This document shows, one piece after another, positions 1-31,622 of a stretch of DNA of 31,622 bases. This stretch comes from Escherichia phage 9W: the sequence record OM475431. One strand, written 5' to 3'. The translations under genes and the position numbers were made by a program. Positions within the stretch are counted from its first letter, which is position 1; the number at the start of each line of letters is the position of its first letter. The notes below the pieces were generated by a model. It made no database searches and was not told the DNA's origin. It worked only from the letters and a program-made list of their open reading frames with translations.

Positions 1-320
1 ACCTCAAATTAAGCCATTTAATGATAAATTTAAGTCTGTATTGACGAAACCGTAAGAGGTGCGTTGCGTTGCATTTTTTTGCATCTTCAAGGATTAATTT
101 CTGCATCTTTATTTTGCCAGTACTGATGTGCTTTTAATGGACTCATGCAACTGCATTAAAACCGCCCCATGAAGCGGGCGGGCGAGGCGGGGAAAGCACT
201 GCGCGCTGGCGGTGGTGCTGATTTTATTTTTTCAGCGTCTGAGCGCGTCGTGACGGCGTTTGGATTGTGCGCCGGGGGCGCTGGTGTGTCTGCGGGGTGT
301 TTTGTGCGGTGGTGAGCGTG
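1..320. repeat. Terminal direct repeat, copy 1; identical to 31303-31622 (circular or terminally redundant representation)
   Basis: Direct comparison of the two window ends. The first 55 nt are the 3' end of the CDS that ends at 31357. Confidence 0.95.
181..199. other. cos: cos cohesive-end site (19-mer GGCGAGGCGGGGAAAGCAC) within a GC-rich dyad region
   Basis: Matches the P2 cohesive-end 19-mer as I recall it; lies immediately downstream of the convergent Q gene, as in P2. Second copy at 31483-31501. Confidence 0.6.
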
Positions 321-342
321 TGAGGGCGTGATGACGGGGTGT

Positions 343-364
343 AAAAAAGCCGCCCGCAGGCGGC
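343..364 (-). terminator. Rho-independent terminator after Q (minus-strand reading: GCCGCC-tgcg-GGCGGC followed by TTTTTT)
   Basis: 6-bp GC stem, 4-nt loop, and an A6 run on the plus strand (343-348) that is a U-tract on the minus transcript, just 3' of the Q stop at 370-372. Confidence 0.6.
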
Positions 365-369
365 GATGT

Positions 370-1404
370 TCAGCCGTTGTCAGTGTCCAGTGAGTAGTTT
401 TTAAAGCGGATGACCTCCTGACCGAGCCAGCCGTTTATCTCGCGGATCCTGTCCTGTAACGGGATAAGCTCATTGCGGACAAAGACCTTTGCCACTTTCT
501 CAATATCGCCCAGCGACCCGACGTTCTCCGGCTTGCCGCCCATCAACTGAAAGGGGATGCGGTGCGCGTCCAGCAGGTCAGCGGCGCTGGCTTTTTTGAT
601 ATTAAAAAAATCGTCCTTTGTTGCCACTTCACTGAGCGGGATAATTTTTATTCCATCTGGTTTTCCCTGCGGTGCATAGAGAAACAGGTTTTTAAAGTTG
701 TTGCGGCCTTTCGACTTCACCATGTTTTCGCGAAGCATTTCGATATCGTTGCGATCCTGCACGGCATCGGTGACGTACATGATGTATCCGGCATGTGCGC
801 CGTTTTCGTAATACTTTCGGCGGAACAGCGTGGCCGACTCATTCAGCCAGGCAGAGTTAAGGGCGCTGAGGTATTCCGGCAGGCCGTACAGCTCCTGATT
901 AATATCCGGCTCCAGCAGGTGAAACACGGAGCCGGGCGTGAAGGCTGTCGGCTCGTTGAAGGACGGCACCCACCAGTAAACATCCTCCTCCACGCCACGG
1001 CGGGTATATTTTGCCGGTGAGGTTTCCAGTCTGATGACCTTACCGGTGGTGCTGTAACGCTTTTCCAGAAACGCATTACCGAACACCAGAAAATCCAGCA
1101 CAAAGCGGCTGAAATCCTGCTGGGAAAGCCACGGATGCGGGATAAATGTCGAGGCCAGAATATTGCGTTTGACGTAAATCGGCGAGCTGTGATGCACGGC
1201 AGCACGCAGGCTTTTCGCCAGACCGGTAAAGCTGACCGGCGGCTCATACCATATGCCGTTACTGATGCACTCGACGTAATCCAGAATGTCACGGCGGTCG
1301 AGTACCGGCACCGGTTCGCCAAAGGTGAATGCCTCCATTTTCGGGGCGCTGGCGGTGATTGTTTTTGCCGCAGGTTGCGGTGTTTTCCCTTTTTTCTTGC
1401 TCAT
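370..1404 (-). CDS. Q: Portal protein
   Basis: 344-aa ORF, same length as P2 gpQ, at the P2 Q position next to cos; start ATG overlaps the P stop (ATGA). Confidence 0.9.
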   Translation of the reverse strand: MSKKKGKTPQPAAKTITASAPKMEAFTFGEPVPVLDRRDILDYVECISNGIWYEPPVSFTGLAKSLRAAVHHSSPIYVKRNILASTFIPHPWLSQQDFSRFVLDFLVFGNAFLEKRYSTTGKVIRLETSPAKYTRRGVEEDVYWWVPSFNEPTAFTPGSVFHLLEPDINQELYGLPEYLSALNSAWLNESATLFRRKYYENGAHAGYIMYVTDAVQDRNDIEMLRENMVKSKGRNNFKNLFLYAPQGKPDGIKIIPLSEVATKDDFFNIKKASAADLLDAHRIPFQLMGGKPENVGSLGDIEKVAKVFVRNELIPLQDRIREINGWLGQEVIRFKNYSLDTDNG

Positions 1405-3176
1405 CAGTAAAACTCCAGAATGGTGGATGTCAGCGGGGTGCTGATACCGGCGGTGAGTGGCTCATTTAACAGGGCGTGCATGGTCGCCCAGGCGAGGTCG
1501 GCGTGGCTGGCTTCCTCGCTGCGGCTGGCCTCATAGGTGGCGCTGCGTCCGCTGCTGGTCATGGTCTTGCGGATAGCCATAAACGAGCTGGTGATGTCGG
1601 TGGCGCTGACGTCATATTCCAGACAGCCACGACGGATAACGTCTTTTGCCTTGAGCACCATTGCGGTTTTCATTTCCGGTGTGTAGCGGATATCGCGCGC
1701 GGCGGGATAGAACGAGCGCACGAGCTGGAACACGCCGACACCGAGGCCGGTGGCATCAATACCGATGTATTCGACGTTATATTTTTCGGTGAGTTTTCGG
1801 ATGGATTCAGCCTGGGTGGCAAAGTCCATGCCTTTCCACTGGTGACGCTCAAGTATTCTGAATTTGCCTCCGGCCACCACCGGCGGTGCCAGTACCACGC
1901 ATCCGGCGCTGTCGCCACGGTGTGACGGGTCGTAACCAATCCATACCGGGCGGGAGCCGAACGGATTGGCGGCAAAGGGTGCATAGTCTTCCCATTCTTC
2001 CAGCGTGTCGACCATGCAGCGTTGCAGCTCCTCGAACGGGAACACCGATGCCTTGTCGTCAACAAATTCACACATGAACAGGTTTTTAAAATCGTCGGCG
2101 CTGTTTTCGCGTTTAAGCTGCTCAATGTCGAACAGCGTGCAGCCACCTTTCAGGGCATCCTCAATGGTGACAATCTGCCGCCACTGGCCGTCCGCACAGA
2201 GAAGACCTCCGGCAAGGGCGTTATGACTGACGTCGATTTCCACGCGTTCGGCGGCGCTGGCGCGTCCCCGGTTGAACAGTTCACCCGACCAGAACGGGTA
2301 GGCGTCGTGCGCCAGCGTGGACGGGGTGGAGAAATAGGTCGAGCGCAGGTGACTCTGTGAGGCCATACCTGATGCCACCTTACGCAGTACCTGAAAATTC
2401 GGGATCCAGAAAATCTCGTCGACGTACAGGTCGCCGTTATGGCTCTGCGCGGTGTTGGAGTTGGTGCCGAGAAAAATCAGTTTTGCGCCGTTATTGCCCA
2501 GGACAATCGGGTCACCGGTCAGGTCAACGTCAACCAGACGGGCAAAGGCGATGATGTATTCGCGGAACACATACGCCTGCGTTTTACTGGCCGACAGAAA
2601 AATCTGGTTATGACCTGTTTTCAGGGCGCGCAGCAGCGCCTCGCGGGAAAAATAAAACGTCGCGCCAATCTGGCGGGATTTCAGGATATCGCGGATGCGG
2701 TGCTCAAGCCCGGCGCGATACCAGTGCAACTGATATTCGAAAGACTGCTCAAAGAAAATCTGCTCCAGCTTTTCGATAGCCTCGTCGCTGAAAAAATTCT
2801 TTTTCGGTTTGCGACGCCCGCCTTTGTTGCGGTTAGCGACGTTCGGATTAAGGTCTGCCTCGTTGCCGGTCTGGCTGTAGCGGTTTACCCGTGCCAGTCG
2901 TTCAATCTGGCGTCCGAGCAGGTCAATTTCCTTGAAGTCACCGCCGGTTTTCTGCGGTTTGATAATGAGCTGGGTCAGCCGCGCTTCCAGACTCATTTCG
3001 ACACGGCTGATGGGGGCAACGCTGTCCCAGCCGTCGCGCTGTTTCCAGCTCTGCACCGTCGGGCGTTTCATCTGCAACATGGCGGCAATCTGCGGCACGG
3101 AAAACCCCTGCCAGTACAGCAGCGCCGCCTGATGACGCGGGTCGTGCAAAAGAGTGGTGTCTGTGGTGATGGTCAT
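1404..3176 (-). CDS. P: Terminase large (ATPase) subunit
   Basis: Start placed at the internal Met (MTITTDTTLL...) with a GAGG Shine-Dalgarno 7 nt upstream, giving 590 aa as in P2 gpP; the track ORF 1404..3206 extends further upstream. Confidence 0.88.
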   Translation of the reverse strand: MTITTDTTLLHDPRHQAALLYWQGFSVPQIAAMLQMKRPTVQSWKQRDGWDSVAPISRVEMSLEARLTQLIIKPQKTGGDFKEIDLLGRQIERLARVNRYSQTGNEADLNPNVANRNKGGRRKPKKNFFSDEAIEKLEQIFFEQSFEYQLHWYRAGLEHRIRDILKSRQIGATFYFSREALLRALKTGHNQIFLSASKTQAYVFREYIIAFARLVDVDLTGDPIVLGNNGAKLIFLGTNSNTAQSHNGDLYVDEIFWIPNFQVLRKVASGMASQSHLRSTYFSTPSTLAHDAYPFWSGELFNRGRASAAERVEIDVSHNALAGGLLCADGQWRQIVTIEDALKGGCTLFDIEQLKRENSADDFKNLFMCEFVDDKASVFPFEELQRCMVDTLEEWEDYAPFAANPFGSRPVWIGYDPSHRGDSAGCVVLAPPVVAGGKFRILERHQWKGMDFATQAESIRKLTEKYNVEYIGIDATGLGVGVFQLVRSFYPAARDIRYTPEMKTAMVLKAKDVIRRGCLEYDVSATDITSSFMAIRKTMTSSGRSATYEASRSEEASHADLAWATMHALLNEPLTAGISTPLTSTILEFY

Positions 3177-3349
3177 GAATACCTCGCCGTGATGAATACA
3201 CGGCAAGGCTACTGAGTCGCGCCCCGCGATTCGCTAAGGTGCTGTTGTGTCAGTGATAAGCCATCCGGGACTGATGGCGGAAGATGCGCATCGTCGGGAA
3301 ACTGATGCCGACATGTGACTCCTCTAATCACTATTCAGGACTCCTGACA
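3177..3349. promoter_or_regulatory. Divergent late-promoter region between P (leftward) and O (rightward)
   Basis: Positional inference from P2 organisation (Ogr-dependent late promoters). I could not find a clean TGT-N12-ACA element by eye. Confidence 0.3.
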
Positions 3350-4204
3350 ATGGCAAAAAAAGTCTCAAAATTCTTTCGTATCGGCGTTGAGGGTGACACC
3401 TGTGACGGGCGTGTCATCAGTGCGCAGGATATTCAGGAAATGGCCGAAACCTTTGACCCGCGAGTCTATGGTTGCCGCATTAACCTGGAACATCTGCGCG
3501 GCATCCTGCCTGACGGTATTTTTAAGCGTTATGGCGATGTGGTCGAACTGAAGGCCGAAAAGATTGACGATGATTCGGCGCTGAAAGGCAAATGGGCGCT
3601 GTTTGCGAAAATCACCCCGACCGATGACCTTATCGCGATGAACAAGGCCGCGCAGAAGGTCTATACCTCAATGGAAATTCAGCCGAACTTTGCCAATACC
3701 GGCAAATGTTATCTGGTGGGTCTGGCCGTCACCGATGACCCGGCAAGCCTCGGCACGGAATACCTGGAATTCTGCCGCACGGCAAAACACAACCCTCTGA
3801 ACCGCTTCAAATTAAGCCCTGAAAACCTGATTTCAGTGGCAACGCCTGTTGAGCTGGAATTTGAAGACCTGCCTGAAACCGTGTTCACAGCCCTGACCGA
3901 AAAGGTGAAATCCATTTTTGGCCGCAAACAGGCCAGCGATGACGCCCGTCTGAATGACGTGCATGAAGCGGTGACCGCTGTCGCTGAGCATGTGCAGGAA
4001 AAACTGAGCGCCACTGAGCAGCGCCTTGCTGAGATGGAAACCGCCTTTTCCGCACTTAAGCAGGATGTGACTGACAGGGCGGATGAAACCAGTCAGGCAT
4101 TCACCCGCCTGAAAAACAGTCTCGACCACACCGAAAGTCTGACCCAGCAGCGCCGCAGCAAGGCCACCGGCGGTGGCGGTGACGCCCTGATGACGAACTG
4201 CTGA
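3350..4204 (+). CDS. O: Capsid scaffolding protein
   Basis: Start at ATG 3350 (MAKKVSKFFRIGVEGD...) gives 284 aa as in P2 gpO; the track ORF starts 66 nt upstream. Confidence 0.88.
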   Translation: MAKKVSKFFRIGVEGDTCDGRVISAQDIQEMAETFDPRVYGCRINLEHLRGILPDGIFKRYGDVVELKAEKIDDDSALKGKWALFAKITPTDDLIAMNKAAQKVYTSMEIQPNFANTGKCYLVGLAVTDDPASLGTEYLEFCRTAKHNPLNRFKLSPENLISVATPVELEFEDLPETVFTALTEKVKSIFGRKQASDDARLNDVHEAVTAVAEHVQEKLSATEQRLAEMETAFSALKQDVTDRADETSQAFTRLKNSLDHTESLTQQRRSKATGGGGDALMTNC

Positions 4205-4262
4205 CCGGCGTCAGTCAGTCCGGGAAAACCTTCACGATTAACCCTTAATTTCAGGAAAAACT

Positions 4263-5336
4263 ATGCGCCAGGAAACCCGCTTTAAATTTAATGCCTACCT
4301 GTCCCGTGTTGCCGAGCTGAACGGCATCGACGCCGGTGATGTGTCGAAAAAATTCACCGTTGAACCGTCGGTCACCCAGACCCTGATGAACACCATGCAG
4401 GAGTCCTCTGACTTTCTGACCCGCATCAATATTGTGCCGGTCAGCGAAATGAAAGGGGAAAAAATTGGCATCGGTGTCACCGGCTCCATCGCCAGCACCA
4501 CCGACACCGCCGGTGGCACCGAGCGTCAGCCGAAGGACTTCTCGAAGCTGGCGTCAAACAAGTACGAATGCGACCAGATTAACTTCGATTTTTATATCCG
4601 CTACAAAACGCTTGACCTGTGGGCGCGTTATCAGGATTTCCAGCTCCGTATCCGTAACGCCATTATCAAACGCCAGTCCCTTGATTTCATCATGGCCGGT
4701 TTTAACGGCGTGAAGCGTGCCGAAACCTCTGACCGCAACAGCAATCCGATGCTGCAGGATGTGGCGGTCGGCTGGCTGCAGAAATACCGCAATGAAGCCC
4801 CGGCGCGCGTGATGAGCAAGGTCACTGACGAGGAAGGGCACACCACCTCTGAGGTCATCCGCGTGGGTAAGGGCGGTGATTATGCCAGCCTCGATGCACT
4901 GGTGATGGATGCGACCAACAACCTGATTGAACCGTGGTATCAGGAAGACCCTGACCTTGTGGTGATTGTGGGACGTCAGCTACTGGCGGACAAGTATTTC
5001 CCCATCGTTAACAAGGAACAGGACAACAGCGAAATGCTGGCCGCTGACGTCATCATCAGCCAGAAACGCATCGGTAACCTGCCGGCAGTGCGCGTCCCGT
5101 ACTTCCCGGCAGATGCGATGCTCATCACGAAGCTGGAAAACCTGTCCATCTACTACATGGATGACAGCCATCGCCGCGTGATTGAGGAAAATCCGAAACT
5201 CGACCGCGTGGAGAACTACGAGTCAATGAATATTGATTACGTGGTGGAAGACTACGCCGCCGGTTGCCTGGTGGAAAAAATTAAGGTCGGTGATTTCTCC
5301 ACACCGGCCAGGGCGACCGCAGAGCCGGGAGCGTAA
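4263..5336 (+). CDS. N: Major capsid protein
   Basis: 357-aa ORF, same length and position as P2 gpN. Confidence 0.9.
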   Translation: MRQETRFKFNAYLSRVAELNGIDAGDVSKKFTVEPSVTQTLMNTMQESSDFLTRINIVPVSEMKGEKIGIGVTGSIASTTDTAGGTERQPKDFSKLASNKYECDQINFDFYIRYKTLDLWARYQDFQLRIRNAIIKRQSLDFIMAGFNGVKRAETSDRNSNPMLQDVAVGWLQKYRNEAPARVMSKVTDEEGHTTSEVIRVGKGGDYASLDALVMDATNNLIEPWYQEDPDLVVIVGRQLLADKYFPIVNKEQDNSEMLAADVIISQKRIGNLPAVRVPYFPADAMLITKLENLSIYYMDDSHRRVIEENPKLDRVENYESMNIDYVVEDYAAGCLVEKIKVGDFSTPARATAEPGA

Positions 5337-5339
5337 CCG

Positions 5340-6083
5340 ATGACGAGTCCCGCACAGCGCCACATGATGCGGGTCTCGGCAGCGATGACCGCGCAGCGGG
5401 AAGCCGCCCCGCTGCGACATGCAACTGTCTATGAGCAGATGCTGGTTAAGCTCGCCGCAGACCAGCGCACACTGAAAGCGATTTATTCAAAAGAGCTTAA
5501 GGCCGCGAAAAAGCGCGAACTGCTGCCGTTCTGGTTGCCGTGGGTGAACGGTGTGCTGGAGCAGGGCAAAGGTGCACAGGATGACATTCTGATGACGGTC
5601 ATGCTGTGGCGTCTGGATACCGGCGATATTGCCGGTGCGCTGGAGATTGCCCGTTATGCCCTGAAATACGGTCTGACCATGCCGGGTAAACACCGCCGTA
5701 CCCCGCCGTACATGTTCACCGAGGAGGTGGCGCTCGCGGCCATGCGCGCTCACGCTGCCGGTGAGTCTGTGGATACCCGCCTGCTGACGGACACCCTCGA
5801 ACTGACCGCCACGGCTGACATGCCTGATGAAGTGCGCGCAAAGCTGCACAAAATCACCGGTCTGTTTCTGCGTGACGCTGGTGATGCCGCCGGTGCGCTG
5901 GCTCACCTGCAACGTGCGACACAGCTCGACTGTCAGGCAGGCGTCAAAAAAGAGATTGAACGACTGGAGCGGGAGCTGAAACCGAAGCCGGAGCCGCAGC
6001 CCAAAGCGGCCACCCGTGCCACGCGTAAGACCCGGAGCGTGACACCGGCAAAACGTGGACGCCCGAAAAAGAAAGCCAGTTAA
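5340..6083 (+). CDS. M: Terminase small (endonuclease) subunit
   Basis: 247 aa, P2 gpM length and position; basic Lys/Arg-rich C-terminus. Confidence 0.85.
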   Translation: MTSPAQRHMMRVSAAMTAQREAAPLRHATVYEQMLVKLAADQRTLKAIYSKELKAAKKRELLPFWLPWVNGVLEQGKGAQDDILMTVMLWRLDTGDIAGALEIARYALKYGLTMPGKHRRTPPYMFTEEVALAAMRAHAAGESVDTRLLTDTLELTATADMPDEVRAKLHKITGLFLRDAGDAAGALAHLQRATQLDCQAGVKKEIERLERELKPKPEPQPKAATRATRKTRSVTPAKRGRPKKKAS

Positions 6084-6182
6084 CAACCGAATGCGCCCCG
6101 CGCCAGGGCGGCACGCCGGTCAGTGAGGGTGAATCACCTGACACTGCACCGGCGTCCACCGCCCGACTTTTCAGAGGTAGTC

Positions 6183-6692
6183 ATGATGACGCTGATTATT
6201 CCGCGAAAGGAGGCTCCCGTGTCCGGTGAGGGTACGGTGGTCATCCCGCAACCGGCAGGCGACGAGCCGGTGATTAAAAACACGTTCTTTTTTCCCGATA
6301 TCGACCCGAAGCGCGTCCGGGAACGTATGCGCCTTGAGCAGACCGTCGCCCCCGCCCGTCTGCGTGAGGCCATCAAGTCAGGCATGGCGGAGACGAATGC
6401 GGAGCTGTACGAGTACCGCGAACAGAAAATTGCCGCCGGTTTTACGCGTCTGGCGGACGTTCCGGCGGACGACATCGACGGTGAAAGCATCAAAGTTTTT
6501 TACTACGAGCGCGCCGTGTGTGCGATGGCGACCGCGTCGCTTTATGAGCGTTACCGCGGCGTGGATGCCAGTGCCAAGGGCGACAAGAAGGCCGACAGCA
6601 TTGACAGCACCATTGATGAGCTGTGGCGGGATATGCGCTGGGCGGTGGCGCGTATCCAGGACAAGCCGCGCTGCATCGTGAGTCAAATCTGA
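6183..6692 (+). CDS. L: Head completion protein
   Basis: Start at ATG 6183 with an upstream GAGG gives 169 aa as in P2 gpL; the track ORF begins at GTG 6123. Confidence 0.8.
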   Translation: MMTLIIPRKEAPVSGEGTVVIPQPAGDEPVIKNTFFFPDIDPKRVRERMRLEQTVAPARLREAIKSGMAETNAELYEYREQKIAAGFTRLADVPADDIDGESIKVFYYERAVCAMATASLYERYRGVDASAKGDKKADSIDSTIDELWRDMRWAVARIQDKPRCIVSQI

Positions 6693-6895
6693 TGAAGACC
6701 TTTGCGCTACAGGGCGACACGCTCGACGCCATTTGTGTCCGGTATTACGGGCGCACTGAGGGCGTGGTTGAGACCGTGCTCGCCGCAAATCCGGGACTGG
6801 CTGAACTGGGCGCGGTGCTGCCGCACGGCACCGCCGTCGAACTGCCCGACGTTCAGACCGCGCCCGTGGCTGAAACTGTCAATCTGTGGGAGTAA
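6692..6895 (+). CDS. X: Tail protein X (LysM-like)
   Basis: 67 aa (MKTFALQGDTLDAICVRYYG...); start overlaps the L stop (ATGA); P2 gpX position. Confidence 0.85.
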   Translation: MKTFALQGDTLDAICVRYYGRTEGVVETVLAANPGLAELGAVLPHGTAVELPDVQTAPVAETVNLWE

Positions 6896-6898
6896 CGC

Positions 6899-7180
6899 AT
6901 GACAGCAGAAGAAAAAAGCGTCCTGTCGCTTTTCATGATTGGGGTGCTGATTGTTGTCGGTAAGGTGCTTGCCGGTGGTGAACCCATCACCCCGCGTCTG
7001 TTTATCGGGCGCATGTTGCTCGGTGGTTTTGTCTCGATGGTTGCCGGTGTTGTTCTGGTGCAGTTTCCTGACCTGTCACTGCCTGCGGTGTGCGGTATCG
7101 GCTCCATGCTGGGTATCGCCGGTTATCAGGTGATTGAGATTGCCATTCAGCGCCGCTTTAAGGGCAGGGGGAAACCGTAA
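6899..7180 (+). CDS. Y: Holin
   Basis: 93 aa with hydrophobic transmembrane segments and a charged C-terminus; P2 gpY length and position. Confidence 0.85.
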   Translation: MTAEEKSVLSLFMIGVLIVVGKVLAGGEPITPRLFIGRMLLGGFVSMVAGVVLVQFPDLSLPAVCGIGSMLGIAGYQVIEIAIQRRFKGRGKP

Positions 7181-7677
7181 TGCCGGTTATTAACACGCAT
7201 CAGAATATCGCCGCCTTTCTCGACATGCTGGCCGTGTCCGAAGGGACGGCAAACCATCCGCTGACGAAAAACCGGGGCTATGACGTGATAGTCACCGGAC
7301 TGGACGGGAAGCCGGAAATTTTCACCGACTACAGTGACCACCCGTTCGCACATGGCCGACCGGCGAAGGTGTTTAACCGTCGCGGTGAAAAATCCACGGC
7401 CTCCGGTCGCTATCAGCAGCTTTACCTGTTCTGGCCGCATTACCGCAAACAGCTTGCCCTGCCGGATTTCAGTCCGTTGTCACAGGACAGACTTGCCATT
7501 CAGTTGATCCGCGAACGCGGTGCGCTGGATGACATCCGGGCGGGACGCATTGAGCGCGCCATTTCACGCTGTCGCAATATCTGGGCGTCCCTGCCGGGTG
7601 CCGGTTACGGTCAGCGTGAGCATTCACTGGAAAAACTGGTCACCGTCTGGCGTACCGCTGGCGGCGTACCGGCTTAA
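7180..7677 (+). CDS. K: Endolysin (lysozyme)
   Basis: 165 aa, P2 gpK length; follows the holin. Confidence 0.88.
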   Translation: MPVINTHQNIAAFLDMLAVSEGTANHPLTKNRGYDVIVTGLDGKPEIFTDYSDHPFAHGRPAKVFNRRGEKSTASGRYQQLYLFWPHYRKQLALPDFSPLSQDRLAIQLIRERGALDDIRAGRIERAISRCRNIWASLPGAGYGQREHSLEKLVTVWRTAGGVPA

Positions 7678-7691
7678 ACGGAGTAAACACC

Positions 7692-8117
7692 ATGAAGAAA
7701 TTATCCCTTTCACTGATGCTGAACGTGTCGCTGGCGCTGATGCTGGCACTGTCCCTGATTTACCCGCAGAGCGTGGCCGTCAGTTTTGTCGCCACCTGGG
7801 CGATTCTGGCGACGGTTATCTGTGTGGTTGCCGGTGGTGTCGGCGTGTATGCCACTGAGTATGTGCTGGAACGCTACGGGCGGGAGCTGCCGCCGGAATC
7901 GCTGGCCGTGAAGATTGTCACGTCGCTGTTTTTGCAGCCGGTGCGGTGGCGCAGACGGGCGGCGGCTCTGGTGGTGATGGTGGCGACGTTTATCGCGCTG
8001 GTCGCTGCCGGGTGGATTTTTACCGCGCTGATTTATCTTGTGGCGTCGGTGTTCTTCCGGCTGATACGTAAAGCCTGCCGTCAGCGTTTTGAGGGGCGGG
8101 AACCATGTCAAAGCTGA
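7692..8117 (+). CDS. lysA: Lysis regulatory membrane protein LysA
   Basis: 141 aa, strongly hydrophobic multi-transmembrane protein at the P2 lysA position. Confidence 0.8.
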   Translation: MKKLSLSLMLNVSLALMLALSLIYPQSVAVSFVATWAILATVICVVAGGVGVYATEYVLERYGRELPPESLAVKIVTSLFLQPVRWRRRAAALVVMVATFIALVAAGWIFTALIYLVASVFFRLIRKACRQRFEGREPCQS

Positions 8118-8548
8118 TGATTGTGCTGGTCGTGTTGTTATCGCTGGCGGTGGCGGGGCTGTTTCTGGCGAAGCATGAAAACGCCAGCCTGCGCGCCTCG
8201 CTGGACAGGGCGAACAACGTCGCCAGTGAACAGCAGACGACCATCACCATGCTGAAAAACCAGCTTCATGTTGCCCTTACCAGGGCAGACAAAAACGAGC
8301 TGGCGCAGGTGGCACTGCGTCAGGAGCTGGAGAACGCCGCGAAACGTGAAGCACAGCGCGAGAAAACCATCACGAGGTTACTGAATGAAAACGAAGATTT
8401 TCGCCGCTGGTACGGCGCTGACCTGCCTGATGCTGTGCGCCGGTTGCACCAGCGCCCCGCCTGCACCGATGCCAGTGATTGTCCACAACGCCTGCCCGAA
8501 AGTGAGTCTTTGCCCGATGCCGGGCAGCGACCCGCAGACGAACGGTGA
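8105..8548 (+). CDS. lysB: Rz-like inner-membrane spanin LysB
   Basis: N-terminal transmembrane helix followed by a coiled-coil-like region; P2 lysB position. The exact start is uncertain (147 aa here versus 141 aa in P2). Confidence 0.8.
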   Translation: MSKLMIVLVVLLSLAVAGLFLAKHENASLRASLDRANNVASEQQTTITMLKNQLHVALTRADKNELAQVALRQELENAAKREAQREKTITRLLNENEDFRRWYGADLPDAVRRLHQRPACTDASDCPQRLPESESLPDAGQRPADER

Positions 8549-8675
8549 TTTAAGTGCCGATATCCGGCAGCTTGAGAACGCGCTGGCGCGCTGTGCCAGC
8601 CAGGTAAAAATGATTAAACACTGTCAGGACGAAAACGATGCTCAAACCCGACAGCCTGCGCAGGGCGCTGACTGA
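8385..8675 (+). CDS. lysC: Rz1-like outer-membrane lipoprotein spanin LysC
   Basis: 96 aa in the +1 frame, overlapping the 3' end of lysB; signal peptide with a lipobox-like LCAGC; proline-rich. Confidence 0.8.
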   Translation: MKTKIFAAGTALTCLMLCAGCTSAPPAPMPVIVHNACPKVSLCPMPGSDPQTNGDLSADIRQLENALARCASQVKMIKHCQDENDAQTRQPAQGAD

Positions 8676-9105
8676 TGCCGTCACGGTGCTGAAAACTAAC
8701 CCCGATATGCTGCGGATATTCGTGGATAACGGGAGTATTGCCTCCACACTGGCGACGTCGCTGTCATTCGAAAAGCGTTACACGCTCAATGTCATTGTGA
8801 CCGACTTTACCGGTGATTTTGACCTGCTCATCGTGCCGGTGCTGGCGTGGCTGCGGGAAAATCAGCCCGACATCATGACCACCGACGCAGGCCAGAAAAA
8901 GGGCTTCACGTTTTATGCAGACATCAACAATGACAGCAGCTTTGATATCAGTATCAGCCTGATGCTGACCGAGCGCACGCTGGTCAGTGAGGTTGACGGT
9001 GCGCTGCATGTGAAGAATATCCCGGAACCCACGCCGCCGGAGCCGGTCACCCGCCCGATGGAGCTTTATATCAATGGCGAACTGGTGAGCAAGTGGGATG
9101 AATGA
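8638..9105 (+). CDS. R: Tail completion protein R
   Basis: 155 aa, P2 gpR length and position. Confidence 0.85.
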   Translation: MLKPDSLRRALTDAVTVLKTNPDMLRIFVDNGSIASTLATSLSFEKRYTLNVIVTDFTGDFDLLIVPVLAWLRENQPDIMTTDAGQKKGFTFYADINNDSSFDISISLMLTERTLVSEVDGALHVKNIPEPTPPEPVTRPMELYINGELVSKWDE

Positions 9106-9550
9106 GTTTAAGCGTTTTGAAGACCGGCTGACCGGACTGGTTGAATCGCTGTCACCGTCAGGGCGTCGGCGACTGAGCGCCGAACTGGCAAAACGTCTGC
9201 GGCAGAGTCAGCAGCGTCGGGTGATGGCACAGAAAGCCCCGGACGGCACACCCTACGCGCCACGCCAGCAGCAGAGCGCCAGAAAAAAGACCGGTCGCGT
9301 TAAGCGAAAAATGTTTGCGAAACTTATCACCAGTCGTTTTTTGCATATCCGCGCCAGCCCGGAACAGGCATCAATGGAATTTTACGGCGGGAAGTCACCG
9401 AAAATCGCCAGCGTGCATCAGTTTGGTCTGTCGGAAGAAACCCGGAAAGACGGTAAGAAAATTGATTATCCGGCGCGTCCTTTGCTCGGCTTTACCGGTA
9501 AGGATGTGCAGATGATTGAAGAGATTATCCTGTCTCACCTCGACCGTTAG
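9098..9550 (+). CDS. S: Tail completion protein S
   Basis: 150 aa, P2 gpS length and position. Confidence 0.85.
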   Translation: MNEFKRFEDRLTGLVESLSPSGRRRLSAELAKRLRQSQQRRVMAQKAPDGTPYAPRQQQSARKKTGRVKRKMFAKLITSRFLHIRASPEQASMEFYGGKSPKIASVHQFGLSEETRKDGKKIDYPARPLLGFTGKDVQMIEEIILSHLDR

Positions 9551-9582
9551 TTGTGCCATTCCCGACACCTCATCGTCACATT

Positions 9583-9604
9583 GCCGCCGGTATGACCCGG
9601 CGGC
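9583..9604 (+). other. Perfect 8-bp GC-rich inverted repeat (GCCGCCGG-tatgac-CCGGCGGC) in the S-V intergenic region
   Basis: Seen directly in sequence; no downstream U-tract; lies where the P2 late promoter for V is expected. Confidence 0.5.
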
Positions 9605-9616
9605 ATCCTTCCCGTT

Positions 9617-10252
9617 ATGAACACTCTCGCAAATATTCAGGAACTCGCGCGCGCACTGCGCAACATGATCCGCACCGGCGTTATCGTCGAAACCGACCTT
9701 AACGCCGGTCGCTGCCGTGTGCAGACCGGCGGCATGTGCACCGACTGGCTTCAGTGGCTGACCCATCGCGCAGGACGTTCGCGCACATGGTGGGCACCTT
9801 CCGTGGGGGAACAGGTGCTGATTCTGTCCGTGGGCGGTGAACTCGACACGGCGTTCGTTCTGCCGGGGATTTATTCCGGCGATAACCCTGCGCCGTCTGC
9901 GTCGTCTGATGCCCTGCATATCCGTTTCCCTGACGGGGCGGTGATTGAGTATGAACCTGAAACCAGTGCACTGACGGTAAGCGGAATTAAAACGGCCAGC
10001 GTGACGGCTTCTGATTCTGTTACCGCCACGGTGCCGGTGGTCATGGTGAAAGCGTCAACCCGCATCACCCTGGACACCCCGGAGGTGGTCTGCACCAACA
10101 GACTGATTACCGGCACGCTGGAAGTACAGAAGGGCGGGACGATGCGCGGCAACATTGAACACACCGGCGGTGAACTCTCATCAAACGGTAAGGTACTGCA
10201 TACCCACAAACACCCCGGCGACAGCGGCGGCACAACCGGGAGTCCTTTATGA
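9617..10252 (+). CDS. V: Baseplate spike / assembly protein V
   Basis: 211 aa, P2 gpV length and position. Confidence 0.88.
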   Translation: MNTLANIQELARALRNMIRTGVIVETDLNAGRCRVQTGGMCTDWLQWLTHRAGRSRTWWAPSVGEQVLILSVGGELDTAFVLPGIYSGDNPAPSASSDALHIRFPDGAVIEYEPETSALTVSGIKTASVTASDSVTATVPVVMVKASTRITLDTPEVVCTNRLITGTLEVQKGGTMRGNIEHTGGELSSNGKVLHTHKHPGDSGGTTGSPL

Positions 10253-10596
10253 CAGCGCGTTATCTCGGAATGAATCGCAGTAATGGCCTGACTGTCACTG
10301 ACCTTGAGCATATCAGCCAGAGTATCGGCGATATCCTGCGCACGCCGGTCGGCTCACGGGTGATGCGTCGTGATTACGGCTCGTTGCTGGCATCAATGAT
10401 TGACCAGCCGCAGACCCCGGCGCTTGAGTTGCAGATTAAGGTCGCCTGTTACATGGCAGTGCTGAAATGGGAACCCCGCGTCACCCTGTCATCCGTCACC
10501 ACGGCGCGCAGCTTTGACGGGCGAATGACGGTCACGTTGACCGGCCAGCACAACGACACCGGCCAGCCACTTTCGTTAACCATCCCTGTGAGTTGA
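10249..10596 (+). CDS. W: Baseplate protein W
   Basis: 115 aa, P2 gpW length and position. Confidence 0.88.
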   Translation: MTARYLGMNRSNGLTVTDLEHISQSIGDILRTPVGSRVMRRDYGSLLASMIDQPQTPALELQIKVACYMAVLKWEPRVTLSSVTTARSFDGRMTVTLTGQHNDTGQPLSLTIPVS

Positions 10597-10600
10597 AACC

Positions 10601-11509
10601 ATGCCGATTATCGACCTGAACCAGCTACCCGCACCGGATGTGGTCGAGGAGCTGGACTTTGAAACCATTCTTGCCGAACGCAAGGCGACACTGATTTCCC
10701 TTTACCCGGAAGACCAGCAGGAGGCGGTCGCCCGTACCCTGACGCTGGAATCCGAGCCTCTCGTCAAACTGCTGGAGGAAAATGCTTATCGTGAGCTTAT
10801 CTGGCGTCAGCGTGTGAATGAGGCTGCACGGGCGGTGATGCTGGCCTGTGCAGCCGGTAATGACCTTGATGTGATTGGTGCCAATTACAACACCACGCGC
10901 CTGACTATCACCCCGGCAGATGATTCGACCATTCCGCCGACACCGGCAGTGATGGAGTCTGACACCGATTATCGTCTGCGTATTCAGCAGGCGTTTGAGG
11001 GCTTAAGCGTCGCCGGGTCGGTGGGTGCCTATCAGTATCATGGTCGCAGTGCCGACGGGCGTGTCGCGGATATCTCTGTCACCAGTCCGTCTCCGGCCTG
11101 CGTCACCATCTCTGTGCTGTCACGTGAAAATAACGGTGTTGCATCCGAAGACCTGCTGGCCGTGGTGCGTAACGCCCTTAATGGTGAGGACGTCAGGCCG
11201 GTGGCCGACCGCGTGACCGTGCAGTCTGCCGCCATCGTTGAATACCAGATAAACGCCACGCTTTACCTTTACCCTGGTCCCGAAAGCGAACCCATCCGCG
11301 CTGCCGCCGTGAAAAAACTGGAAGCGTATATCACGGCACAGCACCGGCTGGGGCGCGACATCCGTCTGTCTGCCATTTATGCCGCTTTGCATGTGGAAGG
11401 TGTGCAGCGTGTCGAACTGGCAGCACCACTGGCCGACATCGTGCTCAACAGTACGCAGGCGTCTTTCTGTACCGAATACCGCGTCGTGACCGGAGGCTCG
11501 GATGAGTGA
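10601..11509 (+). CDS. J: Baseplate protein J
   Basis: 302 aa, P2 gpJ length and position. Confidence 0.88.
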   Translation: MPIIDLNQLPAPDVVEELDFETILAERKATLISLYPEDQQEAVARTLTLESEPLVKLLEENAYRELIWRQRVNEAARAVMLACAAGNDLDVIGANYNTTRLTITPADDSTIPPTPAVMESDTDYRLRIQQAFEGLSVAGSVGAYQYHGRSADGRVADISVTSPSPACVTISVLSRENNGVASEDLLAVVRNALNGEDVRPVADRVTVQSAAIVEYQINATLYLYPGPESEPIRAAAVKKLEAYITAQHRLGRDIRLSAIYAALHVEGVQRVELAAPLADIVLNSTQASFCTEYRVVTGGSDE

Positions 11510-12032
11510 TTCGCGACTGCTGCCGACCGGCTCATCACCGCTTGAGGTCGCCGCCGCAAAAGCCTGTGCGGAAATTGAAAAAACGCCGGTCAGTATTCGT
11601 GAGCTGTGGAACCCGGACACCTGTCCGGCAAATCTGCTGCCGTGGCTGGCGTGGGCGTTTTCGGTCGACAGGTGGGATGAAAAGTGGCCGGAAGCGACAA
11701 AACGCGCCGTTATCCGCGATGCCTATTTCATCCACTGTCATAAAGGCACTATAGGTGCAATCCGGCGTGTGGTGGAGCCGCTCGGCTATCTCATCAACGT
11801 GACGGAGTGGTGGGAAACCAGTGACCCGCCGGGCACCTTCCGGCTTGATATTGGTGTACTGGAAAGTGGCATCACAGAGGCAATGTATCAGGAAATGGAA
11901 CGGCTGATTGCTGATGCCAAACCTGCAAGTCGCCACCTTATTGGCCTGAACATTACCCGGGACATTCCCGGCTACCTGTTCGCCGGTTGTGTGGCTTACG
12001 ACGGCGATGTAATTACGGTTTACCCCGGATAA
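11502..12032 (+). CDS. I: Baseplate protein I
   Basis: 176 aa, P2 gpI length and position. Confidence 0.85.
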   Translation: MSDSRLLPTGSSPLEVAAAKACAEIEKTPVSIRELWNPDTCPANLLPWLAWAFSVDRWDEKWPEATKRAVIRDAYFIHCHKGTIGAIRRVVEPLGYLINVTEWWETSDPPGTFRLDIGVLESGITEAMYQEMERLIADAKPASRHLIGLNITRDIPGYLFAGCVAYDGDVITVYPG

Positions 12033-12042
12033 GTGAGGAATA

Positions 12043-14289
12043 ATGAGCACAAAATTCAGAACCGTTATCACCACTGCCGGTGCAGCAAAGCTGGCAGCGG
12101 CAACCGCGCCGGGAGGGCGGAAGGTCAACATTACCACGATGGCCGTCGGGGATGGCGGTGGTAAATTGCCTGTCCCGGATGCCGGACAGACCGGGCTTAT
12201 CCACGAAGTCTGGCGACATGCGCTGAACAAAATCAGCCAGGACAAACGAAACAGTAATTATATTATCGCAGAGCTGGTTATTCCGCCGGAGGTGGGCGGT
12301 TTCTGGATGCGTGAGCTTGGCCTGTACGATGATGCGGGAACGTTAATTGCCGTGGCGAACATGGCCGAAAGTTATAAGCCTGCCCTTGCCGAAGGCTCAG
12401 GGCGTTCGCAGACCTGCCGTATGGTCATCATCGTCAGCAGTGTGGCCTCAGTGGAGCTGACCATTGACACCACAACGGTGATGGCAACGCAGGATTATGT
12501 TGATGACAAAATTGCAGAACATGAACAGTCACGACGTCACCCGGACGCCTCGCTGACCGCCAAAGGTTTTACTCAGTTAAGCAGTGCGACCAACAGCACG
12601 TCTGAAACACTCGCCGCAACACCAAAAGCGGTAAAAGCAGCATATGACCTTGCTAACGGAAAATATACCGCTCAGGACGCCAGCACGGGGCGAAAAGGTC
12701 TTGTCCAGCTCAGTAGTGCCACCAACAGCACGTCTGAAACGCTCGCCGCAACACCAAAAGCGGTAAAAGCAGCATATGACCTTGCTAACGGGAAATACAC
12801 TGCACAGGATGCCACCACCGCGCGAAAAGGCCTTGTTCAGCTCAGTAGTGCCACCAACAGCGATTCTGAAACGCTGGCCGCAACGCCAAAGGCGGTTAAG
12901 ACAGCGTATGACCTTGCTAACGGGAAATACACTGCACAGGATGCCACCACAGCGCGAAAAGGTCTTGTCCAGCTAAGTAGCGCCACCAACAGTGATTCTG
13001 AAACGCTGGCCGCAACACCAAAAGCGGTGAAGTCTGCCAATGACAATGCTGAAAAACGTCTTCAGAAAGATCAGAACGGTGCGGATATTCCTGATAAAGA
13101 ACGCTTCCTGAGTAACATTAATGTTTACAGCAAAGGTGAAGTGGATAAGAAAAAGGGAATGCGAAAGTATTCGTTTGCAGCCCCTGCAAATGTCGTTGCC
13201 GGGAAGTGGTATCCCGTTATCTTTCGCCGTGCTGCCAGCCTTTCAGGAGAAATGGCATCCCGCGTCGTTATTTCCACTGGTTGTTATAACGGCGATTATG
13301 TAATGAATAACTGCGAGTTTAATGGCATGGTTATGCCCGGAGGATGGACTGATCGTGGTTCATATGCGGCAGGTTATTTCTGGACGTATCAGACCAATGA
13401 GCGTTCAATCCATTCCATTGTTACAAGCCTGAAAGATGATGATGTATGTAGTGTTTTTTATGTTGAAGCCAGAGCTTTCCCTGTGCAAATTCTTGCAGAG
13501 GAAGGGCTAACGGTTATTGTTCCGACAGAGGATTATGTCGTCGGTCAAACGACATATAAGTGGGGGGCAACTAATCCCGCTACAGAAAGCACGAACGCAC
13601 AGGCTATTCTGGATTTTAAAAATGGGCGCGGTTATTACTGCTCACATCCATTTATTTCTAACCTTTCAGGAAATGCTGCAACAGCCTCAAAACTCGAAAC
13701 ACCGAGGAAAATAGCAGGTGTTGCCTTTGATGGTTCTGGAGATATTACCCTTAATGCCAGAAATGTCGGTGCATTTGCACTTCGGCAGACAGGTAATACG
13801 GTTAATGGTGATACAGCCGTTGGATGGAATTGGGACAGTGGCGCATACAACGCTCTGATTGGGGGAGCATCTGCATTAATTCTTCACTTTAATATAAATG
13901 CTGGTAGCTGCCCGGCTGTACAGTTTCGTGTGAATTATAAAAATGGCGGTATATCTTACAGGTCAGCCCGTGATGGTTATGGTTTTGAATCTGGCTGGTC
14001 TGATTTCTATACCACAACACGAAAACCCTCAGCGGGAGATGTTGGTGCATACACCAAAGCTGAGTCAGATTCACGTTATGTGAGAGACATGCGGCTGGGC
14101 GGTGCATCTACATATAAACCAGCAAATAATGGTACTACATGGACGCATCAGGCTCCGTCAGGTTGCGTATATACCGGCATTATTGTTCAGGATACCGGCT
14201 CAAACTCTGCCGATAACATTGGTGGCGTATATTACAGACCAGTGCAGAAATACATTAACGGGACATGGTATAACGTGGCGCAGGTATAA
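12043..14289 (+). CDS. H: Tail fibre protein (conserved N-terminus, repeat shaft, divergent low-GC C-terminal tip)
   Basis: 748 aa with a GAGGAA Shine-Dalgarno; conserved tail-fibre N-terminus; four tandem 44-aa repeats; P2 gpH is 669 aa. Confidence 0.85.
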   Translation: MSTKFRTVITTAGAAKLAAATAPGGRKVNITTMAVGDGGGKLPVPDAGQTGLIHEVWRHALNKISQDKRNSNYIIAELVIPPEVGGFWMRELGLYDDAGTLIAVANMAESYKPALAEGSGRSQTCRMVIIVSSVASVELTIDTTTVMATQDYVDDKIAEHEQSRRHPDASLTAKGFTQLSSATNSTSETLAATPKAVKAAYDLANGKYTAQDASTGRKGLVQLSSATNSTSETLAATPKAVKAAYDLANGKYTAQDATTARKGLVQLSSATNSDSETLAATPKAVKTAYDLANGKYTAQDATTARKGLVQLSSATNSDSETLAATPKAVKSANDNAEKRLQKDQNGADIPDKERFLSNINVYSKGEVDKKKGMRKYSFAAPANVVAGKWYPVIFRRAASLSGEMASRVVISTGCYNGDYVMNNCEFNGMVMPGGWTDRGSYAAGYFWTYQTNERSIHSIVTSLKDDDVCSVFYVEARAFPVQILAEEGLTVIVPTEDYVVGQTTYKWGATNPATESTNAQAILDFKNGRGYYCSHPFISNLSGNAATASKLETPRKIAGVAFDGSGDITLNARNVGAFALRQTGNTVNGDTAVGWNWDSGAYNALIGGASALILHFNINAGSCPAVQFRVNYKNGGISYRSARDGYGFESGWSDFYTTTRKPSAGDVGAYTKAESDSRYVRDMRLGGASTYKPANNGTTWTHQAPSGCVYTGIIVQDTGSNSADNIGGVYYRPVQKYINGTWYNVAQV
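12565..13035 (+). repeat. Tandem 132-bp (44-codon) in-frame repeat, about 3.6 copies, inside the H shaft
   Basis: Unit Q codons at 12574, 12706, 12838, 12970 (period 132 nt); units differ at a few positions (NSTSE versus NSDSE, S/T, G/A). Confidence 0.9.
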
Positions 14290-14292
14290 TTT

Positions 14293-14820
14293 ATGCAGCA
14301 TTTAAAAAATATTACGGCGGGTAATCCAAAAACGGTTGAACAATATCAATTGACAAAGGACTTTGATGTTGTCTGGTTTTTTTCAGAAGATGGTAAGAAC
14401 TGGTACGAACAACAAAAGTATTTTGCTGATGACACGATAAAAATAGCGTACGACAAAGATAATATTATCCGCTATGTGGAAAAGGATGTGACAGCTATCA
14501 GACCGGATGGATTAAGTGTGGTTGAAGTGGCGGATATTACTGCTAATCGGCGGGCGGACATTTCAGGGAACTGGATGTTTAAGGACGGCAAAGTGATTAA
14601 ACGCATTTATACGGAAGAGGAATTACAGCAGCAGGCAGAAATTCGGAAAGCCAGACTTCTTGCAGATGCTGAATCCGTGATTTTGCCGCTGGAGCGCGCG
14701 GTCAGACTGAACATGGCAACAGATGAGGAGCGTAGCCGACTGGATGCATGGGAGCGTTACAGCGTTCTGGTCAGTCGTGTGGATCCTGCAAATCCTGAAT
14801 GGCCGGAAATGCCGCAATAA
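14293..14820 (+). CDS. G: Tail fibre assembly chaperone
   Basis: 175 aa, P2 gpG length; AT-rich N-terminal half, GC-rich conserved C-terminal half ending ...[11 protein letters not shown]. Confidence 0.85.
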
Positions 14821-14855
14821 GTTGTATGAGCTCTGGTGTGAGCTTACATATCTAT

Positions 14856-14895
14856 GGCACAGAGTAAAGACTAATCTGACAGTCCGCTCTGTGCC
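14856..14895. other. Perfect 9-bp inverted repeat (GGCACAGAG ... CTCTGTGCC, 22-nt spacer) at the junction between G and the cargo gene
   Basis: Seen in sequence; lies between the convergent 3' ends of G (+) and the 251-aa gene (-). Possible bidirectional terminator or recombination junction; no canonical U-tract. Confidence 0.4.
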
Positions 14896-15012
14896 AAAAA
14901 CGGGCAGAGTGAATGGCTAAGTCTAGCTCATTAGAAATGTTCGCTTCATGAAAATGGCTGCAGCAAGGATCTATCTCACTGCGGCCTCTTTACAATAACG
15001 AAATTTTGCGAG

Positions 15013-15768
15013 CTATTCCTTGGCCTCTTTATTTTTCTCGCCATCGCCAATGTAAAGAAGATAATCGTTTAAGGATATCCTTCCGGAGGGGCCGGTCCAT
15101 GTTATCCATCCGTTCTCACGAAGATTAAATAATGCTTCCATGAACTCATTATCGTTAAAAGAATGATCCTCTGAGAACAGAATGTTCATTTTTCTCAATA
15201 GTTCTTCCACTTTAATCTTTTCATATCGCCTTATCAGACTTAGTGCTTTACGACGCATTAAGATTGTAGGTACTGCTTGTGAACGAATGGTTTTTTGTAT
15301 TCCACTATCAAGAACTTTCTTGATCTTACTCTCTAACTCTTTGATTTTAGTTTCATTATCTCCATTGGACTTAAGCTTTTCATCAACGATGCAAATAATT
15401 TCCTGACTAATGCTGTTCTTGAGGTTGTTTATTTTTTCTTCATTGTTGAGAATCTCATCAGAGCTTCCTGCATGGGGTTTTTTCCATATGTGCTGACGCA
15501 TATCCGTTACCGTATCTCTCATCATAGAGAATGTATCTGAATATAACTTGTCAAATATTTTTTCCAGTCGTTCGACACTTGCCTGGATGTCTTTTGCTGC
15601 TTTAGTTGTCTCTTTAGAAGCCTCATTCGACATTTTATAAAAAACAAAAGAAAGCCAAATAGCCCCAATGGCGAGTACTAATGAGGCTATTGTGGCAATA
15701 AAACCTATTATTGTTATTGCTGTATCTAATGTACCTGCTGCATCTGTGACTACTGTTTCTGCTGCCAT
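15013..15768 (-). CDS. Hypothetical membrane-anchored coiled-coil protein (cargo at the P2 Z/fun position; candidate phage-exclusion or defence gene)
   Basis: 251-aa ORF antisense to the late operon; GAGGA Shine-Dalgarno 5-6 nt upstream of the ATG; N-terminal hydrophobic helix (ITIIGFIATIASLVLAIGAIWLSFVFY), then a Lys/Glu-rich predicted coiled coil; about 30% GC in a sampled 60-nt stretch versus about 60% in the late genes. Confidence 0.75.
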   Translation of the reverse strand: MAAETVVTDAAGTLDTAITIIGFIATIASLVLAIGAIWLSFVFYKMSNEASKETTKAAKDIQASVERLEKIFDKLYSDTFSMMRDTVTDMRQHIWKKPHAGSSDEILNNEEKINNLKNSISQEIICIVDEKLKSNGDNETKIKELESKIKKVLDSGIQKTIRSQAVPTILMRRKALSLIRRYEKIKVEELLRKMNILFSEDHSFNDNEFMEALFNLRENGWITWTGPSGRISLNDYLLYIGDGEKNKEAKE

Positions 15769-16278
15769 ATATCCTCAATATTTAACCATACAGGGTAGCG
15801 TGTTTTAACCGCGGGGAAGTCGGGGTGGTGACACCCTAGCCTTACCCCGATTCCAGAGTATTTATTTATCATACCATTGAAACTATTTAATTTTATCGAA
15901 AATTTTGTCAGAGCGTGACTGAAAAGTCTTCAGCACGTCAAGCATATCGTCGCCGTTCAATTAACACTGAGCCTTTTCTTAGAGGGGTGGGCTGCGCAGT
16001 TGCGAGGTTATGCCCCAGTTCCTAGTTCCTCACTACATTCTAATTAAGCCGGCCAACTAAATGTCCGCTTTTCGCTCAAAGCAGACTGTCAGATTTGATA
16101 GCGTTTGGGCTATGTAAATTGTCAGTTGGAAAATGAGTGAGTACAAATCAGGATAGGCTGGCGGATTACCCGCCTTTTCTTTGTCTGTTGTTTCATCCCC
16201 TGACCAGCCAGGTCAAATAGCGTCTCATGCTCTGCACAACAGAAAATAGTTGCACCCATTAACCACGGAGTTAAACGG

Positions 16279-17469
16279 ATGAGTGACTATCATCACGGCG
16301 TGCAGGTGCTGGAGATTAACGACGGCACCCGCGTCATTTCCACTGTATCCACTGCCATTGTCGGCATGGTCTGCACGGCCAGCGATGCGGATGCGGAAAC
16401 CTTCCCCCTCAATAAACCTGTGCTGATTACCAATGTGCAGAGCGCAATTGCAAAGGCCGGTAAAAAAGGCACGCTGGCGGCGTCGCTGCAGGCCATCGCT
16501 GACCAGTCAAAACCGGTCACCGTTGTCGTGCGTGTGGAAGACGGCACCGGCGACGACGAAGAAACGAAACTCGCGCAGACCGTTTCCAATATCATCGGCA
16601 CCACCGACGAAAACGGTCAGTACACCGGACTGAAAGCCCTGATGGGCGCTGAGTCGGTTACCGGCGTTAAACCGCGTATTCTCGGCGTGCCGGGACTGGA
16701 CACCAAAGAGGTCGCCGTCGCACTGGCATCGGTATGCCAGGAACTGAATGCATTCGGGTATATCAGCGCATGGGGCTGTAAGACCATTTCCGAGGCAAAA
16801 GCCTACCGTCAGAATTTCAGCCAGCGTGAGCTGATGGTCATCTGGCCGGATTTCCTCGCATGGGATACGGTTACCAGTACCACCGCCACCGCGTATGCCA
16901 CCGCCCGTGCGCTGGGTCTGCGCGCTAAAATCGACCAGGAGCAGGGCTGGCATAAAACGCTGTCCAACGTCGGGGTGAACGGTGTTACCGGCATCAGTGC
17001 ATCCGTCTTCTGGGATTTGCAGAAGCCGGGCACTGATGCTGACCTGCTTAACGAGTCAGGCGTCACTACGCTGATTCGCCGCGACGGTTTCCGCTTCTGG
17101 GGTAACCGTACCTGCTCTGATGATCCGCTGTTCCTCTTTGAAAGTTACACCCGCACCGCGCAGGTACTGGCCGACACGATGGCTGAGGCGCACATGTGGG
17201 CTATTGATAAGCCCATCACCGCAACGCTGATTCGCGACATCATTGACGGCATCAATGCCAAATTCCGTGAACTGAAAAACAACGGTTATATCGTGGATGG
17301 TACATGCTGGTTCAGCGAAGAGTCCAACGATGCGGAAACCCTCAAGGCCGGCAAACTGTATATCGACTACGACTATACCCCGGTGCCTCCTCTTGAAAAT
17401 CTGACCCTGCGCCAGCGTATTACCGATAAATACCTGGCAAATCTGGTCACCTCGGTTAACAGCAATTAA
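16279..17469 (+). CDS. FI: Contractile tail sheath protein
   Basis: 396 aa, P2 gpFI length and position; GGAG Shine-Dalgarno. Confidence 0.9.
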   Translation: MSDYHHGVQVLEINDGTRVISTVSTAIVGMVCTASDADAETFPLNKPVLITNVQSAIAKAGKKGTLAASLQAIADQSKPVTVVVRVEDGTGDDEETKLAQTVSNIIGTTDENGQYTGLKALMGAESVTGVKPRILGVPGLDTKEVAVALASVCQELNAFGYISAWGCKTISEAKAYRQNFSQRELMVIWPDFLAWDTVTSTTATAYATARALGLRAKIDQEQGWHKTLSNVGVNGVTGISASVFWDLQKPGTDADLLNESGVTTLIRRDGFRFWGNRTCSDDPLFLFESYTRTAQVLADTMAEAHMWAIDKPITATLIRDIIDGINAKFRELKNNGYIVDGTCWFSEESNDAETLKAGKLYIDYDYTPVPPLENLTLRQRITDKYLANLVTSVNSN

Positions 17470-17481
17470 GGAGCCTGACCG

Positions 17482-18000
17482 ATGGCAATGCCGCGCAAAC
17501 TCAAGTTAATGAACGTCTTTCTGAACGGCTACAGCTATCAGGGCGTTGCAAAGTCCGTCACGCTGCCAAAACTGACCCGTAAGCTCGAAAACTATCGCGG
17601 TGCGGGGATGAACGGCAGCGCACCGGTAGACCTCGGCCTTGATGATGATGCGCTGTCAATGGAGTGGTCGCTCGGTGGCTTCCCGGATTCGGTTATCTGG
17701 GAGCTTTACGCCGCAACCGGTGTGGATGCCGTACCGATTCGTTTTGCAGGCTCTTACCAGCGTGACGATACCGGCGAAACGGTGGCCGTCGAGGTGGTCA
17801 TGCGTGGACGTCAGAAAGAAATCGACACCGGCGAGGGTAAACAGGGAGAAGACACCGAGTCGAAAATCTCCGTGGTCTGCACCTATTTCCGGCTGACGAT
17901 GGACGGTAAGGAGCTGGTCGAAATCGACACCATCAACATGATTGAGAAGGTGAACGGCGTCGACCGGCTGGAGCAACACCGCCGCAATATCGGCCTGTAA
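17482..18000 (+). CDS. FII: Tail tube protein
   Basis: 172 aa, P2 gpFII length and position; AAGGAG Shine-Dalgarno. Confidence 0.9.
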   Translation: MAMPRKLKLMNVFLNGYSYQGVAKSVTLPKLTRKLENYRGAGMNGSAPVDLGLDDDALSMEWSLGGFPDSVIWELYAATGVDAVPIRFAGSYQRDDTGETVAVEVVMRGRQKEIDTGEGKQGEDTESKISVVCTYFRLTMDGKELVEIDTINMIEKVNGVDRLEQHRRNIGL

Positions 18001-18007
18001 TTGTCAT

Positions 18008-18028
18008 CCGGTCAGCCTGGCTGACCGG
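18008..18028 (+). other. Perfect 9-bp hairpin (CCGGTCAGC-ctg-GCTGACCGG) immediately after FII
   Basis: Seen in sequence; weak U-tract; could be a partial terminator or processing site that sets sheath/tube versus downstream gene dosage. Confidence 0.5.
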
Positions 18029-18056
18029 TTAACCCCGATTCAGAAGTGAGAAAACC

Positions 18057-18332
18057 ATGAACAAAGAAAACGTCATTACCCTGGACAATCCGGTCAAACG
18101 TGGTGAGCAGGTTATCGAACAGGTCACGCTGATGAAACCTAACGCCGGGACGCTGCGCGGTGTCAGTCTGGCTGCGGTCGCGAACTCCGAAGTCGATGCA
18201 CTGATTAAGGTGCTGCCGCGCATGACTGCACCGATGCTGACCGAGCAGGAAGTCGCCGCACTGGAACTGCCTGACCTTGTGGCGCTGGCCGGTAAGGTGG
18301 TCGGTTTTTTGTCGCCGAACTCGGTGCAGTGA
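18057..18332 (+). CDS. E: Tail assembly chaperone E
   Basis: 91 aa, P2 gpE length; slippery TTTTTTG near the 3' end. Confidence 0.88.
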   Translation: MNKENVITLDNPVKRGEQVIEQVTLMKPNAGTLRGVSLAAVANSEVDALIKVLPRMTAPMLTEQEVAALELPDLVALAGKVVGFLSPNSVQ

Positions 18333-18484
18333 CGTTTCCGAAAAATCTCTCGGTCGATGACCTGATGGCGGATGTGGCAGTGATATTTCACTGGCCGCCA
18401 TCAGAACTGTATCCCATGAGCCTGACCGAACTCATCACATGGCGCGAAAAGGCGCTCCGGCGAAGCGGAAACACGAATGAGTAA
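18057..18484 (+). CDS. E': Tail assembly chaperone E+E', made by -1 programmed ribosomal frameshift at T_TTT_TTG (18305-18311)
   Basis: The -1 frame is open from 18311 to the TAA at 18482-18484 and encodes VAELGAVTFPKNLSVDDLMADVAVIFHWPPSELYPMSLTELITWREKALRRSGNTNE; it ends overlapping the T start. Fusion is about 142 aa. Confidence 0.8.
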
Positions 18485-20924
18485 CAATGTAAAATTACAG
18501 GTATTGCTCAGGGCTGTTGACCAGGCATCCCGCCCGTTTAAATCCATCCGCACAGCGAGTAAGTCGCTGTCGGGGGATATCCGGGAAACACAAAAATCAC
18601 TGCGCGAGCTGAACGGTCAGGCATCCCGTATTGAGGGATTCCGCAAGACCAGCGCACAGCTCGCCGTGACTGGTCATGCACTTGAAAAGGCACGGCAGGA
18701 AGCCGAAGCCCTTGCCACACAGTTTAAAAACACCGAACGTCCGACCCGTGCTCAGGCGAAAGTGCTGGAATCCGCAAAGCGAGCGGCGGAGGACTTACAG
18801 GCGAAATATAACCGCCTGACGGATTCCGTTAAACGCCAGCAGCGGGAACTGGCCGCTGTGGGAATTAATACCCGCAATCTTGCACATGATGAGCAGGGAC
18901 TGAAAAACCGTATCAGTGAAACCACCGCACAGCTTAACCGACAGCGTGACGCGCTGGCGCGTGTCAGTGCACAACAGGCAAAACTTAACGCAGTAAAACA
19001 GCGTTATCAGGCCGGAAAGGAGCTGGCCGGAAATATGGCCTCAGTGGGCGCTGCCGGTGTGGGGATTGCTGCTGCGGGAACGATGGCCGGAGTTAAGCTG
19101 CTGATGCCCGGTTATGAGTTTGCGCAGAAAAACTCAGAATTGCAGGCCGTGCTCGGAGTGGCAAAAGACTCCGCCGAAATGACCGCACTACGCAAACAGG
19201 CGCGCCAGCTCGGCGATAATACCGCCGCCTCGGCGGATGATGCGGCCGGTGCACAGATAATCATCGCGAAAGCGGGTGGGGATGTTGATGCCATTCAGGC
19301 GGCAACGCCGGTCACGCTGAATATGGCGCTGGCGAACCGCCGCACGATGGAAGAAAACGCCGCCCTGCTGATGGGGATGAAATCCGCCTTTCAGCTTTCA
19401 AACGATAAGGTCGCTCATATCGGGGATGTTCTCTCCATGACGATGAACAAAACCGCCGCCGATTTTGACGGCATGAGCGATGCGCTGACCTATGCCGCAC
19501 CTGTGGCAAAAAATGCCGGTGTCAGCATTGAAGAAACCGCCGCAATGGTCGGGGCACTGCATGATGCAAAAATTACCGGTTCAATGGCGGGGACGGGAAG
19601 CCGTGCCGTGTTAAGCCGTCTGCAGGCACCGACGGGAAAAGCATGGGATGCACTCAAAGAGCTTGGTGTGAAAACCTCAGACAGCAAGGGAAACACCCGG
19701 CCAGTATTTACCATTCTGAAAGAAATGCAGGCCAGTTTTGAGAAAAACCGGCTCGGTACTGCCCAGCAGGCTGAATACATGAAAACTATTTTCGGGGAGG
19801 AGGCCAGCTCAGCCGCCGCCGTGCTGATGACTGCCGCCTCAACCGGAAAGCTGGACAAACTGACCGCTGCGTTTAAAGCCTCAGACGGGAAGACTGCCGA
19901 GCTGGTAAATATCATGCAGGACAACCTCGGCGGTGACTTTAAGGAGTTTCAGTCCGCTTATGAGGCGGTAGGGACAGACCTGTTTGACCAGCAGGAAGGC
20001 GCACTGCGTAAGCTCACACAGACGGCCACAAAGTATGTGTTAAAACTCGACGGCTGGATACAGAAAAACAAATCACTGGCGTCAACCATTGGCATCATTG
20101 CCGGTGGCGCGCTGGCGCTTATTGGCATCATCGGTGCAATTGGTCTTGTAGCCTGGCCGGTTATCACCGGCATCAATGCCATCATCGCGGCAGCAGGCGC
20201 AATGGGTGCAATCTTCACGACGGTTGGCAGTGCTGTTATGACTGCTATCGGGGTGATTAGCTGGCCGGTTGTGGCAGTGGTGGCCGCCATTGTCGCCGGG
20301 GCGTTGCTTATCCGTAAATACTGGGAGCCTGTCAGCGCATTCTTTGGCGGTGTGGTGGAAGGGCTGAAAGCGGCATTTGCGCCGGTGGGAGAACTGTTCA
20401 CGCCACTGAAGCCGGTGTTTGACTGGCTGGGGGAAAAGTTACAGGCTGCGTGGCAGTGGTTTAAAAACCTGATTGCACCGGTCAAAGCCACCCGGGACAC
20501 CCTGAACCGTTGCCGTGACACGGGCGTCATGTTCGGGCAGGCACTGGCTGACGCGCTGATGCTGCCGCTTAATGCGTTCAACAAATTACGCAGCGGCATT
20601 GACTGGGTACTGGAAAAGCTCGGGGTCATCAACAAAGAGTCAGACACACTTGACCAGACCGCCGCCAGAACTCATGCCGCCACGTATGGCACCGGTGGTT
20701 ATATTCCGGCGGCCAGCTCTTATGCAGGCTATCAGGCTTATCAGCCGGTCACGGCACCGGCTGGCCGCTCTTATGTGGACCAGAGTAAAAACGAATATCA
20801 CATCAGCCTGACGGGTGGTACTGCACCGGGGACACAGCTTGACCGCCAGTTACAGGATGCGCTCGAAAAATACGAGCGGGATAAACGTGCGCGCGCCCGT
20901 GCCAGCATGATGCATGACGGTTAA
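18477..20924 (+). CDS. T: Tail tape measure protein
   Basis: 815 aa, P2 gpT length; coiled-coil N-terminal half, hydrophobic Gly/Ala-rich central segment. Confidence 0.9.
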   Translation: MSNNVKLQVLLRAVDQASRPFKSIRTASKSLSGDIRETQKSLRELNGQASRIEGFRKTSAQLAVTGHALEKARQEAEALATQFKNTERPTRAQAKVLESAKRAAEDLQAKYNRLTDSVKRQQRELAAVGINTRNLAHDEQGLKNRISETTAQLNRQRDALARVSAQQAKLNAVKQRYQAGKELAGNMASVGAAGVGIAAAGTMAGVKLLMPGYEFAQKNSELQAVLGVAKDSAEMTALRKQARQLGDNTAASADDAAGAQIIIAKAGGDVDAIQAATPVTLNMALANRRTMEENAALLMGMKSAFQLSNDKVAHIGDVLSMTMNKTAADFDGMSDALTYAAPVAKNAGVSIEETAAMVGALHDAKITGSMAGTGSRAVLSRLQAPTGKAWDALKELGVKTSDSKGNTRPVFTILKEMQASFEKNRLGTAQQAEYMKTIFGEEASSAAAVLMTAASTGKLDKLTAAFKASDGKTAELVNIMQDNLGGDFKEFQSAYEAVGTDLFDQQEGALRKLTQTATKYVLKLDGWIQKNKSLASTIGIIAGGALALIGIIGAIGLVAWPVITGINAIIAAAGAMGAIFTTVGSAVMTAIGVISWPVVAVVAAIVAGALLIRKYWEPVSAFFGGVVEGLKAAFAPVGELFTPLKPVFDWLGEKLQAAWQWFKNLIAPVKATRDTLNRCRDTGVMFGQALADALMLPLNAFNKLRSGIDWVLEKLGVINKESDTLDQTAARTHAATYGTGGYIPAASSYAGYQAYQPVTAPAGRSYVDQSKNEYHISLTGGTAPGTQLDRQLQDALEKYERDKRARARASMMHDG

Positions 20925-20938
20925 GGAGGTGACGAAAA

Positions 20939-21418
20939 ATGATGCTCGCGTTAGGTATGTTTGTTTTTATGCGCCAGACGCTGCCACACCAGACCATGCA
21001 GCGTGAATCAGATTATCGCTGGCCGTCAAATTCCCGTATCGGTAAACGGGATGCCTTTCAGTTTCTCGGTGTGGGTGAGGAAAACATCACGCTTGCCGGT
21101 GTGCTTTATCCCGAACTGACCGGCGGCAAGCTGACGATGACCACGCTCAGACTGATGGCAGAGGAAGGCCGGGCGTGGCCGTTGCTGGATGGCACCGGCA
21201 TGATTTACGGCATGTATGTCATCGGCAGGGTGAGTGAAACAGGGAGTATTTTCTTTGCAGACGGCACACCACGGAAAATTGATTTTACGCTGTCGCTCAC
21301 CCGCGTTGATGAGTCACTGGCCGCGCTTTATGGCGATATCGGTAAACAGGCAGAATCGCTCATCGGTAAGGCTGGCAGTATGGCGACTAAATTCACGGGT
21401 ATGACGGGGGCGGGATAA
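20939..21418 (+). CDS. U: Tail protein U
   Basis: 159 aa, P2 gpU length and position. Confidence 0.88.
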   Translation: MMLALGMFVFMRQTLPHQTMQRESDYRWPSNSRIGKRDAFQFLGVGEENITLAGVLYPELTGGKLTMTTLRLMAEEGRAWPLLDGTGMIYGMYVIGRVSETGSIFFADGTPRKIDFTLSLTRVDESLAALYGDIGKQAESLIGKAGSMATKFTGMTGAG

Positions 21419-22581
21419 TGCTGGATGCGCTGACATTTGATGCAGGCAGTACGCTGACGCCGGATTACATGCTGATGCTCGACAGCAGGGATATTACCGG
21501 CAATATCAGCGACCGTCTGATGAGCATGACCCTGACGGATAACCGGGGCTTTGAGGCTGACCAGCTTGATATTGAACTGAACGATGCCGACGGGCAGGTC
21601 GGGCTGCCGGTTCGTGGCGCTGTCCTGACGGTGTATATCGGCTGGAAAGGTTTTGCCCTGGTATGCAAGGGGAAATTTACCGTTGATGAGGTTGAACACC
21701 GGGGCGCGCCAGATGTGGTCACCATCCGCGCCCGGAGTGCAGATTTTCGCGGGACGCTCAATTCCCGCCGGGAAGGCTCCTGGCATGACACCACGCTCGG
21801 TGCGATTGTTGAGGCGATAGCCTCCCGTAACAGGCTGGAAGCCAGTGTTGCTCCGTCACTGGCCGGAATAAAAATTCCACACATCGACCAGTCGCAGGAG
21901 TCCGATGCGAAATTTCTGACCCGTCTTGCAGAACGCAACGGCGGTGAGGTGTCGGTAAAAATGGGAAAACTGCTGTTTCTCAAAGCGGGGCAGGGGGTGA
22001 CGGCCAGCGGTAAAAAAATCCCGCAGGTCACCATAACCCGCAGCGACGGCGACCGCCACCATTTTGCGATTGCTGACCGTGGAGCCTATACCGGCGTAAC
22101 GGCAAAGTGGCTTCACACCAAAGACCCGAAGCCGCAAAAGCAGAAGGTAAAACTGAAACGCAAAAAGAAAGAAAAACACCTGCGCGCACTGGAGCACCCG
22201 AAAGCAAAACCGGTCACGCAGAAGAAAGCGCCAAAAGTACCGGAAACGCGCGAAGGTGAATACATGGCCGGTGAGGCTGACAACGTTTTTGCCCTGACCA
22301 CGGTATATGCCACAAAAGCGCAGGCCATGCGCGCCGCTCAGGCGAAGTGGGATAAATTGCAACGGGGTGTTGCGGAGTTCTCCATCAGCCTGGCTACTGG
22401 TCGGGCTGATATTTACACGGAAACACCGGTTAAAGTGTCAGGCTTTAAGCGCGTCATAGACGAGCAGGACTGGACAATCACTAAGGTGACACATTTTCTG
22501 AATAATAGCGGCTTCACGACGTCCCTGGAGCTTGAGGTCAGGCTTTCTGATGTGGAGTACGAAACAGAAGATGATGAGTGA
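21418..22581 (+). CDS. D: Tail protein D (late control gene D)
   Basis: 387 aa, P2 gpD length; start overlaps the U stop. Confidence 0.88.
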   Translation: MLDALTFDAGSTLTPDYMLMLDSRDITGNISDRLMSMTLTDNRGFEADQLDIELNDADGQVGLPVRGAVLTVYIGWKGFALVCKGKFTVDEVEHRGAPDVVTIRARSADFRGTLNSRREGSWHDTTLGAIVEAIASRNRLEASVAPSLAGIKIPHIDQSQESDAKFLTRLAERNGGEVSVKMGKLLFLKAGQGVTASGKKIPQVTITRSDGDRHHFAIADRGAYTGVTAKWLHTKDPKPQKQKVKLKRKKKEKHLRALEHPKAKPVTQKKAPKVPETREGEYMAGEADNVFALTTVYATKAQAMRAAQAKWDKLQRGVAEFSISLATGRADIYTETPVKVSGFKRVIDEQDWTITKVTHFLNNSGFTTSLELEVRLSDVEYETEDDE

Positions 22582-22599
22582 TGTTTTTATTTTATCTAT

Positions 22600-22628
22600 T
22601 TGTTTTATAAGGATAAATTAACTAAAAT
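22600..22628 (+). promoter_or_regulatory. Candidate sigma70 promoter for ogr (TTGTTT-N17-TAAAAT)
   Basis: -35-like hexamer at 22600-22605 and -10 TAAAAT at 22623-22628 with a 17-nt spacer, in the AT-rich D-ogr gap. Confidence 0.45.
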
Positions 22629-22662
22629 GGCACCATCAACAAAACCGGAAGAGGTGCTCGCG

Positions 22663-22881
22663 ATGTTTCATTGTCCTTTATGCCAGCATGCCGCACATGC
22701 GCGTACAAGCCGCTATATCACTGACACGACAAAAGAGCGTTATCACCAGTGTCAGAACGTGAATTGCAGCGCCACGTTCATCACTTATGAGTCGGTACAG
22801 CGATACATCGTAAAGCCGGGAGAAGTCCACGCCGTAAGGCCGCACCCGTTACCGTCAGGGCAGCAAATTATGTGGATGTAA
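22663..22881 (+). CDS. ogr: Late-gene transcriptional activator Ogr (zinc finger)
   Basis: Start at ATG 22663 (MFHCPLCQHAAH...) with GAGG 8 nt upstream gives 72 aa as in P2 Ogr; C-x2-C ... C-x4-C zinc-finger cysteines. Confidence 0.9.
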   Translation: MFHCPLCQHAAHARTSRYITDTTKERYHQCQNVNCSATFITYESVQRYIVKPGEVHAVRPHPLPSGQQIMWM

Positions 22882-22891
22882 TTACAAACAG

Positions 22892-22920
22892 AAAGCCCCT
22901 CAGTCGAGGGGCTTTTTTTG
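22892..22920 (+). terminator. Rho-independent terminator after ogr
   Basis: AAAGCCCCTC-agtc-GAGGGGCTTT stem-loop followed by a T-run. Confidence 0.8.
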
Positions 22921-22983
22921 TCGATGTGGTCAATGTGTGGACGTGACCAGAAATAAATCCTTTTATTTCATTGAATTACGCGT

Positions 22984-23010
22984 AAAAAATAAGCCCGTGT
23001 AAGGGAGATT
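22984..23010. other. attP: attP core (AAAAAATAAGCCCGTGTAAGGGAGATT)
   Basis: Matches the 27-bp P2 attachment core as I recall it; lies between ogr and int as in P2. Confidence 0.7.
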
Positions 23011-23089
23011 TAGGGTGTCACCAGTAGGGGCTTTCAACGGTACAATGCGGGTTTGAGCGGCATAAATTACCACTGAAAGCCCTTAAACG

Positions 23090-24103
23090 TTACTCTACTG
23101 TGGACACTGTGTGGACACTCTCGGCCTCAGTACCACCTCTTAGCGGATTAAGAGAAATGGCGTCCTGAAGGTACTCTGGCGCAAAATGAGCGTAAACCAT
23201 AGTTTGCTCAATCCGCGTGTGACCTAGTATCCGTTGTAGCGTGATAATACTTCCTCCATTAATCATGAAATGAGTGGCAAAGCTGTGCCTTAGTGCATGT
23301 GTGGCTTGCCCCATTGGCAAATCCGGTTTTATTGCTTTCATTGTTCGTCTGAAGCGAGGGTAATCAGCATCAGGGAATAAAAAACCTCGTTTGTTATCCG
23401 CGATCATTTTGGCAACAGCCTCTGAGATCGGGACGGTGCGTGGTTTGTTTGTTTTCGTTTTAACAAACGTGACGCGGTTATGGATGATATTTTCTGCTTT
23501 CAAACGAGCTGCTTCTCCCCAACGTGCTCCAGTACTCAGGCAAAGAATCGCAATCTTTTTGTTGTCGCCGTCAAGAGCAGCAAGCAGTAAGGCAATTTCT
23601 TCCTGCGTGAGATAGCCTGTGTCTGGTTTTTCCTCCTTAAGCCTTTTTGTCCCTCTGATAGGGTGCTCACCAAAGAATAACTCCGCTTCAATCAGGGCTG
23701 TAAACATGCCGCTAATACATGTTAAATCACGATTGATACTCGAAGGTTTAATACCCTGACTTCTTCGGGTGGCGCAGTACTGGCTGATAAGCGATTTCGT
23801 AATTTGAAATGCGCATGGGTCATTCGTTATTTTTGTGAAGATTTCAATTTTTCCAAGATTAGATTTCCCATGCTCTTCGTGTTTACCCTTTAAATCCCAC
23901 CAGATCTGTGTCAGCTCCGACAGACGTCGCTTGTCTGTTGGTTTTGATAGCCATTCTTTATTGTGGTGGTTGTACAACGTGTATTTCTCGAAAGCGACAG
24001 CTTCGCTTTTCTTATCAAACTTCCTACGGATGCGTTTTCCATTACGTCCAGTAGGGCGGATGTCCACTTCATATCGACCATCATCGAGTTTTTTGATTGC
24101 CAT
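23090..24103 (-). CDS. int: Tyrosine integrase
   Basis: 337 aa, P2 Int length; catalytic region HALRHSFATHF ... LGHTRIEQTMVYAHF. Confidence 0.9.
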   Translation of the reverse strand: MAIKKLDDGRYEVDIRPTGRNGKRIRRKFDKKSEAVAFEKYTLYNHHNKEWLSKPTDKRRLSELTQIWWDLKGKHEEHGKSNLGKIEIFTKITNDPCAFQITKSLISQYCATRRSQGIKPSSINRDLTCISGMFTALIEAELFFGEHPIRGTKRLKEEKPDTGYLTQEEIALLLAALDGDNKKIAILCLSTGARWGEAARLKAENIIHNRVTFVKTKTNKPRTVPISEAVAKMIADNKRGFLFPDADYPRFRRTMKAIKPDLPMGQATHALRHSFATHFMINGGSIITLQRILGHTRIEQTMVYAHFAPEYLQDAISLNPLRGGTEAESVHTVSTVE

Positions 24104-24156
24104 CAGAAAACCCTCCGAGTGGTGTGTTTTTTTGCGACTACTAATCGCTTTTTTCG

Positions 24157-24177
24157 TGGTGGCTGAAATTTAGCCAC
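24157..24177. other. 7-bp inverted repeat (GGTGGCT-gaaattt-AGCCACC) in the int leader between C and int
   Basis: Seen in sequence; not followed by a U-tract in either orientation; possible regulatory stem-loop. Confidence 0.4.
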
Positions 24178-24218
24178 CAATAGTAGGCACTTGTGATGAA
24201 TATATTCACGATGAATTG

Positions 24219-24518
24219 TTAACCAGTCTTTTGACCGGAGTGGGGCGACGTTGTTTCGTTTTGCCCAAAGTGTGCGAGAGCGGGCGCAATTTGCCCGGAC
24301 TCAGGAGCGATCTGATTGGTCATGAACCATAAAGTGTATTTGGTGAATTGTGGGGTCTGCAGGATGTTCATCATGACATCTGTTGGAGGTGTTGAACGAC
24401 CACTTTCATAGTAACTCAGCGTGCCATACGGAACCCCTGTTAAATCAGCAAGTTGTTGTCTGCTCAAATACTCTGATTTTCGCATTAAGACTATCTTCTC
24501 GCTTATCGTGTTTGACAT
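24219..24518 (-). CDS. C: Immunity repressor C
   Basis: 99 aa with a helix-turn-helix (LSRQQLADLTGVPYGTLSYYESG); P2 C length and position, divergent from cox. Confidence 0.9.
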   Translation of the reverse strand: MSNTISEKIVLMRKSEYLSRQQLADLTGVPYGTLSYYESGRSTPPTDVMMNILQTPQFTKYTLWFMTNQIAPESGQIAPALAHFGQNETTSPHSGQKTG

Positions 24519-24551
24519 GGTGTTTAGATCTCAATAGTATCTAGTTTAGAT
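24512..24551 (+). promoter_or_regulatory. Early promoter Pe (TTGACA-N17-TAGTAT) with two direct-repeat operators (GTTTAGAT at 24522-24529 and 24544-24551) flanking the -10
   Basis: -35 TTGACA at 24512-24517, -10 TAGTAT at 24535-24540; 8-bp direct repeats 22 bp apart; consistent with the P2 C operator and face-to-face Pe/Pc arrangement. A candidate leftward Pc -10 (TATAAT on the minus strand, 24590-24595) has a poor -35. Confidence 0.6.
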
Positions 24552-24632
24552 GTAGATTGTTTAGTGCTTGGATGTGGGCACTAAAAGGCATTATAAGACA
24601 TTAAACGCAATTCATGAGGGCTAGAGGACGAC

Positions 24633-24908
24633 ATGAGCAAGCAAGTAACACTCATGACTGATGCGATTCCTTATCAGGAGTTCGCAAAACTAATAGGAAA
24701 ATCGACAGGAGCGGTTCGTCGGATGATCGATAAAGGAAAGCTGCCTGTAATTGATATGACCGATCCACAATCAGCTTCAGGTCGTGCAGGTGAATATTGG
24801 GTATACCTTCCGGCATGGAATAACGGACTAAAACTGGCTTATGAAAGCCGCCCTAAAGAGATTCGTGACGGCTGGTTGATGTGGTTAGGTCTCGGTGAAC
24901 CACGTTAA
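24633..24908 (+). CDS. cox: Cox (excisionase / transcriptional regulator)
   Basis: 91 aa, P2 Cox length and position; AGAGGA Shine-Dalgarno. Confidence 0.88.
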   Translation: MSKQVTLMTDAIPYQEFAKLIGKSTGAVRRMIDKGKLPVIDMTDPQSASGRAGEYWVYLPAWNNGLKLAYESRPKEIRDGWLMWLGLGEPR

Positions 24909-24918
24909 GGAGAACCGT

Positions 24919-25089
24919 ATGAATGAGCCTCGTTGTATTGCTCAGTTACTGCGTAACGAAAGCCCCAGGGCGATTGACTTCACCATCACCCACGGTAAGG
25001 GGCGTAAGGGAATCATTATCCGCACCAAAAAACAGAGTCCGTTAAAAAAGGCTCTGACCTTTCTGAAAAGCCGGAGGGCCTGGAAATGA
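24919..25089 (+). CDS. Small early protein (P2 orf78 position)
   Basis: ATG at 24919 is preceded by a strong AAGGAG Shine-Dalgarno (24907-24912); the track ORF starts at an upstream in-frame ATG at 24895, so the start is ambiguous. Confidence 0.5.
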   Translation: MNEPRCIAQLLRNESPRAIDFTITHGKGRKGIIIRTKKQSPLKKALTFLKSRRAWK

Positions 25090-25586
25090 CAGTGATGACG
25101 CTCAATCTCGTTGAAAAACAGCCAGCAGCTATGCGCCGGATAATTGGTAAGCATCTTGCCGTTCCTCGCTGGCAGGATACATGTGATTATTATAATCAGA
25201 TGATGGAGCGCGAACGGCTAACAGTTTGCTTTCATGCGCAGTTAAAACAACGTCACGCAACGATGCGTTTTGAAGAAATGAACGACGTCGAACGTGAACG
25301 GCTGGTTTGTGCAATTGATGAATTGCGTGGCGCATTCTCAAAACGCCGTCAGGTTGGCGCAAGTGAGTATGCATATATTAGTTTTTTAACAGTCAGTCAG
25401 CGTCGCACTTTATTTATGCACGCACGACTGACTGAAAAAGAATTCAACCAGCCATACTGGCGAATTAATGAAGAATCATGTTACTGGCGTGATGCTTTGT
25501 TCCGTGCATTACGTGAATTATTCAGCCTGTTTGAGTATGCACCGACAATTCTGACGTCGGTAAAACCAGAGCAATATCTGCATTAA
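25086..25586 (+). CDS. B: Replication protein B (helicase-loader function in P2)
   Basis: 166 aa, P2 gpB length and position. Confidence 0.85.
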   Translation: MTVMTLNLVEKQPAAMRRIIGKHLAVPRWQDTCDYYNQMMERERLTVCFHAQLKQRHATMRFEEMNDVERERLVCAIDELRGAFSKRRQVGASEYAYISFLTVSQRRTLFMHARLTEKEFNQPYWRINEESCYWRDALFRALRELFSLFEYAPTILTSVKPEQYLH

Positions 25587-25649
25587 ATAATTAACCAGAG
25601 TTTTTAACGCACTTAATCGTGCGGGGCTTCTTTTTGCCTGGAGAAAGTC

Positions 25650-25874
25650 ATGCATACAGTTTCTGAAAATCAGTGCGGTATATACGCATTAATGCTGCAA
25701 CAGGCCAGAACCGAAGCACAGGCCGACGCTGCGACGCGCTTTTCTTCTCATCTTGACGCCATGATTCGCCACATCACAAAGGCGGAGTTATCCCGCGTGG
25801 AGATAGTCGAGCTGCTCAGTCAGGAGTCGGAAAAATTTCACAATATCGGATTGTCTCGCGGGGAGGTGCTTTGA
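25650..25874 (+). CDS. Hypothetical early protein (P2 orf80 position)
   Basis: 74-aa ORF in the early operon, translationally coupled to the next ORF. Confidence 0.6.
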
Positions 25875-26176
25875 TGTCCTGTTCTCGTTCAGTTGTATTA
25901 CTGAATAACGCCCTAAAAATCGCCGTTATGAAAAATGGCGATTTGTCTCTTATTCAACTTGGTCTTGATAAAGAAAAACGCGAAATAACTGAGTCTGTTA
26001 TCGCGATTTATCAGAACGAATTAAATCTCCTGTCTGATGTGGTCAATTTACTTGTTAAACGCGCTGTATTTCACAAGCAAATCTCCTCCGTGGATGAACT
26101 GACGAAATTAACGACAGAAATTGCCAGTTATTGCGCTGATGAATTTAAAAACCTTAACGACAAAAGGAACTGGTAA
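25871..26176 (+). CDS. Hypothetical early protein (P2 orf81 position)
   Basis: 101-aa ORF with overlapping stop/start on both sides. Confidence 0.6.
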
Positions 26177-26400
26177 TGCCGGACAACGTAGATTTTATTC
26201 AGGAACAACAGGCTGAATTACTGGAGCGCCAGATTAACGCGGCAAGGGTAAAACATTGCGGTGCTTCTGCGCTGGTTTGCGAAGAGTGTGACGCGCCAAT
26301 ACCTGCTGCCCGTCGTGCGGCTTATCCGTCAGCCACGCGTTGTGTTTCCTGTCAGTCAGTCTTTGAAGCAAAAAACAAACATTACCGGAGAATGGCATGA
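26176..26400 (+). CDS. TraR/DksA-type C4 zinc-finger protein (P2 orf82 position)
   Basis: 74 aa with a C-x2-C ... C-x2-C motif (CEECDAPIPAARRAAYPSATRCVSCQ). Confidence 0.7.
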   Translation: MPDNVDFIQEQQAELLERQINAARVKHCGASALVCEECDAPIPAARRAAYPSATRCVSCQSVFEAKNKHYRRMA

Positions 26401-26672
26401 GTATTCGTATCGAAATTGGCGAACGTTATGTCGTTACCAGTGACAGCTTTCAGTTTATTCTCCACGAGAAAAAGAGAGCGGAAAGCGGTAAAAACGCCGG
26501 TCAGGAATGGCTGTCGGTGGTTGGTTATTACCCGAAATTAAGCCAGCTCGTTTCCGGCCTGATGCATCACGATATTCTGACCGGAAGCGCAAAGTCTTTT
26601 GCTGATTTAAACGCGCAGGTTGAGCAACTCAGCAAGCGTTGTTCAGAGGCTTTTGGCTCATATGGCCGTTAA
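26397..26672 (+). CDS. Hypothetical early protein (P2 orf83 position)
   Basis: 91-aa ORF; overlaps the A start by 11 nt. Confidence 0.6.
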   Translation: MSIRIEIGERYVVTSDSFQFILHEKKRAESGKNAGQEWLSVVGYYPKLSQLVSGLMHHDILTGSAKSFADLNAQVEQLSKRCSEAFGSYGR

Positions 26673-28947
26673 AGCCTCCGGGCGTTTTGTCCCTCCGTCA
26701 GCATTTGCCGCAGGCACCGGTAAGGCGTTTACCGGTGCTTATGCATGGAACGCGCCACGCGAGGCCGTCGGGCGCGAAAGACCCCTTACACGTGACGAGA
26801 TGCGTCAGGTGCAAGGTGTTTTATCCACGATTAACCGCCTGCCTTACTTTTTGCGCTCGCTGTTTACTTCACGCTATGACTACATCCGGCGCAATAAAAG
26901 CCCGGTGCACGGGTTTTATTTTCTCACATCCACTTTTCAGCGTCGTTTATGGCCGCGCATTGAGCGTGTGAATCAGCGCCATGAAATGAACACCGACGCG
27001 TCGTTGCTGTTTCTGGCAGAGCGTGACCATTATGCGCGTCTGCCGGGGATGAATGACAAGGAGCTGAAAAAGTTTGCCGCCCGTATCTCATCGCAGCTTT
27101 TCATGATGTATGAGGAACTCTGCGATGCCTGGGTGGATGCGCATGGCGAGAAAGAATCGCTGTTTACGGATGAGGCACAGGCTCACCTGTATGGTCATGT
27201 TGCTGGCGCTGCACGAGCTTTCAATATTTCCCCTCTCTACTGGAAAAAATACCGTAAAGGGCAGATGACCACGAGGCAGGCATATTCTGCCATTGCCCGT
27301 CTGTTTAACGATGAGTGGTGGATTAGTCAGCTTAAAGGCCAGCGTATGCGCTGGCATGAGGCGTTACTGATTGCTGTCGGGGAGGTCAATAAAGACCGTT
27401 CTCCTTATGCCAGTAAACATGCCATTCGTGATGTGCGTGCACGCCGCCAGGCAAATCTGGAATTTCTTAAATCGTGTGATCTCGAAAACAGGGAAACCGG
27501 CGAGCGCATCGACCTTATCAGTAAGGTGATGGGCAGTATTTCTAATCCTGAAATTCGCCGGATGGAGCTGATGAACACCATTGCCGGTATTGAGCGTTAC
27601 GCCGCAGCAGAGGGTGATGTGGGGATGTTTATCACGCTGACCGCGCCGTCAAAGTATCACCCGACACGTCAGGTTGGAAAAGGCGAAAGTAAAACCGTCC
27701 AGCTAAATCACGGCTGGAACGATGAGGCATTTAATCCAAAGGATGCGCAGCGTTATCTCTGCCGTATCTGGAGCCTGATGCGCACGGCATTCAAGGATAA
27801 TGATTTACAGGTCTACGGTTTGCGTGTCGTCGAGCCACACCACGACGGAACGCCGCACTGGCATATGATGCTTTTTTGTAATCCGCGCCAGCGTAACCAG
27901 ATTATCGAAATCATGCGTCGCTATGCGCTCAAAGAGGATGGCGACGAAAGAGGAGCCGCGCGAAACCGTTTTCAGGCAAAACACCTTAATCGGGGCGGTG
28001 CTGCGGGGTATATCGCGAAATACATCTCAAAAAACATCGACGGCTATGCACTGGATGGTCAGCTCGATAATGATACCGGTAGGCCGCTGAAAGACACAGC
28101 TGCTGCTGTTACCGCATGGGCGTCAACGTGGCGCATTCCGCAATTTAAAACGGTTGGTCTGCCGACAATGGGGGCTTACCGTGAACTACGCAAATTGCCT
28201 CGCGGCGTCAGCATTGCTGATGAGTTTGACGAGCGCGTCGAGGCTGCACGCGCCGCCGCAGACAGTGGTGATTTTGCGTTGTATATCAGCGCGCAGGGTG
28301 GGGCAAATGTTCCGCGCGATTGTCAGACTGTCAGAGTCGCCCGTAGCCCGTCGGATGACGTTAACGAGTACGAGGAAGAGGTCGAGAGAGTGGTCGGCAT
28401 TTACGCGCCGCATCTCGGCGCGCGTCATATTCATATCACCAGAACGACGGACTGGCGCATTGTGCCGAAAGTGCCGGTCGTTGAGCCTTTGACGTTAAAA
28501 AGCGGCATCGCCGCGCCTCGGAGTCCTGTCAATAACTGTGGAAAGCTCACCGGTGGTGATACTTCGTCACCGGCTCCCACGCCTTCTGAACACGCCGCAG
28601 CAGTGCTTAATCTGGTTGATGATGGTGTTATCGAATGGAATGACCCGGAGGTCGTGAGGGCGCTCAGGGGTGCATTAAAACACGACCTGAGAACGCCAAA
28701 CCGTCAACAAAGAAACGGAAGCCCGTTAAAACCACATGAAATTGCACCATCGGCCAGACTGACCCGGTCGGAAAGAATGCAAATTACCCGTATCCGCGTT
28801 GACCTTGCTCAGAACGGTATCAGGCCGCAGCGATGGGAGCTTGAGGCGCAGGCGCGTGGCGCGACCGTAAATTATGACGGGAAAAAATTCACGTATCCGG
28901 TCGCTGATGAGTGGCCGGGATTCTCAACAGTAATGGAGTGGAAATGA
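26662..28947 (+). CDS. A: Rolling-circle replication initiator (origin-nicking endonuclease) A
   Basis: Start at ATG 26662 (MAVKASGRFVPPS...) gives 761 aa as in P2 gpA; the track ORF begins at an upstream TTG; HxH-like motif (PHWHMM) and conserved tyrosines. Confidence 0.88.
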   Translation: MAVKASGRFVPPSAFAAGTGKAFTGAYAWNAPREAVGRERPLTRDEMRQVQGVLSTINRLPYFLRSLFTSRYDYIRRNKSPVHGFYFLTSTFQRRLWPRIERVNQRHEMNTDASLLFLAERDHYARLPGMNDKELKKFAARISSQLFMMYEELCDAWVDAHGEKESLFTDEAQAHLYGHVAGAARAFNISPLYWKKYRKGQMTTRQAYSAIARLFNDEWWISQLKGQRMRWHEALLIAVGEVNKDRSPYASKHAIRDVRARRQANLEFLKSCDLENRETGERIDLISKVMGSISNPEIRRMELMNTIAGIERYAAAEGDVGMFITLTAPSKYHPTRQVGKGESKTVQLNHGWNDEAFNPKDAQRYLCRIWSLMRTAFKDNDLQVYGLRVVEPHHDGTPHWHMMLFCNPRQRNQIIEIMRRYALKEDGDERGAARNRFQAKHLNRGGAAGYIAKYISKNIDGYALDGQLDNDTGRPLKDTAAAVTAWASTWRIPQFKTVGLPTMGAYRELRKLPRGVSIADEFDERVEAARAAADSGDFALYISAQGGANVPRDCQTVRVARSPSDDVNEYEEEVERVVGIYAPHLGARHIHITRTTDWRIVPKVPVVEPLTLKSGIAAPRSPVNNCGKLTGGDTSSPAPTPSEHAAAVLNLVDDGVIEWNDPEVVRALRGALKHDLRTPNRQQRNGSPLKPHEIAPSARLTRSERMQITRIRVDLAQNGIRPQRWELEAQARGATVNYDGKKFTYPVADEWPGFSTVMEWK

Positions 28948-29399
28948 TGGCAAAAATTCACGAGGTAAAGCTGCACGCAAAATATTTTGACCTTGTGCTG
29001 GAAGGAAAGAAACGCGCAGAGTTTCGGAAAAATGACCGTAATTATGAGCGCGGGGACACGTTGATTTTGCATGAATGGGGGCAGGGTGTGTTTACGGGGC
29101 GAAAGGTTGAAGCCCGGATAACAGATGTTACTGACCTGTCAGACTGGCTGGAAGACTATGTCTTGCTAAGTATTGAGCTGCTTAATACAGGCGCATATGA
29201 GATTGTGAACTGGAAAGAACTTAGTGAGCGTGGCCTGGTATTCAGAATTAATCATGAAATTATGCATCAGCTCGGCCTTGCTGTTATGTATGAACCAGAG
29301 ACGGGGATGTCTGGCGGGGCAATGGTCGCCACGGATGGAGCATGGAACTATTCAGATGAACAGATGGAGCGTGCACAGCAAAACGGGTGGCTTGGATAA
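28944..29399 (+). CDS. ASCH/PUA-like (DUF3850-type) protein with a C-terminal extension (P2 orf91 position)
   Basis: ATG overlaps the A stop (ATGA). N-terminus KIHEVKLHAKYFDLVLEGKKRAEFRKNDRNYERGDTLILHEW resembles the ASCH/DUF3850 fold. About 151 aa, longer than the 91 aa implied by the P2 orf91 name. Confidence 0.6.
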   Translation: MMAKIHEVKLHAKYFDLVLEGKKRAEFRKNDRNYERGDTLILHEWGQGVFTGRKVEARITDVTDLSDWLEDYVLLSIELLNTGAYEIVNWKELSERGLVFRINHEIMHQLGLAVMYEPETGMSGGAMVATDGAWNYSDEQMERAQQNGWLG

Positions 29400-29605
29400 T
29401 GCACAGAATACCAGGCGAGATACCGCACCATAAAACTAAAAATATCAAGCTGATGGCTATTGTTCAGCGTTTACAGCGGATTATGGTCAACGAAAATCTG
29501 ACGCCCGATGAGCTGGTCGGGTGTGCCGAAATAGTACGGGATAATTACGGGCGGCTTAACTATATCGGTCAGTCCAGAGTTGCGCCACCACCACGCAGAC
29601 GATAG
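29399..29605 (+). CDS. Small hypothetical protein
   Basis: 68-aa ORF whose ATG overlaps the preceding stop (TAATG); an in-frame GTG at 29387 is an alternative start; weak Shine-Dalgarno. Confidence 0.4.
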   Translation: MHRIPGEIPHHKTKNIKLMAIVQRLQRIMVNENLTPDELVGCAEIVRDNYGRLNYIGQSRVAPPPRRR

Positions 29606-29829
29606 AGAACACCGCCAGTCGTGAAACTTGTTTTCAGGGCTGGCGGGGTTGAACAACGAGCGAAGCGAGACGTTAGTTGACAGACATATTTTTACTACGT
29701 TGGTGCTGGTTTTTGACGGTTGAAAGGAGTTAGGTTGGAGAGCTAACAACTTACAAATATTCAAAAGTAAGCATCCTGTTGCTAACATGAGGTTGATTTT
29801 TTATGTGGATGATGCAAAAAGGATAGCTA

Positions 29830-30560
29830 TGGATACTATAATCGCTTTTCTATCACTCGCTTTTTTCGTTGCTTTCTTCATCGGGTTAATCAAGCCATCA
29901 CTGGTGCGAATGCCAAACCGCAAACGTGCAAGTGCGGTTTATCTCGGAGGAGGTTTTGTATTGAGCATAATTGGTTCAATACTCTATCCAACAGAAAAAA
30001 GCCAGCCAGTTGCTAAAACTGAAACATCAACCGTTGCAGAACACAAAGTCCAAAAAACATTCGAATATGGTGAAAAAACACTCAAGGAATATCGGAACGA
30101 GTCAAAGAAAACACGACACGATATTGTGAATAGTTACATTGATTTTAAGGAAGTTCCAGCCACCGCGTCAGATGCGTTTTATGCCTGCATGAGTGAGTAT
30201 ACATTTACCAAAGATGATGAGTTGAAACTCGGTGATGTTCTTGGGTGGTGCTTTAATGATTATGAAAATGACCCGAGTTCACTAAACAATAAAATCAATC
30301 TTGATACATTTCAGAGTAATTTTAGTGGTTGGGATGGTTCTTATCGTCCATTGGAAAAACTAATTAAAGATAATATGAACGATGATTCATCTTATAAACA
30401 TGTGTCAACGGTATATCATCTGGTTTTGAATAAAGACCCGCATGCCATTGTGAAAACCACGTTTCGCGGAACTAATGCTTATGGCGGAGTGGTGAAACAG
30501 ACGATTGCTGCGCGTGTCAATGTAGAAACAGGTGAGGTTGTATCAATTATAAGTGAGTGA
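29830..30560 (+). CDS. Hypothetical two-helix membrane protein (cargo gene 1 at the P2 tin/old position)
   Basis: ATG at 29830 with an AAGGA Shine-Dalgarno (the track ORF starts at 29787, 14 codons upstream, with no Shine-Dalgarno). Two N-terminal hydrophobic helices separated by a basic loop (KPSLVRMPNRKRAS), then a soluble domain of about 180 aa; very AT-rich. Confidence 0.7.
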
Positions 30561-30658
30561 ACTGTGCCAGAATGATAAAGATGCCAGCATTTATGCTGGC
30601 AATCATAAAAATAGTGACTAGCAAAAATTGGTGTCTGGTTTTAATGTGAGATTAGAAA

Positions 30659-31357
30659 ATGAATAGATGTAAATATATTTTAAGAGGTTTGTTGCTGAAG
30701 TTTAAAAGTATAAGTTCTATGCATTTGTTATTTGTTTTAATAACGGCTTGTCTATTCTTTTTTATAGGGTGTTACGTGGGTTATAGTGGTATTGGTTTGA
30801 ATGGTGACACTAAATACCAATTAATTACAATACCTTTTTTGACCATGTTGGGTACTTGGGTTTCTGGGGTGGGAGCATTTTCTGCTGTTGCGACATCATT
30901 GTTGTTGGCACACCGTTCGCTAAAGGAAAATTCAGAAGAAATTGCTATTCGATATAGCATGGTGTTAATGCCATCAATGTACTTACCTAGCACTACAGAT
31001 ACAGCAATATCAATAACCATAACAAACAAAAGAAAAGTAAGGAGTAATATTCAATCGGTTGTTTTGCAATTTTCTAATAATAAAGCAATGAATATATTGG
31101 TAAACCCCGGGACGCTTATCTCTGGCAAGTTACCGCATGTTTTAGAAGACTATGGTGATATATTGACGCTTATAATTCCAGAGAGCATTATCGCATCAGT
31201 AACTGATGAGGGGTTCGTAAAAGAATGTCAGGGGAATACTCTTGGAGAAGGTAGTGTCGTAGTTCACACAACGACAAAAACATTTGTAAAAAAATTAACA
31301 TTACCTCAAATTAAGCCATTTAATGATAAATTTAAGTCTGTATTGACGAAACCGTAA
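30659..31357 (+). CDS. Hypothetical two-helix membrane protein (cargo gene 2 at the P2 tin/old position)
   Basis: 232-aa ORF; two hydrophobic helices in the N-terminal third, then a Ser/Thr-rich soluble domain; about 23% GC in a sampled 60-nt stretch; its 3' end is duplicated at 1-55. Confidence 0.7.
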   Translation: MNRCKYILRGLLLKFKSISSMHLLFVLITACLFFFIGCYVGYSGIGLNGDTKYQLITIPFLTMLGTWVSGVGAFSAVATSLLLAHRSLKENSEEIAIRYSMVLMPSMYLPSTTDTAISITITNKRKVRSNIQSVVLQFSNNKAMNILVNPGTLISGKLPHVLEDYGDILTLIIPESIIASVTDEGFVKECQGNTLGEGSVVVHTTTKTFVKKLTLPQIKPFNDKFKSVLTKP

Positions 31358-31622
31358 GAGGTGCGTTGCGTTGCATTTTTTTGCATCTTCAAGGATTAAT
31401 TTCTGCATCTTTATTTTGCCAGTACTGATGTGCTTTTAATGGACTCATGCAACTGCATTAAAACCGCCCCATGAAGCGGGCGGGCGAGGCGGGGAAAGCA
31501 CTGCGCGCTGGCGGTGGTGCTGATTTTATTTTTTCAGCGTCTGAGCGCGTCGTGACGGCGTTTGGATTGTGCGCCGGGGGCGCTGGTGTGTCTGCGGGGT
31601 GTTTTGTGCGGTGGTGAGCGTG
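31303..31622. repeat. Terminal direct repeat, copy 2 (identical to 1-320); includes the second cos copy at 31483-31501
   Basis: Exact identity with the window start. Confidence 0.95.

Follow-up and report, generated by a model that had tools for sequence, protein, structure and literature searches.

The tail-fiber gene H of Escherichia phage 9W (sequence record OM475431; the whole 31,622-nt stretch that was analyzed is hereafter the window) codes for a protein of 748 aa, as against 669 aa in phage P2, and contains a run of tandem 132-bp repeats. This raises the question of what the repeats encode, how the array came to have its present form and whether it accounts for the difference in length. 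We consider it probable that the repeats constitute an old, inherited array of the PF03406 domain, in which whole units are occasionally gained or lost, the units convert one another, and the conserved core presumably acts as a junction between fiber modules. The array itself is a catalogued repeat within an already deposited and annotated gene; it is thus an already described kind of feature, and its significance beyond annotation is low.

Gene H and its genomic neighborhood

In GenBank, the P2-like coliphage P2_2H4 matches the window, whose 2247-nt H is 100% identical to the tail-fiber CDS of Peduovirus P2_2H4 (LR595869.1/NC_049385.1). The open reading frames, taken together with Pfam matches, recover the V-W-J-I-H-G late-operon order of P2, and the gene order agrees with both the P2_2H4 record and P2. 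Within this operon, H lies between an upstream gene with a match to Tail_P2_I and a downstream gene with a match to Caudo_TAP (Pfam), giving the order I-H-G. The gene, its N-terminal domain and the gene that follows it are:

12043..14289, plus strand: tail-fiber gene H, 748 aa (ORF list and identity to the annotated CDS)
12043..12495, plus strand: N-terminal baseplate-attachment domain, aa 1–151 of H (PF12571, score 197.6 bits, cut-off 23)
14293..14820, plus strand: tail-fiber assembly chaperone, the equivalent of P2 G (PF02413 Caudo_TAP, E = 6.7e-34)

Only a single chaperone gene follows H, and the annotation of the P2_2H4 record includes no invertase. Within H, no inverted-repeat pair emerged from a repeat search of positions 11500..16200; two imperfect inverted pairs (18 and 20 nt) lie between H and G. 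A further inverted-repeat pair, of 34 nt, flanks a cargo ORF downstream of H, which itself returned no match in PADLOC or Pfam. These features bear on an invertible fiber segment of the Mu G, P1 C or Min/Pin type, which would combine inverted repeats around alternative fiber C-termini with a Gin/Cin-type invertase, a reading that was left aside.

Organization of the repeat array

Tandem Repeats Finder places the array at 12583..13028 (score 682; period 132, 3.4 copies with 90% matches and no indels), a second repeat search found three in-register copies at a spacing of 132 nt, and identity at a lag of 132 nt reaches 0.887 over 12565..13032, with every other lag from 30 to 200 at or below 0.34 and a maximum lag identity of 0.357 in 2000 shuffles. 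Alignment of the units resolves the array into three complete units of 132 bp followed by a fourth, core-only copy of 72 bp, i.e., 3.55 units, all in frame and without indels, in which two types of core, with the motifs NSTSE and NSDSE, succeed each other in the order T,T,D,D:

12565–12696, plus strand: repeat unit U1, aa 175–218, T-type core NSTSE (Tandem Repeats Finder and unit alignment; mean 90% identity to the first unit of other four-unit arrays)
12697–12828, plus strand: repeat unit U2, aa 219–262, T-type (mean 94% to unit 2 of other arrays)
12829–12960, plus strand: repeat unit U3, aa 263–306, D-type core NSDSE (mean 95% to unit 3 of other arrays)
12961–13032, plus strand: repeat unit U4, core only, aa 307–330, D-type (72-nt core; mean 94% to unit 4 elsewhere)
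12776..12976, plus strand: nested out-of-frame ORF of 66 aa, a by-product of the repeats (internally repeated translation; no Pfam match)
12837..13046, minus strand: nested antisense ORF of 69 aa, a by-product of the repeats (sub-threshold Pfam noise only)

U4 corresponds to the first 24 aa of the unit and ends at the motif AATPKAVK, beyond which the sequence diverges. The original prediction, made from the nucleotide sequence, had described tandem in-frame 132-bp repeats at this location, with about 3.6 copies of a 44-aa unit, and had expected them to generate spurious ORFs on both strands; the repeat search, the lag identity and the unit alignment bear out the former, the copy estimate and the quoted peptide are correct, and both nested ORFs are present without a credible match to any Pfam family. 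Its description of the DNA of the units as near-identical does not hold, since base identity between the full units is only 87% (U1/U2), 90% (U2/U3) and 80% (U1/U3), with 13–27 of 132 positions differing in pairwise comparisons, and synonymous divergence between units is substantial (dS 0.36–1.10 and dN/dS of about 0.1 by the Nei-Gojobori method). The longest identical in-register runs measure 50 bp (U1/U2) and 44 bp (U2/U3).

Affinities of the repeat unit

The array is recognized as four stretches of PF03406 (Phage_fiber_2, InterPro IPR005068; score 264.7 bits, cut-off 22; E = 1.8e-80), positioned after the PF12571 attachment domain and before the distal receptor-binding part of H. By this profile match, the units correspond to the catalogued 'phage tail fibre repeat', present here four times in tandem. 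The domain, also termed Pf2, was first identified in lambda stf; its structure and function were little known in 2012, and in rotary-shadowed EPclB it was taken to belong to a globular bead (PMC3368898). The 72-nt core recurs at about 79% nt identity in the tail-fiber genes of 317 phage records, including those of Stx-converting and lambda-derived phages. Among the papers brought up by literature searches on the Pfam name and accession, on repeats in P2-like gpH and on the copy number of tandem repeats in fibers, none describes a survey of how many units P2-like H proteins contain.

Sequence and profile searches of the PDB detect the motif only in the Mu S entries, and in the Mu cryo-EM study only the N-terminus of the motif-bearing S fiber was built (PMC11915804). 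A modeling study from 2021 lists PF03406 with the template 5iv5_A (PMC8078820), which we set aside as evidence on account of its poor agreement and 22% identity. An AlphaFold2 monomer model of H aa 150–396, computed from a 16-sequence alignment, was unusable (mean pLDDT 51, pTM 0.30).

Unit number among relatives

To place the four units of the window in context, unit number was counted in the 80 IMG/VR contigs most similar to it in the N-terminal domain (98–100% aa identity), together with P2 and the window itself, the loci being located by a fuzzy internal anchor. Complete H genes in this census are distributed as follows:

1 core: 1 complete H gene
2 cores: 16 complete H genes
3 cores: 1 complete H gene
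4 cores: 49 complete H genes
5 cores: 11 complete H genes

The four-unit form is the commonest (49 of the 78 complete close relatives), in a sample picked by N-terminal closeness to the window, so that these frequencies are not population estimates. In each of the 82 arrays, 66 of which are distinct at the DNA level, the cores recur at intervals of exactly 44 aa. Two cores are present in the named phages P2, Wphi and pro147, three in fiAA91-ss and PSP3, and four in vB_YpM_46. Representative genomes of 22 Enterobacteriaceae species contain one to four cores, with the first core at aa 190/191 in all but two genomes and the 44-aa spacing in all but two, in which the loose pattern used skipped one core; forms with five and six cores are present in the protein database. 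A query comprising the N-terminus and the array finds a match in 1586 of 5426 complete E. coli genomes, in 482 of which at least 80% of the query is covered at one place, and contiguous four-unit arrays at 95–98% identity occur among the complete genomes of this species.

With relatives ranging from one to six units, the four-unit array of the window is real but ordinary. The same range supports the earlier suggestion that copy number can vary, as do pairs of phages that share a distal domain and differ in length by exactly one or two units:

L066 (4 units) and L076 (5 units): distal part identical at 1255/1260 nt, length gap 132 nt
L010 (4 units) and L023 (5 units): distal part identical at 1261/1329 nt, length gap 132 nt
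L050 (3 units) and L003 (5 units): distal part identical at 992/1008 nt, length gap 264 nt

Contribution of the repeats to the length of H

The first 251 aa of H are 95% identical to P2 H (AF063097, 669 aa), which has two cores, equivalent to one full unit and a further 24 aa, and hence not the copy number of the window. The original prediction held that the repeats probably account for the difference between 748 and 669 aa. This is correct insofar as the two extra units contribute 88 aa; however, the distal part also differs by −9 aa (418 aa after the array in the window, 427 aa in P2), yielding the net +79, and this part is largely non-homologous, the distal halves of the two proteins being unrelated except for about 110 C-terminal residues with 36% identity. 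The fit of the repeat arithmetic to the length gap is, consequently, partly coincidental. Moreover, since H proteins with four units range from 642 to 772 aa among the close relatives, the length of H is not mainly set by unit number. Nor can the array be called an expansion, as had been proposed: the direction of change is not polarized, four units are the modal number in the closest relatives, and the two units of P2 go with a different downstream module.

Distal modules and the core as a possible junction

The region beyond the array of the window has its affinities with the fiber proteins of phage Mu:

13033..13128, plus strand: Mu-S-like connector, aa 331–362, starting SANDNAEKRLQKDQNGADIP... 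(alignment to Mu S)
13756..14280, plus strand: distal receptor-binding tip, aa 572–746, Mu S'-like (residues 318–486 of the Mu S/S' chimera in PDB 8ju3, E = 5.4e-59)

The similarity to Mu S extends back into the array, with H aa 288–362, a stretch that takes in the last part of U3 together with U4 and the connector, aligning to Mu S residues 99–173 (E = 6.9e-16). Across the relatives, a P2-type connector (TVMDETNKKAPLNS) is found after one or two cores and a Mu-type connector (S/A-AYDNAEKRLQKDQ) after two to five cores, and each of these two modules starts immediately after AATPKAVK. In 11 of the 11 arrays compared unit by unit, a Mu-type connector is preceded by a D-type core and a P2-type connector by a T- or M-type core. 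The start of two downstream modules after the same motif, along with the presence of the core in the 317 phage records, suggests that the conserved 24-aa core (…LSSATNS.SETLAATPKAVK) serves as a shared crossover point at which distal fiber modules are joined.

A junction of this kind also allows another origin for the array itself, which we regard as possible though rather doubtful: a P2-type H with T-type units would have recombined at the core with a Mu-S-type gene, which brought in one or more D-type units along with the connector, so that the extra units were acquired and not duplicated in place. The T,T,D,D order is as expected from such a fusion, as are the association of connector type with the type of the last core in the 11 arrays compared, the alignment of H aa 288–362 to Mu S, and the sharing of the core by unrelated phage groups. 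However, the D- and T-type units within one array are still 86–90% identical and exchange tracts, by which their origins are blurred, and the existence of arrays ordered T,T,T,D,D or T,T,D,D,D indicates that both types change in number in place. A fusion would therefore complement the inheritance of an old array with whole-unit change, which we favor, and does not exclude in-place duplication; part of the array may have come with the Mu-type module.

Age of the array and exchange between units

The position-specific similarity of the units across phages bears directly on the age of the array. When each unit of the window is compared with 40 other distinct four-unit arrays, its mean identity to the unit at the same position is 90–95%, as against 75–90% to units at other positions, and the 72-nt cores have their best match at the same position in 76–100% of comparisons. 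An independent IMG/VR contig (L012) has an array identical to that of the window. With units of only 80–90% identity and dS of 0.36–1.1, the array is old and neither fresh nor hypervariable; on the reading of these substitution patterns, it is an old inherited arrangement, the peptide of which is under strong purifying selection.

These observations leave very little room for a recent unstable expansion, under which the array would be a hypervariable, contingency-like locus with high-frequency change of copy number within the phage population. Such a locus, which near-identical DNA would imply, would be in keeping with the unlike copy numbers of close relatives, with the adjacent units of 99–100% identity within the arrays of L027, L022 and L076, which point to recent duplication or conversion, and with the identical runs of 44–50 bp between units of the window. 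Runs of that length are enough for occasional, but not frequent, RecA-dependent exchange in E. coli. Against it stand the divergence of the window units, the fact that their closest counterparts are the same-position units of other phages, and the identical array in independent records. A phase-variable contingency locus of the simple-sequence type was rejected, as the units are 132 bp long, in frame, 80–90% identical and positionally orthologous across phages; the unit length being a multiple of three, frame switching is impossible. Finally, there is next to no chance that the repeat count is an assembly artifact, with repeats collapsed or expanded, for although repeats are able to break short-read assemblies and many database homologs are 'partial' proteins that end at contig ends, the 13–27 differing positions per 132 permit unambiguous placement of reads, the identical 2247-nt gene is found in both LR595869.1 and NC_049385.1, the array recurs unchanged in L012, and four-unit arrays are present in complete E. 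coli genomes.

Returning to an old array with exchange between its units, divergence between the four-unit phages is 6.4% in the array as against 1.8% in the adjacent N-terminal 522 nt. Polymorphism is concentrated at sites at which the units differ from each other, 71% of these being polymorphic compared with 16% elsewhere. Minor alleles match the base found at the corresponding site of another unit in 74 of 91 cases (36 expected) and, at four-fold degenerate sites, in 44 of 57 (24.7 expected), a signal of gene conversion that is partly confounded because sites variable between units also vary between phages, a problem which the four-fold control reduces but does not remove. Further, there are runs of 4–11 consecutive sites in the donor state, one of which lies in U1 of the window.

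A model for the array and its implications

We propose that the array lies in the proximal part of the shaft of a trimeric, P2-type tail fiber, between the attachment domain and the Mu-like connector and tip, and that each unit probably contributes a structural module of its own to this shaft. Unit number would then shift occasionally, by whole units, via in-register unequal homologous recombination, as suggested by the pairs differing by 132 or 264 nt, and would alter the physical length of the fiber. Exchange of sequence tracts between units is seen in the polymorphism data, and gene conversion is its likely mechanism. The predicted outcome is a population of fibers with one to six units, in which four is the most frequent number among close relatives. 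A more far-reaching version, in which unit number is an adaptive setting of 'reach', e.g., to the depth of the O-antigen or capsule, synonymous divergence has been selected to curb the loss of units and the core is a dedicated crossover linker, would make the array a tuned, semi-stable device for the exchange of length and modules as opposed to a passive spacer; we deem this unlikely.

On the favored account of an inherited array with a junction core, length differences between P2-like H proteins would decompose into two separable processes, viz., the gain or loss of units and the swapping of distal modules at the core. For the engineering of P2 and tailocin fibers, the relatives offer natural, tolerated fusion points and shafts of one to six units. 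For assembly and annotation, the array is likely to break short-read contigs and to yield nested false ORFs. Were unit number indeed to tune adsorption to surface depth, it would provide a simple handle on host range.

Comparison with known fiber systems

The PF03406 repeat is shared with lambda Stf, StfR of E. coli K-12 and the collagen-like fiber proteins of EHEC prophages, in which this motif of about 42 aa likewise occurs in tail fibers, often in several copies. Unlike in those proteins, the units of the window are strictly tandem at a 44-aa spacing, directly follow the PF12571 domain and succeed one another without intervening collagen or coiled-coil segments. Mu S (PDB 5yvq, 9ki1, 8ju3) resembles the window H in having a copy of the repeat (residues 117–160) followed by the NGADIP connector, both within the aligned stretch 99–173, and the S' part of 8ju3 matches the window tip at aa 572–746; it differs in its single unit and in its other N-terminal attachment region. 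Mu swaps its tips by inversion of the G segment, whereas around H of the window there are only three short imperfect inverted repeats of 18–34 nt.

P2 gpH shares the attachment domain, the V-W-J-I-H-G order and the first core at aa 191, but has two cores in place of four, with the last core being followed by TVMDETNKKAPLNS... in P2 and SANDNAEKRLQKDQNGADIP... in the window. The gpH of Yersinia phage L-413C has been described, in a passage of PMC7460101 summarizing Garcia et al. 2008 that does not itself address the number of repeat units, as a hybrid in which a P2-like N-terminus (207 aa) and a P2-like C-terminus enclose a mosaic middle of foreign origin; going by that description, H of the window follows a like modular logic.

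Distal and central regions of the tail fibre

The distal tip of H, the P2-type tail-fibre protein of the window (748 aa; 12043..14289, plus strand), matches the S' part of the phage Mu S/S' fibre chimera (PDB 8ju3) over aa 572-746 (13756..14280; E 5.4e-59), with the last ~75 residues of the tip also matching a chain labelled 'short tail fiber' (9cuy_c). S' is the fibre expressed when Mu is in the G(-) orientation. Because the tip matches Mu S', the sequence comparison suggests that the receptor specificity of the fibre differs from that of P2. The preceding stretch of H (aa ~363-571; 13129..13755) has no match in Pfam or PDB and is matched only by PHROG families, namely the tail-fibre families phrog_454 and phrog_6578 and the unknown-function family phrog_36614.

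Related H genes in other records

The window is 31622 nt long versus 31342 nt for the GenBank record of phage P2_2H4 (LR595869.1), whose H is 100% identical, and H begins at 12043 in the former versus 11884 in the latter, i.e., 159 nt later. Given these different total sizes and the shifted H start, the window comes, as judged from the two sequences, from a copy of that phage with different boundaries. P2-type H genes are also found on contigs labelled 'Vagococcus sp. WN89Y' and 'Chryseobacterium sp. 18061' (loci L097 and L103), with N-terminal domains 74-78% identical to that of the window's H. Since the labelled taxa are non-enterobacterial, these assemblies look like cases of contamination or mislabelling.

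A variable slot downstream of the fibre genes

Two features lie downstream of H:

15013..15768, minus strand: ORF of 251 aa whose N-terminus is hydrophobic, located between the genes for fibre assembly and tail sheath
14873-14906 and 16062-16095: imperfect 34-nt inverted repeat flanking this putative cargo ORF

The arms of the repeat are 82% complementary and 1155 nt apart, and could be boundary markers of a variable slot or terminator remnants. Searches with the 251-aa ORF recovered nothing above the cut-off in Pfam and no match in PADLOC; its sole match, covering the full length, is phrog_36054, labelled 'unknown function'. The ORF is a candidate for a cargo or lysogenic-conversion gene; in P2, the slot that it occupies in the window holds the accessory gene Z/fun.

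Follow-up and report, generated by a model that had tools for sequence, protein, structure and literature searches.

The fibre and chaperone genes of the window

The window, by which we mean the whole 31,622-nt stretch analysed here, is 100% identical to Peduovirus P22H4, a P2-like coliphage. Comparison of its ORFs with the P2 and P22H4 annotations gives the P2 gene order V-W-J-I-H-G, with H directly 5' of the assembly gene G (Table 1). H is a P2-type gpH, in which a PF12571 tail-collar domain (aa 1-151, E = 1.3e-58) is followed by PF03406 in four stretches (E = 1.8e-80); these four Pfam copies of the collar repeat occupy approximately aa 168-344, compared with two copies in P2, and repeated BLASTP matches agree. 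The product of G carries the Tfa domain, with PF02413 (Caudo_TAP) matching aa 40-175 at 117.3 bits against a cut-off of 22.1, and is homologous to Mu U over its full length (71% aa identity; 5YVQ_B, E = 6e-82, aa 1-175). An Rfam scan of the whole window returned no family at gathering score, and the three AT-rich ORFs at its right end had no Pfam match.

Table 1. Coordinates of the features in and beside the distal fibre region (positions in the window)
Feature	Coordinates	Strand	Basis
Gene H, tail fibre, 748 aa	12043..14289	+	ORF; PF12571, four PF03406 repeats; annotated tail fibre in LR595869
Tandem 132-nt (44-aa) collar repeats	12583..13028	+	TRF period 132, 3.4 copies, 90% matches
Left junction: end of fourth repeat and KSANDNAEKRLQKDQNGADIPDKER motif; GC change-point and first recombination joint	13040..13090	+	Segmentation, alignment
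Segment B, shaft domain, H ~aa 351-540	13091..13662	+	Sequence comparison
Segment C, distal domain like Mu S'/Xuanwuvirus Sv', H ~aa 541-675	13663..14067	+	PDB 8JU3 domain, E = 1.4e-59
Segment D1, terminal domain, last 74 aa of H	14068..14289	+	Phage matches, protein map, linkage
Gene G, tail fibre assembly protein (Tfa), 175 aa	14293..14820	+	PF02413, E = 6.7e-34; phrog_136
G N-module, codons 1 to ~132, deeply divergent allele class	14293..14689	+	GC 0.34-0.46; phrog_24494 covers aa 1-92
G C-module, codons ~133-175, backbone-like, conserved	14690..14820	+	GC ~0.50-0.57; phrog_3792 covers aa 101-175
Left arm of 34-nt imperfect inverted repeat, end of conserved G flank	14873..14906		Repeat pair, 82% complementary
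Cargo (moron) ORF in G-FI slot, 251 aa	15013..15768	-	ORF; phrog_36054, function unknown
Right arm of inverted repeat	16062..16095		Repeat pair

A low-GC dip shared by the whole family

In 300-nt windows, GC content falls from 0.52-0.60 before 12900 to 0.43-0.48 over 13000-14300, with a minimum zone of 0.37-0.41 at 14100-14600. Maximum-likelihood segmentation of 11500-16500, run with each K from 2 to 7, always has its first break at 13039/13040, with GC 0.551 before the break and 0.43-0.45 after it. The 1601-nt interval from 13040 to 14640 has a GC of 0.438, which lies 8.1 standard deviations below that of 321 other same-size windows of the late region (z = -8.1; mean 0.568, sd 0.016, minimum 0.535). 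Within H, GC3 drops from 0.58-0.67 at aa 1-150 to 0.27-0.43 at aa 330-748, so the shift is not an effect of amino-acid composition. An earlier note on this DNA had described a sharp drop from about 13040 and a recovery midway through G, and had taken the low GC as a sign of acquisition. The drop falls exactly where it was placed, and GC is non-uniform by both methods; the recovery within G is also there, from 0.394 at 14293-14622 to 0.507 at 14623-14900, the last third of G (Fisher p = 0.005), but it spans only ~280 nt before GC returns to 0.396 over 14901-16060 (p = 0.0009). A single low-GC block, 13040-16289, running on through the cargo gene, is favoured by BIC.

The reading of low GC as a sign of acquisition relative to P2 does not survive comparison with relatives. 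Canonical P2 shares the dip (H from ~aa 390, GC 0.39-0.47; G aa 1-60, GC 0.33), the Mu G segment has a GC of 0.45 versus 0.54 upstream, and across 174 full-length P2-like H-G loci the last 900 nt of H have a GC of 0.44-0.48 and nt 1-396 of G one of 0.40-0.41. Over nt 397-525 of G, the 140 loci whose G is of the P2 or window type have a GC of 0.56-0.57, and the 34 whose G is of the Mu U' type one of 0.48. With the same profile in P2, in Mu and in these loci, the dip is therefore a family trait and not a recent event in this phage, and because P2 and all relatives share it, low GC provides no evidence of acquisition relative to P2. It is a property of a cassette pool common to all relatives rather than the mark of a recent import.

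Why is the pool AT-rich? The composition is measured directly; its cause is inferred. One explanation is that low GC is kept by function, either slow translation for the folding of beta-rich trimers or xenogeneic silencing or regulation, and is not a foreign footprint; exchange would then still occur, but composition would be uninformative about it. Consistent with this, three mutually synonymous-saturated classes of the G N-module all sit at GC 0.40-0.41 (sd 0.006-0.011), GC3 is the most depressed codon position, and the dip is universal in the family. However, the adjoining cargo slot is AT-rich as well (0.36-0.40) though its genes are unrelated, which fits the general pattern that accessory or imported DNA is AT-rich, and homologues of segment B are present in several unrelated phage groups. 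These presumed donor groups are probably AT-richer. We consider it unlikely that function maintains the low GC.

Distal H is built from segments with different relatives

The proximal part of H is that of P2: aa 1-251 are 95% identical to P2 gpH, and phage 12474II keeps 96.9% identity as far as 13091 and diverges beyond it. The best explanation is that the N-terminus of H is the conserved baseplate anchor and, together with the four collar repeats (two more 44-aa units than in P2), belongs to the P2 backbone. The KSANDNAEKRLQKDQNGADIPDKER motif at the left junction aligns to Mu S aa 144-172, the Sc/Sv (G-segment) boundary. Past this point, H is unrelated to P2 H from ~aa 340 to 635, and identity over its last 113 aa is no more than 36%. 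The interval comprises three segments whose nearest relatives differ, namely B, C, and D1 together with the N-module of G (14068 to ~14689), with breakpoints at ~13091, 13663-13685, 13990 and 14068-14100.

Segment B is 96-100% identical at the amino-acid level only to the prophage H of E. coli UTAK-5 and 789, and 98-99% identical at the nucleotide level in a set of IMG/VR loci (L014-L025). More distantly, it shares 58-62% aa identity with the side tail fibres of the lambdoid phages PhiR30_1 and Kati and with a P1 variant, and ~27-41% with 'long tail fiber' proteins of ~110-120 kb Escherichia and Salmonella phages and with the fibres of rV5-type, Aeromonas and Campylobacter phages. The likeness to the lambdoid Stf and P1 S fibres is confined to segment B; their N-terminal anchor and tip differ.

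In segment C, H aa 576-675 are 92-96% identical to Sv' of Xuanwuvirus P884B11 and 72-88% identical to Mu S', and the solved relative 8JU3 (Mu S/S' fibre) covers H aa 573-748. We infer that segment C is probably the main receptor-binding part of the fibre.

Segment D1 is marked off by P22H1 (94% nt identity) and fiAA91-ss (91%), both of which match from 14068 onward, and by E. coli 789, whose match stops at 14100. D1 matches the C-terminal ends of Mu S (5YVQ_A) and of the phiTE short tail fibre (9CUY), and direct sequence matches to the solved structures 8JU3, 5YVQ and 9CUY cover the tip and the chaperone; the PDB sequence matches to E = 1 include no pyocin-fibre chains. Taken together, homologous segments are found in Mu, P1, lambdoid, large long-tail-fibre and rV5-type phages and in phiTE.

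A recombination joint inside G

The window's G has the same length as P2 gpG and is 74% identical to it at the amino-acid level, but its N-module belongs to another allele class. Codons 1-132 have a dS of 1.8 to infinity against P2-type G, that is, they are synonymous-saturated, and of only 0.06-0.10 against P22H1, UTAK-5 and fiAA91; codons 133-175 have a dS of 0.28-0.5 against P2-type G, with core genes at 0.06-0.2, and the last 66 nt of the C-module are 95-98% identical to P2, 12474II and HQ103. The pattern is reciprocal in UTAK-5 and fiAA91, which are close to the window in the N-part of G (dS 0.06-0.10) and more distant in the C-part (0.26-0.53). A true recombination joint lies inside G near codon 132, at ~nt 14689.

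The fibre end and the chaperone N-module occur together

We gathered H-G loci with three G queries (a mixed G alignment, P2 G and Mu U'); the scan with the mixed alignment gave window-type G only, and the P2 G and Mu U' scans sampled the other types. The linkage statistics from the resulting 203 unique H-G pairs are descriptive only, with G types preselected and loci phylogenetically non-independent, and in them only the last 74 residues of H are linked to the type of the G N-module, while the upstream domain reassorts freely. A given N-module type does co-occur with a fibre-end type, in 60/60, 53/53 and 87/87 unique combinations. The types of N-module and of D1 have an adjusted mutual information of 0.88, and 7 of their 30 possible pairings occur; for D1 and segment C the value is 0.49, and 23 of 72 occur. 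The 136 aa that precede D1 appear as six different types with the window's G type.

The linkage between D1 and G could partly be hitch-hiking, as the two lie only 3 nt apart, yet segment C is equally adjacent to D1 and reassorts. The P2/Mu U-type chaperone N-module serves three dissimilar D1 types, so the co-variation is not one-to-one and falls short of demonstrating that D1 and the N-module are strictly locked together by structure.

Relation to the Mu and Xuanwuvirus fibres

The Mu G(-) fibre, S' with U', corresponds to PDB 8JU3 (Mori et al. 2024, as cited in PMC11915804). Apart from the match in segment C, NGADIP aligns to the Mu Sc/Sv boundary. The window's terminal 74 aa, on the other hand, are only 24-48% identical to S' and thus form a terminal domain of another type, and its G is 55% identical to U' with a different C-module. 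In Xuanwuviruses (P88-like phages), a silent Sv' fragment and Tfa, forming an invertible cassette, are 72% identical to window positions 13663-14640 at the nucleotide level, including segment C. There the cassette stands beside a DNA invertase and opposite a second Tfa-H pair, whereas the window has a single fixed H-G pair.

Homologous tips and Tfa genes lie in invertase-associated invertible segments in both Xuanwuviruses and Mu. We considered whether the region is a relic invertible segment, and rejected this. Unlike Mu, the window lacks both an invertible segment and gin: with Mu Gin and the Xuanwuvirus invertase as queries, tblastn against the window gave nothing better than E = 0.7, tblastn of the window's own G and H tip found only these genes and no second cassette, the Mu gix site had 0 matches in the window at up to 3 mismatches, and a repeat search found no inverted repeat bracketing the tip. 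Only a GTTTACAG half-site remnant is visible, at ~13123-13130.

How the interval was probably assembled

We propose, with a probability of about 0.85, that the interval comprises the distal end of a P2-type gpH, which is open to exchange, and the N-module of gpG that binds the fibre, assembled from at least three independently exchanged pieces. That distal H is unrelated to P2 H and that G codons 1-132 are saturated confirms exchange. P2-like, Mu-like, P1-like and lambdoid phages would have exchanged the segments by recombination at short conserved junction motifs, namely the TPKAVK repeat end with NGADIP, SRYV.D.RLG, and the helix with which the G C-module begins. The divergent, AT-rich codons 1 to ~130 of G would travel with D1, and the last ~43 codons would represent the conserved backbone. 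By analogy with Mu, the only phage for which Tfa is known to be needed for fibre trimerisation and to stay bound at the tip, the Tfa N-module might dock on the fibre end and drive trimer folding; if G likewise docks on D1 in this phage, this would explain why the G N-module is inherited along with D1, and also why the upstream domains reassort and change host range. The resemblance to the TfaMu model (5YVQ) lies in a variable N-part that goes with the fibre end and a conserved C-part, and binding of G to D1 is predicted here. A further observation counts against our explanation: the joint in G (~aa 109-132) falls 10-35 residues past the domain boundary of the PHROG profiles (aa 92/101).

Did the interval arrive in one piece? 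The earlier note had proposed that the tip of H and the N-terminal half of G were acquired together, in a host-range swap in which the chaperone co-varies with its tip. Both regions are indeed less like P2 than the rest of their proteins and of non-backbone ancestry, and the joint inside G is real, although it lies about 50 nt to the right of 14640. Type co-occurrence also bears out the co-variation, within the limits of the last 74 aa of H and of a pairing that is not one-to-one. A single foreign module placed on a P2 backbone by one swap would account for both the GC change-point at 13040 and the joint inside G, and the exact full-length combination occurs at 98.8-99.5% identity in 17 E. coli genomes among the matches listed (24 genomes have at least 80% coverage) and at 100% over segments B to D1 in two IMG/VR loci (L012, L013). 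As it stands now, the block can thus pass whole from one P2-like prophage to another. However, each sub-segment has its own nearest relatives and is also found apart from the others: B without C in L014-L025, C beside D1 and G of the P2 type in E. coli 789, and D1 and G without B or C in most of 80 loci. The window's C type itself mostly accompanies another D1 and G, of the Mu U' type (11 unique combinations versus 2), and P2 itself has the same low-GC profile. Acquisition as one module thus appears distinctly improbable.

Host-range determinants are classic targets of diversifying selection, and divergence of the distal fibre and the G N-part in place, with AT-richness as selected codon or amino-acid usage, could draw on the raised pN in G codons 1-132 (0.16-0.19 versus 0.00-0.02 in core genes) and on the equally low GC of all allele classes, which could indicate selection on composition, but it is scarcely credible given the abrupt identity boundaries at which segments of 96-100% identity adjoin segments without detectable similarity, the confinement of synonymous saturation to the segments, and the homologous segments in unrelated phage groups.

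The account of independently exchanged pieces matches what is already known. As early as 1992, P2 tail-fibre genes were reported to be transferred horizontally, according to a title in the reference list of PMC13100340, and the Tfa model of North et al. 2019, as described in PMC9608196, has a non-conserved N-domain that binds the fibre and a conserved C-domain that trimerises; our pattern fits both. The low-GC stretch is the ordinary, long-known swappable end of the P2-type tail fibre and its assembly chaperone, a classic horizontally exchanged region that holds no new biology, in a phage already deposited and annotated.

A more speculative reading, which we regard as possible but doubtful, is that the co-inherited unit is a portable 'cap', made of the last 74 fibre residues and the first ~130 chaperone residues and decoupled from the receptor-binding domain that precedes it. 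TfaMu is retained at the tip of the fibre and may bind LPS (PMC10579305). Should the cap itself touch the cell surface, with Tfa kept on the virion as it is in Mu, specificity in each P2-type fibre would be determined by two parts that can be swapped independently of each other, segment C and the D1/Tfa-N cap, and this phage would be a natural chimera in which a non-cognate cap sits on a Mu S'-like binding domain.

The natural joints, at ~aa 333-350, 541-548 and 675-686 of H and aa 109-132 of G, also show where fusions are empirically tolerated, which is of use in engineering P2/P4 delivery particles and retargeted tailocins. When P2 fibres are made chimeric, the chaperone cognate to the donor tip is provided with them (PMC9942202), and our linkage data suggest that the donor chaperone N-module needs to match no more of the donor fibre than its last 74 aa.

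The cargo slot beside G

The slot between G and FI lies outside the fibre cassette but within the same low-GC block. Its ORF (GC ~0.36) gave no credible Pfam match and no PADLOC match, and only 2 of 80 related loci carry it at 100%. Similarity to other Peduoviruses stops at 14896-14906, in the left arm of the inverted repeat, and resumes at the right arm; the same inverted repeat flanks different cargo in four other phages.

A mosaic fibre end

Around 13040-14640, a 5-kb stretch of Escherichia phage 9W matches Peduovirus P22H4 (LR595869 / NC_049385) with 100% identity, in whose deposited record the tail fibre gene H and the gene of its tail fibre assembly (Tfa) chaperone, G, are already annotated. 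Compared with the P2 and P22H4 annotations, the ORFs of the window follow the order of phage P2 (see table). How many pieces make up the distal fibre? Per-locus BLASTN, an 80-locus segment table and protein identities mapped in bins of 25 aa place several joints in it, between segments (B, C and D1) whose nearest relatives differ, and this speaks against the proposal of the earlier note that the fibre tip and the N-terminal half of G were acquired together as one module.

Gene layout, distal H segments and right-end ORFs, with nearest relatives among E. coli prophages (UTAK-5, 789) and phages
Feature	Position	Extent	Remarks
V	9617-10252
W	between V and J
J	10601-11509
I	11502-12032
H	12043-14289	748 aa	PF12571 tail-collar N-terminal domain, four PF03406 repeats
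H up to first joint	to ~13091	H to ~aa 350	common to 12474II (96.9% nt) and most Peduoviruses
Segment B	13091-13662	H aa 351-540	near-identical only in E. coli UTAK-5-/789-type prophages and 12 IMG/VR loci
Segment C	13663-14067	H aa 541-675	100% E. coli 789; 92-96% aa Xuanwuvirus P884B11 Sv'; 72-88% Mu S'
Segment D1	14068-14289	H aa 676-748	100% UTAK-5; 88-100% P22H1, fiAA91-ss
G	14293-14820	175 aa	Caudo_TAP tail fibre assembly protein, PF02413
Cargo ORF	15013-15768, minus strand	251 aa	between G and FI
FI	16279-17469		then FII, T
Right-end ORF	29471-29788, minus strand	105 aa
Right-end ORF	29787-30560	257 aa
Right-end ORF	30659-31357	232 aa

Segment B has more distant relatives in lambdoid side tail fibres and a P1 variant (58-62% aa), and at ~27-41% in fibres of large Escherichia/Salmonella phages annotated as 'long tail fiber' and in those of rV5-type, Aeromonas and Campylobacter phages. 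UTAK-5 H is unrelated to segment C over aa ~576-650, and D1 reaches only 20-70% in E. coli 789, P2 and 12474II. These per-segment nearest relatives make the window's H look like a crossover product, with the part up to ~aa 675 apparently from an E. coli 789-like fibre and the rest from a UTAK-5- or P22H1-like end. Among solved structures, H aa 573-748 match chain 8JU3 of the Mu S/S' fibre (domain E = 1.4e-59). The final ~75 aa of H match Mu S (5YVQ_A) and the Pectobacterium phage phiTE short tail fibre (9CUY), in both cases at the C-terminal end, and for G the match is Mu U (5YVQ_B; E = 6e-82). Judged by these homologies, the fibre is a chimera that carries a Mu S'-like domain beneath a different terminal cap.

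H aa 1-251 are 95% identical to P2 H, similarity is undetectable over ~aa 340-635, and identity over the final 113 aa is 36%; G is 74% identical to P2 G overall. By Nei-Gojobori estimates against P2-type G, codons 1-132 of G have a dS of 1.8 to infinity and codons 133-175 a dS of 0.28-0.5, with core genes at 0.06-0.2, whereas comparison with UTAK-5 and fiAA91-ss gives the opposite pattern (N-part 0.06-0.10, C-part 0.26-0.53). Distal H and the N-part of G thus differ from P2, as proposed, being saturated in dS or without similarity on a close backbone, and the two opposite dS discontinuities show that G contains a recombination joint at about codon 132 (nt ~14689), slightly to the right of the 14640 first suggested. 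The exchange and the joint within G are real.

A tandem 44-aa (132-nt) PF03406 collar repeat at 12583-13028 is present in four copies in H and two in P2. The two extra copies (+88 aa) and a distal remainder ~9 aa shorter account for an H 79 aa longer than that of P2, and copy number varies among relatives, as seen from the 75-100% coverage of segment A2 in the locus table.

Linkage of the fibre end and the chaperone

Which part of the fibre travels with its chaperone? Using three G queries (window type, P2 G and Mu U'), we gathered 240 IMG/VR loci, extracted 327 H-G pairs (203 unique), and clustered four pieces: D1 (the C-terminal 74 aa of H), C (the 136 aa before them), GN (G aa 1-100, the N-module) and GC (the final 55 aa of G). 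Window-type GN was combined with window-type D1 in 60/60 cases, Mu U'-type GN with S'-type D1 in 53/53, and P2/Mu U-type GN with one of three other D1 types in 87/87. GN and D1 types share an adjusted mutual information (AMI) of 0.88, with 7 of 30 possible pairings seen; segment C adjoins D1 equally, yet reassorts (AMI 0.49; 23 of 72 pairings), statistics that are descriptive because the loci were sampled by G type and share ancestry. Six C types were found with the window's GN/D1 type, and the window's own C type mostly accompanies a chaperone of Mu U' type (in 11 unique combinations), being joined to the window-type chaperone only in the window itself and two loci, L012/L013. Descriptively, only the last 74 aa of H remain linked to the chaperone N-module, so that the suggested co-variation of chaperone and tip holds for D1 and fails for segment C; moreover, one N-module type (P2/Mu U) serves three dissimilar fibre ends. 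North et al. (2019) are said to have found the P2 and Mu Tfa proteins interchangeable, which fits this last observation. In one locus, L115 (IMGVR_UViG_2529293060_000005), the Tfa N-part lies between the P2 and U' types, the C-module is U'-type and the fibre end is P2-type; on this evidence its Tfa is a natural N/C-module recombinant of the chaperone.

Low GC as a property of the cassette position

In 300-nt windows, GC is 0.52-0.60 before 12900, drops to 0.43-0.48 over 13000-14300 and to 0.37-0.41 over 14100-14600, returns to ~0.50 over 14500-14900, and falls again to 0.33-0.39 over 15000-15900, recovering only past 16200. When 11500-16500 is segmented by maximum likelihood, the first change-point falls at 13039/13040 in all model sizes tried, exactly where the earlier note had seen the drop begin, and the model preferred by BIC is a single low-GC block, 13040-16289. 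Composition is far from uniform: the 1601-nt interval has a GC of 0.438, 8.1 sd under 321 other equal-size late-region windows. The recovery described inside G is real (0.394 at 14293-14622 versus 0.507 at 14623-14900, p = 0.005) but short, with low GC resuming at 14901-16060 (0.396, p = 0.0009). GC3 falls along H from ~0.6 to ~0.3, so the shift is not due to amino-acid content.

Does this dip record a recent arrival? Canonical P2 (AF063097) has a like drop (distal H 0.39-0.47 from ~aa 390; G aa 1-60 0.33), and the Mu G segment has a GC of 0.45 versus 0.54 upstream. Across 174 H-G loci of full length, taken from IMG/VR and reference phages, mean GC is 0.52-0.54 in the first 480 nt of H, 0.44-0.48 in its last 900 nt and 0.40-0.41 in G nt 1-396; for G nt 397-525 it depends on the class, being 0.56-0.57 where G is P2-type or window-type and 0.48 where it is Mu U'-type. 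Since P2, Mu and these loci share the dip, low GC is typical of the cassette position in all relatives, and in this interval it is no marker of recent import into this phage. Although the three classes of G N-module are saturated at synonymous sites relative to one another, each has a GC of 0.40-0.41; the AT-richness of the cassette pool may stem from either rapid circulation via AT-richer phages or selection on composition.

Mechanism and precedent

The data fit the modular Tfa model of North et al. (2019), as relayed in PMC9608196, in which a non-conserved N-domain binds the fibre and a conserved C-domain trimerises. D1 and the G N-module behave in inheritance like a single unit, and the G C-module is part of the backbone; PHROG profiles divide G at aa 92/101. 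TfaMu remains on the fibre tip and may touch the same LPS receptor (PMC10579305). The joints fall at short conserved motifs: the final part of the TPKAVK repeat together with NGADIPDK, which aligns to the Mu Sc/Sv boundary, the start of the G segment, and SRYV(R/K)D(V/M/I)RLG at the C/D1 joint. Homologous recombination at such motifs would be the simplest route of exchange. In Mu and P88-like Xuanwuviruses, the homologous tip and Tfa lie within an invertase-driven switch; a search of the window for an invertase, a second cassette and a gix site found none, so its fibre is fixed. At 13105-13130, the DNA for FLSNINVYS aligns to the Mu gix site at the Sc/Sv boundary with only the GTTTACAG half-site left, so that the first joint of this non-invertible fibre corresponds to the crossover-site position of invertible ones. 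Because segment C is homologous to Mu S', the LPS-core type that the phage recognises is probably closer to the one used by Mu G(-) than to the one used by P2.

The finding is already known in kind, given earlier papers, the deposited annotation and the presence of the cassette in E. coli genomes. By its title, cited in PMC13100340, a 1992 paper by Haggard-Ljungquist, Halling and Calendar concerned horizontal transfer of P2 tail-fibre genes among unrelated phages, and engineering work has taken host range to be determined by the C-terminus of P2 H and given chimeric fibres the donor's chaperone (PMC9942202). The cassette is 98.8-99.5% identical in the best-matching 17 E. coli genomes listed, and is covered to at least 80% in 24 of 5426 genomes. 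Our additions are modest: the fine joint map, the linkage of only the last 74 aa of H to the N-module, and the recognition of the fibre as a chimera.

The cargo slot and the right end

The variable cargo slot that separates G from FI is flanked by a 34-nt imperfect inverted repeat (14873-14906 / 16062-16095; 82% complementary, with AATCTGACAGT / ACTGTCAGATT as outer cores), whose arms sit exactly where similarity to other Peduoviruses ends and restarts. The same repeat surrounds different cargo in 12474II, E. coli 789, fiAA91-ss and HQ103, and was not detected in P2 or P22H1; both cores occur in 66 of 127 P2-like loci, spaced 720-3200 nt apart. For recombination at P2 hotspots, the processes 'still need to be elucidated' according to a 2026 paper (PMC13586616), in whose text a search for 'inverted repeat' returned nothing. 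The cargo ORF lies where P2 has Z/fun; its GC is ~0.36 and its N-terminus is hydrophobic. It matches phrog_36054 (function unknown), with no credible match in Pfam and none in PADLOC. Of 80 related IMG/VR loci, only two (L032, L081) carry an identical copy. In other Peduoviruses the slot holds unrelated genes: an S1 peptidase, a SMEK-domain protein, HAD and NUDIX, or IS1 and a RES-domain protein. The ORF is a candidate for a gene of lysogenic conversion or of defence against phages.

At its right end, 29500-31622, the window is strongly AT-rich (GC 0.37-0.41), and none of the three ORFs there has a Pfam match. This end lies where P2 has its tin/old defence hotspot, described in PMC9122126.

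What the first reader, a model, noticed from the sequence alone, without database searches (positions are those of the whole stretch)
15013..15768. Antisense AT-rich cargo gene at the Z/fun hotspot: membrane-anchored coiled-coil protein of unknown function
A single 251-aa gene is transcribed against the late operon exactly where P2 carries its T5-exclusion gene and where P2-like phages are known to carry variable anti-phage cargo. It has a hydrophobic N-terminal anchor, a long charged coiled coil and a small C-terminal domain with no recognisable catalytic motif. I cannot say from memory whether it is a P2 Z/fun homologue or a different system.
Basis: partly seen in the sequence, partly recalled or inferred. 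Interest (0 to 1): 0.7.

Follow-up and report, generated by a model that had tools for sequence, protein, structure and literature searches.

The report
Mobile membrane-anchored winged-helix prophage gene
A small self-contained gene in a known cargo slot of a P2-like E. coli phage encodes a membrane-anchored protein from an uncharacterised family that travels on many kinds of phages and on integrons, which makes it a good but untested candidate for a new phage-exclusion gene.

Summary
A 251-aa ORF lies at 15013-15768 (-), has 37% GC against about 56% in the flanking genes, and sits between tail genes G and FI of Peduovirus P22H4, where P2 carries fun(Z). It is not a Fun(Z) homologue and matches no PADLOC, Pfam or NCBIfam family; its only match is PHROG 36054, function unknown. 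Predicted anatomy: a short acidic N-terminus, then one transmembrane helix running on as a single helix to residue 95, a hinge, an amphipathic helical stalk, and a C-terminal winged-helix domain. Residues 25-95 are almost invariant from enterobacteria to Methanoregula although synonymous sites are scrambled; the stalk and head vary. The gene has no conserved neighbour. It is rare and taxonomically scattered: 10 of 5,426 complete E. coli genomes and 44 of 185,579 species genomes. It recurs as cargo in P2-like phages (two sites), lambdoid and other tailed prophages, four inovirus prophages and a Stutzerimonas integron. The enterobacterial about 1.18-kb cassette keeps the same ends, marked by related hairpins. 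My best reading, which is inferred and not shown, is a lysogen-expressed exclusion or abortive-infection protein with a conserved membrane core and a variable sensing head. It is a new family in a known kind of slot and a moderately interesting experimental target.

The parts
14898..16100 (-). Whole mobile cassette of about 1.18 kb. Its extent is the block of homology shared with copies in unrelated genomic contexts.
   Evidence: blastn of the window against other loci gives the same block each time. E. coli lambdoid prophage L016: 14855-16087, 97.6%. C. koseri L007 and L008: 14898-16076, 88.6%. L021: 14904-16082, 96%. Hafnia P2-like L022: 14905-16077, 83%. Serratia L023: 14925-16103, 80%. The variable region among P2-like phages is about 14904-16058.
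14873..14906 (.). Left arm of the 34-nt imperfect inverted repeat that brackets the cargo. It contains a degenerate copy of the hairpin GTCCGCTNT-N6-AAAGCGGAC.
   Evidence: the repeat finder I1: arms 14873-14906 and 16062-16095, 82% complementary, 1155 nt apart. The hairpin motif occurs only at these two places in the 31.6-kb window, against 0.04 expected by chance. The arm is conserved in P2, P22H1, P24C9 and 12474III whatever the cargo.
14948..14986 (-). Terminator-like hairpin GGCCGCAG...CUGCAGCC followed by AUUUUCAU, 27 nt after the stop codon.
   Evidence: RNA fold of 14940-15012(-): -22.2 kcal/mol, z = -2.8, 1 of 200 shuffles as good. The consensus scanner did not call it because the loop exceeds 8 nt. 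Function not tested.
15013..15768 (-). Coding sequence, 251 aa plus stop.
15637..15717 (-). Residues 18-44: the single transmembrane helix. Predicted topology is N-terminus outside, C-terminus in the cytoplasm.
   Evidence: Hydropathy. AF2 pLDDT 88-98. Residues 1-17 have no K/R and net charge -3, while there are four K in the 16 residues after the helix. Two homologues (P0161, P0189) carry a signal-peptide-like N-terminal extension ahead of the helix. The topology is inferred from the positive-inside rule and was not tested.
15484..15636 (-). Residues 45-95: juxtamembrane helix continuous with the TM helix. This is the near-invariant core of the family (SVERLEKLFDKLYSDTFSMMRDTVTDMRKHIW).
   Evidence: The majority-residue fraction is 0.86 here and 0.79 in the TM helix, against 0.42 in the linker and 0.39 in the winged helix. 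Invariant columns are listed. AF2 gives one helix over residues 8-95 with pLDDT 86-98. Amino-acid identity to distant homologues is 0.54-0.86 while codon position 3 identity is only 0.30-0.49. There is no match in Pfam or PDB.
15274..15483 (-). Residues 96-165: hinge (residues 96-103, low confidence) and a variable, acidic, amphipathic helical stalk.
   Evidence: AF2 helices 104-134 and 140-182, pLDDT 53-77. Family mean net charge is -4.5. Heptad signal is weak.
15049..15273 (-). Residues 166-240: winged-helix domain with topology H-S-H-H-S-S.
15772..15776 (-). Shine-Dalgarno sequence GAGGA, 3 nt before the ATG.
   Evidence: Read from the sequence. Conserved in all five cassette variants aligned.
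15868..15911 (-). Candidate promoter: extended -10 TGgTATGAT at 15876-15868, with CTGACA at 15911-15906 as a possible -35.
   Evidence: TCAATGGTA(T/C)GAT is conserved in cassettes that are 80-98% identical overall. The scanner lists CTGACA-18-AATAGT at 15911-15882, but the number of promoter-like sites in the region equals the shuffle expectation. This is a consensus match only.
15769..16058 (-). Conserved non-coding upstream part of the cassette, containing the promoter and a 5' leader of about 90 nt.
   Evidence: Conserved about as well as the coding part across contexts. No Rfam match. The leader folds no better than shuffles, z = -0.2.
16062..16095 (.). Right arm of the inverted repeat, with hairpin GTCCGCTTT-TCGCTC-AAAGCAGAC.
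   Evidence: RNA/DNA hairpin z = -3.5. Conserved in all P2-like phages aligned. It lies about 90 nt upstream of the position corresponding to P2's annotated pF activator site, so it is not the Ogr site.

Best explanation
The feature is a self-contained, horizontally mobile accessory gene (a 'moron') sitting in the Z/fun cargo slot of a P2-like phage. Shown or directly predicted: it has its own promoter-like and terminator-like signals and points against the late operon. It encodes a bitopic inner-membrane protein with a short acidic N-terminus and one TM helix that continues as a helix of about 50 residues. After a hinge come a variable amphipathic stalk and a C-terminal winged-helix head. The membrane core (residues 25-95) is under very strong purifying selection across bacteria and one archaeal genus, whereas the stalk and head diverge freely. 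The gene works alone, with no conserved neighbour. It is carried by P2-like, lambdoid and other tailed prophages, by inoviruses next to their repressor, and by an integron. Inferred: it is expressed in the lysogen and protects the host-prophage pair against incoming phages or other mobile DNA. The proposed mechanism is as follows. The long TM-plus-juxtamembrane helices self-associate into a membrane-anchored bundle that holds the winged-helix heads under the membrane. The variable head recognises an invader component, more likely a protein than DNA because its recognition helix and wing are not basic. That signal is passed to the conserved core, which either blocks genome entry at the inner membrane (superinfection exclusion) or perturbs the membrane (abortive infection).
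For: Location: the gene occupies the G-FI slot where P2 has fun(Z). This slot is documented as a second defence-enriched locus of P2-like phages (PMC9519451). Other P2-like phages carry different cargo between the same flanks, including NUDIX+HAD, SMEK and unknown genes. Autonomy: a conserved extended -10 and SD, a terminator-like hairpin, 37% GC against 56%, and no conserved neighbour within +-4 kb in 58 loci. Cargo of many mobile elements: a lambdoid prophage between the replication genes and hokD; prophage ends in C. koseri; between terS and terL, antisense, in Serratia marcescens; between S and V in a Hafnia P2-like phage; and inovirus prophages in Citrobacter, Providencia, Pectobacterium and Alcaligenes. 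In Citrobacter the gene lies inside the tandemly repeated phage unit, downstream of the HTH_3 repressor gene. In Stutzerimonas it sits in an integron array beside IntI (TIGR02249, 504 bits) with attC repeats. One metagenomic copy is next to putAbiC. Patchiness: 10 of 5,426 E. coli genomes and 44 of 185,579 species genomes across more than 10 phyla. Two-speed evolution: core 0.79-0.86 against head 0.39, with saturated synonymous sites. This is the conserved-effector, variable-sensor pattern. Structure: one helix over residues 8-95 at pLDDT 86-98, and a winged helix at 83-97. The winged-helix recognition helix has net charge about 0 and the wing -1.3. Precedents: inovirus genes tested in Pseudomonas gave superinfection exclusion (PMC6813254). 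Integron cassettes of unknown function are reported to encode phage defence (bioRxiv 10.1101/2024.07.02.601719). TM proteins in defence systems are generally regarded as suicide effectors (PMC9122126).
Against: There is no functional data of any kind, so the defence role rests on guilt by location. There is no similarity to any PADLOC model and none to a PHROG with an exclusion or defence label. Many family members sit singly among housekeeping genes with no phage genes nearby by my limited screen, including Limnohabitans, Methanoregula and marine and soil metagenome contigs. Only 8 loci were found in IMG/VR. Context is conserved between species within Psychrobacter and within Methanoregula, which suggests some vertical retention. 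Oligomerisation, topology and expression in the lysogen are inferred only. A near-invariant cytoplasmic helix could equally mean binding to a conserved host partner. A few homologues add an OST-HTH domain, which hints at nucleic-acid binding and not protein sensing.
Confidence: 0.4

Rival explanations
1. The gene is a lysogenic-conversion factor that acts on host physiology and not on invaders. The invariant TM-plus-juxtamembrane helix docks onto a conserved membrane machine or the lipid bilayer, and the protein modulates envelope stress, division or transport to the benefit of the lysogen.
For: The cytoplasmic helix is extremely conserved across bacteria and an archaeon, which fits a conserved cellular partner. 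Many copies sit alone among housekeeping genes. Context is retained within Psychrobacter and within Methanoregula. There are weak, sub-threshold resemblances to membrane-anchored helical stress proteins such as DUF948 and PspB.
Against: The distribution is very patchy at 0.02% of species, and the gene sits on at least five classes of mobile element. Both are unusual for a physiological regulator. A partner common to proteobacteria, Bacteroidota, actinobacteria and methanogens is hard to name. The head domain varies freely.
Confidence: 0.2
2. The protein is a membrane tether that serves the mobile element itself. Like phage phi29 p16.7 (TM + coiled coil + C-terminal DNA-binding domain; from memory), it would anchor replicating or extruding phage DNA, or a phage protein, at the inner membrane.
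For: The architecture is the same. The gene is part of inovirus genomes, which replicate and assemble at the membrane. Some homologues add a second nucleic-acid-binding-type OST-HTH domain. Winged-helix helix 1 is basic, mean +3.1.
Against: In P22H4 and the Serratia prophage the gene is antisense to the late operon and dispensable, since most P2-like phages lack it. It also occurs in an integron and alone in chromosomes without a phage. The canonical DNA-reading surfaces, helix 3 and the wing, are neutral to acidic. In inoviruses it lies in the module downstream of the repressor gene and not in the replication or assembly operon.
Confidence: 0.12
3. The gene is a selfish stabilising or toxic module. 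A membrane-active protein whose loss or deregulation harms the cell would be kept because it stabilises the element that carries it.
For: It is a single-TM protein on mobile elements. It often neighbours toxin-antitoxin-type genes in inovirus ends, such as a HigA-like antitoxin and Xre_MbcA_ParS_C, and hokD in the lambdoid prophage.
Against: No cognate antitoxin gene or conserved small ORF accompanies it. No antisense RNA family was detected. At 251 aa with a folded head domain it is unlike type I toxins. The neighbouring TA genes are not conserved partners.
Confidence: 0.08
4. The gene is a diverged homologue of P2 Fun(Z), the known T5-exclusion gene of this slot.
For: Same slot and same orientation.
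Against: BLASTP best E is 8.7 with no alignable region. The sizes differ, 251 against 528 aa. tblastn of the protein against 50,697 phage records finds only P22H4 itself.
Confidence: 0.01

Closest known systems
P2 Fun(Z), the T5-exclusion and FUdR-sensitivity gene of phage P2
   Same: Same G-FI slot, same antisense orientation, non-essential, AT-rich cargo.
   Different: No sequence similarity. Fun(Z) is 528 aa. No phenotype is known for the P22H4 gene.
The DUF4041 defence protein of Vassallo et al. [quoted passage not shown]
   Same: Single-gene module with the order membrane anchor, helical stalk, C-terminal head (PMC9519451).
   Different: Not homologous, since PADLOC-DB, which I believe includes the Vassallo PD-T4, PD-T7 and PD-lambda systems (not checked here), gives no hit. 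The head here is a plain winged helix with no nuclease motif. The conserved part here is the membrane end.
Membrane superinfection-exclusion proteins such as T4 Imm, P22 SieA, HK97 gp15 and Pf PfsE (from memory), and the inovirus exclusion genes tested by Roux et al. 2019
   Same: Small prophage- or inovirus-encoded inner-membrane proteins expressed in lysogeny that block other phages (PMC6813254).
   Different: No sequence relationship was detected: the PHROG search gives only an unknown-function family. Known exclusion proteins are narrow in host and target range, whereas this family spans more than 10 phyla with an invariant core.
phi29 p16.7 membrane DNA organiser (from memory)
   Same: N-terminal TM helix, coiled coil and a C-terminal nucleic-acid-binding-type domain.
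   Different: Homology was not tested because no sequence was at hand. p16.7 serves the phage's own replication. This gene is dispensable cargo, and its head surface is not basic.
Winged-helix domains of RPA32, MCM, cullin WHB and PadR type
   Same: Fold of residues 166-240. Like RPA32C and cullin WHB, the surface is not strongly basic, which fits protein binding.
   Different: Sequence similarity is marginal (E 8e-4 at best). None of those domains is membrane-tethered.
Integron gene cassettes, including phage-resistance cassettes
   Same: A homologue (46% identity) lies in a Stutzerimonas chromosomal integron array with IntI and attC repeats, with an attC directly upstream and an IS3 insertion downstream. 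Cassettes of unknown function have been reported to encode defence.
   Different: The window copy has its own promoter region and is bounded by a different kind of hairpin, not by attC sites.

Membership tests
P2 Fun(Z) | Sequence homology to P2 Fun(Z) (NP_046777, 528 aa) | tested here: not met
   BLASTP best E 8.7, longest match 12 residues.
P2 Fun(Z) | Blocks growth of T5 and confers FUdR sensitivity | not testable with these tools
   This is a phenotype and needs a plaque assay.
Any defence family in PADLOC-DB v2.0.0 | Significant HMM match to a defence-system protein model | tested here: not met
   The only hit is PDC-M49B at E 0.42, 9.2 bits.
Moron (autonomous accessory transcription unit in a prophage) | Present or absent between otherwise collinear related phages, inserted between conserved genes | tested here: met
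   Flanks are 94-96% identical in P2, P22H1, P24C9 and others, while the middle 53% of the query is replaced.
Moron (autonomous accessory transcription unit in a prophage) | Base composition different from the surrounding phage genes | tested here: met
   GC 0.370 against 0.561.
Moron (autonomous accessory transcription unit in a prophage) | Own promoter and terminator, expressed from the prophage | tested here: inconclusive
   A conserved extended -10 and SD and a terminator-like hairpin with z = -2.8 are sequence predictions only. The count of promoter-like sites equals the chance expectation. Expression was not measured.
Integron gene cassette | Bounded by attC sites in an array next to an integron integrase | tested here: not met
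   Not met for the window copy: there is no attC or intI, and the ends are GTCCGCTTT-N6-AAAGCGGAC hairpins. For the Stutzerimonas homologue (L044) the gene lies in an array with IntI (TIGR02249, 504 bits against a cut-off of 265) and at least 8 attC repeats. An attC lies directly upstream and the downstream side is interrupted by an IS3 transposase.
Winged-helix fold | H1-S1-H2-H3-S2-S3 topology and structural similarity to solved winged-helix domains | tested here: met
DNA-binding winged-helix transcription factors | Basic recognition helix and wing | tested here: not met
   Family mean net charge is +0.1 for H3 and -1.3 for the wing. In P22H4 the H3 sequence is DNEFMEALFNLRE. This is a surface-composition argument and not a binding assay.
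i-spanin (Rz-like) | N-in/C-out TM, periplasmic coiled coil, an o-spanin partner, location in the lysis cassette | tested here: not met
   PHROG Rz-like hit at E 1.1 only. The charge distribution predicts C-in. There is no partner gene. The gene is not in the lysis region.
Parallel coiled coil | Significant 3.5-residue hydrophobic periodicity | tested here: inconclusive
   Best period 3.6-3.7. About 2% of shuffles do as well for residues 47-165, and the value is 0.05-0.13 for the sub-segments. No dedicated predictor was available.

The most novel reading that the evidence does not exclude
This would be the founding member of a pan-prokaryotic family of one-protein membrane-anchored immune or exclusion devices. 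An invariant TM-plus-juxtamembrane helix would act as the effector and a freely swappable winged-helix head as the sensor. The family would be spread by inoviruses, integrons and tailed prophages alike. In enterobacteria it would travel as a 1.18-kb cassette whose ends are a specific pair of hairpins. The same hairpins frame the P2 Z/fun slot, which hints at a hairpin-directed cassette-exchange mechanism for this hotspot.
Probability: 0.3. Interest if true: 0.75.

Novelty: new variant of a known kind. Interest (0 to 1): 0.5.

Why it matters
The Z/fun slot of P2-like phages is an established reservoir of anti-phage genes, yet much of its cargo is unannotated. This cargo gene belongs to a family with no Pfam, NCBIfam or PADLOC entry. 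Its membrane core is conserved to an unusual degree across bacteria and an archaeon. It is carried by filamentous phages, several kinds of tailed prophage and an integron. If it proves to be a defence or exclusion protein, it would add a compact single-gene system with a clear modular logic of a fixed membrane end and a variable head. That system could be tested by head swaps and by point mutations in about 20 invariant residues. The hairpin-bounded cassette may also help explain how cargo is exchanged at this hotspot. If it shows no anti-phage phenotype, it becomes an example of a widely mobile membrane protein with another role, which is also worth knowing for hotspot-based defence prediction.

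Full report
What the window is. The window is 100% identical to Peduovirus P22H4 (LR595869.1 / NC_049385.1) across the 2.2-kb query. The ORF in question is annotated there as a hypothetical protein.

Check of the observation. The ORF listing gives a 251-aa ATG ORF at 15013..15768 on the minus strand. It lies between G (14293-14820, +) and FI (16279-17469, +). P2 carries fun(Z) in the same interval and orientation. GC is 0.370 for the ORF and 0.561 for the FI-T genes. A GAGGA Shine-Dalgarno sequence precedes the ATG. The gene is real. A word-indexed search found 351 relatives. An exhaustive HMM search of 1.84 billion cluster representatives found 691 at E<=1e-3 and 498 at E<=1e-10, nearly all 205-260 aa long. 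Codon position 2 is far more conserved than position 3.

What it is not. BLASTP against P2 Fun(Z) (528 aa) gives nothing (best E 8.7). PADLOC-DB gives nothing. Pfam and NCBIfam give nothing above threshold for the query or for any of 69 homologues. PHROGs returns only phrog_36054, full length, function unknown. tblastn against 50,697 phage records finds only P22H4 itself.

Two-speed evolution. In the 69-sequence alignment the majority-residue fraction is 0.79 for the TM helix and 0.86 for residues 45-96. It is 0.42 for the stalk and 0.39 for the winged helix. Twenty-five columns are invariant, among them W38, R67, L68, E69, F72, Y76, D78, T79, F80, M82, M83, D89, M90, R91, H93 and W95. Recent transfer does not explain this. 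Between the window and homologues from Stutzerimonas, Limnohabitans, Alcaligenes, Methanoregula and others, the 71-codon core is 54-86% identical in protein, while third positions are only 30-49% identical. Only 24-45% of conserved residues use the same codon. The core matches nothing in Pfam or PDB.

Distribution. The family is rare and scattered. The cassette is in 10 of 5,426 complete E. coli genomes. Relatives were found in 44 of 185,579 species-representative genomes. These span Gamma-, Beta-, Alpha- and Deltaproteobacteria, Bacteroidota, Ignavibacteriota, Chloroflexota, Planctomycetota, Actinomycetota, Acidobacteriota, Bacillota, Campylobacterales and the archaeon Methanoregula. Only eight loci were found in IMG/VR.

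Genomic contexts. The gene is always solitary. All-against-all comparison of neighbours within +-4 kb in 58 loci shows no conserved partner. It recurs as cargo of mobile elements:
- the P2-like G-FI slot (window; L015);
- between S and V in a Hafnia P2-like phage whose G-FI spacer is empty;
- a lambdoid E. coli prophage, between the replication genes and hokD;
- the ends of two different C. koseri prophages;
- between terS and terL, antisense, in a Serratia marcescens prophage;
- four inovirus prophages, in Alcaligenes, Pectobacterium, Citrobacter and Providencia. In Citrobacter it lies inside the tandemly repeated 9.2-kb phage unit, downstream of the HTH_3 repressor gene;
- a Stutzerimonas nitrititolerans integron array, next to an integron integrase (TIGR02249, 504 bits) and at least eight attC repeats, with an attC directly upstream and an IS3 transposase downstream;
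- a repeat-separated gene array in Sediminibacterium;
- next to putAbiC on a metagenomic contig.
Other copies sit among housekeeping genes with no obvious mobile element.

The cassette. Among enterobacteria the same block of about 1.18 kb recurs with the same ends in all these contexts, at 80-100% identity. It comprises about 290 nt upstream, the ORF and about 110 nt downstream. The upstream part keeps a conserved extended -10 (TGgTATGAT, 15876-15868) and the SD. The downstream part has a terminator-like hairpin (z = -2.8). The block is framed by a 34-nt imperfect inverted repeat, 14873-14906 and 16062-16095, 82% complementary. Each arm contains a hairpin of the form GTCCGCTNT-N6-ANAGCGGAC. 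That motif occurs nowhere else in the window, against 0.04 expected. The arms belong to the conserved P2 backbone whatever the cargo. Related hairpins also sit at both ends of the cassette in non-P2 contexts, and in L021 and L022 a 3' hairpin is followed within about 20 nt by another 5'-type hairpin. These are not attC sites, and the right arm is not the Ogr site of pF. I could not obtain Nilsson et al. 2004, which may already describe them.

Interpretation. The following are shown or directly predicted: a mobile, autonomous, single-gene accessory unit; the domain plan; and a strongly constrained membrane core with a free-running head. The following are inferred: expression in the lysogen, self-association of the 88-residue helix, cytoplasmic location of the head, and the function. 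The best-supported function is protection against incoming phages or other mobile DNA. Four points support it. First, the slot is a documented defence-enriched locus (PMC9519451). Second, the carriers are the element types known to stockpile such genes: prophage hotspots, the repressor-adjacent part of inovirus prophages and integrons. Third, the distribution is patchy. Fourth, the pattern of a conserved effector with a variable sensor fits. Whether it excludes entry or aborts infection cannot be decided from sequence. I put this reading at about 0.4. The rivals are a host-physiology conversion factor (0.2), a membrane tether serving the element itself in the manner of phi29 p16.7 (0.12), a selfish stabilising or toxic module (0.08), and Fun(Z) homology (rejected).

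Novelty and verdict. The hotspot and the idea of unknown cargo in it are known. About a fifth of P2-like phages lack recognisable defence genes but carry unknown genes at their main defence loci (PMC13586616). The protein family, its architecture and its carrier range have not been described in any library or paper I could search. I rate it a new variant of a known kind, with interest 0.5. It is a well-defined experimental candidate and not a surprise in itself.

Noticed in passing
window 14873-14906 and 16062-16095; also L016, L007, L021, L022, L023 cassette ends: The Z/fun cargo slot is framed by a 34-nt imperfect inverted repeat whose arms each hold a GTCCGCTNT-N6-ANAGCGGAC hairpin. The arms are conserved in all P2-like phages aligned. 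Related hairpins bound the same cassette in lambdoid and other prophages, and in L021 and L022 they occur back to back as if between tandem cassettes. This may be a recombination signal for cargo exchange. It may already be described in Nilsson et al. 2004, which I could not read.
   Followed up: partly
L022 (IMGVR_UViG_2772190620_000003, Hafnia-type P2-like phage) 7690-8865 and 14217-14355: The same cassette sits between late genes S and V, co-directional with them, while this phage's G-FI spacer is only 138 bp and empty. So there is a second insertion site for the cassette in P2-like genomes.
   Followed up: partly
window 29787-30560 (+) and 30659-31357 (+): There are two more AT-rich ORFs (257 and 232 aa, GC about 0.36-0.38) downstream of replication gene A, in the classical old/tin hotspot. 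Neither has a Pfam or PADLOC match. P22H4 therefore has no recognisable defence gene in either hotspot. The ORF at 28911-29399 is a DUF3850/ASCH + DUF7415 protein.
   Followed up: partly
window 12043-14289 (+), tail-fibre gene H: The tail-fibre protein contains about four tandem copies of a unit of about 44 aa (…KGLVQLSSATNS[TD]SETLAATPKAVK[AT]AYDLANGKYTAQDA…), visible in the translation. GC drops to 0.41-0.45 in the C-terminal half and in G.
   Followed up: no
window 16122-16259 (-): A 45-aa ORF overlaps the conserved terminator and pF-upstream region. The corresponding ORF is annotated as a hypothetical protein in P22H1. The DNA is conserved in all P2-like phages aligned, but that may reflect the promoter and terminator and not coding.
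   Followed up: no
L056 (Sediminibacterium ginsengisoli) 5000-15500: This is an array of at least 11 small co-directional ORFs separated by repeats of about 180 nt that end in …AACGTTAGC/AACGTTGT. It looks like a chromosomal cassette array in a Bacteroidota genome. The homologue here is followed 5 nt later by a guanylate-kinase-like P-loop ORF within the same repeat-bounded unit. I did not look for an integrase.
   Followed up: partly
L036 (Citrobacter metagenome scaffold) 500-16700: Two tandem copies of a 9.2-kb inovirus prophage are present. The homologue lies within the repeated unit in the order HTH_3 repressor, 76-aa ORF, the gene, 128-aa ORF.
   Followed up: no
window 15823-15836 (-), 5' leader: The small hairpin GGGTG-TCAC-CACCC shows one compensatory change in the C. 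koseri cassette (GGCTG/CAGCC). The leader as a whole folds no better than shuffles.
   Followed up: partly
family-wide (L044, L013, L025, L065): The gene stays AT-rich (GC3 0.20-0.41) even in hosts I believe are GC-rich, such as Stutzerimonas and Alcaligenes (host GC from memory, not measured here). Limnohabitans (GC3 0.59) and an actinobacterial copy (0.80) are exceptions.
   Followed up: no

What the first reader, a model, noticed from the sequence alone, without database searches (positions are those of the whole stretch)
29606..31357. tin/old hotspot carries a two-gene AT-rich module of membrane proteins and no Old homologue: candidate undescribed anti-phage or superinfection-exclusion system
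Where P2 encodes Tin and the large Old ATPase-nuclease there are two tandem genes (243/257 aa and 232 aa). Each starts with two transmembrane helices followed by a soluble domain with no Walker, nuclease or other recognisable motif. The region is very AT-rich compared with the backbone, lies next to cos in the best-known P2 defence hotspot, and is preceded by a 224-bp leader with a 7-bp inverted repeat (29612-29618 / 29640-29646). Paired membrane proteins suggest a sensor-effector or abortive-infection membrane-depolarising module.
Basis: partly seen in the sequence, partly recalled or inferred. Interest (0 to 1): 0.85.

Follow-up and report, generated by a model that had tools for sequence, protein, structure and literature searches.

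The report
Phage 186 Orf97 homologue plus unrelated cargo gene
The two membrane-protein genes next to cos in this P2-like phage are real, but they are two separate cargo genes: the first is a close relative of coliphage 186 Orf97, already recorded as blocking 186 infection, and the second is a catalogued but untested membrane protein.

Summary
Two tandem, AT-rich, + strand genes (29829-30560, 243 aa; 30659-31357, 232 aa) fill the gpA-cos slot of Peduovirus P22H4. Each has two N-terminal TM helices. Neither resembles Tin, Old or any PADLOC/Pfam/NCBIfam family.

Gene 1 is 77.6% identical to coliphage 186 Orf97, whose GenBank note reads 'expression from plasmid blocks 186 infection'. So the superinfection-exclusion idea fits, but the gene is not undescribed. 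I predict an N-out/C-out inner-membrane protein with a periplasmic domain carrying two invariant cysteines. That domain has an HdeA/HdeB-like helical part and a cystatin-like part.

The pair is probably not a module.
- Gene 1 occurs in 255 of 5426 complete E. coli genomes. It is followed by unrelated genes, or stands alone in other species.
- In 186-type prophages it is backbone (LexA box-tum-orf97). A conserved hairpin element separates it from the variable slot where gene-2 relatives sit.
- An Enterobacter gene-2 relative lacks gene 1.
- Rousset et al. 2022 list the two as separate single-gene entries (#12, #30), and neither peptide appears in their table of cloned systems.

Gene 2 (TM hairpin plus Ig-like beta-sandwich) remains uncharacterised.

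Verdict: new member of a known kind, modest interest.

The parts
29608..29676 (+). Conserved double-hairpin element that marks the left border of the variable slot. It is backbone, not cargo.
   Evidence: Folds at -32.7 kcal/mol, z -4.7. It is 84% identical to 186 record positions 30344-30412, which lie downstream of orf97 there. It is present in 12 aligned loci with a kept 15-18 bp stem and 3 pairs with compensatory changes. Its position relative to gene 1 differs between P2-type and 186-type loci. No Rfam match.
29677..29778 (+). Spacer of about 100 nt found in the P2-type E. coli loci aligned here and not alignable to the 186-type loci. No convincing sigma-70 promoter and no LexA box.
   Evidence: Promoter scan finds nothing here. 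No CTG-N10-CAG or full LexA box. Aligns to other E. coli P2-type loci only.
29779..29828 (+). Start of homology with the phage 186 orf97 cassette. Contains a decayed remnant of terminator t95a plus the ribosome-binding site of gene 1.
   Evidence: blastn homology with 186 runs window 29779-30547 = 186 record 29556-30322. The t95a hairpin is strong in 186 (-23.5 kcal/mol, z -3.7) but not above shuffles in the window (z -0.2). The 186 record annotates t95a as a partial terminator.
29829..30560 (+). Gene 1: Orf97-family protein, 243 aa. Two TM helices (3-21, 36-53) with a strongly basic cytoplasmic loop. The predicted periplasmic domain has an HdeA/HdeB-like helical subdomain with invariant C120/C141 and a C-terminal helix plus 4-strand cystatin-like subdomain.
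30582..30601 (.). 8-bp GC-rich hairpin between the two genes. It has no T-run on the + strand, so it is not a convincing + strand terminator.
   Evidence: Terminator scan calls it on the - strand only. Fold -15.2 kcal/mol, z -2.9.
30659..31357 (+). Gene 2: 232 aa (or 212 aa from ATG 30719). A TM hairpin carrying the family signature MLGxW-S-x6-A-x3-S, then an Ig-like beta-sandwich domain and a C-terminal helix. An independent hotspot cargo gene of unknown function.
31483..31501 (+). cos, the 19-nt cohesive-end sequence GGCGAGGCGGGGAAAGCAC, at the right border of the locus.
   Evidence: Exact match at 181 and 31483. The window ends overlap by 320 bp.

Best explanation
The locus holds two independent cargo cassettes in the cos-proximal gpA-Q hotspot of a P2-like phage.

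Gene 1 is an Orf97-family protein. It is a small inner-membrane protein with N-out/C-out topology and a cytoplasmic basic loop. It displays a disulfide-containing domain of about 190 aa in the periplasm. By homology to 186 Orf97, it excludes superinfecting P2/186-like phages. The step most likely blocked is passage of the DNA or ejection machinery through the periplasm and inner membrane, because that is where its only sizeable domain sits.

In 186-type phages the gene is the distal gene of the LexA-controlled tum operon. Here it has lost tum, the LexA box and the t95a terminator, and it sits at the tail of the rightward early/replication gene block. In both settings it is therefore plausibly made when the phage goes lytic.

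Gene 2 is a separate single-gene cassette. It encodes a TM hairpin plus an Ig-like beta-sandwich, probably cytoplasmic. It was swapped into the slot between the 3' end of orf97 and cos. Its function is unknown. My best guess is another membrane-based exclusion or defence determinant.

Shown: the homology, architecture, distribution and junctions. Taken from the database record: the exclusion phenotype of 186 Orf97. Inferred: topology, step blocked, timing of expression, and anything about the function of gene 2.
For: Gene 1 is Orf97.
- tblastn gives 77.6% identity over 99% of the length to 186 orf97.
- The 186 record annotates p95 (with a putative LexA site), tum, t95a, orf97 ('expression from plasmid blocks 186 infection') and t95b.
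- DNA homology between window and 186 covers exactly t95a' to the end of orf97.

Topology and domain.
- Loop K+R net +4.6, N-terminus -0.8, C120/C141 invariant in 38 sequences.
- The soluble part is modelled with confidence.
- It resembles the periplasmic proteins HdeA, HdeB and YmgD, and small cystatin-like folds.
- BFVD hits to the C-terminal subdomain include a phage lipoprotein.

The two genes are independent.
- Gene 1 is in 255 of 5426 E. coli genomes; the pair is in 6.
- Gene 1 is followed by unrelated proteins of 311, 224, 198 and 260 aa, or by gene-2 alleles.
- Gene 1 is the sole cargo or backbone gene in 186, Kluyvera, Enterobacter hormaechei, Serratia and Yersinia.
- The border element lies between orf97 and gene-2 relatives in Klebsiella, Citrobacter, Salmonella and S164.
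- An Enterobacter gene-2 relative has no gene 1.
- Homology breakpoints cluster in the last codons of gene 1.
- Rousset et al. list them as separate single-gene systems.

Expression context.
- tum and a LexA box lie upstream in most 186-type loci (LexA box missing from the pattern scan in 2 of them). Both are absent from the window.
- t95a is lost in the window.
Against: - All 42 complete E. coli genomes that carry one of three very different gene-2 alleles (29 + 7 + 6) have gene 1 directly upstream. In the window and in P24A7b no border element separates the two genes. A functional link is therefore not excluded.
- The exclusion phenotype comes from a one-line record note for the 186 protein expressed from a plasmid. 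I could not read the primary paper. Nothing shows that the P22H4 protein does the same, or against which phages.
- No promoter was found for either gene. The conserved hairpin upstream of gene 1 might terminate early transcription, so expression is unproven.
- The topology of gene 2 rests on a weak charge bias.
Confidence: 0.62

Rival explanations
1. One reading: the two membrane proteins form one two-gene defence or exclusion system. The conserved Orf97-like component would work with a fast-diversifying partner, for example as constant effector plus variable sensor, or the reverse.
For: - Strict one-way association in E. coli. All 42 of 42 genomes with any of three gene-2 alleles (about 20-29% identical to each other) have gene 1 immediately upstream, on the same strand, 92-206 nt apart.
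- The same order is seen in Klebsiella, Citrobacter, Salmonella and Serratia.
- In Serratia the pair sits together with a SIR2 gene further downstream, so gene 2 adjoins gene 1 rather than cos.
- Both are 2-TM inner-membrane proteins.
- There is no obvious promoter or + strand terminator between them in the window.
Against: - Gene 1 is backbone in 186-type phages, so any cargo there adjoins it. The conserved border element lies between the two genes in 4 of 7 pair types examined.
- Gene 1 occurs with five unrelated neighbours or alone.
- 186 Orf97 is recorded as blocking infection on its own.
- A gene-2 subgroup occurs without gene 1.
- Allele swapping between orf97 and cos by homologous recombination explains the E. 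coli association without invoking function (breakpoints).
Confidence: 0.15
2. Gene 1 is not primarily an exclusion factor. It would be a lytic-cycle or host-fitness accessory: a periplasmic chaperone-like or envelope-modifying protein that helps the induced cell or the phage (envelope stress, lysis timing, release). The block of 186 infection would then be an overexpression artefact.
For: - It belongs to the SOS operon with the antirepressor tum in 186-type phages, so it is made at induction.
- The best structural matches are the periplasmic acid-stress chaperones HdeA and HdeB.
- The phenotype on record is from plasmid expression.
- The soluble domain belongs to a very large family (2842 cluster representatives) extending well beyond the P2/186-type prophage loci examined, for example Vibrio, Oxalobacter and Sulfurimonas.
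Against: - The gene is strongly conserved (53-95% identity across Enterobacterales) while sitting in or beside a hotspot dominated by anti-phage cargo.
- It persists in non-inducible P2-type phages without tum.
Confidence: 0.13
3. Gene 2 is an abortive-infection membrane effector: a toxin-like protein that depolarises the membrane when triggered, acting independently of gene 1.
For: - It is a single-gene cassette that by itself fills the defence hotspot in Klebsiella, Citrobacter and Salmonella prophages.
- It is membrane-embedded with a conserved glycine- and small-residue-rich TM2.
- The alleles diverge extremely (20-30% identity), as is common for defence genes.
- Translation signals are weak.
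Against: - No similarity to any PADLOC model.
- The soluble part is a generic beta-sandwich with no sensor or enzymatic motif.
- It does not appear in the table of cloned systems in Rousset et al..
- There is no evidence of toxicity or of a trigger.
Confidence: 0.1

Closest known systems
Coliphage 186 Orf97 (NP_052294.1), distal gene of the p95/tum SOS operon
   Same: Full-length homologue: 77.6% aa identity, same 243-aa length, same 2-TM plus soluble-domain build. DNA homology covers the t95a remnant through the ORF. The P22H4 record already uses the name Orf97.
   Different: In the window there is no tum, no p95/LexA box and no functional t95a hairpin. The gene lies to the right of the conserved border element, inside the variable slot, and is followed by another gene. 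In 186 it lies to the left of that element and is followed by t95b and cos. The last few codons differ.
P2 Tin and Old (same hotspot in phage P2)
   Same: Same genomic slot between gpA and cos. AT-rich accessory genes.
   Different: No sequence similarity to Tin. No ATPase or TOPRIM domain. Opposite strand: tin and old are transcribed leftward from their own promoter near cos, whereas these genes point rightward like gpA. Tin and Old carry no membrane annotation in the P2 record; that Tin acts on T-even replication and Old on lambda is from the record notes and my general knowledge.
Membrane-anchored superinfection-exclusion proteins (T4 Imm and Sp, P22 SieA, HK97 gp15, lactococcal Sie2009). 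Comparison from my own knowledge, not tested here.
   Same: Small phage-encoded inner-membrane proteins with an extracytoplasmic portion that block DNA entry of related phages. This matches the predicted architecture of gene 1 and the recorded phenotype of Orf97.
   Different: No sequence or fold match to any of them was found. The resemblance is functional and architectural only.
HdeA / HdeB / YmgD periplasmic small helical proteins
   Different: 5-16% identity. The Pfam scan returned no HdeA family. Gene 1 is membrane-anchored and carries a second, cystatin-like subdomain.
Rousset et al. 2022 P2-hotspot catalogue, entries #12 and #30 (PMC9122126, Table S5B)
   Same: Entry #12 is a gene-1 protein (210 occurrences, '2 TM'). 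Entry #30 is an S164-type gene-2 relative (119 occurrences, '2 TM').
   Different: The catalogue gives no function and no link to 186 Orf97. Neither peptide appears in the table of cloned systems. The P22H4 allele of gene 2 is only about 20% identical to entry #30.

Membership tests
Coliphage 186 Orf97 family (phrog_3403) | Full-length sequence homology to 186 Orf97 | tested here: met
   77.6% identity over residues 1-241. phrog_3403 E 1e-145.
Coliphage 186 Orf97 family (phrog_3403) | Conserved architecture: two TM helices, basic loop, soluble domain of about 190 aa with two cysteines | tested here: met
   38-sequence alignment with invariant F16, G19, P23, R31, C120, C141 and W168-G170-Y172-R173-P174-L175. 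Charge analysis. AF2 model.
Coliphage 186 Orf97 family (phrog_3403) | Location in the LexA-controlled tum (p95) SOS operon | tested here: not met
   No tum homologue and no LexA box in the window. Both are present in most 186-type loci (LexA box not found by the pattern scan in 2 of them). The t95a hairpin is lost. This is a contextual feature, not a protein feature.
Coliphage 186 Orf97 family (phrog_3403) | Blocks infection by 186 when expressed | not testable with these tools
The primary paper is not held in the library.
P2 Tin | Sequence homology to Tin (NP_046797.1) | tested here: not met
   BLASTP best E 1.2 for gene 1 and 6.3 for gene 2.
P2 Old / OLD-family nucleases | ABC-type ATPase plus TOPRIM domains | tested here: not met
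   No Pfam, NCBIfam or PADLOC hit in either protein. The proteins are 243 and 232 aa against 586 aa for Old.
Any defence system in PADLOC-DB v2 | Match to a PADLOC protein model | tested here: not met
   0 families for both proteins at E up to 1.
Two-gene operonic system (gene 1 + gene 2) | Reciprocal, context-independent co-occurrence of the two families | tested here: not met
   The association is one-directional. Gene 2 to gene 1 holds in 42 of 42 E. coli genomes. Only 42 of 255 gene-1 genomes carry one of these three gene-2 alleles; 0 of 16 gene-1 loci in the species survey had a gene-2 relative. Unrelated neighbours. Border element between the genes. Gene 2 without gene 1 in Enterobacter.
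Two-gene operonic system (gene 1 + gene 2) | Physical or functional interdependence of the two proteins | not testable with these tools
The profiles are unrelated.
HdeA/HdeB acid-stress chaperones | Sequence membership in the HdeA family, and fold | tested here: inconclusive

The most novel reading that the evidence does not exclude
Gene 2 represents a new, fast-diversifying family of single-gene, membrane-anchored anti-phage or exclusion determinants: a TM hairpin with a conserved MLGGW-S motif plus an Ig-like beta-sandwich. It would be confined to the cos-proximal slot of P2/186-like prophages. It might work on top of Orf97 to widen or change which phages are excluded, which would explain why every E. 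coli copy sits behind orf97.
Probability: 0.25. Interest if true: 0.55.

Novelty: new member of a known kind. Interest (0 to 1): 0.3.

Why it matters
The finding links an anonymous entry of the P2 defence-hotspot catalogue (Rousset #12, '2 TM', present in about 5% of complete E. coli genomes) to a gene with a phenotype on record, 186 Orf97.

It gives that gene a testable structural hypothesis: a periplasm-facing, disulfide-bonded domain on a 2-TM anchor, acting at DNA entry.

It shows how the same gene serves as SOS-operon backbone in 186-type phages and as mobile cargo in P2-type phages, with a conserved hairpin element marking the border of the slot.

It warns that strict adjacency in a recombination hotspot (42 of 42 genomes) can arise from a shared flanking anchor rather than from shared function.

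Gene 2 remains a cheap candidate to clone and test.

Tried and rejected
- Family scans. Pfam, NCBIfam and PADLOC gave nothing significant for either protein. PHROGs gave only 'unknown function' families.
- PDB. Profile searches of PDB sequences were empty or TM-helix noise.
- Rfam. The whole window and the locus gave nothing.
- Foldseek. afdb50 was not available. BFVD gave only weak hits to small uncharacterised phage proteins.
- Tin homology rejected.
- Relatedness of gene 1 and gene 2 rejected: hhalign probability 4%.
- Literature. Neither peptide nor accession appears in the Vassallo 2022 supplements. Accession and 'orf97' text searches found no relevant paper. A 2026 preprint on P2/P4 hotspots does not mention Orf97, 186 or tum. 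The primary 186 paper, which I recall from memory as Brumby et al. 1996 in Virology, is not held.
- Two-gene-system reading. I first took the gene-1/gene-2 adjacency in four other genera as support. I dropped that after finding the border element between the genes and tum-orf97 as backbone.
- Promoters. I looked for a promoter or LexA box upstream of gene 1 and between the genes and found none convincing.
- Domain partners. A Pfam scan of larger relatives of the gene-1 soluble domain gave no informative partner domains.
Full report
WHAT IS THERE

The window is Peduovirus P22H4 (LR595869.1), 100% identical, with window coordinate = record coordinate + 159. It was assembled with a 320-bp terminal overlap, and the 19-nt cos sequence lies at 181 and 31483.

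Downstream of gpA (26620-28947) come a DUF3850/ASCH+DUF7415 protein (28911-29399) and a 72-aa ORF (29387-29605). Two + strand ORFs then lie before cos. Gene 1 runs 29829-30560 (243 aa; an upstream ATG at 29787 would give 257 aa). Gene 2 runs 30659-31357 (232 aa).

GC falls from 0.50-0.59 in the backbone to 0.31-0.41 here. Neither protein matches Pfam, NCBIfam or PADLOC. Both match PHROGs of unknown function. Neither resembles P2 Tin, and no Old-like protein is present.

GENE 1 IS A HOMOLOGUE OF COLIPHAGE 186 ORF97

A tblastn search of phage records shows 77.6% identity over the full length to orf97 of phage 186. The P22H4 record itself labels a truncated version of this ORF 'Orf97'.

The 186 record annotates the following order: promoter p95 ('SOS-dependent transcription of SOS operon') with a putative LexA site, tum, t95a ('partial termination'), orf97 ('expression from plasmid blocks 186 infection'), t95b. 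I recall the primary paper as Brumby et al. 1996 in Virology. It is not in the library, so the phenotype rests on that record note.

DNA homology between window and 186 runs from inside t95a to a few codons before the orf97 stop (window 29779-30547).

The family is about 243 aa in the full-length members and spans Enterobacterales at 53-95% identity. The 243-aa start has an AGGA 8 nt upstream and matches all homologues, so the 257-aa form is unlikely.

WHAT THE GENE 1 PROTEIN LOOKS LIKE

In 38 family members the TM1-TM2 loop carries a net charge of +4.6. The N-terminus is at -0.8 and the stretch after TM2 is at -0.45. By the positive-inside rule this gives N-out/C-out, with the soluble domain in the periplasm. 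Two cysteines (C120, C141) are invariant, which fits a periplasmic disulfide.

An exhaustive profile search finds 2842 cluster representatives with the soluble domain, often only the last 80 residues or so, and sometimes behind a zinc ribbon plus TM anchor. Ten larger relatives showed no informative Pfam partner. It is therefore a large, unnamed family of membrane-anchored, probably extracytoplasmic domains.

GENE 2

Gene 2 belongs to a divergent family (46 clusters, 205-232 aa, 20-30% identity) found in Escherichia, Salmonella, Klebsiella, Citrobacter, Serratia and Enterobacter. The family has a conserved TM2 signature, M-L-G-x-W-x-S...A...S. Most members start directly at TM1, so the true start here may be M21 (30719).

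ARE THE TWO GENES A MODULE?

At first the data looked supportive. All 29 + 7 + 6 complete E. coli genomes that carry one of three gene-2 alleles have gene 1 directly upstream. The same order occurs in Klebsiella, Citrobacter, Salmonella and Serratia prophages. Four observations undo this.

1. A 69-nt double-hairpin element (window 29608-29676) is conserved in 12 loci from several genera, with a maintained 15-18 bp stem. In 186 and 186-type prophages it lies immediately after orf97. Gene-2 relatives sit to its right, filling the slot up to the conserved cos-proximal sequence. In those phages LexA box-tum-orf97 is backbone, so any cargo adjoins orf97.

2. In P2-type E. coli prophages, where the element lies before gene 1, gene 1 is followed by mutually unrelated genes. 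These are a 311-aa zinc-ribbon protein, a 224-aa protein, a 198-aa protein, a 260-aa tail-anchored protein, or a gene-2 allele. Gene 1 occurs in 255 of 5426 genomes, against 6 for this pair. It is the only gene between gpA/tum and cos in 186, Kluyvera, Enterobacter hormaechei, Serratia and Yersinia loci.

3. Homology breakpoints between phages cluster in the last codons of gene 1 (window about 30535-30551). The 3' end of orf97 and cos therefore act as recombination anchors between which cargo is swapped. This explains why gene-2 alleles imported from 186-type phages always land behind orf97.

4. An Enterobacter subgroup of the gene-2 family sits in a P2-type hotspot without gene 1, behind an 86-aa gene with a perfect LexA box.

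Rousset et al. 2022 curated the two as separate single-gene entries: #12 with 210 occurrences and #30 with 119 occurrences, both annotated only '2 TM'. Neither peptide appears in their table of cloned systems. I therefore read the locus as two independent cassettes. About 15% remains for a functional pair, mainly because the border element is missing between the genes in the window and in P24A7b.

EXPRESSION

In P2, tin and old are transcribed leftward from a promoter near cos. Here both genes point rightward, like gpA. In 186-type loci orf97 is behind the LexA box and tum and the partial terminator t95a (strong hairpin, z -3.7). In the window tum and the LexA box are absent and the t95a hairpin has decayed (z -0.2). 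In Serratia and Yersinia the gene follows gpA directly.

No convincing promoter precedes either gene, and no + strand terminator separates them. In both contexts the gene is placed where it would be made on entry into lytic growth (SOS operon, or the tail of the early operon). This is an inference. The conserved hairpin might terminate early transcription, and a weak promoter could exist in the unique 100 nt.

MECHANISM I COMMIT TO

Gene 1 encodes an inner-membrane, periplasm-facing exclusion protein. It blocks superinfection by P2/186-like phages at the stage where the ejected DNA or ejection proteins cross the periplasm and inner membrane.

- Homology is shown.
- The phenotype is taken from the 186 record.
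- Topology and the step blocked are inferred.

Gene 2 is an unrelated hotspot cassette of unknown function. Given where it lives, a membrane-based exclusion or defence role is the best guess. Abortive infection by depolarisation is possible but has no support.

COMPARISON AND NOVELTY

Gene 1 is a member of the Orf97 family. It meets the sequence and architecture tests but not the tum-operon context test. It works like the small membrane exclusion proteins of other phages (T4 Imm and Sp, P22 SieA, HK97 gp15; from my own knowledge) but is not related to them by any test run here.

The finding is a new member of a known kind, not an undescribed system. The new points are modest:
- the link between a catalogue entry and 186 Orf97;
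- the structural and topological hypothesis for Orf97;
- the conserved border element;
- the cargo-swapping explanation for the gene-1/gene-2 adjacency.

Interest 0.3.

Noticed in passing
window 1-320 and 31303-31622: The two ends of the window are an exact 320-bp direct repeat, so this is a circular assembly overlap and the genome is 31302 bp. cos (GGCGAGGCGGGGAAAGCAC) therefore appears twice, at 181 and 31483, and the first 52 nt of the window are the 3' end of gene 2.
   Followed up: yes
window 29608-29676; also L038 (phage 186) 4344-4419, L007 6740-6815, L023 5892-5967, L032 4549-4624: A 69-nt double-hairpin element conserved across P2-type and 186-type phages of several genera (stem of 15-18 bp, 3 pairs with compensatory changes, no U-tract after it, no Rfam family). 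It sits at the left border of the variable slot. Its function is unknown; it could be a terminator, an RNA processing site or a recombination anchor.
   Followed up: partly
L032 4645-4664 and 4684-4944 (Enterobacter asburiae); L034 1249-1268; related 85-aa ORF in L010 6879-7136: A perfect LexA box (TACTGTATGTGCATACAGTA) precedes an 86-aa gene of unknown function (MAGYDLGFQVVYRGEALEYY...) in a P2-type hotspot, directly upstream of a gene-2 relative. This looks like an SOS-controlled moron unrelated to tum.
   Followed up: no
L012 (Photorhabdus), L016 and L018 (Xenorhabdus), L017 (Mixta): Orf97 homologues also occur away from cos: next to ogr and gpD in Photorhabdus and Xenorhabdus P2-like prophages, and next to an integrase in Mixta. 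The X. eapokensis copy replaces TM1 with an N-terminal zinc ribbon (MKLVKCKKCREEVPKKEKKCPKCG...).
   Followed up: partly
window 28911-29399 and 29387-29605: The gene after gpA encodes a DUF3850/ASCH + DUF7415 protein (162 aa as listed; RefSeq homologues are about 151 aa). It is followed by a 72-aa ORF (phrog_11386) conserved in P2-type prophages. Reference P2 (NC_001895) has a shorter Orf91 and lacks the element and this small ORF in the stretch examined.
   Followed up: no
LR595869.1 29802-30401 and 30929-31198 (window 29961-30560 and 31088-31357): The deposited P22H4 annotation calls both genes as N-terminally truncated ORFs (200 aa and 89 aa), which removes the TM helices. RefSeq E. coli records variously start gene 2 at 232, 212 or 193 aa.
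   Followed up: yes
L003 (phage S164) 3213-3277 and 4176-4255: S164 carries two copies of the border element, one before and one (diverged) after gene 1. This is what would be expected if an 'orf97-element-gene 2' block from a 186-type phage was inserted to the right of the P2-type element.
   Followed up: partly
L031 5814-8840 (Serratia proteamaculans); L027 2760-4247 (Klebsiella): Other cargo in the same prophage regions: a 1008-aa SIR2_2 protein downstream of the gene-1/gene-2 pair in Serratia, and a 495-aa reverse transcriptase (RVT_1) between gpA and the tum region in one Klebsiella prophage.
   Followed up: no
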